Positions 1 through 64,000 of a DNA stretch of 64,000 bases are shown in pieces. Location of the stretch: positions 8,246,001 through 8,310,000 of the forward strand of contig OZ059894.1 of NCBI GenBank assembly GCA_964057225.1, given 5' to 3'. Within the stretch, counting starts at the first letter, position 1; the number at the start of each line of letters is the position of its first letter. The translations under genes and the position numbers were made by a program. The DNA is from Auanema rhodensis (taxonomy: Eukaryota > Animalia > Nematoda). Under the pieces are notes generated by a model. It saw only the letters and a list, made by a program, of their open reading frames with translations. It had not been told where the DNA came from and searched no databases.

Positions 1-216
1 TAGTTCTCACTTCCAACATTTTAGGATCAAAGTCGAGAATGCGTTGTAATTGAGTGTTCTGCGAACAATTACGGTGGATGTCTGCTGCATTAACGACTGG
101 ACTACAAGAGTGAAAAGAAGTCCATCCGGATGTGTGTGTGTCCCATGTTGTGGGCGGGGCTTGTTCAGGCTCCCGCTATTTGAATAGCGCGCACATGTGT
201 GCTTGCAGATGTGACA

Positions 217-220
217 AGGC

Positions 221-256
<36 letters not shown>

Positions 257-271
257 GAGCCCACCCGGGAG
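217..271 (+). pseudogene. Truncated tRNA-Asn(GTT), nt 17-71
   Basis: AGGCAGCGCG...CCACCCGGGAG is identical to the array tRNA but lacks the 5' acceptor strand and most of the A box; TTTTT follows directly. Confidence 0.9.
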
Positions 272-1045
272 TTTTTCTACTGTTTGCCCATTAATAATTG
301 TTCGAACATTCATCGAACCAGCGATGGTGAATACTTGTCTAAATGTAAATTTTCCCTCCGGGGCCATCATTGCATACGATAAAACTCTTTCAAATAAGTT
401 ATCGTGACACATACATTACATTTATTAAGTTACCGTGACACATTATGCTTAGGCAAGGTATAATCGCTTCTAACAACATCAAATACAAGATGGTTGCGAA
501 TATATAGCGGGCACATTATTGAATACATTGTGTCTGTAGAGAGCGATCTCATCGCAAATGACACAATTATAGCGATATACGTGTCCCAACGATGAATGTA
601 GGAATCCTGAGAGTCGTTGTCAAAATGAAACTTTATCCATTGTACGCCGTGCGACCTATATCGAGAGAAGTTCACTCCTGTCAATTCCGAAAACTTTCCC
701 GATTGCTGGAACAAGACGATCGGATCAAATAATATTACTCCAGATGCCTTTTTCACGTTAGTATTTTCGAGCATTTTCAGTAAGTCGGCCGGAGAAATAT
801 CATAGATGGAATGAATAAACGTCATATACGGGGCTGTTATTTGACAATGTTGAGACATGTTCTTACAGGTATACATTTGGTCTCCTTTTAAAATCCTATC
901 GGAAATCTTAGTTCTCACTTCCAACATTTTAGGATCAAAGTCGAGAATGCGTTGTAATTGAGTGTTCTGCGAACAATTACGGTGGATGTCTGCTGCATTA
1001 ACGACTGGACTACAAGAGTGAAAAGAAGTCCATCCGGATGTGTGT
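272..1045 (-). pseudogene. Endogenous viral element: fragment of an alphavirus-supergroup (virga/tobamo-like) replicase methyltransferase/capping domain, disrupted
   Basis: Reading upstream of the 927 ATG in the same frame gives FHSCSPVVNAADIHR (HxCxP...DxxR motif). The ORF has FIHSIYDI and FHFDNDSQDSYIHRW. After the stop at 430 and a frame change, it continues as LFERVLSY...KFTFRQVF...VRTIINGQTV, which parallels tobamovirus replicase FVFTVLNH...SRVIINGVT. Boundary near 1045 is approximate. Confidence 0.85.
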
Positions 1046-1124
1046 GTGTCCCATGTTGTGGGCGGGGCTTGTTCAGGCTCCCGCTATTTGAATAGCGCGC
1101 ACATGTGTGCTTGCAGATGTGACA
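1045..1124. mobile_element. Probable LTR terminus fragment (...GATGTGACA) abutting tRNA-Asn nt 17; second copy ends at 216
   Basis: About 80 bp that is neither viral frame nor array sequence and ends in a canonical LTR-type terminus (TGTCAC on minus) exactly at the tRNA break. The other end is not visible. Confidence 0.5.
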
Positions 1125-1128
1125 AGGC

Positions 1129-1164
<36 letters not shown>

Positions 1165-1181
1165 GAGCCCACCCGGGAGCG
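1125..1181 (+). pseudogene. 5'-truncated tRNA-Asn (nt 17-73), first unit of the array
   Basis: Starts at AGGCAGC and continues into the normal array spacer. Confidence 0.9.
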
Positions 1182-1367
1182 AAATATTTTTGGTTTCCAC
1201 AGTTCCAATTAAGCGAAATTAAAATTTTAATTCATCTACTTACGATCTCATTCATAAATTTTCTAGAAGGATTGGATAAGATAGACCAGAACATCAGAAA
1301 ATATGGATCATTGACTGATCTAAAACAGAAGTAGAAACTTCACAAGTCTAGATTGTTAAGTATATGT

Positions 1368-1387
1368 GCTTCCGTGGCGCAATAGGC

Positions 1388-1423
<36 letters not shown>

Positions 1424-1440
1424 GAGCCCACCCGGGAGCG
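1368..1440 (+). tRNA. trnN-GTT: tRNA-Asn(GTT), representative copy
   Basis: 73 nt. Acceptor GCTTCCG/CGGGAGC, A box TGGCGCAATAGG, anticodon arm TTCGG-CTGTTAA-CCGAA, B box GGTTCGAGCC. No encoded CCA, no intron. Confidence 0.98.
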
Positions 1441-1445
1441 AAATA

Positions 1446-1450
1446 TTTTT
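1446..1450 (+). terminator. Pol III oligo-T terminator (representative; T4-T5 in each unit)
   Basis: TTTTT starts 6 nt after the tRNA 3' end. Confidence 0.85.
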
Positions 1451-1646
1451 GGTTTCCACAGTTCCAATTAAGCAAAATTAAAATTTTAATTCATCTACTT
1501 ACGATCTCATTCATAAATTTTCTAGAAGGATTGGATAAGATAGACCAGAACATCAGAAAATATGGATCATTGACTGATCTAAAACAGAAGTAGAAACTTC
1601 ACAAGTCTAGATTGTTGAGTATATGTGCTTCCGTGGCGCAATAGGC

Positions 1647-1682
<36 letters not shown>

Positions 1683-1905
1683 GAGCCCACCCGGGAGCGA
1701 AATATTTTTGGTTTCCACAGTTCCAATTAAGCGAAATTAAAATTTTAATTCATCTACTTACAATCTCATTCATAAATTTTCTAGAAGGATTGGATAAGAT
1801 ATACCAGAACATCAGAAAATATGGATCATTGACTGATCTAAAACAGAAGTAGAAACTTCACAAGTCTAGATTGTTGAGTATATGTGCTTCCGTGGCGCAA
1901 TAGGC

Positions 1906-1941
<36 letters not shown>

Positions 1942-2164
1942 GAGCCCACCCGGGAGCGAAATATTTTTGGTTTCCACAGTTCCAATTAAGCGAAATTAAA
2001 ATTTTAATTCCTCTACTTACGATCTCATTCATAAATTTTCTAGAAGGATTGGATAAAATAGACCAGAACATCAGAAAATATGGATCATCGACTGATCTAA
2101 AACAGAAGTAGAAACTTCACAAGTCTAGATTGTTGAGTATATGTGCTTCCGTGGCGCAATAGGC

Positions 2165-2200
<36 letters not shown>

Positions 2201-2435
2201 GAGCCCACCCGGGAGCGAAATATTTTTGGTTTCCACAGTTCCAATTAAGCTTCAAATCAAGCAAAATTAAAATTTTGATTTATCTACTCACGATCTCATT
2301 CATAAATTTTCTAGAAGGATTGGATAAGATAGACCAGAACATCAGAAAATATGGATCATTGACTGATCTAAAACAGAAGTAGAACCTTCACAAGTCTAGA
2401 TTGTTGAGTATATGTGCTTCCGTGGCGCAATAGGC

Positions 2436-2471
<36 letters not shown>

Positions 2472-2706
2472 GAGCCCACCCGGGAGCGAAATATTTTTGG
2501 TTTCCACAGTTCCAATTAAGCTTCAAATCAAGCAAAATTAAAATTTTGATTCATCTACTCACGATCTCATTCATAAATTTTCTAGAAGGATTGGATAAGA
2601 TAGACCAGAACATCAGAAAATATGGATCATTGACTGATCTAAAACAGAAGTAGAACCTTCACAAGTCTAGATTGTTGAGTATATGTGCTTCCGTGGCGCA
2701 ATAGGC

Positions 2707-2742
<36 letters not shown>

Positions 2743-2977
2743 GAGCCCACCCGGGAGCGAAATATTTTTGGTTTCCACAGTTCCAATTAAGCTTCAAATC
2801 AAGCAAAATTAAAATTTTGATTTATCTACTCACGATCTCATTCATAAATTTTCTAGAAGGATTGGATAAGATAGACCAGAACATCAGAAAATATGGATCA
2901 TTGACTGATCTAAAACAGAAGTAGAACCTTCACAAGTCTAGATTGTTGAGTATATGTGCTTCCGTGGCGCAATAGGC

Positions 2978-3013
<36 letters not shown>

Positions 3014-3251
3014 GAGCCCACCCGGGAGCGAAATATTTTTGGTTTCCACAGTTCCAATTAAGCTTCAAATCAAGCAAAATTAAAATTTTAATTCATCTAC
3101 TTACAATCTCATTCATAAATTTTCTAGAAGGATTGGATAAGATAGACCAGAACATCAGAACATATGGATCATTGACTGATCTAAAACAGAAGTAGAAACT
3201 TCACAAGTCTAGATTGTTGAGTATATGTGCTTCCGTGGCGCAATAGGCAGG

Positions 3252-3284
<33 letters not shown>

Positions 3285-3507
3285 GAGCCCACCCGGGAGC
3301 GAAATATTTTTGGTTTCCACAGTTCCAATTAAGCGAAATTAAAATTTTAATTCATCTACTTACAATCTCATTCATAAATTTTCTAGAAGGATTGGATAAG
3401 ATATACCAGAACATCAGAAAATATGGATCATTGACTGATCTAAAACAGAAGTAGAAACTTCACAAGTCTAGATTGTTGAGTATATGTGCTTCCGTGGCGC
3501 AATAGGC

Positions 3508-3543
<36 letters not shown>

Positions 3544-3766
3544 GAGCCCACCCGGGAGCGAAATATTTTTGGTTTCCACAGTTCCAATTAAGCGAAATTA
3601 AAATTTTAATTCCTCTACTTACGATCTCATTCATAAATTTTCTAGAAGGATTGGATAAAATAGACCAGAACATCAGAAAATATGGATCATCGACTGATCT
3701 AAAACAGAAGTAGAAACTTCACAAGTCTAGATTGTTGAGTATATGTGCTTCCGTGGCGCAATAGGC

Positions 3767-3802
<36 letters not shown>

Positions 3803-4025
3803 GAGCCCACCCGGGAGCGAACTATTTTTGGTTTCCACAGTTCCAATTAAGCAAATATAAAATTTTAATTCATCTACTTACGATCTCATTCATAAATTTT
3901 CTAGAAGGATTGGATAAGATAGACCAGAACATCAGAAAATATGGATCATTGACTGATCTAAAACAGAAGTAGAAACTTCACAAGTCTAGATTGTTGAGTA
4001 TATGTGCTTCCGTGGCGCAATAGGC

Positions 4026-4061
<36 letters not shown>

Positions 4062-4284
4062 GAGCCCACCCGGGAGCGAAATATTTTTGGTTTCCACAGT
4101 TCCAATTAAGCGAAATTAAAATTTTAATTCATCTACTTACAATCTCATTCATAAATTTTCTAGAAGGATTGGATAAGATATACCAGAACATCAGAAAATA
4201 TGGATCATTGACTGATCTAAAACAGAAGTAGAAACTTCACAAGTCTAGATTGTTGAGTGTATGTGCTTCCGTGGCGCAATAGGC

Positions 4285-4320
<36 letters not shown>

Positions 4321-4543
4321 GAGCCCACCCGGGAGCGAAATATTTTTGGTTTCCACAGTTCCAATTAAGCGAAATTAAAATTTTAATTCCTCTACTTACG
4401 ATCTCATTCATAAATTTTCTAGAAGGATTGGATAAAATAGACCAGAACATCAGAAAATATGGATCATCGACTGATCTAAAACAGAAGTAGAAACTTCACA
4501 AGTCTAGATTGTTGAGTATATGTGCTTCCGTGGCGCAATAGGC

Positions 4544-4579
<36 letters not shown>

Positions 4580-4814
4580 GAGCCCACCCGGGAGCGAAAT
4601 ATTTTTGGTTTCCACAGTTCCAATTAAGCTTCAAATCAAGCAAAATTAAAATTTTGATTTATCTACTCACGATCTCATTCATAAATTTTCTAGAAGGATT
4701 GGATAAGATAGACCAGAACATCAGAAAATATGGATCATTGACTGATCTAAAACAGAAGTAGAACCTTCACAAGTCTAGATTGTTGAGTATATGTGCTTCC
4801 GTGGCGCAATAGGC

Positions 4815-4850
<36 letters not shown>

Positions 4851-5073
4851 GAGCCCACCCGGGAGCGAAATATTTTTGGTTTCCACAGTTCCAATTAAGC
4901 GAAATTAAAATTTTAATTCATCTACTTACGATCTCATTCATAAATTTTCTAGAAGGATTGGATAAGATAGACCAGAACATCAGAAAATATGGATCATTGA
5001 CTGATCTAAAACAGAAGTAGAACCTTCACAAGTCTAGATTGTTGAGTATATGTGCTTCCGTGGCGCAATAGGC

Positions 5074-5109
<36 letters not shown>

Positions 5110-5344
5110 GAGCCCACCCGGGAGCGAAATATTTTTGGTTTCCACAGTTCCAATTAAGCTTCAAATCAAGCAAAATTAAAATTTTGATTTATCTACTCAC
5201 GATCTCATTCATAAATTTTCTAGAAGGATTGGATAAGATAGACCAGAACATCAGAAAATATGGATCATTGACTGATCTAAAACAGAAGTAGAACCTTCAC
5301 AAGTCTAGATTGTTGAGTATATGTGCTTCCGTGGCGCAATAGGC

Positions 5345-5380
<36 letters not shown>

Positions 5381-5615
5381 GAGCCCACCCGGGAGCGAAA
5401 TATTTTTGGTTTCCACAGTTCCAATTAAGCTTCAAATCAAGCAAAATTAAAATTTTAATTCATCTACTTACAATCTCATTCATAAATTTTCTAGAAGGAT
5501 TGGATAAGATAGACCAGAACATCAGAAAATATGGATCATTGACTGATCTAAAACAGAAGTAGAAACTTCACAAGTCTAGATTGTTGAGTATATGTGCTTC
5601 CGTGGCGCAATAGGC

Positions 5616-5651
<36 letters not shown>

Positions 5652-6157
5652 GAGCCCACCCGGGAGCGAAATATTTTTGGTTTCCACAGTTCCAATTAAG
5701 CTTCAAATCAAGCAAAATTAAAATTTTAATTCATCTACTTACGATCTCATTCATAAATTTTCTAGAAGGATTGGATAAGATAGACCAGAACATCAGAAAA
5801 TATGGATCATTGACTGATCTAAAACAGAAGTAGAAACTTCACAAGTCTAGATTGTTGAGTATATGTGCTTCCGTGGCGCAATAGGCAGCGCGTTCGGCTG
5901 TTAACCGAAAAGTTGGTGGTTCGAGCCCACCCGGGAGCGAAACATTTTTGATTTCCACAGTTCAAATTAAGCTTCAAATTGAGCGAAATTAAAATTTTAA
6001 TTCATCTACTTACGATCTCATTCATAAATTTTCTAGAAGGATTGGATAAGATAGACCAGAACATCAGAAAATATGGATCATTGACTGATCTAAAACAGAA
6101 GTAGAAACTTCACAAGTCTAGATTGTTGAGTATATGTGCTTCCGTGGCGCAATAGGC

Positions 6158-6193
<36 letters not shown>

Positions 6194-6675
6194 GAGCCCA
6201 CCCGGGAGCGAAATACTTTTGGTTTCCACAGTTCCAATTAAGCGAAATTAAAATTTTAATTCATCTACTTACGATCTCATTCATAAATTTTCTAGAAGGA
6301 TTGGATAAGATAGACCAGAACATCAGAAAATATGGATCATTGACTGATCTAAAACAGAAGTAGAAACTTCACAAGTCTAGATTGTTGAGTATATGTGCTT
6401 CCGTGGCGCAATAGGCAGCGCGTTCGGCTGTTAACCGAAAGTTTGGTGGTTCGAGCCCACCCGGGAGCGAAATATTTTTGGTTTCCACAGTTCCAATTAA
6501 GCGAAATTAAAATTTTAATTCATCTACTTACGATCTCATTCATAAATTTTCTAGAAGGATTGGATAAGATAGACCAGAACATCAGAAAATATGGATCATT
6601 GACTGATCTAAAACAGAAGTAGAAACTTCACAAGTCTAGATTGTTGAGTATATGTGCTTCCGTGGCGCAATAGGC

Positions 6676-6711
<36 letters not shown>

Positions 6712-6934
6712 GAGCCCACCCGGGAGCGAAATATTTTTGGTTTCCACAGTTCCAATAAAGCAAAATTAAAATTTTAATTCATCTACTTACGATCTCATTC
6801 ATAAATTTTCTAGAAAGATTGGATAAGATAGACCAGAACATCAGAAAATATGGATCATTGACTGATCTAAAACAGAAGTAGAAACTTCACAAGTCTAGAT
6901 TGTTAAGTATATGTGCTTCCGTGGCGCAATAGGC

Positions 6935-6970
<36 letters not shown>

Positions 6971-7193
6971 GAGCCCACCCGGGAGCGAAATATTTTTGGT
7001 TTCCACAGTTCCAATTAAGCAAAATTAAATTTTTAATTCATCTACTTACGATCTCATTCATAAATTTTCTAGAAAGATTGGATAAGATAGACCAGAACAT
7101 CAGAAAATATGGATCATTGACTGATCTAAAACAGAAGTAGAAACTTCACAAGTCTAGATTGTTGAGTATATGTGCTTCCGTGGCGCAATAGGC

Positions 7194-7229
<36 letters not shown>

Positions 7230-7464
7230 GAGCCCACCCGGGAGCGAAACATTTTTGATTTCCACAGTTCAAATTAAGCTTCAAATTGAGCGAAATTAAA
7301 ATTTTAATTCATCTACTTACGATCTCATTCATAAATTTTCTAGAAGGATTGGATAAGATAGACCAGAACATCAGAAAATATGGATCATTGACTGATCTAA
7401 AACAGAAGTAGAACCTTCACAAGTCTAGATTGTTGAGTATATGTGCTTCCGTGGCGCAATAGGC

Positions 7465-7500
<36 letters not shown>

Positions 7501-7735
7501 GAGCCCACCCGGGAGCGAAATATTTTTGGTTTCCACAGTTCCAATTAAGCTTCAAATCAAGCAAAATTAAAATTTTAATTCATCTACTTACAATCTCATT
7601 CATAAATTTTCTAGAAGGATTGGATAAGATAGACCAGAACATCAGAAAATATGGATCATTGACTGATCTAAAACAGAAGTAGAAACTTCACAAGTCTAGA
7701 TTGTTGAGTATATGTGCTTCCGTGGCGCAATAGGC

Positions 7736-7771
<36 letters not shown>

Positions 7772-8006
7772 GAGCCCACCCGGGAGCGAAATATTTTTGG
7801 TTTCCACAGTTCCAATTAAGCTTCAAATCAAGCAAAATTAAAATTTTAATTCATCTACTTACGATCTCATTCATAAATTTTCTAGAAGGATTGGATAAGA
7901 TAGACCAGAACATCAGAAAATATGGATCATTGACTGATCTAAAACAGAAGTAGAAACTTCACAAGTCTAGATTGTTGAGTATATGTGCTTCCGTGGCGCA
8001 ATAGGC

Positions 8007-8042
<36 letters not shown>

Positions 8043-8277
8043 GAGCCCACCCGGGAGCGAAACATTTTTGATTTCCACAGTTCAAATTAAGCTTCAAATT
8101 GAGCGAAATTAAAATTTTAATTCATCTACTTACGATCTCATTCATAAATTTTCTAGAAGGATTGGATAAGATAGACCAGAACATCAGAAAATATGGATCA
8201 TTGACTGATCTAAAACAGAAGTAGAAACTTCACAAGTCTAGATTGTTGAGTATATGTGCTTCCGTGGCGCAATAGGC

Positions 8278-8313
<36 letters not shown>

Positions 8314-8795
8314 GAGCCCACCCGGGAGCGAAATACTTTTGGTTTCCACAGTTCCAATTAAGCGAAATTAAAATTTTAATTCATCTACTTACGATCTCAT
8401 TCATAAATTTTCTAGAAGGATTGGATAAGATAGACCAGAACATCAGAAAATATGGATCATTGACTGATCTAAAACAGAAGTAGAAACTTCACAAGTCTAG
8501 ATTGTTGAGTATATGTGCTTCCGTGGCGCAATAGGCAGCGCGTTCGGCTGTTAACCGAAAGTTTGGTGGTTCGAGCCCACCCGGGAGCGAAATATTTTTG
8601 GTTTCCACAGTTCCAATTAAGCGAAATTAAAATTTTAATTCATCTACTTACGATCTCATTCATAAATTTTCTAGAAGGATTGGATAAGATAGACCAGAAC
8701 ATCAGAAAATATGGATCATTGACTGATCTAAAACAGAAGTAGAAACTTCACAAGTCTAGATTGTTGAGTATATGTGCTTCCGTGGCGCAATAGGC

Positions 8796-8831
<36 letters not shown>

Positions 8832-9054
8832 GAGCCCACCCGGGAGCGAAATATTTTTGGTTTCCACAGTTCCAATAAAGCAAAATTAAAATTTTAATTC
8901 ATCTACTTACGATCTCATTCATAAATTTTCTAGAAAGATTGGATAAGATAGACCAGAACATCAGAAAATATGGATCATTGACTGATCTAAAACAGAAGTA
9001 GAAACTTCACAAGTCTAGATTGTTAAGTATATGTGCTTCCGTGGCGCAATAGGC

Positions 9055-9090
<36 letters not shown>

Positions 9091-9313
9091 GAGCCCACCC
9101 GGGAGCGAAATATTTTTGGTTTCCACAGTTCCAATTAAGCAAAATTAAATTTTTAATTCATCTACTTACGATCTCATTCATAAATTTTCTAGAAAGATTG
9201 GATAAGATAGACCAGAACATCAGAAAATATGGATCATTGACTGATCTAAAACAGAAGTAGAAACTTCACAAGTCTAGATTGTTGAGTATATGTGCTTCCG
9301 TGGCGCAATAGGC

Positions 9314-9349
<36 letters not shown>

Positions 9350-9584
9350 GAGCCCACCCGGGAGCGAAATATTTTTGGTTTCCACAGTTCCAATTAAGCT
9401 TCAATTTGAGCAAAATTAAAATTTTAATTCCTCTACTTACGATCTCATTCATAAATTTTCTAGAAGGATTGGATAAAATAGACCAGAACATCAGAAAATA
9501 TGGATCATCGACTGATCTAAAACAGAAGTAGAAACTTCACAAGTCTAGATTGTTGAGTATATGTGCTTCCGTGGCGCAATAGGC

Positions 9585-9620
<36 letters not shown>

Positions 9621-9736
9621 GAGCCCACCCGGGAGCGAAATATTTTTGGTTTCCACAGTTCCAATTAAGCGAAATTAAAATTTTAATTCATCTACTTACG
9701 ATCTCATTCATAAATTTTCTAGAAGGATTGGATAAG

Positions 9737-10080
9737 CGTTCCGTTATGCTCCTGCGTCGATAATATAAACCATTGTAGTTTATACCATGACGCGAATAGT
9801 ATTCCTTGGTGTAGCGGTAGGAATACAGAGCATAAGGTCAATCATAAGATAAAAGAGAGAAAGATTTATTGGCATGAAACTACAACAATAATATACAAAG
9901 ATAAAGATACAATACAATAAGATAAATATAAGTATAAAGACTAAACTACAAGCCGTCCATGAGCTTGCTAAGAGGCGAACTCCCGACCAAGGGAACGAGG
10001 GAAGGCGGCGCCATTCCTCGGTCCTCTGGTGGTCTGGCTCTAACCCTTCAGCTACATATATGGGGAGTCCGAATGGAACG
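9737..10080 (-). repeat. 3' LTR (344 bp)
   Basis: Direct repeat of 13443-13786; termini CGTTCC...GGAACG. Confidence 0.95.
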
Positions 10081-10338
10081 TGCCCTTTTTCAAAGATTTT
10101 TCGCGTCCGCGCGATATAAAGAGTTTTTAGTGTATATGTAGCTGAGTTTTAGAGTCTAGGAGTTTACAAATAAATTTAAAAGTTTCAAAATCTACATGTA
10201 GAAAGATATATAAATAGTTTTAATAGGTTTCTTTATGGTATTAAGATAGAATTTGAATACAATAATAGGTTTTATGTTATTTTGTAACGGAGGATTAGAA
10301 AATAAATTTAGTCATTGTAGTACTGTAATAAAAAAAAA

Positions 10339-10820
10339 GGGGCTGGTATCGTTTCGCCCACCCCCCCCCCTAAGAGTTAACATTAGAGCGCATGCGTTTT
10401 TTACCTGAAAATAAAGAGTCTCATCTCTGCGAGTGGGAGTGCTCTCTCTGATACTTTTAATACTTTTAAGTTTTGTTGAAGCCCTCTCTATCTGGGGGGG
10501 ATACCCCCCCAGACCCCCCGGATTTGGGATAGAGCACTCCCGCTGGTTTATGCAAAGCTAGTGCGTGCCCAAAATGTTATCTTAGATCATGCGTTATTTA
10601 CTCGAAAATACAGTCTCATTTCTGCGAGTTTAATACTTTTAAATTTTGTTGAAGCTTTCTCTATCTGGGGGGGATACCCCCCCAGACCCCCCGGATCTGG
10701 GATAGAGCACTCCCGCTAGTTTATGCAAAGCTGGTGTGTGCCCAAAATGTTATAAGCGCGCTCTAATGTTAACTCTCTGATTATTAGGGGGGGGGGGGTG
10801 GGCGAAACAATACCAGCGCC
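10339..10820. mobile_element. Nested MITE / non-autonomous DNA transposon (possibly Merlin-like)
   Basis: Imperfect TIRs of about 50 bp (GGGGCTGGTATCGTTTCGCCCACCC.../...GGGTGGGCGAAACAATACCAGCGCC), A8 on both flanks (possible 8-bp TSD), and an internal diverged direct repeat (about 10391-10580 / 10588-10753). Confidence 0.8.
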
Positions 10821-11210
10821 AAAAAAAATTCTTTGTTTCATGAATGTGTGATTTATGTGAGACACTAAGGAATTATTAAACATTTCGGTTACATGGTTAC
10901 TCGTATCCTAATGATGATGGGGATAATTTTAGTTAATAATTTACTCGTCTCCATATGTCTCTCTGAATGAATCCTTGAGTACTAATGGAGGCTACCACTC
11001 AGATGGGGTGTGGCTTAGGCGCCTGCCAATGTTCGTCTCTTCCTGGAGATACATATGGAGCTCAGTTTAGCGCAAAATTTTATCTCTATCGGTCGTATAG
11101 GATTACGGTAGCCATTTATTTCTATTATATTTTCACTTATTCCTTATTTTTGGTTGTTTACTCACTTAATCTCTCATCAAAAAGTTTTCTAATTCACCGT
11201 TACTTTCCTT

Positions 11211-11495
11211 TTACAATTTACAGAAAAGAAAAGAATGTATATAAAAATTTTTTCTGTCGTCGGCTTTGATGAAGTCCGGATCTTCGTAGGTGTCGTCAGA
11301 AGGTGAATATGTTCCTTCTCGGGGAGTATAAAACTGGTCGACTTGCGGCTTCGGCTTCTCGGCTGGTTGGTGCGGTTTTTCTATTTGAACACTAAGAAGT
11401 CGGGTACGGCTTCTGCGACGACTTGCGACAGTAGCGTCACTGTTGGTATCGGACGAGTAAAGGGCTCGGAAAACCGATGAGAATCTTTTGGCCAC
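11211..11495 (-). pseudogene. Remnant of the polyprotein N-terminus (gag leader)
   Basis: VAKRF...DQFYTPREGTYSP...EDPDF aligns with VDKRF...DKFFTPRAGTYSP...SDEDY of the 2894-aa ORF. Confidence 0.8.
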
Positions 11496-13429
11496 CTTTA
11501 TAGGACTCTTGGTTTGGAAAAACCGAGAATGGTGAGCTACGTGTGGGATGTTGACGTAAGGTGCGTAAGATTTTTTTAGATGTGTGTTGGGAGAGAGAAA
11601 GATTCGGGAGCAATAGGATAGTCATGCTTTGCTGGGCGATACGGAGGGTAAATGAGAGGGAGTTTTTCAAATCCTGGCCAGGAATCTGACTCCGCCTATC
11701 TACCGTAAGCTTATTATAGTTAATGATGTTTATCTCTTCGCAAAAACTATTTTTATCCGCTCTTGCACTTTCCTCTAATTTTGTTTTCTTACTGCTCTAG
11801 AATCTTTAAAAAAAACTTTATTCATGTCATCCCCTTTGTACTTTTGCGGCCTTTGGACATTTATTTTAAGGTTAGAAACAAAAGAAAAGAAAAGATAGAA
11901 AGAAAAAAATGGATTTCCAACGTTATAATCCCACTGGCATGACTTAAGTCCTGTGGAAATTATACGAATCCATCGTTGAGTACGATGGAGAAGGAGTTTT
12001 GGCTTATAGGCTAAATCTTGATATAATTTTAATGGTTCGTGTATCTCCATTTTATGTTTGATTATTTGATTACTTTAGTTTATCGAAGATCTTCAAATGT
12101 ATTATTTGGGGCAGGGCCATATAAACTTTGCCACCTTCGTAGATGTAGCTCCCGAAGTGGAGCTTGTTGGTCGAAGGTGCTTAGTTGATCTATGCGCTCA
12201 TGTATATAATGGTAGGGCCGGTTTATTAACCGCACGTCCTTGGGCCTGGTACCAGGAAAAGAGTCATTTTTATTATTATTTATTATATAGATTATTGTTT
12301 AAAATCTATATTGTTTATGATGACTCATTATTTGGTTTGGAACTTAGGGTTTCGCGAGGTTTAGAATATAGTGAAGATTTAATTGCGAGCGAAACTCCTA
12401 TGTTTCTTGCCTCTGAGTTTCGAACTCGGTTGCAAATCAAATACGGGTATTGACTGAACAAAGCTTGTACTCTGTGTTTTTTTTTGTGCACTTTGCACTG
12501 TTTTCGTCAAGAAAATGGCCTTATGTGTTTTTCAATCTTGTCCTCATTCCTTTTTCCTTAAATAGCATGTTTTGCTCAAAATGTTTTCGACATTGTGCAT
12601 GCTAATGAGGTTCGAGGAGAGTTATTGAAAAGGCTGTCCCTTTTCTTGATCAAAATAAGCAAAAGTGCGTTTTCCTAAGCGAATTTCTTTTTGAAAATGA
12701 GAAAAATACGTCTATTTTTGAACATTTCCAAATAACTTAGGATTACCGTAGGAGATAAGGGGTATCTTATGAGTTGAAACAACGAAATGATTTGAGGAAA
12801 GTGACATAATCTACGGGGATAAAATCCGTAGCAGTTATGCTTCCGCCAACTTGACCTGACTGTCAATTAAGAGCTGAGAAGTCCTATTGCAGGTTTACCA
12901 GGCTTTTTCGGACTAGTGTGGTCTCTTTTTATATTCAATTTATGTAACCGTTTTTGGTTTCCCGCAAAATAATATGTTAAATGGTCTTTTACGTCTGAAT
13001 ATAATAATATTTCAAAATTCTAGTCCTGACCACAAAATATACAAACTATAATCAATTGCGCGCGTCTTATAAATTTTTGTTCCAATAATCAAATTTCTCT
13101 ATGCCCAAAAAAAATGTGAACAACTATAATTTCTCGTTTGGCGAAATTGTCCTCTATTTCAATCCAAACGTCCTCAAAATAGCATGAGAAGCGGTACAAG
13201 ATACGATAAAGAAAAGGGTGGACATTCAGGCGGTTTTAAATTGAGGACGGCGTGCAAAAATTTTTATTGGTCCTATCTCGCATTTAAGCGAGATTCCTTG
13301 TATCTGTACCTTTAAACAAATTGGCGCCTTCATTTTGTTGTTTCAAGTGGAGGATTTATAATTTAGAATGCAAAAATGGACTTTTACAATAAAAAAAAAA
13401 ATTTTTTTTTGTTCAAAAGATGAGTTCGA

Positions 13430-13442
13430 GGTGGAACCTCCA
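13430..13442 (-). promoter_or_regulatory. Primer-binding site, tRNA-Gln
   Basis: TGGAGGTTCCACC is complementary to the metazoan tRNA-Gln 3' end GGTGGAACCT-CCA and abuts the 5' LTR. Confidence 0.85.
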
Positions 13443-13786
13443 CGTTCCGTTATGCTCCTGCGTCGATAATATAAACCATTGTAGTTTATACCATGACGCG
13501 AATAGTATTCCTTGGTGTAGCGGTAGGAATACAGAGCATAAGGTCAATCATAAGATAAAAGAGAGAAAGATTTATTGGCATGAAACTACAACAATAATAT
13601 ACAAAGATAAAGATACAATACAATAAGATAAATATAAGTATAAAGACTAAACTACAAGCCGTCCATGAGCTTGCTAAGAGGCGAACTCCCGACCAAGGGA
13701 ACGAGGGAAGGCGGAGCCATTCCTCGGTCCTCTGGTGGTCTGGCTCTAACCCTTCAGCTACATATATGGGGAGTCCGAATGGAACG
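13443..13786 (-). repeat. 5' LTR (344 bp)
   Basis: Followed on the minus strand by the PBS. Confidence 0.95.
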
Positions 13787-13967
13787 TAAGATAATGATAA
13801 GCTTCAAATCAAGCAAAATTAAAATTTTTATTCATCTACTCACGATCTCATTCATAAATTTTCTAGAAGGATTGGATAAAATAGACCAGAACATCAGAAA
13901 ATATGGATCATTGATTGATCTAAAACAAAAGTAGAAACTTCACAAGTCTAGATTGTTGAGTATATGT

Positions 13968-13987
13968 GCTTCCGTGGCGCAATAGGC

Positions 13988-14023
<36 letters not shown>

Positions 14024-14246
14024 GAGCCCACCCGGGAGCGAAATATTTTTGGTTTCCACAGTTCCAATTAAGCGAAATTAAAATTTTAATTCATCTACTT
14101 ACGATCTCATTCATAAATTTTCTAGAAGGATTGGATAAGATAGACCAGAACATCAGAAAATATGGATCATTGACTGATCTAAAACAGAAGTAGAAACTTC
14201 ACAAGTCTAGATTGTTGAGTATATGTGCTTCCGTGGCGCAATAGGC

Positions 14247-14282
<36 letters not shown>

Positions 14283-14505
14283 GAGCCCACCCGGGAGCGA
14301 AATATTTTTGGTTTCCACAGTTCCAATTAAGCAAAATTAAAATTTTAATTCATCTACTTACAATCTCATTCATAAATTTTCTAGAAGGATTGGATAAGAT
14401 AGACCAGAACATCAGAAAATATGGATCATTGACTGATCTAAAACAGAAGTAGAAACTTCACAAGTCTAGATTGTTGAGTATATGTGCTTCCGTGGCGCAA
14501 TAGGC

Positions 14506-14541
<36 letters not shown>

Positions 14542-14776
14542 GAGCCCACCCGGGAGCGAAATATTTTTGGTTTCCACAGTTCCAATTAAGCTTCAAATCA
14601 AGCAAAATTAAAATTTTTATTCATCTACTCACGATCTCATTCATAAATTTTCTAGAAGGATTGGATAAAATAGACCAGAACATCAGAAAATATGGATCAT
14701 TGATTGATCTAAAACAAAAGTAGAAACTTCACAAGTCTAGATTGTTGAGTATATGTGCTTCCGTGGCGCAATAGGC

Positions 14777-14812
<36 letters not shown>

Positions 14813-15047
14813 GAGCCCACCCGGGAGCGAAATATTTTTGGTTTCCACAGTTCCAATTAAGCTTCAAATTAAGCAAAATTAAAATTTTTATTCATCTACT
14901 TACGATCTCATTCATAAATTTTCTAGAAGGATTGGATAAAATAGACCAGAACATCAGAAAATATGGATCATTGATTGATCTAAAACAAAAGTAGAAACTT
15001 CACAAGTCTAGATTGTTGAGTATATGTGCTTCAGTGGCGCAATAGGC

Positions 15048-15083
<36 letters not shown>

Positions 15084-15318
15084 GAGCCCACCCGGGAGCG
15101 AAATATTTTTGGTTTCCACAGTTCAAATTAAGCTTCAAATTAAGCAAAATTAAAATTTTAATTCATCTACTCACGATCTCATTCATAAATTTTCTAGAAG
15201 GATTGGATAAGATAGACCAGAACATCAGAAAATATGGATCATTGACTGATCTAAAACAGAAGTAGAACCTTCACAAGTCTAGATTGTTGAGTATATGTGC
15301 TTCCGTGGCGCAATAGGC

Positions 15319-15354
<36 letters not shown>

Positions 15355-15577
15355 GAGCCCACCCGGGAGCGAAATATTTTTGGTTTCCACAGTTCCAATT
15401 AAGCGAAATTAAAATTTTAATTCATCTACTTACGATCTCATTCATAAATTTTCTAGAAGGATTGGATAAGATAGACCAGAACATCAGAAAATATGGATCA
15501 TTCACTGATCTAAAACAGAAGTAGAACCTTCACAAGTCTAGATTGTTGAGTAATTGTGCTTCCGTGGCGCAATAGGC

Positions 15578-15613
<36 letters not shown>

Positions 15614-15848
15614 GAGCCCACCCGGGAGCGAAATATTTTTGGTTTCCACAGTTCCAATTAAGCTTCAAATCAAGCAAAATTAAAATTTTTATTCATCTAC
15701 TCACGATCTCATTCATAAATTTTCTAGAAGGATTGGATAAGATAGACCAGAACATCAGAAAATATGGATCATTGACTGATCTAAAACAGAAGTAGAACCT
15801 TCACAAGTCTAGATTGTTGAGTATATGTGCTTCCGTGGCGCAATAGGC

Positions 15849-15884
<36 letters not shown>

Positions 15885-16119
15885 GAGCCCACCCGGGAGC
15901 GAAACATTTTTGATTTCCACAGTTCAAATTAAGCTTCAAATTAAGCAAAATTAAAATTTTAATTGCTCTACTTACGATCTCATTCATAAATTTTCTAGAA
16001 GGATTGGATAAGATAGAGCAAAACATGAGAAAATTTGGATCATTGACTGATCTAAAACAGAAGTAGAAACTTCACAAGTCTAGATTGTTGAGTATATGTG
16101 CTTCCGTGGCGCAATAGGC

Positions 16120-16155
<36 letters not shown>

Positions 16156-16390
16156 GAGCCCACCCGGGAGCGAAATATTTTTGGTTTCCACAGTTCCAAT
16201 TAAGCTTCAAATCAAGCAAAATTAAAATTTTAATTCATCTACTTACAATCTCATTCATAAATTTTCTAGAAGGATTGGATAAGATAGACCAGAACATCAG
16301 AAAATATGGATCATTGACTGATCTAAAACAGAAGTAGAAACTTCACAAGTCTAGATTGTTGAGTATATGTGCTTCCGTGGCGCAATAGGC

Positions 16391-16426
<36 letters not shown>

Positions 16427-16661
16427 GAGCCCACCCGGGAGCGAAATATTTTTGGTTTCCACAGTTCCAATTAAGCTTCAAATCAAGCAAAATTAAAATT
16501 TTAATTCATCTACTTACAATCTCATTCATAAATTTTCTAGAAGGATTGGATAAGATAGACCAGAACATCAGAAAATATGGATCATTGACTGATCTAAAAC
16601 AGAAGTAGAAACTTCACAAGTCTAGATTGTTGAGTATATGTGCTTCCGTGGCGCAATAGGC

Positions 16662-16697
<36 letters not shown>

Positions 16698-16932
16698 GAG
16701 CCCACCCGGGAGCGAAATATTTTTGGTTTCCACAGTTCAAATTAAGCTTCAAATTAAGCAAAATTAAAATTTTAATTCATCTACTCACGATCTCATTCAT
16801 AAATTTTCTAGAAGGATTGGATAAGATAGACCAGAACATCAGAAAATATGGATCATTGACTGATCTAAAACAGAAGTAGAACCTTCACAAGTCTAGATTG
16901 TTGAGTATATGTGCTTCCGTGGCGCAATAGGC

Positions 16933-16968
<36 letters not shown>

Positions 16969-17191
16969 GAGCCCACCCGGGAGCGAAATATTTTTGGTTT
17001 CCACAGTTCCAATTAAGCGAAATTAAAATTTTAATTCATCTACTTACGATCTCATTCATAAATTTTCTAGAAGGATTGGATAAGATAGACCAGAACATCA
17101 GAAAATATGGATCATTCACTGATCTAAAACAGAAGTAGAACCTTCACAAGTCTAGATTGTTGAGTAATTGTGCTTCCGTGGCGCAATAGGC

Positions 17192-17227
<36 letters not shown>

Positions 17228-17462
17228 GAGCCCACCCGGGAGCGAAATATTTTTGGTTTCCACAGTTCCAATTAAGCTTCAAATCAAGCAAAATTAAAAT
17301 TTTAATTCATCTACTTACAATCTCATTCATAAATTTTCTAGAAGGATTGGATAAGATAGACCAGAACATCAGAAAATATGGATCATTGACTGATCTAAAA
17401 CAGAAGTAGAAACTTCACAAGTCTAGATTGTTGAGTATATGTGCTTCCGTGGCGCAATAGGC

Positions 17463-17498
<36 letters not shown>

Positions 17499-17721
17499 GA
17501 GCCCACCCGGGAGCGAAATATTTTTGGTTTCCACAGTTCCAATTAAGCGAAATTAAAATTTTAATTCATCTACTTACGATCTCATTCATAAATTTTCTAG
17601 AAGGATTGGATAAGATAGACCAGAACATCAGAAAATATGGATCATTGACTGATCTAAAACAGAAGTAGAAACTTCACAAGTCTAGATTGTTGAGTATATG
17701 TGCTTCCGTGGCGCAATAGGC

Positions 17722-17757
<36 letters not shown>

Positions 17758-17994
17758 GAGCCCACCCGGGAGCGAAATATTTTTGGTTTCCACAGTTCCA
17801 ATTAAGCTTCAAATCAAGCAAAATTAAAATTTTTATTCATCTACTCACGATCTCATTCATAAATTTTCTAGAAGGATTGGATAAGATAGACCAGAACATC
17901 AGAAAATATGGATCATTGACTGATCTAAAACAGAAGTAGAACCTTCACAAGTCTAGATTGTTGAGTATATGTGCTTCCGTGGCGCAATAGGCAA

Positions 17995-18028
<34 letters not shown>

Positions 18029-18263
18029 GAGCCCACCCGGGAGCGAAACATTTTTGATTTCCACAGTTCAAATTAAGCTTCAAATCAAGCAAAATTAAAA
18101 TTTTTATTCATCTACTCACGATCTCATTCATAAATTTTCTAGAAGGATTGGATAAGATAGACCAGAACATCAGAAAATATGGATCATTGACTGATCTAAA
18201 ACAGAAGTAGAACCTTCACAAGTCTAGATTGTTGAGTAGATGTGCTTCCGTGGCGCAATAGGC

Positions 18264-18299
<36 letters not shown>

Positions 18300-18534
18300 G
18301 AGCCCACCCGGGAGCGAAACATTTTTGATTTCCACAGTTCAAATTAAGCTTCAAATTAAGCAAAATTAAAATTTTAATTGCTCTACTTACGATCTCATTC
18401 ATAAATTTTCTAGAAGGATTGGATAAGATAGAGCAAAACATGAGAAAATTTGGATCATTGACTGATCTAAAACAGAAGTAGAAACTTCACAAGTCTAGAT
18501 TGTTGAGTATATGTGCTTCCGTGGCGCAATAGGC

Positions 18535-18570
<36 letters not shown>

Positions 18571-18805
18571 GAGCCCACCCGGGAGCGAAATATTTTTGGT
18601 TTCCACAGTTCCAATTAAGCTTCAAATTAAGCAAAATTAAAATTTTTATTCATCTACTTACGATCTCATTCATAAATTTTCTAGAAGGATTGGATAAGAT
18701 AGACCAGAACATCAGAAAATATGGATCATTGACTGATCTAAAACAGAAGTAGAAACTTCACAAGTCTAGATTGTTGAGTATATGTGCTTCCGTGGCGCAA
18801 TAGGC

Positions 18806-18841
<36 letters not shown>

Positions 18842-19076
18842 GAGCCCACCCGGGAGCGAAATATTTTTGGTTTCCACAGTTCCAATTAAGCTTCAAATCA
18901 AGCAAAATTAAAATTTTAATTCATCTACTTACAATCTCATTCATAAATTTTCTAGAAGGATTGGATAAGATAGACCAGAACATCAGAAAATATGGATCAT
19001 TGACTGATCTAAAACAGAAGTAGAAACTTCACAAGTCTAGATTGTTGAGTATATGTGCTTCCGTGGCGCAATAGGC

Positions 19077-19112
<36 letters not shown>

Positions 19113-19347
19113 GAGCCCACCCGGGAGCGAAATATTTTTGGTTTCCACAGTTCCAATTAAGCTTCAAATCAAGCAAAATTAAAATTTTAATTCATCTACT
19201 TACAATCTCATTCATAAATTTTCTAGAAGGATTGGATAAGATAGACCAGAACATCAGAAAATATGGATCATTGACTGATCTAAAACAGAAGTAGAAACTT
19301 CACAAGTCTAGATTGTTGAGTATATGTGCTTCCGTGGCGCAATAGGC

Positions 19348-19383
<36 letters not shown>

Positions 19384-19606
19384 GAGCCCACCCGGGAGCG
19401 AAATATTTTTGGTTTCCACAGTTCCAATTAAGCGAAATTAAAATTTTAATTCATCTACTTACGATCTCATTCATAAATTTTCTAGAAGGATTGGATAAGA
19501 TAGACCAGAACATCAGAAAATATGGATCATTGACTGATCTAAAACAGAAGTAGAAACTTCACAAGTCTAGATTGTTGAGTATATGTGCTTCCGTGGCGCA
19601 ATAGGC

Positions 19607-19642
<36 letters not shown>

Positions 19643-19865
19643 GAGCCCACCCGGGAGCGAAATATTTTTGGTTTCCACAGTTCCAATTAAGCAAAATTAA
19701 AATTTTAATTGCTCTACTTACAATCTCATTCATAAATTTTCTAGAAGGATTGGATAAGATAGACCAGAACATCAGAAAATATGGATCATTGACTGATCTA
19801 AAACAGAAGTAGAAACTTCACAAGTCTAGATTGTTGAGTATATGTGCTTCCGTGGCGCAATAGGC

Positions 19866-19901
<36 letters not shown>

Positions 19902-20136
19902 GAGCCCACCCGGGAGCGAAATATTTTTGGTTTCCACAGTTCCAATTAAGCTTCAAATCAAGCAAAATTAAAATTTTTATTCATCTACTCACGATCTCAT
20001 TCATAAATTTTCTAGAAGGATTGGATAAGATAGACCAGAACATCAGAAAATATGGATCATTGACTGATCTAAAACAGAAGTAGAAACTTCACAAGTCTAG
20101 ATTGTTGAGTATATGTGCTTCCGTGGCGCAATAGGC

Positions 20137-20172
<36 letters not shown>

Positions 20173-20407
20173 GAGCCCACCCGGGAGCGAAATATTTTTG
20201 GTTTCCACAGTTCCAATTAAGCTTCAAATCAAGCAAAATTAAAATTTTAATTCATCTACTTACAATCTCATTCATAAATTTTCTAGAAGGATTGGATAAG
20301 ATAGACCAGAACATCAGAAAATATGGATCATTGACTGATCTAAAACAGAAGTAGAAACTTCACAAGTCTAGATTGTTGAGTATATGTGCTTCCGTGGCGC
20401 AATAGGC

Positions 20408-20443
<36 letters not shown>

Positions 20444-20678
20444 GAGCCCACCCGGGAGCGAAATATTTTTGGTTTCCACAGTTCCAATTAAGCTTCAAAT
20501 CAAGCAAAATTAAAATTTTTATTCATCTACTCACGATCTCATTCATAAATTTTCTAGAAGGATTGGATAAGATAGACCAGAACATCAGAAAATATGGATC
20601 ATTGACTGATCTAAAACAGAAGTAGAAACTTCACAAGTCTAGATTGTTGAGTATATGTGCTTCCGTGGCGCAATAGGC

Positions 20679-20714
<36 letters not shown>

Positions 20715-20949
20715 GAGCCCACCCGGGAGCGAAACATTTTTGATTTCCACAGTTCAAATTAAGCTTCAAATTAAGCAAAATTAAAATTTTAATTGCTCTA
20801 CTTACGATCTCATTCATAAATTTTCTAGAAGGATTGGATAAAATAGACCAGAACATCAGAAAATATGGATCATTGATTGATCTAAAACAAAAGTAGAAAC
20901 TTCACAAGTCTAGATTGTTGAGTATATGTGCTTCCGTGGCGCAATAGGC

Positions 20950-20985
<36 letters not shown>

Positions 20986-21220
20986 GAGCCCACCCGGGAG
21001 CGAAATATTTTTGGTTTCCACAGTTCCAATTAAGCTTCAAATTAAGCAAAATTAAAATTTTTATTCATCTACTTACGATCTCATTCATAAATGTTCTAGA
21101 AGGATTGGATAAGATAGAGCAAAACATGAGAAAATTTGGATCATTGACTGATCTAAAACAAAAGTAGAAACTTCACAAGTCTAGATTGTTGAGTATATGT
21201 GCTTCAGTGGCGCAATAGGC

Positions 21221-21256
<36 letters not shown>

Positions 21257-21491
21257 GAGCCCACCCGGGAGCGAAATATTTTTGGTTTCCACAGTTCAAA
21301 TTAAGCTTCAAATTAAGCAAAATTAAAATTTTAATTCATCTACTCACGATCTCATTCATAAATTTTCTAGAAGGATTGGATAAGATAGACCAGAACATCA
21401 GAAAATATGGATCATTGACTGATCTAAAACAGAAGTAGAACCTTCACAAGTCTAGATTGTTGAGTATATGTGCTTCCGTGGCGCAATAGGC

Positions 21492-21527
<36 letters not shown>

Positions 21528-21750
21528 GAGCCCACCCGGGAGCGAAATATTTTTGGTTTCCACAGTTCCAATTAAGCGAAATTAAAATTTTAATTCATCT
21601 ACTTACGATCTCATTCATAAATTTTCTAGAAGGATTGGATAAGATAGACCAGAACATCAGAAAATATGGATCATTGACTGATCTAAAACAGAAGTAGAAC
21701 CTTCACAAGTCTAGATTGTTGAGTAATTGTGCTTCCGTGGCGCAATAGGC

Positions 21751-21786
<36 letters not shown>

Positions 21787-21803
21787 GAGCCCACCCGGGA
21801 GCG
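13968..21803 (+). tRNA. trnN-GTT: Block of 30 tRNA-Asn(GTT) genes
   Basis: Manual count of unit starts. Confidence 0.95.
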
Positions 21804-22241
21804 AAATATTTTTGGTTTCCACAGTTCCAATTAAGCTTCAAATCAAGCAAAATTAAAATTTTTATTCATCTACTCACGATCTCATTCATAAATTTTCTAG
21901 AAGGCGTTCCATTCGGAAATCAATACGTAGCAGGTGGGTTAGAATCAGACGACATGAGGCTGAGAGAGGACGACACGCCCTTCATATGGAACACAGACTT
22001 CAGCTTTGCCTTATGGAATGACTATGGATGGTTGGTCTTCCTTTCTTAGCTCTCTTTCACTTTATATCTTTATGTAGACTTATATAACTTATTGTAATCA
22101 TGTAGACATAATAAACCTTTCTTTCTCGAGTCTTATGTTTATCCATTATGCTCTTTATCTACCGCTACATCTGGAATACTATCACACTCATCTTGTAGGC
22201 TTTATTGGTCTATAGGATCGACGTGAGAGCATAACGGAACG

Positions 22242-22254
22242 TGGAGGTTCCACC
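22242..22254 (+). promoter_or_regulatory. Primer-binding site, tRNA-Gln
   Basis: TGGAGGTTCCACC immediately after the LTR. Confidence 0.85.
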
Positions 22255-23650
22255 TCGAACATTTTTATCTTGATTTCTTGACTATTTTCTCTTATATTTC
22301 GTTATTTTTACTACATTTCATTGAATCTGAATTCTCTTATATCTCTACACCATCTACTCCATGTCTTAACACAATACGGTGGGGCCAACAACGTTTAAAA
22401 GGGAACAGATGCAAGGACCACTCCTTTTGGAGATGGATTTTATATTTTTTGAAACTGAAGTTATATTTTCCCGTTTGTTCACAATTTTCTGTCTGTCTGA
22501 ACCCAACAATTTTTGTATCCTTGCTGTTAACATCAAATACTCTGTTACCCGAACTCGAAGCATTTTTGAGGACCCTAGGATGAATTAGTGAACAAATTCA
22601 CCCAAGGATAATTTTTATTGAGATTTATGCCCACACTTTCCCCTTTTAAGGATTGATTTTGGCTTCGAGGAAAGAATAGCCACGGTTATTTCTTTATTTT
22701 TGTGGATGAAACAATTTTGCGCACCAAATTGAGATTATTTCATATTTTGCGATCAGGACTATTTTATTTTGCGTTACATTTCTGTTCAGACAACTTTTTG
22801 CCATTAACATCCGAAAATATTTTGATAACGCATTGAATTTACACGGGAAACCTCACCTAAATGGGAGGAATATTATGAAAAGTGAATTTTAAGATCGCTA
22901 TAGTCCGAAAAATCCTGTACAATTTTACGAACTGAATTATTATTAGTGATTGTCTATCAGGTCGTGTTGGCTTAAGCATATCAGTTTGGATTTTCTCCCC
23001 TTACTATATGTCACCTTCCTCATACCGTTATTGTTGTTTTGAAGCATAAGACTCATTCCTAAACACCATAATTCTTTAAATATAGTTATTGTAATCTTTA
23101 GTCATCTATTCCTAACCATAATTTTAAAACTAGATTTCTGATCATGATGGGACTACGGTACTCATTCGTTTTCCAAATTGCTTCCTTAAAAGAGTAATGC
23201 TATTACGGATGTACATTATGAAAACCGCTAAAATCCTTTGAACATTTACCAAAGTCCATTTTCGTGGCATTTTCGATCACTCGTGAGTCCAAGAAGATCA
23301 GAATCGTCAGAAAAAGAAAAAAAAATGGGAATAAGGACTAATGAGATTGCTCAGGCATCAATCAAGTGAGCACTGAACATTTTTGAACATATACAAACTG
23401 GTTGAATTATATACATTTAAGAATATTAAATTGGAAAGCGAACAAAGTCCAAATTTTCATACGGTAGTAGGCGGATCTCTGTTAAAGGCCACAACTTAGA
23501 TTCATTCCTTAACGCCGACTATACAAACCAGTTACGCACAGCTTTCTCACCCCTTTTCCAAAACTCCTTATCCATAACACTCATTAACGTCTCAAAATCC
23601 CCCACGTTACTAAACACTCAAGGTTTTTCCAAACCAAGAGCGCTACCAAA

Positions 23651-24165
23651 GTGGATAAGCGATTTCGATCAGCTGTACCTCTCAGTACACGAACTGATTT
23701 TGATCTGCGAGACTCAGCTCCACTCACCCGAAGCCGAGCTCGCGCACAAAGCATCGCTATAATCGAAGACGAGCAGAAAGCCGAGCACAAAACCGACAAA
23801 TTCTTTACTCCTCGTGCAGGCACTTATTCACCTACTGAACGATTAAGCGACGAGGATTACGTACCACCAGGAGGAGAAGAAACATCCATCATAGTGGAAG
23901 AACAAACACCAGTTACTGCTAAGAAGTCAACAACGTTGAAGGAAACATGGTACAACTCAAGAATCCATTTGGAAAAATTCAAGACGTACACAAAGACAAT
24001 CTCAAACTTTTGCGATCAAATACAACGACTTATGACACGGACGACGACAGCGATATTGAGATCATAAAAGTCATAAATGGTAACGATAACTATGACTCTA
24101 CTGAAGAAACAGAACCAGAAGACCCATCGGACCAAAATTGGCTACCACCAAGAAGAAGACGATGA
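23651..24165 (+). pseudogene. Deleted polyprotein: first ~90 codons joined out of frame to the integrase C-terminal tail
   Basis: 23651-23922 matches aa 1-91 of the 2894-aa ORF. 23947-24165 matches its C-terminus (MVQLKNPFG...NWLPPRRRR) with a further small deletion. Confidence 0.93.
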
Positions 24166-25299
24166 AAGAAATAATTTCGAGATTGATAAAATTATTGTAA
24201 AACTTTGTATCAACTCTCTTTTAAAAAACCAGAGCTATTAATATTATTATATCATTGAAAAACTTGAGTAAGACGAGATGTAAGCTAGTAATGAAAAAGC
24301 ATTTCAGTTTCAAAGCATATATGATTATAAAACTTCATCAATTTCAAATAATTTCCCGTAAATAAAGAAGAAATGAAAGATAAGAGACATTATATTGCAT
24401 ATTCATCTGAGCAACAGTCCTTATCAAGTAGTTAATGATTCAATTCCGGAAATTATATGGGATTTAGTTTAATTTTTTTTATTATTACAATTCGCTTTGA
24501 ATACGCTGAAGAAACATGCTAGCTCCATCGATAATATAGCATGACTCTCGTTTCTCTATACTCAAACAAGTTAGACATGCAGCGTCGTGCCTAAAAAGCT
24601 ATTTTGCGCACTCTCGCTGACAAAATATAGCCCTGGTATTCTAAAAGATTGTTTTATTCCTTAATATTCATGTATTTTCAAATAATTTTTATTAAATTCT
24701 TTTCAGATAATATTGTTTAACATTATATTGTAATTTATCTTTACTATTTTTATGTTAACATTGTAATTTTTATTTTTCAAAACTAAACCTTCTACTACGA
24801 TTGAAACAAGCCACATATTTTGCTATTCGCGAGGACGCGCCATAAACTCGAAAAAATGGCACGTTCCATTCGGAAATCAATACGTAGCAGGTGGGTTAGA
24901 ATCAGACGACATGAGGCTGAGAGAGGACGACACGCCCTTCATATGGAACACAGACTTCAGCTTTGCCTTATGGAATGACTATGGATGGTTGGTCTTCCTT
25001 TCTTAGCTCTCTTTCACTTTATATCTTTATGTAGACTTATATAACTTATTGTAATCATGTAGACATAATAAACCTTTCTTTCTCGAGTCTTATGTTTATC
25101 CATTATGCTCTTTATCTACCGCTACATCTGGAATACTATCACACTCATCTTGTAGGCTTTATTGGTCTATAGGATCGACGTGAGAGCATAACGGAACGAA
25201 GGATTGGATAAGATAGACCAGAACATCAGAAAATATGGATCATTGACTGATCTAAAACAGAAGTAGAACCTTCACAAGTCTAGATTGTTGAGTATATGT

Positions 25300-25319
25300 G
25301 CTTCCGTGGCGCAATAGGC

Positions 25320-25355
<36 letters not shown>

Positions 25356-25372
25356 GAGCCCACCCGGGAGCG
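25300..25372 (+). tRNA. trnN-GTT: tRNA-Asn(GTT) between two LTRs
   Basis: Canonical array copy. Confidence 0.95.
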
Positions 25373-25473
25373 AAATATTTTTGGTTTCCACAGTTCCAAT
25401 TAAGCTTCAAATCAAGCAAAATTAAAATTTTTATTCATCTACTCACGATCTCATTCATAAATTTTCTAGAAGG

Positions 25474-25810
25474 CGTTCCATTCGGAAATCAATACGTAGC
25501 AGGTGGGTTAGAATCAGACGACATGAGGCTGAGAGAGGACGACACGCCCTTCATATGGAACACAGACTTCAGCTTTGCCTTATGGAATGACTATGGATGG
25601 TTGGTCTTCCTTTCTTAGCTCTCTTTCACTTTATATCTTTATGTAGACTTATATAACTTATTGTAATCATGTAGACATAATAAACCTTTCTTTCTCGAGT
25701 CTTATGTTTATCCATTATGCTCTTTATCTACCGCTACATCTGGAATACTATCACACTCATCTTGTAGGCTTTATTGGTCTATAGGATCGACGTGAGAGCA
25801 TAACGGAACG
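25474..25810 (+). mobile_element. Solo LTR (337 bp)
   Basis: Same sequence as 21905-22241, AAGG on both sides, no PBS or internal sequence. Confidence 0.96.
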
Positions 25811-25911
25811 AAGGATTGGATAAGATAGACCAGAACATCAGAAAATATGGATCATTGACTGATCTAAAACAGAAGTAGAACCTTCACAAGTCTAGATTGT
25901 TGAGTATATGT

Positions 25912-25931
25912 GCTTCCGTGGCGCAATAGGC

Positions 25932-25967
<36 letters not shown>

Positions 25968-26190
25968 GAGCCCACCCGGGAGCGAAATATTTTTCGTTTC
26001 CACAGTTCAAATTAAGCAAAATTAAAATTTTAATTCATCTACTTACGATCTCATTCATAAATTTTCTAGAAGGATTGGATAAGATAGACCAGAACATCAG
26101 AAAATATGGATCATTGACTGATCTAAAACAGAAGTAGAAACTTCACAAGTCTAGATTGTTGAGAGTATGTGCTTCCGTGGCGCAAAAGGC

Positions 26191-26226
<36 letters not shown>

Positions 26227-26732
26227 GAGCCCACCCGGGAGCGAAACATTTTTGATTTCCACAGTTCAAATTAAGCTTCAAATTGAGCAAAATTAAAATT
26301 TTAATTCCTCTACTTACGATCTCATTCATAAATTTTCTAGAAGGATTGGATAAGATAGACCAGAACATCAGAAAATATGGATCATTGACTGATCTAAAAC
26401 AGAAGTAGAAACTTCACAAGTCTAGATTGTTGAGTATATGTGCTTCCGTGGCGCAATAGGCAGCGCGTTCGGCTGTTAACCGAAAGGTTAGTGGTTCGAG
26501 CCCACCCGGGAGCGAAATATTTTTGGTTTCCACAGTTCCAATTAAGCTTCAAATCAAGCAAAATTAAAATTTCAATTCATCTACTTACGATCTCATTCAT
26601 AAATTTTCTAGAAGGATTGGATAAGATAGACCAGAACATCAGAAAATATGGATCATTGACTGATCTAAAACAGAAGTAGAAACTTCACAAGTCTAGATTG
26701 TTGAGTATATGTGCTTCCGTGGCGCAATAGGC

Positions 26733-26768
<36 letters not shown>

Positions 26769-26991
26769 GAGCCCACCCGGGAGCGAAATATTTTTGGTTT
26801 CCACAGTTCCAATTAAGCGAAATTAAAATTTTAATTCATCTACTCACGATCTCATTCATAAATTTTCTAGAAGGATTGGATAAGATAGACCAGAACATCA
26901 GAAAATATGGATCATTGACTGATCTAAAACAGAAGTAGAACCTTCACAAGTCTAGATTGTTGAGTATATGTGCTTCCGTGGCGCAATAGGC

Positions 26992-27027
<36 letters not shown>

Positions 27028-27250
27028 GAGCCCACCCGGGAGCGAAATATTTTTGGTTTCCACAGTTCCAATTAAGCGAAATTAAAATTTTAATTCATCT
27101 ACTTGCGATCTCATTCATAAATTTTCTAGAAGGATTGGATAAGATAGACCAGAACATCAGAAAATATGGATCATTGACTGATCTAAAACAGAAGTAGAAA
27201 CATCACAAGTTTAGATTGTTGAGTATATGTGCTTCCGTGGCGCAATAGGC

Positions 27251-27286
<36 letters not shown>

Positions 27287-27521
27287 GAGCCCACCCGGGA
27301 GCGAAATATTTTTGGTTTCCACAGTTCCAATTAAGCTTCAAATCAAGCAAAATTAAAATTTTTATTCATCTACTCACGATCTCATTCATAAATTTTCTAG
27401 AAGGATTGGATAAGATAGACCAGAACATCAGAAAATATGGATCATTGACTGATCTAAAACAGAAGTAGAAACTTCACAAGTCTAGATTGTTGAGTATATG
27501 TGCTTCCGTGGCGCAATAGGC

Positions 27522-27557
<36 letters not shown>

Positions 27558-27780
27558 GAGCCCACCCGGGAGCGAAATATTTTTCGTTTCCACAGTTCAA
27601 ATTAAGCAAAATTAAAATTTTAATTCATCTACTTACGATCTCATTCATAAATTTTCTAGAAGGATTGGATAAGATAGACCAGAACATCAGAAAATATGGA
27701 TCATTGACTGATCTAAAACAGAAGTAGAAACTTCACAAGTCTAGATTGTTGAGAGTATGTGCTTCCGTGGCGCAAAAGGC

Positions 27781-27816
<36 letters not shown>

Positions 27817-28051
27817 GAGCCCACCCGGGAGCGAAACATTTTTGATTTCCACAGTTCAAATTAAGCTTCAAATTGAGCAAAATTAAAATTTTAATTCCTC
27901 TACTTACGATCTCATTTATAAATTTTCTAGAAGGATTGGATAAGATAGACCAGAACATCAGAAAATATGGATCATTGACTGATCTAAAACAGAAGTAGAA
28001 ACTTCACAAGTCTAGATTGTTGAGTATATGTGCTTCCGTGGCGCAATAGGC

Positions 28052-28087
<36 letters not shown>

Positions 28088-28322
28088 GAGCCCACCCGGG
28101 AGCGAAATATTTTTGGTTTCCACAGTTCCAATTAAGCTTCAAATCAAGCAAAATTAAAATTTCAATTCATCTACTTACGATCTCATTCATAAATTTTCTA
28201 GAAGGATTGGATAAGATAGACCAGAACATCAGAAAATATGGATCATTGACTGATCTAAAACAGAAGTAGAAACTTCACAAGTCTAGATTGTTGAGTATAT
28301 GTGCTTCCGTGGCGCAATAGGC

Positions 28323-28358
<36 letters not shown>

Positions 28359-28581
28359 GAGCCCACCCGGGAGCGAAATATTTTTGGTTTCCACAGTTCC
28401 AATTAAGCGAAATTAAAATTTTAATTCATCTACTCACGATCTCATTCATAAATTTTCTAGAAGGATTGGATAAGATAGACCAGAACATCAGAAAATATGG
28501 ATCATTGACTGATCTAAAACAGAAGTAGAACCTTCACAAGTCTAGATTGTTGAGTATATGTGCTTCCGTGGCGCAATAGGC

Positions 28582-28617
<36 letters not shown>

Positions 28618-28840
28618 GAGCCCACCCGGGAGCGAAATATTTTTGGTTTCCACAGTTCCAATTAAGCGAAATTAAAATTTTAATTCATCTACTTGCGATC
28701 TCATTCATAAATTTTCTAGAAGGATTGGATAAGATAGACCAGAACATCAGAAAATATGGATCATTGACTGATCTAAAACAGAAGTAGAAACTTCACAAGT
28801 CTAGATTGTTGAGTATATGTGCTTCCGTGGCGCAATAGGC

Positions 28841-28876
<36 letters not shown>

Positions 28877-29111
28877 GAGCCCACCCGGGAGCGAAATATT
28901 TTTGGTTTCCACAGTTCCAATTAAGCTTCAAATCAAGCAAAATTAAAATTTTTATTCATCTACTCACGATCTCATTCATAAATTTTCTAGAAGGATTGGA
29001 TAAGATAGACCAGAACATCAGAAAATATGGATCATTGACTGATCTAAAACAGAAGTAGAACCTTCACAAGTCTAGATTGTTGAGTATATGTGCTTCCGTG
29101 GCGCAATAGGC

Positions 29112-29147
<36 letters not shown>

Positions 29148-29370
29148 GAGCCCACCCGGGAGCGAAATATTTTTCGTTTCCACAGTTCAAATTAAGCAAA
29201 ATTAAAATTTTAATTCATCTACTTACGATCTCATTCATAAATTTTCTAGAAGGATTGGATAAGATAGACCAGAACATCAGAAAATATGGATCATTGACTG
29301 ATCTAAAACAGAAGTAGAAACTTCACAAGTCTAGATTGTTGAGAGTATGTGCTTCCGTGGCGCAAAAGGC

Positions 29371-29406
<36 letters not shown>

Positions 29407-29423
29407 GAGCCCACCCGGGAGCG
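25912..29423 (+). tRNA. trnN-GTT: Block of 14 tRNA-Asn(GTT) genes
   Basis: Manual count; the next copy (29622) is interrupted by an LTR element. Confidence 0.95.
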
Positions 29424-29641
29424 AAACATTTTTGATTTCCACAGTTCAAATTAAGCTTCAAATTGAGCAAAATTAAAATTTTAATTCCTCTACTTACGAT
29501 CTCATTCATAAATTTTCTAGAAGGATTGGATAAGATAGACCAGAACATCAGAAAATATGGATCATTGACTGATCTAAAACAGAAGTAGAAACTTCACAAG
29601 TCTAGATTGTTGAGTATATGTGCTTCCGTGGCGCAATAGGC

Positions 29642-29677
<36 letters not shown>

Positions 29678-30106
29678 GAGCCCACCCGGGTATCGCGAAT
29701 GCGATTATTCATCATTCAATCGATGCAATCTCATCACGTTGGCTGATGAGATTCACGGGCACTCTGTTTTTATACCACCGTCGCGGACGGTCGCTTTTCT
29801 CTCTCCTCGTTGCTGTCTTTATCTTATGACTCATCTAGTCTGAACCACCGTTTTATCCTTGTCCTTTAGTAAGACTATCTCTAGTCTCATTAGTGATGTA
29901 TATCTAGTCTTATTACATTCACTCTAGTCTTCTATGTACTTTATCTAGTCTTATTATATATCTTCTAGTCCTTATATTCTGTATTTTGTATATCTGAATG
30001 GCATATGAATGAATCTTTCTTCCTCTAATAGTCTTTTATGTTAACAGGGCATAGAATAGAAAGTGTGAACCTGGGAGGCTATTTGAAGAGCCCTTTATCT
30101 TCAAAA

Positions 30107-30124
30107 TGGTGCATCGGCCGGGAA
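30107..30124 (+). promoter_or_regulatory. Primer-binding site, tRNA-Gly
   Basis: TGGTGCATCGGCCGGGAA is complementary to the tRNA-Gly(GCC) 3' end TTCCCGGCCGATGCA-CCA. Confidence 0.9.
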
Positions 30125-30431
30125 ACATGTGTAGAGTACAACCCAAATACTCCCAACTTCACCATAGTATTTCCGGCTCATGTTGTATTGCATGACCACA
30201 CATTCATCTCACGACATATTATCGATAAAAATGACACATTTGCATTGCATCAACTTGATTGTCCAGCAACTCCGTTTTGCGATATGATTCAATGTCTGTT
30301 CTGTCTTGAACTACTCCACAACCCATCTTGTTTCCCATACGCAGCACTCTCGGCGACCGCACTCATCATATGGCTCATTCTATTTAGTATTCTTTTAAGC
30401 ATCATAGTCATTCGAATTTGTTCTAAAAAAT
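30125..30431 (+). pseudogene. C-terminal fragment of a phlebovirus-like Gn glycoprotein plus TM helix
   Basis: CPATPFCDMIQCLFCLELLHNPSC followed by a hydrophobic stretch. 5'-truncated at the PBS and out of frame with Gc. Confidence 0.75.
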
Positions 30432-32339
30432 TTGTTCATATTGCACAATACACCCCTTTTTTCCGTTTGGCGTATGATCACTCAATGTCTCCCCTCTCAT
30501 ATAAGATCTCATATCTCTATTCAGGAAGAACGATCGGTACTCGAGTACGTCCCGCTCAGTTCTCACAAGCTACCTCGATGGCAGAAGTCTACACCCTCAC
30601 AACGATCACGACAACGTGACCGATTAGTTCACCGAGTCGGGTATCTTTTTGTTGCAATAATCGTCATTTTTTTGATTGAATCTCTTGTAGTTAATGCATG
30701 TACTATTGTTCCTCCGAGTATATCACATGTTCCAGGCAACTCCGTCTCGAACTTATCACCTACCCACCAAGTCAACCAAGTCAGCAGCTCCACCACCCTC
30801 CATACTTACGATAATGAGGTATGTTTTACAACTTCACATTCAAACCGATCATACGCCAATCCCCTCACGAACTCACACCTGCGCATCAAACTTATGTATA
30901 CACGTATACTGTGCACGAAAGTATCCTTATTTTTTACACGTCACACCATCGTAAAAACTGAATCCGCAAAACGGTGTCCCCATATGGGCTCTTGTGTAGG
31001 ATCGTTTTGTGCGAACGTTCGACCCAATACATCAATCTCAGAACTCTCATTAGCCAACCAATATCCAGGTACCAGCTATTGTTCAGAAAGCTGTGGATTT
31101 CTATCATGCGGTTGTGCGTTGCCAACTTCTGGTTGTCTCTTCTATCGCAACTTTCATGTTCCCAATGACAATATCACCCACGAAGTTTTCTACTGCTCAC
31201 GATGGACACCTAGGGTTTTTCTCCAGATTAGCATCCATACAGCTATTGAAAACAAAACTGAAACGATCTCGCACGTCCCCTTTTTACCACACTCTACAAA
31301 AATCATTAACGGGTACCATATTACTCTTGGGAGAATAACATATTCTGATAATGAAATCCTCCATAGACGATACATTACTTCCGACTCGAGAATTGCAGTT
31401 TTACCTCACTCTGCTACATTTTCATACTCGTGCGGAAAAGTTAAAACCGCTGACCCATTCTCCGAATGCACTGCAACAGACACATGTTCATGCAGACCAG
31501 CCGAAACAGTCGAAAATTGCTATTGTCAGGACAACAATCCTAACAAACTCTATACTAATAACTACACCCTACCATTATCTCTTCCATCTCTGACCATGAT
31601 CCCAAAAAACAATCTCATTTTTGCTCATCCCATAAGCGCTGTTGACATTAAAATGTGGACAAATATCTCAGATGTCACTTATGAATACGACGATAGTCCT
31701 ACTATTTGCGAACTAAAATCCAAAGACCTAGTTGGATGTTTTGACTGTGTTACTGGAGCAACAACAATCATTACTTGCATCAGTACATCATCCCACATTC
31801 GAATTTCGTGCGACGATGAAGAATTTCTGCTTACATGCAATTCTCAGGGTTACAACAACTCTATTCGCATACACAGCAATTTTTCAACACCGTCTATAAC
31901 GTGTACTCATCCGTGTACTTCCGCCACATTACATCTCAAAGGCAACTTGTACTACGTGAACGAATACATAGGTTTTGAACAGTCCACTCATCAGATTACA
32001 AACAGTTCATTCAGTCTCCTGAACGTCGAGTTTACCATACCGAGCTTTTTTGTACCCACTCACTTAATCAGCTCACTTGTTTCGTTTTACTCGGACTACC
32101 TTAAAACGATTGTAATACTATTGAGTGTTTTGATCACAGTACTCGGCTTTGTAACCGCCGTAATTGACCGCGTCTTCCAGTTGTCAAGTACACCCGCTCT
32201 CTTAGCATATTTACCCATACAAATACTTATTATCTTCGCAATTCCTTTTCGCATCATTTTTTTCACAATTCATTTGTTGTTCAAGATTGTAGTTCGAGCC
32301 AGTCATAGCGCAGTGGCTAAGGGTACACACTCTCAGTGA
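30432..32339 (+). CDS. env: Phlebovirus-like Gc (class II fusion) envelope glycoprotein
   Basis: Internal signal (YLFVAIIVIFLIESLVVNAC), RCPHMGSC, CSESCGFLSCGCALPTSGCLFYR fusion-loop region, GCFDCVTGA, C-terminal TM segments. True start uncertain. Confidence 0.88.
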   Translation: MFILHNTPLFSVWRMITQCLPSHIRSHISIQEERSVLEYVPLSSHKLPRWQKSTPSQRSRQRDRLVHRVGYLFVAIIVIFLIESLVVNACTIVPPSISHVPGNSVSNLSPTHQVNQVSSSTTLHTYDNEVCFTTSHSNRSYANPLTNSHLRIKLMYTRILCTKVSLFFTRHTIVKTESAKRCPHMGSCVGSFCANVRPNTSISELSLANQYPGTSYCSESCGFLSCGCALPTSGCLFYRNFHVPNDNITHEVFYCSRWTPRVFLQISIHTAIENKTETISHVPFLPHSTKIINGYHITLGRITYSDNEILHRRYITSDSRIAVLPHSATFSYSCGKVKTADPFSECTATDTCSCRPAETVENCYCQDNNPNKLYTNNYTLPLSLPSLTMIPKNNLIFAHPISAVDIKMWTNISDVTYEYDDSPTICELKSKDLVGCFDCVTGATTIITCISTSSHIRISCDDEEFLLTCNSQGYNNSIRIHSNFSTPSITCTHPCTSATLHLKGNLYYVNEYIGFEQSTHQITNSSFSLLNVEFTIPSFFVPTHLISSLVSFYSDYLKTIVILLSVLITVLGFVTAVIDRVFQLSSTPALLAYLPIQILIIFAIPFRIIFFTIHLLFKIVVRASHSAVAKGTHSQ

Positions 32340-32370
32340 TTGATGACGGGTTCAATACCCAGTGAGTCCT
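32299..32370 (+). ncRNA. Degenerate tRNA-like / Pol III A+B box cassette
   Basis: TAGCGCAGTGG (A box, 32306) and GGTTCAATACC (B box, 32349) at tRNA-like spacing, T-runs downstream, imperfect stems. Confidence 0.5.
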
Positions 32371-32476
32371 CGATTTATTTTCTCGATTTCTTAGTTCCCT
32401 ATCATAGCAAACGATTGTTCAATTTGATTTACACCAATCCTACACAATTTATCATTTCGCCGGGGGGAGGTATACT

Positions 32477-32896
32477 ATGTATAAAAACCATCATTATTTC
32501 AGTCTTGATAACATCAAAGAATGGAGCGATTCCCTTGATCAACTCCAGGATAACGGCAACGCAAAGATGCCTAACAAAAGTCAGAATATGTCTGCACCAA
32601 AAAAGCAGAACAACTCTAAAGTGAAGTACAGAAAAATGGAAGAAGACATGAAATGTCAACTCTGTTGGAAGAAGGGCCACACCATGGGAAAATGCACAGT
32701 CTACAAGACTGCAGCACAACGCGTCAAGCGTTGCAAGTTGATCAACATGTGCTTGAAGTGTTTGCGGAACCACTTTGGAAAACCGTGTGTGGAGAAGATG
32801 AAGAAAATATGTCATGTGTGCAAAGGAAGCGGACTGGACCACGATCATCCTGGTGTATTATGCAAGCTGCAGTTTGCGGAGGAATTAGCAGAATGA
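32477..32896 (+). CDS. Small basic triple zinc-knuckle protein (BEL/Pao Gag NC-like), downstream of env
   Basis: CQLCWKKGHTMGKC, CLKCLRNHFGKPC, CHVCKGSGLDHDHPGVLC; Lys-rich. Confidence 0.75.
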   Translation: MYKNHHYFSLDNIKEWSDSLDQLQDNGNAKMPNKSQNMSAPKKQNNSKVKYRKMEEDMKCQLCWKKGHTMGKCTVYKTAAQRVKRCKLINMCLKCLRNHFGKPCVEKMKKICHVCKGSGLDHDHPGVLCKLQFAEELAE

Positions 32897-33552
32897 AATC
32901 AGTTCTGATTTCTCTCTCTTGGCCCGGAATATCGCGAATGCGATTATTCATCATTCAATCGATGCAATCTCATCACGTTGGCTGATGAGATTCACGGGCA
33001 CTCTGTTTTTATACCACCGTCGCGGACGGTCGCTTTTCTCTCTCCTCGTTGCTGTCTTTATCTTATGACTCATCTAGTCTGAACCACCGTTTTATCCTTG
33101 TCCTTTAGTAAGACTATCTCTAGTCTCATTAGTGATGTATATCTAGTCTTATTACATTCACTCTAGTCTTCTATGTACTTTATCTAGTCTTATTATATAT
33201 CTTCTAGTCCTTATATTCTGTATTTTGTATATCTGAATGGCATATGAATGAATCTTTCTTCCTCTAATAGTCTTTTATGTTAACAGGGCATAGAATAGAA
33301 AGTGTGAACCTGGGAGGCTATTTGAAGAGCCCTTTATCTTCAAAACCGGGAGCGAAATATTTTTGGTTTCCACAGTTCCAATTAAGCTTCAAATCAAGCA
33401 AAATTAAAATTTCAATTCATCTACTTACGATCTCATTCATAAATTTTCTAGAAGGATTGGATAAGATAGACCAGAACATCAGAAAATATGGATCATTGAC
33501 TGATCTAAAACAGAAGTAGAAACTTCACAAGTCTAGATTGTTGAGTATATGT

Positions 33553-33572
33553 GCTTCCGTGGCGCAATAGGC

Positions 33573-33608
<36 letters not shown>

Positions 33609-33843
33609 GAGCCCACCCGGGAGCGAAATATTTTTGGTTTCCACAGTTCCAATTAAGCTTCAAATCAAGCAAAATTAAAATTTCAATTCATCTACTTACG
33701 ATCTCATTCATAAATTTTCTAGAAGGATTGGATAAGATAGACCAGAACATCAGAAAATATGGATCATTGACTGATCTAAAACAGAAGTAGAAACTTCACA
33801 AGTCTAGATTGTTGAGTATATGTGCTTCCGTGGCGCAATAGGC

Positions 33844-33879
<36 letters not shown>

Positions 33880-34102
33880 GAGCCCACCCGGGAGCGAAAT
33901 ATTTTTGGTTTCCACAGTTCCAATTAAGCGAAATTAAAATTTTAATTCATCTACTCACGATCTCATTCATAAATTTTTTAGAAGGATTGGATAAGATAGA
34001 CCAGAACATCAGAAAATATGGATCATTGACTGATCTAAAACAGAAGTAGAACCTTCACAAGTCTAGATTGTTGAGTATATGTGCTTCCGTGGCGCAATAG
34101 GC

Positions 34103-34138
<36 letters not shown>

Positions 34139-34361
34139 GAGCCCACCCGGGAGCGAAATATTTTTGGTTTCCACAGTTCCAATTAAGCGAAATTAAAATT
34201 TTAATTCATCTACTTGCGATCTCATTCATAAATTTTCTAGAAGGATTGGATAAGATAGACCAGAACATCAGAAAATATGGATCATTGACTGATCTAAAAC
34301 AGAAGTAGAAACTTCACAAGTCTAGATTGTTGAGTATATGTGCTTCCGTGGCGCAATAGGC

Positions 34362-34397
<36 letters not shown>

Positions 34398-34632
34398 GAG
34401 CCCACCCGGGAGCGAAATATTTTTGGTTTCCACAGTTCCAATTAAGCTTCAAATCAAGCAAAATTAAAATTTTTATTCATCTACTCACGATCTCATTCAT
34501 AAATTTTCTAGAAGGATTGGATAAGATAGACCAGAACATCAGAAAATATGGATCATTGACTGATCTAAAACAGAAGTAGAACCTTCACAAGTCTAGATTG
34601 TTGAGTATATGTGCTTCCGTGGCGCAATAGGC

Positions 34633-34668
<36 letters not shown>

Positions 34669-34891
34669 GAGCCCACCCGGGAGCGAAATATTTTTCGTTT
34701 CCACAGTTCAAATTAAGCAAAATTAAAATTTTAATTCATCTACTTACGATCTCATTCATAAATTTTCTAGAAGGATTGGATAAGATAGACCAGAACATCA
34801 GAAAATATGGATCATTGACTGATCTAAAACAGAAGTAGAAACTTCACAAGTCTAGATTGTTGAGAGTATGTGCTTCCGTGGCGCAAAAGGC

Positions 34892-34927
<36 letters not shown>

Positions 34928-35162
34928 GAGCCCACCCGGGAGCGAAACATTTTTGATTTCCACAGTTCAAATTAAGCTTCAAATTGAGCAAAATTAAAAT
35001 TTTAATTCCTCTACTTACGATCTCATTCATAAATTTTCTAGAAGGATTGGATAAGATAGACCAGAACATCAGAAAATATGGATCATTGACTGATCTAAAA
35101 CAGAAGTAGAAACTTCACAAGTCTAGATTGTTGAGTATATGTGCTTCCGTGGCGCAATAGGC

Positions 35163-35198
<36 letters not shown>

Positions 35199-35421
35199 GA
35201 GCCCACCCGGGAGCGAAATATTTTTGGTTTCCACAGTTCCAATTAAGCGAAATTAAAATTTTAATTCATCTACTCACGATCTCATTCATAAATTTTTTAG
35301 AAGGATTGGATAAGATAGACCAGAACATCAGAAAATATGGATCATTGACTGATCTAAAACAGAAGTAGAACCTTCACAAGTCTAGATTGTTGAGTATATG
35401 TGCTTCCGTGGCGCAATAGGC

Positions 35422-35457
<36 letters not shown>

Positions 35458-35680
35458 GAGCCCACCCGGGAGCGAAATATTTTTGGTTTCCACAGTTCCA
35501 ATTAAGCGAAATTAAAATTTTAATTCATCTACTTGCGATCTCATTCATAAATTTTCTAGAAGGATTGGATAAGATAGACCAGAACATCAGAAAATATGGA
35601 TCATTGACTGATCTAAAACAGAAGTAGAAACTTCACAAGTCTAGATTGTTGAGTATATGTGCTTCCGTGGCGCAATAGGC

Positions 35681-35716
<36 letters not shown>

Positions 35717-35951
35717 GAGCCCACCCGGGAGCGAAATATTTTTGGTTTCCACAGTTCCAATTAAGCTTCAAATCAAGCAAAATTAAAATTTTTATTCATC
35801 TACTCACGATCTCATTCATAAATTTTCTAGAAGGATTGGATAAGATAGACCAGAACATCAGAAAATATGGATCATTGACTGATCTAAAACAGAAGTAGAA
35901 CCTTCACAAGTCTAGATTGTTGAGTATATGTGCTTCCGTGGCGCAATAGGC

Positions 35952-35987
<36 letters not shown>

Positions 35988-36210
35988 GAGCCCACCCGGG
36001 AGCGAAATATTTTTCGTTTCCACAGTTCAAATTAAGCAAAATTAAAATTTTAATTCATCTACTTACGATCTCATTCATAAATTTTCTAGAAGGATTGGAT
36101 AAGATAGACCAGAACATCAGAAAATATGGATCATTGACTGATCTAAAACAGAAGTAGAAACTTCACAAGTCTAGATTGTTGAGAGTATGTGCTTCCGTGG
36201 CGCAAAAGGC

Positions 36211-36246
<36 letters not shown>

Positions 36247-36481
36247 GAGCCCACCCGGGAGCGAAACATTTTTGATTTCCACAGTTCAAATTAAGCTTCA
36301 AATTGAGCAAAATTAAAATTTTAATTCCTCTACTTACGATCTCATTCATAAATTTTCTAGAAGGATTGGATAAGATAGACCAGAACATCAGAAAATATGG
36401 ATCATTGACTGATCTAAAACAGAAGTAGAAACTTCACAAGTCTAGATTGTTGAGTATATGTGCTTCCGTGGCGCAATAGGC

Positions 36482-36517
<36 letters not shown>

Positions 36518-36752
36518 GAGCCCACCCGGGAGCGAAATATTTTTGGTTTCCACAGTTCCAATTAAGCTTCAAATCAAGCAAAATTAAAATTTCAATTCAT
36601 CTACTTACGATCTCATTCATAAATTTTCTAGAAGGATTGGATAAGATAGACCAGAACATCAGAAAATATGGATCATTGACTGATCTAAAACAGAAGTAGA
36701 AACTTCACAAGTCTAGATTGTTGAGTATATGTGCTTCCGTGGCGCAATAGGC

Positions 36753-36788
<36 letters not shown>

Positions 36789-37011
36789 GAGCCCACCCGG
36801 GAGCGAAATATTTTTGGTTGCCACAGTTCCAATTAAGCGAAATTAAAATTTTAATTCATCTACTCACGATCTCATTCATAAATTTTCTAGAAGGATTGGA
36901 TAAGATAGACCAGAACATCAGAAAATATGGATCATTGACTGATCTAAAACAGAAGTAGAACCTTCACAAGTCTAGATTGTTGAGTATATGTGCTTCCGTG
37001 GCGCAATAGGC

Positions 37012-37047
<36 letters not shown>

Positions 37048-37270
37048 GAGCCCACCCGGGAGCGAAATATTTTTGGTTTCCACAGTTCCAATTAAGCGAA
37101 ATTAAAATTTTAATTCATCTACTTGCGATCTCATTCATAAATTTTCTAGAAGGATTGGATAAGATAGACCAGAACATCAGAAAATATGGATCATTGACTG
37201 ATCTAAAACAGAAGTAGAAACTTCACAAGTCTAGATTGTTGAGTATATGTGCTTCCGTGGCGCAATAGGC

Positions 37271-37306
<36 letters not shown>

Positions 37307-37541
37307 GAGCCCACCCGGGAGCGAAATATTTTTGGTTTCCACAGTTCCAATTAAGCTTCAAATCAAGCAAAATTAAAATTTTTATTCATCTACTCACGAT
37401 CTCATTCATAAATTTTCTAGAAGGATTGGATAAGATAGACCAGAACATCAGAAAATATGGATCATTGACTGATCTAAAACAGAAGTAGAACCTTCACAAG
37501 TCTAGATTGTTGAGTATATGTGCTTCCGTGGCGCAATAGGC

Positions 37542-37577
<36 letters not shown>

Positions 37578-37800
37578 GAGCCCACCCGGGAGCGAAATAT
37601 TTTTCGTTTCCACAGTTCAAATTAAGCAAAATTAAAATTTTAATTCATCTACTTACGATCTCATTCATAAATTTTCTAGAAGGATTGGATAAGATAGACC
37701 AGAACATCAGAAAATATGGATCATTGACTGATCTAAAACAGAAGTAGAAACTTCACAAGTCTAGATTGTTGAGAGTATGTGCTTCCGTGGCGCAAAAGGC

Positions 37801-37836
<36 letters not shown>

Positions 37837-38071
37837 GAGCCCACCCGGGAGCGAAACATTTTTGATTTCCACAGTTCAAATTAAGCTTCAAATTGAGCAA
37901 AATTAAAATTTTAATTCCTCTACTTACGATCTCATTCATAAATTTTCTAGAAGGATTGGATAAGATAGACCAGAACATCAGAAAATATGGATCATTGACT
38001 GATCTAAAACAGAAGTAGAAACTTCACAAGTCTAGATTGTTGAGTATATGTGCTTCCGTGGCGCAATAGGC

Positions 38072-38107
<36 letters not shown>

Positions 38108-38330
38108 GAGCCCACCCGGGAGCGAAATATTTTTGGTTTCCACAGTTCCAATTAAGCGAAATTAAAATTTTAATTCATCTACTTGCGATCTCATTCATAA
38201 ATTTTCTAGAAGGATTGGATAAGATAGACCAGAACATCAGAAAATATGGATCATTGACTGATCTAAAACAGAAGTAGAACCTTCACAAGTCTAGATTGTT
38301 GAGTATATGTGCTTCCGTGGCGCAATAGGC

Positions 38331-38366
<36 letters not shown>

Positions 38367-38601
38367 GAGCCCACCCGGGAGCGAAACATTTTTGATTTCC
38401 ACAGTTCAAATTAAGCTTCAAATTAAGCAAAATTAAAATTTTAATTGCTCTACTTACGATCTCATTCATAAATTTTCTAGAAGGATTGGATAAGATAGAG
38501 CAAAACATGAGAAAATTTGGATCATTGACTGATCTAAAACAAAAGTAGAAACTTCACAAGTCTAGATTGTTGAGTATATGTGCTTCCGTGGCGCAATAGG
38601 C

Positions 38602-38637
<36 letters not shown>

Positions 38638-38872
38638 GAGCCCACCCGGGAGCGAAATATTTTTGGTTTCCACAGTTCCAATTAAGCTTCAAATTAAGCA
38701 AAATTAAAATTTTTATTCATCTACTTACGATCTCATTCATAAATGTTCTAGAAGGATTGGATAAGATAGAGCAAAACATGAGAAAATTTGGATCATTGAC
38801 TGATCTAAAACAGAAGTAGAAACTTCACAAGTCTAGATTGTTGAGTATATGTGCTTCCGTGGCGCAATAGGC

Positions 38873-38908
<36 letters not shown>

Positions 38909-39131
38909 GAGCCCACCCGGGAGCGAAATGTTTTTGGTTTCCACAGTTCCAATTAAGCGAAATTAAAATTTTAATTCATCTACTTACAATCTCTTTCATA
39001 AATTTTCTAGAAGGATTGGATAAGATAGACCAGAACATCAGAAAATATGGATCATTGACTGATCTAAAACAAAAGTAGAAACTTCACAAGTCTAGATTGT
39101 TGAGTATATGTGCTTCCGTGGCGCAATAGGC

Positions 39132-39167
<36 letters not shown>

Positions 39168-39390
39168 GAGCATACCCGGGAGCGAAATATTTTTGGTTTC
39201 CACAGTTCCAATTAAGCGAAATTAAAATTTTAATTCATCTACTTACAATCTCTTTCATAAATTTTCTAGAAGGATTGGATAAGATAGACCAGAACATCAG
39301 AACATATGGATCATTGACTGATCTAAAACAGAAGTAGAAACTTCACAAGTCTAGATTGTTGAGTATATGTGCTTCCGTGGCGCAATAGGC

Positions 39391-39426
<36 letters not shown>

Positions 39427-39649
39427 GAGCCCACCCGGGAGCGAAATGTTTTTGGTTTCCACAGTTCCAATTAAGCGAAATTAAAATTTTAATTCATCTA
39501 CTTACAATCTCTTTCATAAATTTTCTAGAAGGATTGGATAAGATAGACCAGAACATCAGAACATATGGATCATTGACTGATCTAAAACAGAAGTAGAAAC
39601 TTCACAAGTCTAGATTGTTGAGTATATGTGCTTCCGTGGCGCAATAGGC

Positions 39650-39685
<36 letters not shown>

Positions 39686-39992
39686 GAGCATACCCGGGAG
39701 CGAAATATTTTTGGTTTCCACAGTTCCAATTAAGCGAAATTAAAATTTTAATTCATCTACTTACAATCTCATTCATAAATTTTCTAGAAGGATTGGATAA
39801 GATAGACCAGAACATCAGAAAATATGGATCATTGACTCATCTACTTACGATCTCATTCATAAATTTTCTAGAAGGATTGGATAAGATAGACCAGAACATC
39901 AGAAAATATGGATCATTGACTGATCTAAAACAAAAGTAGAAACTTCACAAGTCTAGATTGTTGAGTATATGTGCTTCCGTGGCGCAATAGGC

Positions 39993-40028
<36 letters not shown>

Positions 40029-40263
40029 GAGCCCACCCGGGAGCGAAATATTTTTGGTTTCCACAGTTCCAATTAAGCTTCAAATTAAGCAAAATTAAAA
40101 TTTTGATTCATCTACTTACGATCTCTTTCATAAATTTTCTAGAAGGATTGGATAAGATAGACCAGAACATCAGAAAATATGGATCATTGACTGATCTAAA
40201 ACAAAAGTAGAAACTTCACAAGTCTAGATTGTTGAGTATATGTGCTTCCGTGGCGCAATAGGC

Positions 40264-40299
<36 letters not shown>

Positions 40300-40522
40300 G
40301 AGCCCACCCGGAAGCGAAATATTTTTGGTTTCCACAGTTCCAATTAAGCGAAATTAAAATTTTAATTTATCTACTTACGATCTCATTCATAAATTTTCTA
40401 GAAGGATTGGATGAGATAGACCAGAACATCAGAAAATATGGATCATTGACTGATCTAAAACAAAAGGAGAAACTTCACAAGTCTAGATTGTTGAGTATAT
40501 GTGCTTCCGTGGCGCAATAGGC

Positions 40523-40558
<36 letters not shown>

Positions 40559-40781
40559 GAGCCCACCCGGGAGCGAAATATTTTTGGTTTCCACAGTTCC
40601 AATTAAGCGAAATTAAAATTTTAATTCATCTACTTACGATCTCATTCATAAATTTTCTAGAAGGATTGGATAAGATAGACCAGAACATCAGAAAATATGG
40701 ATCATTGACTGATCTAAAACAGAAGTAGAAACTTCACAAGTCTAGATTGTTGAGTATATGTGCTTCCGTGGCGCAATAGGC

Positions 40782-40817
<36 letters not shown>

Positions 40818-41040
40818 GAGCCCGCCCGGGAGCGAAATATTTTTGGTTTCCACAGTTCCAATTAAGCGAAATTAAAATTTTAATTCATCTACTTACGATC
40901 TCATTCATAAATTTTCTAGAAGGATTGGATAAGATAGACCAGAACATCAGAAAATATGGATCATTGACTGATCTAAAACAGAAGTAGAAACTTCACAAGT
41001 CTAGATTGTTGAGTATATGTGCTTCCGTGGCGCAATAGGC

Positions 41041-41076
<36 letters not shown>

Positions 41077-41299
41077 GAGCCCACCCGGGAGCGAAATATT
41101 TTTGGTTTCCACAGTTCCAATTAAGCGAAATTAAAATTTTAATTCATCTACTTACGATCTCATTCATAAATTTTCTAGAAGGATTGGATAAGATAGACCA
41201 GAACATCAGAAAATATGGATCATTGACTGATCTAAAACAGAAGTAGAAACTTCACAAGTCTAGATTGTTGAGTATATGTGCTTCCGTGGCGCAATAGGC

Positions 41300-41335
<36 letters not shown>

Positions 41336-41570
41336 GAGCCCACCCGGGAGCGAAATATTTTTGGTTTCCATAGTTCCAATTAAGCTTCAAATTAAGCAAA
41401 ATTAAAATTTTGATTCATCTACTTACGATCTCATTCATAAATTTTCTAGAAGGATTGGATAAGATAGACCAGAACATCAGAAAATATGGATCATTGACTG
41501 ATCTAAAACAGAAGTAGAAACTTCACAAGTCTAGATTGTTGAGTATATGTGCTTCCGTGGCGCAATAGGC

Positions 41571-41606
<36 letters not shown>

Positions 41607-41829
41607 GAGCCCACCCGGGAGCGAAATATTTTTGGTTTCCACAGTTCAAATTAAGCAAAATTAAAATTTTAATTCATCTACTTACGATCTCATTCATAAA
41701 TTTTCTAGAAGGATTGGATAAGATAGACCAGAACATCAGAAAATATGGATCATTGACTGATCTAAAACAGAAGTAGAAACTTCACAAGTCTAGATTGTTG
41801 AGTATATGTGCTTCCGTGGCGCAATAGGC

Positions 41830-41865
<36 letters not shown>

Positions 41866-42088
41866 GAGCCCACCCGGGAGCGAAACATTTTTGGTTTCCA
41901 CAGTTCCAATTAAGCAAAATTAAAATTTTAATTCATCTACTTACGATCTCCTTCATAAATTTTCTAGAAGGATTGGATAAGATAGACCAGAACATCAGAA
42001 AATATGGATCATTGACTGATCTAAAACAGAAGTAGAAACTTCACAAGTCTAGATTGTTGAGTATATGTGCTTCCGTGGCGCAATAGGC

Positions 42089-42124
<36 letters not shown>

Positions 42125-42347
42125 GAGCCCACCCGGGAGCGAAACATTTTTGATTTCCACAGTTCCAATTAAGCAAAATTAAAATTTTAATTCATCTACT
42201 TACGATCTCATTCATAAATTTTCTAGAAGGATTGGATAAGATAGACCAGAACATCAGAAAATATGGATCATTGACTAATCTAAAACAGAAGTAGAAACTT
42301 CACAAGTCTAGATTGTTGAGTATATGTGCTTCCGTGGCGCAATAGGC

Positions 42348-42383
<36 letters not shown>

Positions 42384-42606
42384 GAGCCCACCCGGGAGCG
42401 AAATATTTTTGGTTTCCACAGTTCCAATTAAGCAAAATTAAAATTTTAATTCATCTACTTACGATCTCATTCATAAATTTTCTAGAAGGATTGGATAAGA
42501 TAGACCAGAACATCAGAAAATATGGATCATTGACTGATCTAAAACAGAAGTAGAAACTTCACAAGTCTAGATTGTTGAGTATATGTGCTTCCGTGGCGCA
42601 ATAGGC

Positions 42607-42642
<36 letters not shown>

Positions 42643-42865
42643 GAGCCCACCCGGGAGCGAAATATTTTTGGTTTCCACAGTTCCAATTAAGCAAAATTAA
42701 AATTTTAATTCATCTACTTACGATCTCATTCATAAATTTTCTAGAAGGATTGGATAAGATAGACCAGAACATCAGAAAATATGGATCATTGACTGATCTA
42801 AAACAGAAGTAGAAACTTCACAAGTCTAGATTGTTGATTATATGTGCTTCCGTGGCGCAATAGGC

Positions 42866-42901
<36 letters not shown>

Positions 42902-43124
42902 GAGCCCACCCGGGAGCGAAACATTTTTGGTTTCCACAGTTCCAATTAAGCAAAATTAAAATTTTAATTCATCTACTTACGATCTCCTTCATAAATTTTC
43001 TAGAAGGATTGGATAAGATAGACCAGAACATCAGAAAATATGGATCATTGACTGATCTAAAACAGAAGTAGAAACTTCACAAGTCTAGATTGTTGAGTAT
43101 ATGTGCTTCCGTGGCGCAATAGGC

Positions 43125-43160
<36 letters not shown>

Positions 43161-43395
43161 GAGCCCACCCGGGAGCGAAACATTTTTGATTTCCACAGTT
43201 CAAATTAAGCTTCAAATTGAGCAAAATTAAAATTTTAATTCCTCTACTTACGATCTCATTCATAAATTTACTAGAAGGATTGGATAAAATAGACCAGAAC
43301 ATCAGAAAATATGGATCATTGACTGATCTAAAACAGAAGTAGAAACTTCACAAGTCTAGATTGTTGAGTATATGTGCTTCCGTGGCGCAATAGGC

Positions 43396-43431
<36 letters not shown>

Positions 43432-43654
43432 GAGCCCACCCGGGAGCGAAATATTTTTGGTTTCCACAGTTCCAATTAAGCGAAATTAAAATTTTAATTC
43501 ATTTACTTGCGATCTCATTCATAAATTTTCTAGAAGGATTGGATAAGATAGACCAGAACATCAGAAAATATGGATCATTGACTGATCCAAAACAGAAGTA
43601 GAAACTTCACAAGTCTAGATTGTTGAGTATATGTGCTTCCGTGGCGCAATAGGC

Positions 43655-43690
<36 letters not shown>

Positions 43691-43925
43691 GAGCCCACCC
43701 GGGAGCGAAACATTTTTGATTTCCACAGTTCAAATTAAGCTTCAAATTGAGCAAAATTAAAATTTTAATTCCTCTACTTACGATCTCATTCATAAATTTT
43801 CTAGAAGGATTGGATAAAATAGACCAGAACATCAGAAAATTTGGATCATTGACTGATCTAAAACAGAAGTAGAAACTTCACAAGTCTAGATTGTTGAGTA
43901 TATGTGCTTCCGTGGCGCAATAGGC

Positions 43926-43961
<36 letters not shown>

Positions 43962-43978
43962 GAGCCCACCCGGGAGCG
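33553..43978 (+). tRNA. trnN-GTT: Block of 40 tRNA-Asn(GTT) genes
   Basis: Manual count; the next copy (44177) is split by the Gypsy element. Confidence 0.95.
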
Positions 43979-44202
43979 AAACATTTTTGATTTCCACAGT
44001 TCAAATTAAGCTTCAAATTGAGCGAAATTAAAATTTTAATTCATCTACTTACGATCTCATTCATAAATTTTCTAGAAGGATTGGATAAGATAGACCAGAA
44101 CATCAGAAAATATGGATCATTGACTGATCTAAAACAGAAGTAGAAACTTCACAAGTCTAGATTGTTGAGTATATGTGCTTCCGTGGCGCAATAGGCAGCG
44201 CG

Positions 44203-44539
44203 CGTTCCGTTATGCTCTCACGTCGATCCTATAGACCAATAAAGCCTACAAGATGAGTGTGATAGTATTCCAGATGTAGCGGTAGATAAAGAGCATAATG
44301 GATAAACATAAGACTCGAGAAAGAAAGGTTTATTATGTCTACATGATTACAATAAGTTATATAAGTCTACATAAAGATATAAAGTGAAAGAGAGCTAAGA
44401 AAGGAAGACCAACCATCCATAGTCATTCCATAAGGCAAAGCTGAAGTCTGTGTTCCATATGAAGGGCGTGTCGTCCTCTCTCAGCCTCATGTCGTCTGAT
44501 TCTAACCCGCCTGCTACGTATTGATTTCCGAATGGAACG
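44203..44539 (-). repeat. 3' LTR (337 bp)
   Basis: Direct repeat of 55332-55668. Confidence 0.97.
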
Positions 44540-45239
44540 TGCCATTTTTTCGAGTTTATGTCGCGTCCTCGCGAATAGCAAAGTATGTGGCTTGTTTCAA
44601 TCGTAGCAGAAGGTTTAGTTTTAAAAAATAAAAATTACAATGTTAACATAAAAATAATAAAGATAAATTACAATATAATGTTAAACAATATTATCTGAAA
44701 AGAATTTAATAAAAATTATTTGAAAATACATGAATATTAAGGAATAAAACAATCTTTTAGAATACCAGGGCTATATTTTGTCAGCGAGAGTGCGCAAAAT
44801 AGCTTTTTTAGGCACGACGCTGCATGTCTAACTTGTTTGAGTATAGAGAAACGAGAGTCATGCTATATTATCGATGGAGCTAGCATGTTTCTTCAGCGTA
44901 TTCAAAGCGAATTGTAATAATAAAAAAAAAATTTAAACTAAATCCCATATAATCTCCGGAATTGAATCATTAACTACTTGATAAGGACTGTTGCTCAGAT
45001 GAATATGCAATATAATGTCTCTTATCTTTCATTTCTTCATTATTTACGGGAAATTATTTGAAATTGATGAAGTTTTATAATCATATATGCTTTGAAACTG
45101 AAATGCTTTTTGATTATTAGCTTACATCTCGTCTTACTCAAGTTTTTCAATGATATAATAATATTAATAGCTCTGGTTTTTTAAAAGAGTGTTGATACAA
45201 AGTTTTACAATAATTTTATCAATCTCGAAATTATTTCTT

Positions 45240-48200
45240 TCATCGTCTTCTTCTTGGTGGTAGCCAATTTTGGTCCGATGGGTCTTCTGGTTCTGTTTCT
45301 TCACTAGAGTCATAGTTATCGTTACCATTTATGACTTTTATGATCTCAATATCGCTGTCGTCGTCCGTGTCATAAATCGTTGTATTTGATCGCGTGTTTT
45401 GAGCGATTGTATGCTCCATTTTGCGATCAAAAAGTTTTAGATTGTCTTTGTGTACGTCTTGAATTTTTCCAAATGGATTCTTGAGTTGTACCATGTTTCC
45501 TTCAACGTTGATGACTTCAAATGGTCCGTCATATGATTTGCGAAGCTTTTGACCTGGTCTATGCGCTTTAATTGCTAACATAACATGGTCTCCTTTTCGG
45601 ATATCTCTTTCTTCTATTCGTTGTCGTCCATCATGTTTTCTCTTCGCGGTTTCTTGATGTTTTGCAAGATTTTCTTGAATGATGGTTCTTCTTTCTCCTC
45701 TGATATATTCGGTATTCTCAATTTCTTCCAAGATCTCTTGTTGTAATGTCTCGGGGAATAATTCTTTGTCTAATCTCATACGACTTTCTTTTCCGAATAA
45801 TGCTATGTATGGAGAGATTCCTGTGGTTGCGTGTGTTATTGTATTTAACGCAAAAGTAATTTTTGGTAAATACATGTCCCAATCAGTTACGTCTTCGTTG
45901 AGATAGTGTGTTAATCCTTCTTCTAGCGTTCTGTGTAGTCTTTCGACTTGTCCATTAGAGTTTTTCTGATGAGGGAGTGTTGGCTCGTGTTTAATGCCAA
46001 GTTTTTCACACATTTCTTCAAATTTCTTTGATACAAAATTAGATCCACGATCGGTTATTAAACGATTTGGTGGTCCAAAAATATATACGAAATTCCTGAG
46101 GAATCTATCAATGATGACATCGGTGACAATTGTTGGTATAGCGATGGTTGTCGCCCATTTGGAGAATGAATCTTGTATTGTTAGGACATAATTGTTGTTT
46201 CTTTTTGAAGTAGGGAATGGTCCCATAATATCCATATGTATTCTCTCAAATGGTTTTGATGGTATTTCAAATTGACCCATAGGCTGAACGGTCATAGCGT
46301 GAGGATCTTTCTTCCTTTGTGCGCATTTAACGCATTGTTTCACAAAAATTGCTATGTCCGTTTGCATATTTGTCCAGCTAAATCTTCGTAGTATGGCTTC
46401 TTTAGTTTTGTTAATTCCTTGATGTGCTCCAATTGCTGGGTCTTCGTGAAATTCTTCGATAACCTTGTTGATAAGTTCGCTTTCCCTTGGTAAAATCAAA
46501 GCTGGGTGTGGTCGTTTTCTGCTTGGTTTTGTGTATAACATGTTGTCAATAACACAATAACGATCATTAGAAAGCATGTTCTTTTTCGCTCTGTATTCTA
46601 TTTCGGCGATAGTTCTCTTTATCCAAGGTGTATCCTCTTGAATTGCTCTAATGTCAGGTACATTAACGAAATTAATTTGAGCTTTCGGAATTTCTTTTGT
46701 TTTCTTTTTCTTTTCCGGTTTAGGATCGTTTGCTTCATCTCCAATGTATCGTGAGAGAGCATCACAGACTTTGTTTAGTCTGCCTTCTCGGTATCTTATC
46801 TCGATATCGTATTCTTGTATGACTAATTGAAATTTTGCTAGTCTTCCAAAAAGGTCTCTACGAGTCAATAAGCTTGTTAATGGTCGATGGTCTGTGATAC
46901 AGATTGTATGTGATCCAAGTATATATGTTCGAAACTGAGCTAAAGCATATACGAGTCCTAACGCTTCTATTTCAATAGGAGCATAGTTACGTTCTGCTTT
47001 TACAAGTTTACGGCTTGCAAATGCAATTGGATGTAAGTTTTTGAGTGGTTCATTGGGATCTTCAGGTTGTAATAACACTGCTCCCACTGCGATATTACTA
47101 CCATCACTTTCTATAATGAACATACGGTCTGATCTTGGCGGTTTTAAGACCGGTGCTTGGATCAATTTTCTTTTTAGTGTATCAACAGCTTGTTGACTTT
47201 TGTCATTCCATTGAAATTCTACATCAAGTTTTGTAAGGTCGTATAAAGGGCTTGCGATGTGTGCAAAATCTTTAATAAATTTCCGAAAGAATCCTACCAT
47301 TCCCAAAAATGCTCTTACTCCTGTAGGTGACTTTGGAGCAGGATAGTCTTGAATGGCGGAGACTTTCTGTGGATCTGGTTTGACCCCATCTCTTCCGACA
47401 ATTAAACCAAGAAATTTTACTTCAGGTCTCGCAAAAGCGCATTTCTTGAGTTTTATTTTCATGCCTAATTTCTTTACTTCTCTGAGAATCTCAGCTATAT
47501 CGTCAAGATGTTGTTCTGCAGTGTCTGATATAACGAGTAGATCATCCAAATAAACAAAGAGTCGGCATTTACATCGGCTTTGAAGGTATCGTACTGCTGT
47601 TTGAAAGGTATGTGGCGCTCCACATAACCCCATAGGCATCCTTCTATATTGATAAGTACCGGTGTTTGTTGTAAATGCTGTTAATGGTCGATCTGATTTC
47701 TTTAATGCTATTTGGAAGAATCCGGATACTAAATCAAAGTTAGAAAAATATTGTGATCCGGCTGCCATATCGACAATGTCGGAGATGTTAGGTATGATGT
47801 ACGTTTGCTTGCGAGTGACGTTATTTAGAGCACGGAAATCGGTTACGAAACGGAATGTTTCATCTTTCTTTTTGACTAAAACTACAGGACTATTGAAAAG
47901 AGATGTGGATGGTTCAATTATATTTTGCTTCAGCATCTCCTGTACCTGTCTTTCGACTTCTTCTTGTTTGCCTATAGGGATACGCGTTATACGCGGTCTA
48001 GGCATGTCCATATCTGTTCTTAGAGGTATTGAATGCTCTACAGGTCCTTTAAATAGTCCTATTCGTTTATCCTCATTTAAAAATGCGTCTCTATTACGTA
48101 GAATACAAAGCTGAAGAAGATCTTTTTGTTCTTTAGTTAGGTCGGCGTCTTTCAAATCAAGATCGTTCATAAAGTCCTGAGGGAAATGAGGTAATTTATT

Positions 48201-51200
48201 TTCCCAATCCGCTTCGGGTGGTATATAGTCTGGATTGTGTTCGGTCGTAAAGATCTCGTATTGTGGCAGTACGCCTATTTTTGCTTTGTCAATAATGTTT
48301 CCGGGTGATAGATCTATAGGATGATCAGTGTTGTTTTTGAATGTCATGGTAATTGAATTGACGTCTCGAAATGCTGTTTCGTAGGTGGTAGATATCGTCT
48401 TTTCTTCATCGGGTTGTAGCATGGCGACTTCGTTGTGTGATATGGGTTCAGCTAACCTTACTGGTATTCTACAGGTCTGATGAGGAAAGATACATTGTGG
48501 ATTTAAATTTATCAAATTAATGACAAATGATGTTTTTCTAATATTCCCGTTATTTCCATTGGCTAACGGTACTACGCGGTTTCCGATTTCTAACGTTTGT
48601 TTGTATGGTCGAAGTTTCATACCGATATTTTGACGGTCGAGTGTTTTCATAAAATCTAATCCAATTAATGCTGGTGATGGACAGTCTTCATCTCTTGAAA
48701 TGAAGAATGTATGATCTATTTCATATCCAGCGATTTCTACGGTTAAATCAATTGTTCCCAGAAATCGAAATGCTGATCCGTTTGCTGTCGTTGCAACTGA
48801 TTTATCCTTTTTTACAAAATCATTCAAAGTTAAGTAATGTAATGTTGAGAGTCTGATATAACTAATCGATGATCCTGAATCCCAAAGAGTTAGGATTAGT
48901 CTATCGTTAACAGTCATCAATAGCAGTGGTAGAGTTTGGTCTTTGCGATTGGAAACTGAACAAACTATGGGCATAGCTAGTGGAACTAAAGTGAGAAACG
49001 ATGGATAGTACTGTTTCATTATGTTCCTTGGTATTGGCTGATCAGGTTGACTTACTAGCTCTAATGTTTCTTCATATGTGGGAAGATCGTTGGTTTGATC
49101 TCGGAGTTCGATATGCATGACTTGCATGCCTATTGGTTTGAAGAAATATATTTTCGCAACAAAGGCTAGTACGATCAGTATAACTACAATAATTGTAATT
49201 GCTCCAATAGTGATGAGTGTTCGTTCAATCGTTCCTGCTATTGTATCGACAAAAGAATTCCATGTACTTTTGGTGAATTCATTGGCTTTGGAGATGTAAT
49301 CACTACTTTTCTTCAATATGCTGAATGCTGATGATATTTTCGGATCATGATGAATTGTGTGAAGCACGTGATTTTGACGAATCGATGCTAAACTAGCACC
49401 ATAAGCAATGGCTGTTGTCATTGAGTACACTCGAGATGATAAGTTGGTGTATAAGTGTGCTCCGGTGAATTTTAATGGCGTGATCTTTTCATGATGAAGT
49501 CCGTCCCACATGGATATAAGACTGACGTCTACAGTACCATTAATTCCTTTCCATTCACCGTCTGTTGACCATACGTCTGTTGGTACGTGATCACAGTTAA
49601 TTTCTTTACCATGAGGTAATAGGTCTTTCGATCCTGGTGCGGCAAACAGTAATTGTCCTTCTTGTGTTAATACTGGAGTTTCGAGATAACATGTGCCATT
49701 CACAGTGTGATTGTGATATATAGTCTTTTGTAATACTACCGGGCAAACATGTATATGTAATATCTCGCTGCCTACAAATCTTGCGGCTATATCTTCTCTT
49801 CCCAGTATTGTACGCATAGCTATTGTTGGTTCGATTTGTAAAATTGATCTCCATAATTCAAGATACCTATTTTGGATCTCACATATTGATTCGTATGACT
49901 CTTTAAAATGTTTCTGCAGTTCTTCTTGAATCATAGTTGTAGCATATTGCAAATGATCTTGTGCAATTCTGCTTGTTATGTTTTGGCGAAACTGTTGTTC
50001 AGAGTCAACTTTTGTGGCAATGTATTGAGCATTAGCCTGTACAGACTCTATATCGGTGGCTGTAGGCGTTGATGATGCTCTATGTTTACGAATCAAAGAT
50101 ATTGGTGTATATGTAGTTTCTTCCATTATTGGAATTTGTTGATCTTGATGAACAGCGTAGAGAATAGTAGTTGGCGGCGCGCGGGTCGATATTGTTGCGC
50201 GCGCGGTTGTCGTTGCGGTTGTATGGCGCGCCGTTGTTTCGGGCTGGGCCATCGATGAAGGCGCGCGCGCGGTAGTTGCTGCGGCTGCCCGAGGGCTTGT
50301 AGATGTTTGCGGCAGTATTGCGGGATCTGTTGTGATCGGCGCCTCACGATCGATTATAGGGAGGGCTGCCATCTCGGCCGCGCCGCCTGCCGCGTTGCTT
50401 GGCGCACGCGTCGTGGTTTGCAACGATTTAAGTTGGATTTTCTCTGTCATTAATCTTTTTAACTGTTCTGATGATATTCTACTAGATGTATTAGGCAAAA
50501 TATTATCGTTTAGTAGTGGTAAAAATATTTCCAATAATAAGTCCTTAGAGATGTTGTTGGGCTCTATGAGCTTGGGATGTGGTCCAATTGGTATTCCAAA
50601 ATTATTCTTGATGTCATAGAACAATTTATCAGTATCAAGTACAAACATTCGTGAAGATGGAAGGTTTATAAATTTTATATCATCAATATCAGCTGCTGTT
50701 TTATTTCTTCTAAGCGTAACGAGAGTTTTTAGCTCATGTACAAGGTCAATTGTATCTTTTATAAATTTGCTGTTTCTTTCTTCTTGATCAGTTAATAATT
50801 GTTTCCTTATTGGTGGCATTTTTACGAATGCTTTCAATATTTCTTGTCTTGATGGAACTGTTAATTTGTCTTCAATTATAACTGGTGTATTGGCTAAATC
50901 AAGAGCAATAGTTTCAGCACGCTCTCGATAAGTGCCTTCTTTTGTACGAATTAACCGATCAAATTCAATAACGGTCAAACGATCTGATATTTGTTGAAGA
51001 AGTTGCCTGGATGTTAAATAAGATATTCCAGCTTTAGTAGCTAAAGCTAATTCTCTTTGAGCAACATATTGTAAAATGGCTTCGTCTTTATCACGGAAAT
51101 CATATTGTTTGAGAAAATGTCTTAAAGATTTCTCATAAATTTGAATTTTAAAGAAAAATTCAAAATTTTCACGATGGGCTATTATCCATTCTTTCAAGGA

Positions 51201-53924
51201 ATATGTAGGGTCTACCATACGTCTTCCTTTAATTAGAGGAATAATTTGTGTAATTCCTGGATTACTCATAAGTGGTCTTAAAAATGGATATGGGCAAATT
51301 CGAAGCGTGTACGTTTCAAAATCTTCAACTTCATTTATTCTATCCTGATCGAATGGGAATGAGCATTTTGTAGAAGTTGCGCGTTTAGGTCTTTTGAACG
51401 GCAATTTCTTAAATTCTCGTTCAATTAGGAGTGTGATATTGTTATCATTAGGATATTTGGGGAATGTTATATAATTTCCTGATGTTGTGTGGAATGCTGG
51501 TTGTCTAAAGCAGGATGCAATTGGTTTTGGTGTTATTTTACTCGAAAGGATAAGCGCTGATTGTGTACTTGGAATCAAAATAGTTTCTTTGCTTATTATA
51601 GCATCGTAGTAATGCATATCGATATAATTACAACGGGAATCCGATGTTTGGGGATCCCATATAATTATTGATGTATTTGATTTGCAATTACCATGATGAG
51701 CACTACAACCTTCAGTGTTTAGTATTAAATTGGATAATATTGTATCATCGGGCATGCGGGTCATGACTCCGCGCTCGAGTACTAAACGCGGCCGCTCCTC
51801 GCACTCGTCGCGGCTAAACGCGCGCGCCGGATCATAGGAGGGCTCTGGGGTTGCTTGTGCTATACTATCGATTCTCTCCAGCTCCATGTTATTCCATTTG
51901 CGATCGCGAATCGCCTGCCTGCACTCGTGCGCCGCTATAGGCTGCACCCTATCGATTGTTCTGTTTGTGTCGCGGAGGAATAACAAATCGCGTACACACA
52001 GCTTGTGTACTTCCTTCGAGCAGCGCCACGCGTCCCACTCGTGTGCCGTGTGGTTTCGCGTGTATAGATGGATTTGTGTACGTAGCACATGATTTGTTTC
52101 TGTTAATTTACATTTCTTTACTACTGGTGGAACTAATAAGGCTCCTCCAGTTGCTTTTGTGCAAATTTGATATGAAGTTACACATGGCAGGAAAATTGCT
52201 ACTGTGATTGCCATTACAACCGTTAGTGATAACGGTGAAAGGGTCACAGAGTTTATTCGTGGTGTGCTTCTATCTCGTCCTCTTGATTGATCTCTTTGAT
52301 TGTTAAAATGGACTCTTCTTTGTCCGTTATGTTCATTAGTCCTTCCTCTTCTACTATTGTTTGAAGGATTAAAATTGTTTGAATGCCAGTTGTTATTAAA
52401 TCGTCCCGAATTTCGTTCATAATTATTGTTACGGCGATAATTAGCAAAAGAGCCGTTACGATTTTGGTTGTTATTATATTTTGAAAAGTTTTTATTTTTC
52501 TGATAATTTTGATAATTATGATAATTTTTATTGTTTTGGTTATCACGTGGATAATTACGGTCGAAATTTCGGTTATCTCGTCTCTCGTTTGTGCGCGCGA
52601 AAGGAGCTAGTGCTTTGTTTACAGCATTGACTAGCATGGACTGCGTGTCTGTTGTCTGGTTCATTATCGATTCTTCCCAGCGAGCGGCCTCAATCGCATC
52701 CGTGAAGGATTTTGGCTTCGCTCGAATCACAGCTGGTTTCAGAGTATTTTTTAGTCCTCTGAGGAAAGTTGATCTTAATATGTGATCTTTGTGACGGTCA
52801 TCCGTGGCAAAAGCGCTTAGTGCAATCGTTCTCAGTGATTGAGCGTAAGCGTCAATTGTCAGATCACCTTGGGTTGTATTTTGGAGATTGATCAGCGCTG
52901 GATCCTGATTATATTCAGGACAAAGCTTAGATGTTAAAGCTCTTAACAGGTCATTCCATGAACCGGTGGTTTTTAATTGTTCAGGTACTTGCCTGTACGC
53001 TTCTTCCGCTGCTTCGTTTTTAAGAAGCAAAGGTAGAAGGGCTAATCTCTCCGGGATTACCAGACCTACAGCGTTGGCAAATAGGTTGAATTTAGCCGTG
53101 AAATCTCGAAAGTTGCGACTGCCATCATAAGTTGGGCAGTAGGGTGATAACAAGGCTTGCGCTATGGTAGTTTTCCCTGCCCCAGGTAAAGAGGGTTCAG
53201 TTGCCATATTACTTGTACGGGCAGATGGCATTTTTATCACTCTGCCTGTTGTTAATAAGTTCTCAGACACAGGGGTTGTGTGTACTGAGCGGCTGGGTCG
53301 GTTTGGTGTTTTTGAACCTCCTGTTGTTGTATTTGGTAAAATTGGGGTTGAAGTTTGGTTATCAGTAATAGCAAGATGTGTATGTTCGGGTGGTTGTATG
53401 GGAGATAAATTAATGTTTGGAACCGACGAGTATCTATTCGTGTGGCTGGTGTTCAAGTTTCGATCTTTTGGTGAACGATTGAAGAGATCAGAAACTATGT
53501 TTTTAAAAGTTTGTAAACCGCCTGCACTAGTAGTGGCTACTGAAGGTGAAACTGTTGGTTCAGGGATGGACAGAGAGAGAGATGCGTCCGATTTGCTTGA
53601 GTTTTTATTTTTATTTTTCTTATTTTTATTTGAATTAGAGGAGCGTACCTTTTTAGCAGTAACTGGTGTTTGTTCTTCCACTATGACGGATGTTTCTTCT
53701 CCTCCTGGTGGTACGTAATCCTCGTCGCTTAATCGTTCAGTAGGTGAATAAGTGCCTGCACGAGGAGTAAAGAATTTGTCGGTTTTGTGCTCGGCTTTCT
53801 GCTCGTCTTCGATTATAGCGATGCTCTGCGCGCGAGCTCGGCTTCTGGTGAGTGGAGCTGAGTCTCGCAGATCAAAATCAGTTCGTGTACTGAGAGGTAC
53901 AGCTGATCGGAATCGCTTATCCAC
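45240..53924 (-). CDS. Gag-Env-Pol polyprotein (2894 aa; start codon uncertain)
   Basis: Gag CA-like (YDGSRNFRDF...AIEAARWEE); env from about 52250 to 49140; protease LWDSGSSISY (~48880); RT NSPVVLVKK, TDFRALN, MPMGL, YLDD (~47545); RNase H ESDGS, RNY...EAL, TDHRPL; integrase HHCC, HMDIMGP, ITDRG, VERLHRTLE, GPF. Confidence 0.97.
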   Translation of the reverse strand: MDKRFRSAVPLSTRTDFDLRDSAPLTRSRARAQSIAIIEDEQKAEHKTDKFFTPRAGTYSPTERLSDEDYVPPGGEETSVIVEEQTPVTAKKVRSSNSNKNKKNKNKNSSKSDASLSLSIPEPTVSPSVATTSAGGLQTFKNIVSDLFNRSPKDRNLNTSHTNRYSSVPNINLSPIQPPEHTHLAITDNQTSTPILPNTTTGGSKTPNRPSRSVHTTPVSENLLTTGRVIKMPSARTSNMATEPSLPGAGKTTIAQALLSPYCPTYDGSRNFRDFTAKFNLFANAVGLVIPERLALLPLLLKNEAAEEAYRQVPEQLKTTGSWNDLLRALTSKLCPEYNQDPALINLQNTTQGDLTIDAYAQSLRTIALSAFATDDRHKDHILRSTFLRGLKNTLKPAVIRAKPKSFTDAIEAARWEESIMNQTTDTQSMLVNAVNKALAPFARTNERRDNRNFDRNYPRDNQNNKNYHNYQNYQKNKNFSKYNNNQNRNGSFANYRRNNNYERNSGRFNNNWHSNNFNPSNNSRRGRTNEHNGQRRVHFNNQRDQSRGRDRSTPRINSVTLSPLSLTVVMAITVAIFLPCVTSYQICTKATGGALLVPPVVKKCKLTETNHVLRTQIHLYTRNHTAHEWDAWRCSKEVHKLCVRDLLFLRDTNRTIDRVQPIAAHECRQAIRDRKWNNMELERIDSIAQATPEPSYDPARAFSRDECEERPRLVLERGVMTRMPDDTILSNLILNTEGCSAHHGNCKSNTSIIIWDPQTSDSRCNYIDMHYYDAIISKETILIPSTQSALILSSKITPKPIASCFRQPAFHTTSGNYITFPKYPNDNNITLLIEREFKKLPFKRPKRATSTKCSFPFDQDRINEVEDFETYTLRICPYPFLRPLMSNPGITQIIPLIKGRRMVDPTYSLKEWIIAHRENFEFFFKIQIYEKSLRHFLKQYDFRDKDEAILQYVAQRELALATKAGISYLTSRQLLQQISDRLTVIEFDRLIRTKEGTYRERAETIALDLANTPVIIEDKLTVPSRQEILKAFVKMPPIRKQLLTDQEERNSKFIKDTIDLVHELKTLVTLRRNKTAADIDDIKFINLPSSRMFVLDTDKLFYDIKNNFGIPIGPHPKLIEPNNISKDLLLEIFLPLLNDNILPNTSSRISSEQLKRLMTEKIQLKSLQTTTRAPSNAAGGAAEMAALPIIDREAPITTDPAILPQTSTSPRAAAATTARAPSSMAQPETTARHTTATTTARATISTRAPPTTILYAVHQDQQIPIMEETTYTPISLIRKHRASSTPTATDIESVQANAQYIATKVDSEQQFRQNITSRIAQDHLQYATTMIQEELQKHFKESYESICEIQNRYLELWRSILQIEPTIAMRTILGREDIAARFVGSEILHIHVCPVVLQKTIYHNHTVNGTCYLETPVLTQEGQLLFAAPGSKDLLPHGKEINCDHVPTDVWSTDGEWKGINGTVDVSLISMWDGLHHEKITPLKFTGAHLYTNLSSRVYSMTTAIAYGASLASIRQNHVLHTIHHDPKISSAFSILKKSSDYISKANEFTKSTWNSFVDTIAGTIERTLITIGAITIIVVILIVLAFVAKIYFFKPIGMQVMHIELRDQTNDLPTYEETLELVSQPDQPIPRNIMKQYYPSFLTLVPLAMPIVCSVSNRKDQTLPLLLMTVNDRLILTLWDSGSSISYIRLSTLHYLTLNDFVKKDKSVATTANGSAFRFLGTIDLTVEIAGYEIDHTFFISRDEDCPSPALIGLDFMKTLDRQNIGMKLRPYKQTLEIGNRVVPLANGNNGNIRKTSFVINLINLNPQCIFPHQTCRIPVRLAEPISHNEVAMLQPDEEKTISTTYETAFRDVNSITMTFKNNTDHPIDLSPGNIIDKAKIGVLPQYEIFTTEHNPDYIPPEADWENKLPHFPQDFMNDLDLKDADLTKEQKDLLQLCILRNRDAFLNEDKRIGLFKGPVEHSIPLRTDMDMPRPRITRIPIGKQEEVERQVQEMLKQNIIEPSTSLFNSPVVLVKKKDETFRFVTDFRALNNVTRKQTYIIPNISDIVDMAAGSQYFSNFDLVSGFFQIALKKSDRPLTAFTTNTGTYQYRRMPMGLCGAPHTFQTAVRYLQSRCKCRLFVYLDDLLVISDTAEQHLDDIAEILREVKKLGMKIKLKKCAFARPEVKFLGLIVGRDGVKPDPQKVSAIQDYPAPKSPTGVRAFLGMVGFFRKFIKDFAHIASPLYDLTKLDVEFQWNDKSQQAVDTLKRKLIQAPVLKPPRSDRMFIIESDGSNIAVGAVLLQPEDPNEPLKNLHPIAFASRKLVKAERNYAPIEIEALGLVYALAQFRTYILGSHTICITDHRPLTSLLTRRDLFGRLAKFQLVIQEYDIEIRYREGRLNKVCDALSRYIGDEANDPKPEKKKKTKEIPKAQINFVNVPDIRAIQEDTPWIKRTIAEIEYRAKKNMLSNDRYCVIDNMLYTKPSRKRPHPALILPRESELINKVIEEFHEDPAIGAHQGINKTKEAILRRFSWTNMQTDIAIFVKQCVKCAQRKKDPHAMTVQPMGQFEIPSKPFERIHMDIMGPFPTSKRNNNYVLTIQDSFSKWATTIAIPTIVTDVIIDRFLRNFVYIFGPPNRLITDRGSNFVSKKFEEMCEKLGIKHEPTLPHQKNSNGQVERLHRTLEEGLTHYLNEDVTDWDMYLPKITFALNTITHATTGISPYIALFGKESRMRLDKELFPETLQQEILEEIENTEYIRGERRTIIQENLAKHQETAKRKHDGRQRIEERDIRKGDHVMLAIKAHRPGQKLRKSYDGPFEVINVEGNMVQLKNPFGKIQDVHKDNLKLFDRKMEHTIAQNTRSNTTIYDTDDDSDIEIIKVINGNDNYDSSEETEPEDPSDQNWLPPRRRR
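49140..52250 (-). other. env: Envelope glycoprotein domain within the polyprotein (probable class III, herpes gB/chuvirus G-like)
   Basis: Hydrophobic signal (LSLTVVMAITVAIFLPCVTS|YQIC), spaced Cys, N-glycosylation sequons, furin site RPKR, ICEIQNR...PTIAMRTILGREDIAARFVG motif, TM anchor (LITIGAITIIVVILIVLAFVA). The class assignment is from motif recall. Confidence 0.8.
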
Positions 53925-55318
53925 TTTGGTAGCGCTCTTGGTTTGGAAAAACCTTGAGTGTTTAGTAACGTGGGGGACTTTGAGACGTTAATGAGTGTTA
54001 TGGATAAGGAGTTTTGGAAAAGGGGTGAGAAAGCTGTGAGTAACTGGTTTGTATAGTCGGCGTTAAGGAATGAATCTAAGTTGTGGCCTTTAACAGAGAT
54101 CCGCCTACTACCGTATGAAAATTTGGACTTTGTTCGCTTTCCAATTTAATATTCTTAAATGTATATAATTCAACCAGTTTGTATATGTTCAAAAATGTTC
54201 AGTGCTCACTTGATTGATGCCTGAGCAATCTCATTAGTCCTTATTCCCACTTTTTTTTCTTTTTTTTCTGACGATTCTGATCTTCTTGGACTCACGAGTG
54301 ATCGAAAATGCCACGAAAATGGACTTTGGTAAATGTTCAAAGGATTTTAGCGGTTTTCATAATGTACATTCGTAATAGCATTACTCTTTAAGGAAGCAAT
54401 TTGGAAACGAATGAGTACCGTAGTCCCATCATGATCAGAAATCTAGTTTTAAAATTATGGCTAGGAATAGATGACTAAAGATTACAATAACTATATTTAA
54501 AGAATTATGGTGTTTAGGAATGAGTCTTATGCTTCAAAACAACAATAACGGTATGAGGAAGGTGACATATAGTAAGGGGAGAAAATCCAAACTGATATGC
54601 TTAAGCCAACACGACCTGATAGACAATCACTAATAATAATCCAGTTCGTAAAATTGTACAGGATTTTTCGGACTATAGCGATCTTAAAATTCACTTTTCA
54701 TAATATTCCTCCCATTTAGGTGAGGTTTCCCGTGTAAATTCAATGCGTTATCAAAATATTTTTGGATGTTAATGGCAAAAAGTTGTCTGAACAGAAATGT
54801 AACGCAAAATAAAATAGTCCTGATCGCAAAATATGAAATAATCTCAATTTGGTGCGCAAAATTGTTTCATCCACAAAAAATAAAGAAATAACCGTGGCTA
54901 TTCTTTCCTCGAAGCCAAAATCAATCCTTAAAAGGAGAAAGTGTGGGCATAAATCTCAAAAAAAATATCCTTAGGTGAATTTGTTCACTAATTCATCCTA
55001 GGGTCCTCAAAACTGCTTCGAGTTCGGGTAACAGAGTATTTGATGTTAACAGCAAGGATATAAAAATTGTTGGGTTCAGACAGACAGAAAATTGTGAACA
55101 AACGGGAAAATATAACTTCAGTTTCAAAAAATATAAAATCCATCTCCAAAAGGAGTGGTCCTTGCATCTGTTCCCTTTTAAACGTTGTTGGCCCCACCGT
55201 ATTGTGTTAAGACATGGAGTAGATGGTTTAGAGATATAAGAGAATTCAGATTCAATGAATTGTTGAAAATAACGAAATATAAGAGAAAATAGTCAAGAAA
55301 TCAAGATAAAATGTTCGA

Positions 55319-55331
55319 GGTGGAACCTCCA
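55319..55331 (-). promoter_or_regulatory. Primer-binding site, tRNA-Gln
   Basis: TGGAGGTTCCACC abutting the 5' LTR. Confidence 0.85.
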
Positions 55332-55667
55332 CGTTCCGTTATGCTCTCACGTCGATCCTATAGACCAATAAAGCCTACAAGATGAGTGTGATAGTATTCC
55401 AGATGTAGCGGTAGATAAAGAGCATAATGGATAAACATAAGACTCGAGAAAGAAAGGTTTATTATGTCTACATGATTACAATAAGTTATATAAGTCTACA
55501 TAAAGATATAAAGTGAAAGAGAGCTAAGAAAGGAAGACCAACCATCCATAGTCATTCCATAAGGCAAAGCTGAAGTCTGTGTTCCATATGAAGGGCGTGT
55601 CGTCCTCTCTCAGCCTCATGTCGTCTGATTCTAACCCGCCTGCTACGTATTGATTTCCGAATGGAAC

Positions 55668-55668
<1 letters not shown>
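55332..55668 (-). repeat. 5' LTR (337 bp)
   Basis: Termini CGTTCC...GGAACG. Confidence 0.97.
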
Positions 55669-55702
<34 letters not shown>

Positions 55703-55905
55703 GAGCCCACCCGGGAGCGAAATATTTTTGGTTTCCACAGTTCCAATAAAGCAAAATTAAAATTTTAATTCATCTACTTACGATCTCATTCATAAATTTT
55801 CTAGAAGGATTGGATAAGATAGACCAGAACATCAGAAAATATAGATCATTGACTGATCCAAAACAGAAGTAGAAACTTCACAAGTCTAGATTGTTGAGTA
55901 TATGT

Positions 55906-55925
55906 GCTTCCGTGGCGCAATAGGC

Positions 55926-55961
<36 letters not shown>

Positions 55962-56196
55962 GAGCCCACCCGGGAGCGAAACATTTTTGATTTCCACAGT
56001 TCAAATTAAGCTTCAAATTGAGCGAAATTAAAATTTTAATTCATCTACTTACGATCTCATTCATAAATTTTCTAGAAGGATTGGATAAGATAGACCAGAA
56101 CATCAGAAAATATGGATCATTGACTGATCTAAAACAGAAGTAGAAACTTCACAAGTCTAGATTGTTGAGTATATGTGCTTCCGTGGCGCAATAGGC

Positions 56197-56232
<36 letters not shown>

Positions 56233-56455
56233 GAGCCCACCCGGGAGCGAAATATTTTTGGTTTCCACAGTTCCAATAAAGCAAAATTAAAATTTTAATT
56301 CATCTACTTACGATCTCATTCATAAATTTTCTAGAAGGATTGGATAAGATAGACCAGAACATCAGAAAATATAGATCATTGACTGATCCAAAACAGAAGT
56401 AGAAACTTCACAAGTCTAGATTGTTGAGTATATGTGCTTCCGTGGCGCAATAGGC

Positions 56456-56491
<36 letters not shown>

Positions 56492-56714
56492 GAGCCCACC
56501 CGGGAGCGAAACATTTTTGGTTTCCACAGTTCCAATTAAGCAAAATTAAAATTTTAATTCATCTACTTACGATCTCATTCATAAATTTTCTAGAAGGATT
56601 GGATAAGATAGACCAGAACATCAGAAAATATGGATCATTGACTAATCTAAAACAGAAGTAGAAACTTCACAAGTCTAGATTGTTGAGTATATGTGCTTCC
56701 GTGGCGCAATAGGC

Positions 56715-56750
<36 letters not shown>

Positions 56751-56973
56751 GAGCAAACCCGGGAGCGAAATATTTTTGGTTTCCACAGTTCCAATTAAGC
56801 AAAATTAAAATTTTAATTCATCTACTTACGATCTCATTCATAAATTTTCTAGAAGGATTGGATAAGAAAGAGCAGAACTTGGGAAAATACGGATCATTGA
56901 CTGATCTAAAACAGAAGTAGAAACTTCACAAGTTTAGATTGTTGAGTATATGTGCTTCCGTGGCGCAATAGGC

Positions 56974-57009
<36 letters not shown>

Positions 57010-57232
57010 GAGCCCACCCGGGAGCGAAATATTTTTGGTTTCCACAGTTCCAATTAAGCAAAATTAAAATTTTAATTCATCTACTTACGATCTCATTCAT
57101 AAATTTTCTAGAAGGATTGGATAAGATAGACCAGAACATCAGAAAATATAGATCATTGACTGATCCAAAACAGAAGTAGAAACTTCACAAGTCTAGATTG
57201 TTGAGTATATGTGCTTTCGTGGCGCAATAGGC

Positions 57233-57268
<36 letters not shown>

Positions 57269-57503
57269 GAGCCCACCCGGGAGCGAAACATTTTTGATTT
57301 CCACAGTTCAAATTAAGCTTCAAATTGAGCAAAATTAAAATTTTAATTCCTCTACTTACGATCTCATTCATAAATTTTCTAGAAGGATTGGATAAAATAG
57401 ACCAGAACATCAGAAAATATGGATCATTGACTGATCTAAAACAGAAGTAGAAACTTCACAAGTCTAGATTGTTGAGTATATGTGCTTCCGTGGCGCAATA
57501 GGC

Positions 57504-57539
<36 letters not shown>

Positions 57540-57762
57540 GAGCCCACCCGGGAGCGAAATATTTTTGGTTTCCACAGTTCCAATAAAGCAAAATTAAAAT
57601 TTTAATTCATCTACTTACGATCTCATTCATAAATTTTCTAGAAGGATTGGATAAGATAGACCAGAACATCAGAAAATATAGATCATTGACTGATCTAAAA
57701 CAGAAGTAGAAACTTCACAAGTCTAGATTGTTGAGTATATGTGCTTCCGTGGCGCAATAGGC

Positions 57763-57798
<36 letters not shown>

Positions 57799-58021
57799 GA
57801 GCAAACCCGGGAGCGAAATATTTTTGGTTTCCACAGTTCCAATTAAGCAAAATTAAAATTTTAATTCATCTACTTACGATCTCCTTCATAAATTTTCTAG
57901 AAGGATTGGATAAGATAGACCAGAACATCAGAAAATATAGATCATTGACTGATCTAAAACAGAAGTAGAAACTTCACAAGTCTAGATTGTTGAGTATATG
58001 TGCTTCCGTGGCGCAATAGGC

Positions 58022-58057
<36 letters not shown>

Positions 58058-58280
58058 GAGCAAACCCGGGAGCGAAATATTTTTGGTTTCCACAGTTCCA
58101 ATTAAGCAAAATTAAAATTTTAATTCATCTACTTACGATCTCATTCATAAATTTTCTAGAAGGATTGGATAAGATAGACCAGAACATCAGAAAATATGGA
58201 TCATTGACTGATCTAAAACAGAAGTAGAAACTTCACAAGTCTAGATTGTTGAGTATATGTGCTTCCGTGGCGCAATAGGC

Positions 58281-58316
<36 letters not shown>

Positions 58317-58539
58317 GAGCCCACCCGGGAGCGAAATATTTTTGGTTTCCACAGTTCCAATAAAGCAAAATTAAAATTTTAATTCATCTACTTACGATCT
58401 CATTCATAAATTTTCTAGAAGGATTGGATAAAATAGACCAGAACATCAGAAAATTTGGATCATTGACTGATCTAAAACAGAAGTAGAAACTTCACAAGTC
58501 TAGATTGTTGAGTATATGTGCTTCCGTGGCGCAATAGGC

Positions 58540-58575
<36 letters not shown>

Positions 58576-58810
58576 GAGCCCACCCGGGAGCGAAACATTT
58601 TTGATTTCCACAGTTCAAATTAAGCTTCAAATTGAGCGAAATTAAAATTTTAATTCATCTACTTACGATCTCATTCATAAATTTTCTAGAAGGATTGGAT
58701 AAGATAGACCAGAACATCAGAAAATATGGATCATTGACTGATCTAAAACAGAAGTAGAAACTTCACAAGTCTAGATTGTTGAGTATATGTGCTTCCGTGG
58801 CGCAATAGGC

Positions 58811-58846
<36 letters not shown>

Positions 58847-59069
58847 GAGCCCACCCGGGAGCGAAATATTTTTGGTTTCCACAGTTCCAATAAAGCAAAA
58901 TTAAAATTTTAATTCATCTACTTACGATCTCATTCATAAATTTTCTAGAAGGATTGGATAAGATAGACCAGAACATCAGAAAATATAGATCATTGACTGA
59001 TCCAAAACAGAAGTAGAAACTTCACAAGTCTAGATTGTTGAGTATATGTGCTTCCGTGGCGCAATAGGC

Positions 59070-59105
<36 letters not shown>

Positions 59106-59328
59106 GAGCCCACCCGGGAGCGAAATATTTTTGGTTTCCACAGTTCCAATTAAGCAAAATTAAAATTTTAATTCATCTACTTACGATCTCATTCATAAAT
59201 TTTCTAGAAGGATTGGATAAGATAGACCAGAACATCAGAAAATATGGATCATTGACTAATCTAAAACAGAAGTAGAAACTTCACAAGTCTAGATTGTTGA
59301 GTATATGTGCTTCCGTGGCGCAATAGGC

Positions 59329-59364
<36 letters not shown>

Positions 59365-59587
59365 GAGCAAACCCGGGAGCGAAATATTTTTGGTTTCCAC
59401 AGTTCCAATTAAGCAAAATTAAAATTTTAATTCATCTACTTACGATCTCATTCATAAATTTTCTAGAAGGATTGGATAAGAAAGAGCAGAACTTGGGAAA
59501 ATACGGATCATTGACTGATCTAAAACAGAAGTAGAAACTTCACAAGTTTAGATTGTTGAGTATATGTGCTTCCGTGGCGCAATAGGC

Positions 59588-59623
<36 letters not shown>

Positions 59624-59846
59624 GAGCCCACCCGGGAGCGAAATATTTTTGGTTTCCACAGTTCCAATTAAGCAAAATTAAAATTTTAATTCATCTACTT
59701 ACGATCTCATTCATAAATTTTCTAGAAGGATTGGATAAGATAGACCAGAACATCAGAAAATATAGATCATTGACTGATCCAAAACAGAAGTAGAAACTTC
59801 ACAAGTCTAGATTGTTGAGTATATGTGCTTTCGTGGCGCAATAGGC

Positions 59847-59882
<36 letters not shown>

Positions 59883-60117
59883 GAGCCCACCCGGGAGCGA
59901 AAAATTTTTGATTTCCACAGTTCAAATTAAGCTTCAAATTGAGCAAAATTAAAATTTTAATTCATCTACTTACGATCTCATTCATAAATTTTCTAGAAGG
60001 ATTGGATAAGATAGACCAGAACATCAGAAAATATAGATCATTGACTGATCCAAAACAGAAGTAGAAACTTCACAAGTCTAGATTGTTGAGTATATGTGCT
60101 TCCGTGGCGCAATAGGC

Positions 60118-60153
<36 letters not shown>

Positions 60154-60376
60154 GAGCCCACCCGGGAGCGAAATATTTTTGGTTTCCACAGTTCCAATTA
60201 AGCAAAATTAAAATTTTAATTCATCTACTTACGATCTCCTTCATAAATTTTCTAGAAGGATTGGATAAGATAGACCAGAACATCAGAAAATATGGATCAT
60301 TGACTGATCTAAAACAGAAGTAGAAACTTCACAAGTCTAGATTGTTGAGTATATGTGCTTCCGTGGCGCAATAGGC

Positions 60377-60412
<36 letters not shown>

Positions 60413-60635
60413 GAGCCCACCCGGGAGCGAAATATTTTTGGTTTCCACAGTTCCAATTAAGCAAAATTAAAATTTTAATTCATCTACTTACGATCTCATT
60501 CATAAATTTTCTAGAAGGATTGGATAAGATAGACCAGAACATCAGAAAATATGGATCATTGACTGATCTAAAACAGAAGTAGAAACTTCACAAGTCTAGA
60601 TTGTTGAGTATATGTGCTTCCGTGGCGCAATAGGC

Positions 60636-60671
<36 letters not shown>

Positions 60672-60894
60672 GAGCCCACCCGGGAGCGAAACATTTTTGG
60701 TTTCCACAGTTCCAATTAAGCAAAATTAAAATTTTAATTCATCTACTTACGATCTCCTTCATAAATTTTCTAGAAGGATTGGATAAGATAGACCAGAACA
60801 TCAGAAAATATGGATCATTGACTGATCTAAAACAGAAGTAGAAACTTCACAAGTCTAGATTGTTGAGTATATGTGCTTCCGTGGCGCAATAGGC

Positions 60895-60930
<36 letters not shown>

Positions 60931-61153
60931 GAGCCCACCCGGGAGCGAAATATTTTTGGTTTCCACAGTTCCAATTAAGCAAAATTAAAATTTTAATTCA
61001 TCTACTTACGATCTCATTCATAAATTTTCTAGAAGGATTGGATAAGATAGACCAGAACATCAGAAAATATGGATCATTGACTGATCTAAAACAGAAGTAG
61101 AAACTTCACAAGTCTAGATTGTTGAGTATATGTGCTTCCGTGGCGCAATAGGC

Positions 61154-61189
<36 letters not shown>

Positions 61190-61412
61190 GAGCCCACCCG
61201 GGAGCGAAACATTTTTGGTTTCCACAGTTCCAATTAAGCAAAATTAAAATTTTAATTCATCTACTTACGATCTCCTTCATAAATTTTCTAGAAGGATTGG
61301 ATAAGATAGACCAGAACATCAGAAAATATGGATCATTGACTGATCTAAAACAGAAGTAGAAACTTCACAAGTCTAGATTGTTGAGTATATGTGCTTCCGT
61401 GGCGCAATAGGC

Positions 61413-61448
<36 letters not shown>

Positions 61449-61671
61449 GAGCCCACCCGGGAGCGAAACATTTTTGATTTCCACAGTTCCAATTAAGCAA
61501 AATTAAAATTTTAATTCATCTACTTACGATCTCATTCATAAATTTTCTAGAAGGATTGGATAAGATAGACCAGAACATCAGAAAATATGGATCATTGACT
61601 AATCTAAAACAGAAGTAGAAACTTCACAAGTCTAGATTGTTGAGTATATGTGCTTCCGTGGCGCAATAGGC

Positions 61672-61707
<36 letters not shown>

Positions 61708-61930
61708 GAGCCCACCCGGGAGCGAAATATTTTTGGTTTCCACAGTTCCAATTAAGCAAAATTAAAATTTTAATTCATCTACTTACGATCTCATTCATAA
61801 ATTTTCTAGAAGGATTGGATAAGATAGACCAGAACATCAGAAAATATGGATCATTGACTGATCTAAAACAGAAGTAGAAACTTCACAAGTCTAGATTGTT
61901 GAGTATATGTGCTTCCGTGGCGCAATAGGC

Positions 61931-61966
<36 letters not shown>

Positions 61967-62189
61967 GAGCCCACCCGGGAGCGAAATATTTTTGGTTTCC
62001 ACAGTTCCAATTAAGCAAAATTAAAATTTTAATTCATCTACTTACGATCTCATTCATAAATTTTCTAGAAGGATTGGATAAGATAGACCAGAACATCAGA
62101 AAATATGGATCATTGACTGATCTAAAACAGAAGTAGAAACTTCACAAGTCTAGATTGTTGATTATATGTGCTTCCGTGGCGCAATAGGC

Positions 62190-62225
<36 letters not shown>

Positions 62226-62448
62226 GAGCCCACCCGGGAGCGAAACATTTTTGGTTTCCACAGTTCCAATTAAGCAAAATTAAAATTTTAATTCATCTAC
62301 TTACGATCTCCTTCATAAATTTTCTAGAAGGATTGGATAAGATAGACCAGAACATCAGAAAATATGGATCATTGACTGATCTAAAACAGAAGTAGAATCT
62401 TCACAAGTCTAGATTGTTGAGTATATGTGCTTCCGTGGCGCAATAGGC

Positions 62449-62484
<36 letters not shown>

Positions 62485-62719
62485 GAGCCCACCCGGGAGC
62501 GAAACATTTTTGATTTCCACAGTTCAAATTAAGCTTCAAATTGAGCAAAATTAAAATTTTAATTCCTCTACTTACGATCTCATTCATAAATTTACTAGAA
62601 GGATTGGATAAAATAGACCAGAACATCAGAAAATATGGATCATTGACTGATCTAAAACAGAAGTAGAAACTTCACAAGTCTAGATTGTTGAGTATATGTG
62701 CTTCCGTGGCGCAATAGGC

Positions 62720-62755
<36 letters not shown>

Positions 62756-62978
62756 GAGCCCACCCGGGAGCGAAATATTTTTGGTTTCCACAGTTCCAAT
62801 TAAGCGAAATTAAAATTTTAATTCATTTACTTGCGATCTCATTCATAAATTTTCTAGAAGGATTGGATAAGATAGACCAGAACATCAGAAAATATGGATC
62901 ATTGACTGATCTAAAACAGAAGTAGAAACTTCACAAGTCTAGATTGTTGAGTATATGTGCTTCCGTGGCGCAATAGGC

Positions 62979-63014
<36 letters not shown>

Positions 63015-63237
63015 GAGCCCACCCGGGAGCGAAATATTTTTGGTTTCCACAGTTCCAATAAAGCAAAATTAAAATTTTAATTCATCTACTTACGATCTCA
63101 TTCATAAATTTTCTAGAAGGATTGGATAAGATAGACCAGAACATCAGAAAATATGGATCATTGACTGATCTAAAACAGAAGTAGAAACTTCACAAGTCTA
63201 GATTGTTGAGTATATGTGCTTCCGTGGCGCAATAGGC

Positions 63238-63273
<36 letters not shown>

Positions 63274-63508
63274 GAGCCCACCCGGGAGCGAAACATTTTT
63301 GATTTCCACAGTTCAAATTAAGCTTCAAATTGAGCGAAATTAAAATTTTAATTCATCTACTTACGATCTCTTTCATAAATTTTCTAGAAGGATTGGATAA
63401 GATAGACCAGAACATCAGAAAATATGGATCATTGACTGATCTAAAACAGAAGTAGAAACTTCACAAGTCTAGATTGTTGAGTATATGTGCTTCCGTGGCG
63501 CAATAGGC

Positions 63509-63544
<36 letters not shown>

Positions 63545-63767
63545 GAGCCCACCCGGGAGCGAAATATTTTTGGTTTCCACAGTTCCAATAAAGCAAAATT
63601 AAAATTTTAATTCATCTACTTACGATCTCATTCATAAATTTTCTAGAAGGATTGGATAAGATAGACCAGAACATCAGAAAATATAGATCATTGACTGATC
63701 CAAAACAGAAGTAGAAACTTCACAAGTCTAGATTGTTGAGTATATGTGCTTCCGTGGCGCAATAGGC

Positions 63768-63803
<36 letters not shown>

Positions 63804-63820
63804 GAGCCCACCCGGGAGCG
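55906..63820 (+). tRNA. trnN-GTT: Block of 31 tRNA-Asn(GTT) genes; the array runs off the window
   Basis: Manual count of unit starts. Confidence 0.95.
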
Positions 63821-64000
63821 AAATATTTTTGGTTTCCACAGTTCCAATTAAGCAAAATTAAAATTTTAATTCATCTACTTACGATCTCATTCATAAATTT
63901 TCTAGAAGGATTGGATAAGATAGACCAGAACATCAGAAAATATGGATCATTGACTAATCTAAAACAGAAGTAGAAACTTCACAAGTCTAGATTGTTGAGT

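Follow-up and report, generated by a model that had tools for sequence, protein, structure and literature searches.

A viral methyltransferase fragment fused to a repeat and a truncated tRNA at the edge of a tRNA-Asn array in a probable nematode genome

The left edge of the window, by which we mean the whole 64,000-nt stretch of DNA that was analysed, carries a non-retroviral endogenous viral element (EVE) derived from an undescribed Martellivirales-type virus. In the reading that we favour and hold to be reasonably probable, a piece of viral replicase became joined to a repeat, likely of the host, and to a truncated tRNA. The 908-bp unit seen at this locus would have arisen when the end of a longer insertion was duplicated once, locally, by polymerase-theta-type repair, and the locus would persist as a passenger.

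Nucleotides 1-271 are identical to 909-1179, which sets the period of the unit at 908 bp (blastn, window). The window contains 1.3 such units, and a blastn search of 269-1130 against the window found no additional copy. The first-pass annotation had described units made of tRNA-Asn nt 17-71 and antisense viral sequence, repeated at this period with no visible differences, and this description holds: the stubs at 217-271 and 1125-1179 correspond by sequence comparison to nt 17-71 of the array tRNA-Asn, and the two copies agree letter for letter. The sequence opens with the end of a first copy (1-216, minus strand), composed of viral part and repeat piece, cut by the window edge and identical to 909-1124. 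The tRNA-Asn(GTT) stub that follows (217-271, plus strand) was recognized by comparison with the intact gene at 1368-1440 and yields a partial Rfam tRNA match (26.7 bits); it retains the B box and has lost the A box and the 5' acceptor arm. The T-run list places a TTTTT directly after the stub (272-276, plus strand), of which 272-273 are likely junction filler. Next come viral replicase sequence from downstream of the methyltransferase core, in a second reading frame (274-402, minus strand; tblastn), a break at which a 31-nt patchwork replaces about 30 viral codons and the frame changes (403-433; flank-copy analysis), and the stop-free fragment of the viral capping methyltransferase (434-1039, minus strand), which lacks the first 68 positions of the profile. 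A high-depth repeat piece, likely of host origin as judged from contig depths and GC content, is fused 5' of the viral sense strand (1043-1124). The stub at 1125 belongs to a 5'-truncated tRNA-Asn (nt 17-73, 1125-1181, plus strand), the first array unit in the window, and continues as tRNA nt 72-73, followed by a normal 3' end and spacer. The rest of the window (1182-64000, plus strand) is a tandem tRNA-Asn(GTT) array of 259/271-bp units, with 149 genes and LTR interruptions (ARAGORN and other analyses). The viral part had been described as some 770 bp of continuous sequence; its viral nature stands from 274 to about 1039, and its continuity is lost at the patchwork. Similarly, the 80 bp or so listed as a further component of the unit are present, but are a high-depth repeat of their own.

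The viral assignment rests on protein comparisons. On the minus strand, 217 codons (433-1083) run without a stop. Comparing this frame with viral methyltransferase profiles, as the first-pass annotation had proposed, gave a match to PF01660 that spans profile positions 69-238 of 310, with E 3.2e-15 and a score of 56.5 bits (cut-off 27). A HMMER search of 1.84 billion representatives retrieved 244 relatives at E<=0.001. The best of them, P0001, is a nege/virga-like replicase of 2488 aa with 36% identity to the fragment. All four top-ranking long relatives that were scanned feature a helicase and an RdRP_2 domain; an FtsJ domain was found in P0001 and P0003 and in neither P0004 nor P0005. The second viral frame (278-397) scores at least 25 bits with 93 of 151 relatives and matches the next part of the replicase (tblastn). 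In the ESM Atlas a Vmethyltransf cluster ranked first (0.88), a lead only. Word-seeded protein searches yielded no relative of near or greater length, a PDB sequence search gave no match, and a search of viral contigs gave no relative. The homology is thus significant and links the fragment to a protein of RNA viruses that have no DNA stage; PF01660 together with the replicase relatives supports the earlier proposal of an endogenous fragment of a novel virus, here of Martellivirales type. A working protein from the fragment seems unlikely, because the start of the capping domain is missing and the frame is broken.

Virus names were attached to 16 of the 30 relative clusters that were looked up. 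Among these, the nege-like and virga-like viruses take their names from insects, mites and other arthropods; the others are bluner-like plant viruses and one virus named for a liver fluke. None of the 16 is a nematode virus or a tobamovirus. The nearest relatives of the fragment are nege/virga/kita-like, so that the virga half of the original "virga/tobamo-like" label is retained and the tobamovirus half finds no counterpart among the named clusters. A quick tree was built from the 75 best matches with at least 150 aligned residues, 74 of which were retained (75 rows, 202 columns). In this tree the fragment joins P0001 and P0005 with an SH-aLRT of 81, on long branches and flagged as unsure. 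No family was assigned; of the viral genome, the window contains the methyltransferase region only. It is plausible that the virus infects nematodes, because its DNA reached the germline. Virga-like viruses have been reported from nematodes in the available portion of PMC12770441.

The break at 403-433 has a distinctive make-up. Relatives have a median of 42.5 residues in this interval (26 of the top 30 usable), compared with 11.7 codons here, and one diverged contig has 97 letters where the window has 31. Within the patchwork, 29 of the 31 letters are copies, at least 7 nt long and one of them inverted, of sequence lying within 100 nt; none of 20000 shuffles and none of 360 control 31-mers equalled or exceeded this value. 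In C. elegans, patchwork insertions and tandem duplications (100 bp-10 kb, median about 1 kb) are polymerase theta products, and duplications of this type are rare in wild-type worms, according to the excerpted text of PMC8654963. The present locus resembles these events in having a tandem duplicate of about 1 kb and a deletion with several templated flank pieces, whereas the events in that text were described in repair mutants and the present allele is a natural one. By analogy, the break and the duplicate were likely made by polymerase-theta-type repair.

The fragment also occurs in independent DNA. Thirteen runs were listed, among which nine DNA runs, from three studies, contain 0.90-0.96 of the fragment words and another contains 0.33; the DNA labels were guessed automatically, the runs span three studies and three organism labels, and one run may be the source of the window. 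No RNA run containing the fragment was listed, which has no bearing on expression. Contigs from four of the ten positive runs (X9, X2, X7 and X10) were aligned to 272-1124. The junction between virus and repeat is spanned by contigs of X9 (1010-1072), X2 (933-1072) and X7 (432-1066), the shorter side contributing some 24-33 letters, at or under the 31-letter rule of the alignment tool. The viral sequence is therefore joined to likely host sequence in independent DNA, while the window alone shows the junctions with the tRNA. Germline inheritance is suggested by the near-identity of the sequence in runs that bear three organism labels. Coverage in X10 is limited to 460-781 (depth 5) and the repeat piece, and yields no ratio.

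In the other three runs the broken sequence occurs beside an unbroken form. A contig ends at 402 in X9, X2 and X7, which marks a branch point. The broken path (373-461) has depths of 248.6 (X9), 16.2 (X2) and 73.9 (X7), and the second path, as obtained from bin sums, 307, 19.4 and 73.8, giving ratios of 0.81, 0.84 and 1.0 in these three of the four runs. Contig depth is not copy number, and only ratios between neighbouring paths within a run were used. Depths in X2 step through 16, 32 and 48. Contigs containing 274-402, of 467, 2102 and 3656 nt, continue to the left with letters other than those of the tRNA stub. Relative to the second path, the depth of this leftward extension is 1.0, 1.15 and 0.95; relative to the summed depth it is 0.47-0.63. 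Because the extension has only about half of the summed depth, we infer that the unbroken form continues to the left and that the broken form stops near 274, as it does in the window. The extension is likely viral, because near-identical and diverged contigs agree there at 0.93. None of the aligned contigs of X9, X2 and X7 covers 272-273, and neither stub junction was seen in the contigs shown, a display from which some records were left out. The simplest reading of the run depths would be one long insertion, of which 1-216 is the right end (the DNA left of position 1 lies outside the window), plus one 908-bp duplicate. Any arrangement of n broken and n unbroken copies fits the depths equally well, and the ratios of 0.81 and 0.84 fall below 1, which counts against a single duplicate. 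With 1.3 units in the window, many copies not observed, and depths of about one broken copy per unbroken long copy, the tandem amplification first proposed is weakened, and amplification to many copies by the tRNA array is unsupported. In X2 only, a third partial viral copy seems to enter at 933 (933-1072; depth about 18, 17.9).

A second, diverged copy is represented by record 8 of X2 and record 12 of X7, in which 87 of 599 letters differ from the window (85.5% identity). Third codon positions account for 34 of 39 differences among those listed (p 5e-12; 40 differences shown and 44 more existing, one having been dropped as that of another contig). This bias is that of two virus strains under purifying selection, and for that reason suggests that a related strain integrated separately; the virus would then likely have reached the nematode germline twice, as two variants 85% identical. 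Relative to the broken path, the depth of this copy is 0.41 (X2), 0.11 (X7) and 0.013 (X9), values compatible with an insertion that is not fixed or with a genome that forms a minority of the sample. If the 85% copy were taken to mark single-copy depth, these three runs would give n of about 2.5, 9 and 78.

The repeat piece stands out by its depth. Summed contig depths over 1043-1124 reach 97,162 (X9), 2,454 (X2) and 9,510 (X7), compared with about 510, 32 and 143 for the viral part, which places the piece at 129-391 times the depth of the broken path (three runs, summed contigs). Its GC content is 55%, versus 39% in the viral part, and it lies inside two contigs (345 and 426 nt) that extend beyond both of its ends and carry a 7-nt insertion relative to the window. 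The interval is a piece of a longer repeat, likely of the host. No match to the LTR elements of the window was obtained by blastn, Rfam detected only tRNA above chance over 1-1700, a 25-nt motif of the piece had no exact match in metagenome contigs, and the piece folds no better than shuffled sequences (z -1.55; 12/200 as good). The fusion of virus and repeat came first, because it is common to the broken and the unbroken forms. Just upstream of the tRNA junction, 1103-1114 matches the tRNA 5' flank and first bases (1362-1373) in exact register at 10 of 12 letters, a similarity found post hoc that is possibly the homology that guided the join.

Taken together, these data suggest an origin in four steps. 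Viral RNA would have been reverse-transcribed, probably by the enzyme of an LTR element such as those present in the array; the finding that the fragment adjoins neither an LTR nor a primer site nor an RT gene speaks against this step. The cDNA would then have been joined to the 82-nt repeat piece, a junction present in contigs from three runs, and to tRNA nt 17, a junction that the window alone shows. Subsequently the last 0.9 kb, including tRNA nt 17-71, was likely duplicated in tandem, the duplicate losing about 30 codons to the patchwork insertion; the break itself is observed, and the mechanism is proposed from it. Finally, the locus would have remained a passenger, as its anatomy provides for no whole capping domain and no Pol III entry is expected. 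Overall, the mechanism of origin looks ordinary. Priming of reverse transcription by the tRNA, in which the tRNA sense strand runs into viral antisense, was considered and not adopted as the main reading: the stub ends at nt 71 without a 3' end, and other copies continue past 274, making the stub-virus junction secondary.

A different history, possible though in our judgement unlikely, starts from a 0.85-kb insert in a tRNA gene, flanked by a 55-bp target duplication (nt 17-71), from which unequal crossing-over produced several or many 908-bp units, the long form residing elsewhere. This would account for the 271-bp identical repeat at period 908 and for the start of both stubs at nt 17. Moreover, the array does duplicate inserts, as evidenced by an LTR element (21905-25198) and a solo LTR (25474-25810) at the same site with AAGG, and the viral part exceeds the 85% copy in depth by a factor of 5 to about 160. 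However, a ratio of about 1:1 between broken and unbroken copies in three runs of three studies would not be kept under independent expansion. The repeat piece would stand at 374-30,363 x if depth were counted in units of the 85% copy, as opposed to 129-391 x in units of the broken path.

The single-duplicate, passenger reading also has to be set against a functional one, in which the worm would retain the locus because it supplies, from generation to generation, antisense or small RNA directed at the cognate virus, with the stub or array chromatin driving its expression. Functional EVEs of the mosquito piRNA-cluster type give rise to antisense small RNAs active against the matching virus. The viral sequence does lie antisense behind a stub with an intact B box, and two integrations of related strains suggest repeated exposure. 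Orientation alone, though, is a coin toss, and a search for selection on the window copy gave no sign of it. A type-2 Pol III unit has A and B boxes and no early T-run, a T-run being the Pol III terminator. In both stubs tRNA nt 8-16 are replaced, so that the A box is lost and the B box present, and the TTTTT at 272-276 would presumably act as a Pol III stop. All 149 intact tRNA-Asn(GTT) genes identified by ARAGORN are on the plus strand, to the right of the insert, and point away from it. Pol III read-through into viral antisense therefore appears unlikely from the sequence, because the A box is gone, TTTTT follows the stub at once and the intact tRNAs point away. Virus-derived siRNAs exist in nematodes, as shown for a Brugia virus (PMC11445058, in part), and a nematode EVE can be transcribed at a low level (PMC5177903, in part). 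On balance we regard a small-RNA function as quite improbable. Slightly less probable still is an extended form of the idea, in which the array edge, as a landing zone for LTR elements, captures virus cDNA, duplicates it by array recombination and feeds a small-RNA system, providing inherited sequence-specific immunity to a still-circulating nege-like virus that entered the germline at least twice.

Equally improbable, in our estimate, is that the viral fragment is real while the duplicate and the stub junction are assembly artefacts at a repeat edge. In favour of this, the 271 nt shared by the two copies show no difference and lie where a long array begins, and contigs of three runs pass unbroken through 274 into other sequence, leaving 272-273 uncovered. 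Against this, the broken path was found in X9, X2 and X7, and the half-depth leftward extension requires one form to end near 274; contigs drop branches, and some records were left out of the display. Domestication of the methyltransferase, with the 85% copy as an old paralogue under host selection, could draw on the 217 stop-free codons and the third-position bias (34 of 39 listed differences, p 5e-12) but is scarcely credible, given that the first 68 profile positions are missing from the window copy and its frame is broken, that the 85% copy lies at 0.01-0.4 of broken-path depth, and that two virus strains would be expected to show the same bias.

Kondo et al. are said to have described, in 2019, virga/nege-like EVEs of insects. 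Martellivirales EVEs are common in bees, according to the accessible part of a Bombus survey (PMC12922265), and the present fragment is similar to the insect elements covered there in virus group and in consisting of fragmentary replicase pieces of some hundred bp, the insect ones being mostly single copy. It differs in its likely nematode host, its tRNA-array junction and its local duplicate, and in having 36% identity at best to any library protein. The closest nematode parallel is eBxnv-1 of Bursaphelenchus xylophilus, a nodavirus-like EVE in a degenerate BEL/Pao element (PMC5177903, as excerpted). Both are sequences of positive-strand RNA viruses in a nematode genome, near-invariant between carriers. 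In the same excerpts, eBxnv-1 is a nodavirus RdRp ORF between two LTRs, single copy, transcribed and attributed to LTR-element RT, whereas here a broken Martellivirales-type methyltransferase fragment abuts a tRNA array, no LTRs were identified, and RT capture would be the probable route. A partiti-like EVE with two variants 88% identical occurs in Toxocara canis, and an orbi-like EVE in Brugia (PMC11445058 and PMC12548735, sections available). These share with the present case the repeated integration, here a likely one, of related virus variants in one nematode genome, but derive from dsRNA viruses and RdRp genes, and the sections available mention no tRNA array. Neither a nematode EVE of the virga/nege group nor an EVE at a tRNA array was found in listings and passages of the open-licence literature, and the fragment may be the first virga/nege-group EVE for nematodes. 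The locus is a record of an undescribed virus and offers bait for finding the live virus, as well as a carrier locus for testing whether nematode EVEs make antiviral small RNAs.

The array next to the insert comprises 149 tRNA-Asn(GTT) genes in 64 kb (1368-63821) and runs off the right end of the window. Nothing relevant to such arrays was found in the open-licence nematode literature. The short D-loop of its tRNA-Asn looks nematode-like. A BEL/Pao-type deletion derivative (29691-33345) encodes a phlebovirus G2 envelope (PF07245, E 2.5e-64), the ORF of which has four homologues, all from nematodes, at 27-30%; these neighbours make a nematode host likely. The derivative has identical 416-bp terminal repeats that start with TATCGC and end with TCAAAA. 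Its insertion into a tRNA 3' arm produced a CCGGG duplication and lies 2 nt from the position at which the stub of the viral unit ends. Gypsy-type LTR elements are located at 9737-13786, 21905-25198, 25474-25810 and 44203-55668, and feature two LTR types about 74% alike. Their termini are unusual (CGTTCC...GGAACG, not TG...CA), and their target duplications are 4 bp long (TAAG, AAGG, CGCG). The insertions are recent, because LTR pairs are 99.7-100% identical. A single 2915-codon frame on the minus strand (45243-53987) encodes, in this order, gag, fusion glycoprotein, protease, RT, RNase H and integrase; the envelope sits between gag and pol and matches Monjiviricetes_fusion (E 6.5e-13), a herpes gB-like match being below cut-off. 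The internally deleted element at 21905-25198 and the solo LTR at 25474-25810 occupy one and the same site in units close to each other, both with the AAGG duplication, which suggests that unequal exchange has taken place within the array.

Follow-up and report, generated by a model that had tools for sequence, protein, structure and literature searches.

How can one protein chain that holds Gag, then Env, then Pol be routed, cut and packaged? The point is unsolved, and a clean case of it is offered by the stretch of Auanema rhodensis DNA analyzed here (64,000 nucleotides of contig OZ059894.1, referred to as the window), in which one full-length LTR element (44203-55668, minus strand) encodes such a chain.

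The element and its reading frame

The frame (45240-53987, minus strand) spans 2915 amino acids from stop to stop, its only stop lying at the end, and the Pfam domains along it follow the order Gag capsid, viral fusion glycoprotein, aspartyl protease, RT, RNase H and integrase. A preliminary description of the locus had proposed a stop-free gag-env-pol frame, which these data bear out; the start that it gave (53924), however, has to be moved, as the frame extends 21 codons further 5' to 53987, and 53924 is a GTG that is probably too far 3' to be the start. Residues are counted here from 53987 (the first codon after the upstream stop), a shift of 21 relative to the earlier numbering.

The element is an intact, recently inserted Ty3/gypsy copy. 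Its LTRs (5', 55332-55668; 3', 44203-44539; both minus strand) are 337 bp long, with 0 differences between them over 337 bp, in line with the recent insertion suggested in the preliminary description. Both have CG...CG ends within a 6-bp terminal inverted repeat. The LTR ends of retroelements are usually TG...CA; in the window, CG...CG termini were observed at 5 of 5 LTRs of the element's family and at both LTRs of a sister family, and the listed results of a literature search on CG-ended LTRs showed nothing specific. A primer binding site for tRNA-Gln (55319-55331, minus strand) adjoins the 5' LTR, and its first 12 nt are those of the Gln site of two Caenorhabditis GAG-ENV-POL elements in the available part of PMC13524379 (suppl. 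1). The 5' leader (53988-55331, minus strand; 1344 nt) contains 15 upstream ATGs, with a longest product of at most 59 aa.

The insertion is flanked by a 4-bp target site duplication (44199-44202, second copy 55669-55672) inside a tRNA-Asn(GTT) gene. This gene belongs to a tandem array (window 1367-64000) of 149 intact tRNA-Asn(GTT) genes in 259- and 271-bp units, interrupted by at least five mobile-element insertions within 64 kb. Three insertions of the element's family and its sister family show 4-bp target duplications; two of the CG-ended insertions lie 10 bp apart in spacer sequence, and the third lies within a tRNA-Asn gene. With a different 4-mer at each of the three insertions, strict target specificity was rejected. 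An internally deleted copy (21905-25198, plus strand) and a solo LTR (25474-25810, plus strand), both from the element's family, share one 4-bp site in the array spacer. The sister family is non-autonomous (9737-13786, minus strand); it has 344-bp LTRs with CG...CG ends and a Gln primer binding site like those of the element, its LTR is 74-77% identical in parts to the element's, and it retains only a Met-less N-terminal coding stretch.

Two further insertions in the window are of other kinds. An element at 29691-33345 (plus strand) has identical direct repeats of ~416 bp and phlebovirus-like glycoprotein frames (Pfam Phlebovirus_G2, E 2.5e-64; G1, 0.002), with no Pol match, and probably represents an env-only form related to the class II Env elements of nematodes. 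At 430-1083 (minus strand), a 217-aa frame cut by the window edge is, from its match to PF01660 (E 3.2e-15), the family of viral RNA-capping methyltransferases, a putative RNA-virus fragment in host DNA; the 271-bp junction in which it sits is duplicated and takes in part of a tRNA-Asn gene.

Where translation of the long frame begins is not marked by an ATG. The first ATG is codon 253 (at 53231), and the 252 codons 5' of it are without a stop (chance about 2e-6 by composition); this ATG-less stretch is also conserved in the sister family of the window. Between the two families, codons 4-21 differ in frame by 7 synonymous and 5 replacement changes, compared with 1/7 and 1/8 in the other frames, a pattern that points to coding constraint by codon 5. 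Constraint at the RNA level may come on top, since codons 12-17 are overlapped by a conserved hairpin. Because a stop directly precedes codon 1, the first ATG comes only at codon 253 and the upstream codons are conserved, translation likely initiates at a non-AUG codon 5' of the GTG at 53924. A conserved frameshift entry from an overlapping upstream frame was also considered, and was dropped because the sister element shows the opposite frame relation.

The Gag region begins with an N-terminal extension (53142-53987, minus strand; aa 1-282), ATG-free before aa 253, followed by the capsid (52638-53141, minus strand; aa 283-450), which matches Pfam Ty3_capsid and Retrotrans_gag (aa 322-413, E 2.4e-5). 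An Asn/Arg-rich, NC-like region (52257-52622, minus strand; aa 456-577; 29% Asn, 17% Arg) has no zinc knuckle; a knuckle is present in 7 of 31 homologues among the matches listed. At the other end of the chain, Pol (45243-48965, minus strand) comprises, by Pfam and motifs, PR (1691-1781), a linker, RT (2038-2196), RNase H (2260-2393) and integrase (2503-2673) with a C-terminal SH3-like part. The catalytic motifs are intact (DSG 1703, YLDD 2146, integrase HHCC and D-35-E), and the PR-RT linker presumably resembles the dUTPase-like segment of other gypsy elements.

These features allow the element to be placed. In RT-RNase H comparisons the Ty3 match is best (E 6.7e-80), the next reaches 2.3e-49 and the MLV-type match 4e-33; the PR-RT-RH-IN order, the LTRs, the tRNA primer binding site and the short target duplication are likewise those of Ty3/gypsy (Metaviridae). 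The marks of Retroviridae, an RT of retroviral type and a class I env located 3' of pol, were not observed, nor were the env 3' of integrase and class II fold of Belpaoviridae (Atlas type). By sequence, then, the element is classified as a Ty3/gypsy metavirus outside Retroviridae. In a tree of 22 RTs, built from search matches only and without an outgroup, the query groups with proteins of C. japonica and C. nigoni as its sisters (support 100/99), with 12 of 19 inner branches, most deep branches among them, left open. Among named relatives, proteins from Auanema and Caenorhabditis come closest, and the best Env relative is a protein of Auanema sp. JU1783 (P0001), which is collinear with the query from CA through Env to RT.

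Predicted fold and topology of the Env region

Two hydrophobic segments stand out in the Env region when topology is called from hydropathy: a signal-like one at 578-610 and a TM one at 1582-1624. The first contains a predicted internal signal peptide (52173-52244, minus strand; aa 582-605), with an INSV motif just before it; the second contains the transmembrane segment (49125-49241, minus strand; aa 1583-1621; Kyte-Doolittle maximum 3.18). A predicted cytoplasmic tail (48966-49124, minus strand; aa 1622-1674) carries LPTY and part of a weaker hydrophobic stretch ahead of PR (aa 1660-1679, maximum 1.49), which is under the TM threshold and recurs in few relatives; VCSV follows. Among the matches listed, a hydrophobic segment lies just before the Env N-terminus in 27 of 32 rows with gag ahead of env (query included), and a TM segment lies between Env and PR in all 31 scored rows (one segment in 21, two in 9, three in 1), a count from which 7 further rows without a D[ST]G match were left out. 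In several of the 10 rows with more than one segment above threshold a single TM is split, and in 4 there is a separate weak segment (1.6-1.8) near PR. The LPTY (49074-49085, minus strand) aligns with PPSY of P0001 and resembles a WW-binding late domain; as a general motif of the Env tail it is unsupported, [PL]PxY occurring in 2 of 31 rows among the matches listed.

The ectodomain between these segments carries 12 sequons (aa 600-1640) and consists of two halves separated by a large insertion. The N-terminal half (51381-52172, minus strand; aa 606-869) is gB domain I/II-like and ends at RPKR; the C-terminal half (49248-50078, minus strand; aa 1304-1580) resembles gB domains III-V and contains a long central helix. 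Pfam detects Monjiviricetes_fusion at aa 1346-1605 (E 6.5e-13) and herpes Glycoprotein_B at aa 1343-1426 (E 2.5e-8, below the gathering score), and the gB domain III helix was found weakly by sequence alone (E 0.0014). The RPKR at 866 is the sole RX[KR]R match in Env, and RKHR at 1300 is a second, weaker site; of 87 homologues among the matches listed, no more than 40 have an RX[KR]R between their Env halves. Both hydrophobic segments lie where the preliminary description had put them, given the shift of 21 in numbering.

To compare this region with known fusogens, we used a structural model of the ectodomain built from 101 sequences (mean pLDDT 66, pTM 0.45), in which both halves are confident (pLDDT mostly 83-98 in the N-terminal half) and the middle is poor. 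The Foldseek comparison that had been proposed for this region ranked herpesvirus gB first in the PDB (HSV gB, E 5.2e-12); in BFVD it gave the G proteins of Beihai rhabdo-like virus 3 (4.1e-15), Nyavirus midwayense (2.9e-12) and Socyvirus heteroderae (2.3e-8), with herpesvirus glycoproteins also among the top matches. By VIA-align, the N-terminal half (model residues 29-269) matches HCMV gB (7yrn) with a Z of 11.4 and an rmsd of 6.2 over 222 aligned residues. Because the whole-chain rmsd of the model is large (near 20-29 A), the model matches gB domain by domain and makes no prediction of how the domains are arranged. The absence of a fusogen fold or membrane topology, which would have told against the original interpretation, was not what we found: judged from the model, the Env region is a homologue of class III (gB/nyamivirus-type) fusogens and a putative fusogen itself.

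The insertion has two parts. A mostly helical domain (50418-51380, minus strand; aa 870-1190) directly follows RPKR, and a mucin-like, Thr/Ser/Pro/Ala-rich stalk (50079-50417, minus strand; aa 1191-1303; 57% S/T/P/A; 14% identical to P0001) ends at RKHR. The resulting gap between the Env halves (475 residues) is among the largest of 87 homologues among the matches listed, in which it ranges from -7 to 489. In the best 150 of 275 matches, the helical domain was matched in 8 of the 151 proteins examined, all from Auanema sp. JU1783, and in the 3 relatives whose sequence includes its beginning it comes after a furin-type site; other relatives among the matches listed have unrelated inserts, up to 489 aa, at the same Env position. 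A model of the domain from 9 sequences reaches a pTM of 0.71. It has no match in Pfam at E 0.1 or in BFVD at E 0.001; the best VIA Z is 3.2 among 48,161 chains, and the best Atlas value is 0.88, with low recognition. For a modeled domain, such a lack of database matches does not establish a new fold.

One tentative reading, which we regard as possible rather than probable, is that this helical domain, set on a mucin-like stalk at a furin site, is an attachment head built into the fusogen, which after cleavage would be either shed or kept by the half anchored in the membrane to bind receptors, and that the CG-ended LTRs and the non-AUG start mark a distinct sub-lineage with its own rules of entry, integration and translation. 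If the attachment-head reading is true, one chain does what gD/gH/gL do for herpes gB. The domain is in any case a candidate for a missing attachment function, the available text of PMC13524379 stating that the entry of elements with gB only is unknown.

Proposed processing of the chain and alternatives to it

The borders between the regions carry similar motifs. RINSV, VCSVS and QINFV, noted in the preliminary description, are present at the borders (577, 1675 and 2437), and two more occurrences lie between CA and NC (453) and on the C-terminal side of PR (1823). We defined the motif as [VI][NC][ASFL][VI] on the query and then tested it on homologues; a shuffle P-value was set aside, since the motif had been defined on the same protein. 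Among the matches listed, the strict motif precedes the signal peptide in 9 of 30 homologues and stands at -40 to -18 of the PR D[ST]G in 9 of 30, compared with 2 occurrences in 16,362 ectodomain residues used as a control; it is missing at each Env border in 21 of these 30 homologues, which are related and not independent. A looser form has 17 occurrences in the query, and P0001 has VNAV, VNAL, VSAI and INIV at the aligned border positions. We infer that the border motifs are sites for the element's own protease.

Together, these observations suggest an answer to the question posed above, namely that the element behaves as an enveloped retrovirus would if it were made as a single polyprotein spanning the membrane, a prediction that we consider likely to be right; the mechanism is read here from DNA and protein sequence and from models. 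Translation would begin at a non-AUG codon within the first ~5 codons, and Met253 or Met261 could serve as the start of a shorter Gag. The internal signal (582-605) would open translocation, signal peptidase would free the Env N-terminus near 606, and the TM (1583-1621) would stop transfer, leaving PR-RT-RH-IN on the Env tail. With an internal signal peptide and one TM, the polyprotein would cross the ER membrane twice, and thus Gag and Pol would remain on the cytosolic side while the gB-like Env enters the secretory pathway, in agreement with the ER-threading polyprotein of the preliminary description. The element's protease would cut at [VI]-[NC]-x-[VI] (453, 578, 1675, 1823 and 2438) to yield CA, NC, PR, RT-RH and IN, and furin would cleave Env at RPKR 869 and perhaps also at RKHR 1303. 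Gag assembly on the membrane bearing Env-Pol would carry Pol into the particle; the predicted topology suggests that Pol arrives there on the Env tail. Enveloped particles would then carry the genome between cells, where integrase would make 4-bp duplications at the CG ends.

The same DNA frame could instead be divided during expression, with splicing, frameshifting out of the frame or early termination separating the products, so that Gag exceeds Env and Pol and Pol is not necessarily tethered to the membrane. Other LTR elements produce much more Gag than Pol, which favors this alternative, as do seven in-frame slippery heptamers, and Cer1, a nematode element whose genome has one ORF, obtains a second protein by splicing (passages of PMC10309623 / PMC5408684). 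The deleted copy, 96-98% identical to the element, lacks 8134 nt, and its junction can be read as a GT...AG intron over these 8134 nt, with a weak acceptor, or as a cut at short shared sequence. In a run search, 11 of 15 listed rows (3 studies) held at least half of the query words, and none is recorded as RNA. In the contigs of four runs from one study, which are guessed to be RNA, the internally deleted form dominates, with variants like the window's deleted copy, and env and pol are thin; two more joints there have shared ends of 7-8 nt and are not readable as GT-AG. These four runs inform neither on expression nor on the absence of splicing. Against separate products, a consensus scan of the element found no donor near the gag end, no strong acceptor before PR and no env-skipping splice pair; an acceptor-like site at 48880 would delete the catalytic Asp of PR; and the signal peptide, TM and border motifs stay in frame in many homologues among the matches listed. 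We consider a division of this kind improbable.

A second alternative concerns spread rather than processing: Env may be kept for another job, such as anchoring assembly at ER membranes, while the element moves only within germ cells. No transfer from cell to cell or from animal to animal has been shown for gB-type elements, their entry mechanism being unknown according to the available text of PMC13524379, and deleted, env-less copies multiply too. Nevertheless, both ectodomain halves are 60% identical to those of P0001, a value higher than that of PR (49%) and close to that of the start of RT (66%), and in the model Env retains a full class III fold, its cysteines and the furin site; we regard this alternative as very unlikely.

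Relatives and known systems

The homologues bear on whether the fusion itself is peculiar to this copy. A profile search gave 275 proteins at E 0.001, of which the best 150 of 275 were listed, and 151 proteins were examined with domain calls made at a loose cut-off, a few of which may be wrong: 19 have the order gag-env-pol, 32 env-pol and 6 pol-env, 91 have env without a pol match, and 3 have no match. The BEL/Pao lineage carries env after pol, and the 6 proteins with pol ahead of env probably belong to it. Because env lies ahead of pol in one chain in 51 of the 151 proteins examined, the in-frame fusion appears from these sequences to be a family trait and not a one-off. That it arose by accident in one copy or assembly, an env piece having landed in frame in an ordinary gag-pol element, would fit the single full-length copy in the window, but is in substance refuted by these homologues, by the collinearity of P0001 from CA through Env to RT and by published examples of the layout (PMC13524379 and PMC6431247, available parts), and its probability appears negligible.

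The layout, whose novelty had been left open when the locus was first described, is real and has already been published for nematodes and flatworms. It was stated in 2019 for the planarian element Burro, in which gag and pol enclose an in-frame env (Arkhipova and Yushenova 2019, PMC6431247, in part), and GAG-ENV-POL is the rule for the 36 nematode elements of Chary and Hayashi (eLife 2026, PMC13524379, in part), who cite Sacco et al. 2022 (J Gen Virol 103:1739, doi 10.1099/jgv.0.001739) for elements of nematodes in which ENV and POL have swapped places. A literature phrase search for the layout found only PMC13524379; the available passages of PMC5408684, on rotifers, do not describe a gag-env-pol order, and the listed results of a search on Auanema elements showed nothing specific. 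In the parts of PMC13524379 used here, all 36 nematode rows are ENV_HSV, a tRNA-Gln primer binding site occurs in 8 of 36 (2 with the element's 12-mer), and ectodomains lie either between a signal peptide and a TM or between two TMs; the screen took in two Auanema assemblies, yet the master table has no Auanema element. The words 'polyprotein', 'mucin', 'non-AUG' and 'target site' are absent from the available main text.

The element is therefore an added example of a published layout, not a new kind of architecture, and with the layout published, what remains to explain is the extra domain inside the fusion protein. Our analysis supplies positions for the predicted signal peptide, TM and protease sites of one gag-env-pol chain. 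The details that it adds are the internal topology, the recurrence of the border motif, an inserted domain found only in Auanema among the matches listed, the CG...CG LTR ends and the constraint 5' of the first AUG.

It is instructive to compare the element with known systems. With the 'ancient errantiviruses' (HSV/gB-type) of PMC13524379, as described in the parts available, it shares the GAG-ENV-POL order, a gB-type Env, a Ty3/gypsy Pol and about 11 kb between LTR starts; like them, it has uninterrupted GAG, ENV and POL between LTRs, and a gB-type ectodomain between a predicted signal peptide and a TM. The Burro / GYPSM1 polyproteins described in the available part of PMC6431247 are longer (4,873-5,140 aa) and contain BCL2, SUMO-like, BIR and ankyrin cargo and CCHC knuckles, whereas the element's chain of 2915 aa has no such cargo and no knuckle. 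With herpesvirus gB and nyamivirus/rhabdo-like G, the element's Env has the domain folds and the domain III helix in common, but identity is 9-20% and a 475-residue gap separates its halves. The NERV elements (non-canonical nematode endogenous retroviruses) of Sacco et al. 2022 reportedly have a continuous gag-env-pro-pol ORF with a metavirus-like RT and a nyamivirus-like Env, and are said to carry accessory ORFs (a small ORF or an Upf1-like helicase); the element shares the continuous ORF and the relationship to nyamivirus-type G, but not the accessory ORFs, the longest stop-free stretch in its 3' UTR being 46 aa. Atlas virus and related nematode BEL/Pao elements likewise combine an envelope with a nematode LTR element, but the Atlas Env is class II (PMC10309623 / PMC5408684 passages), unlike the class III-type Env of the element analyzed here.
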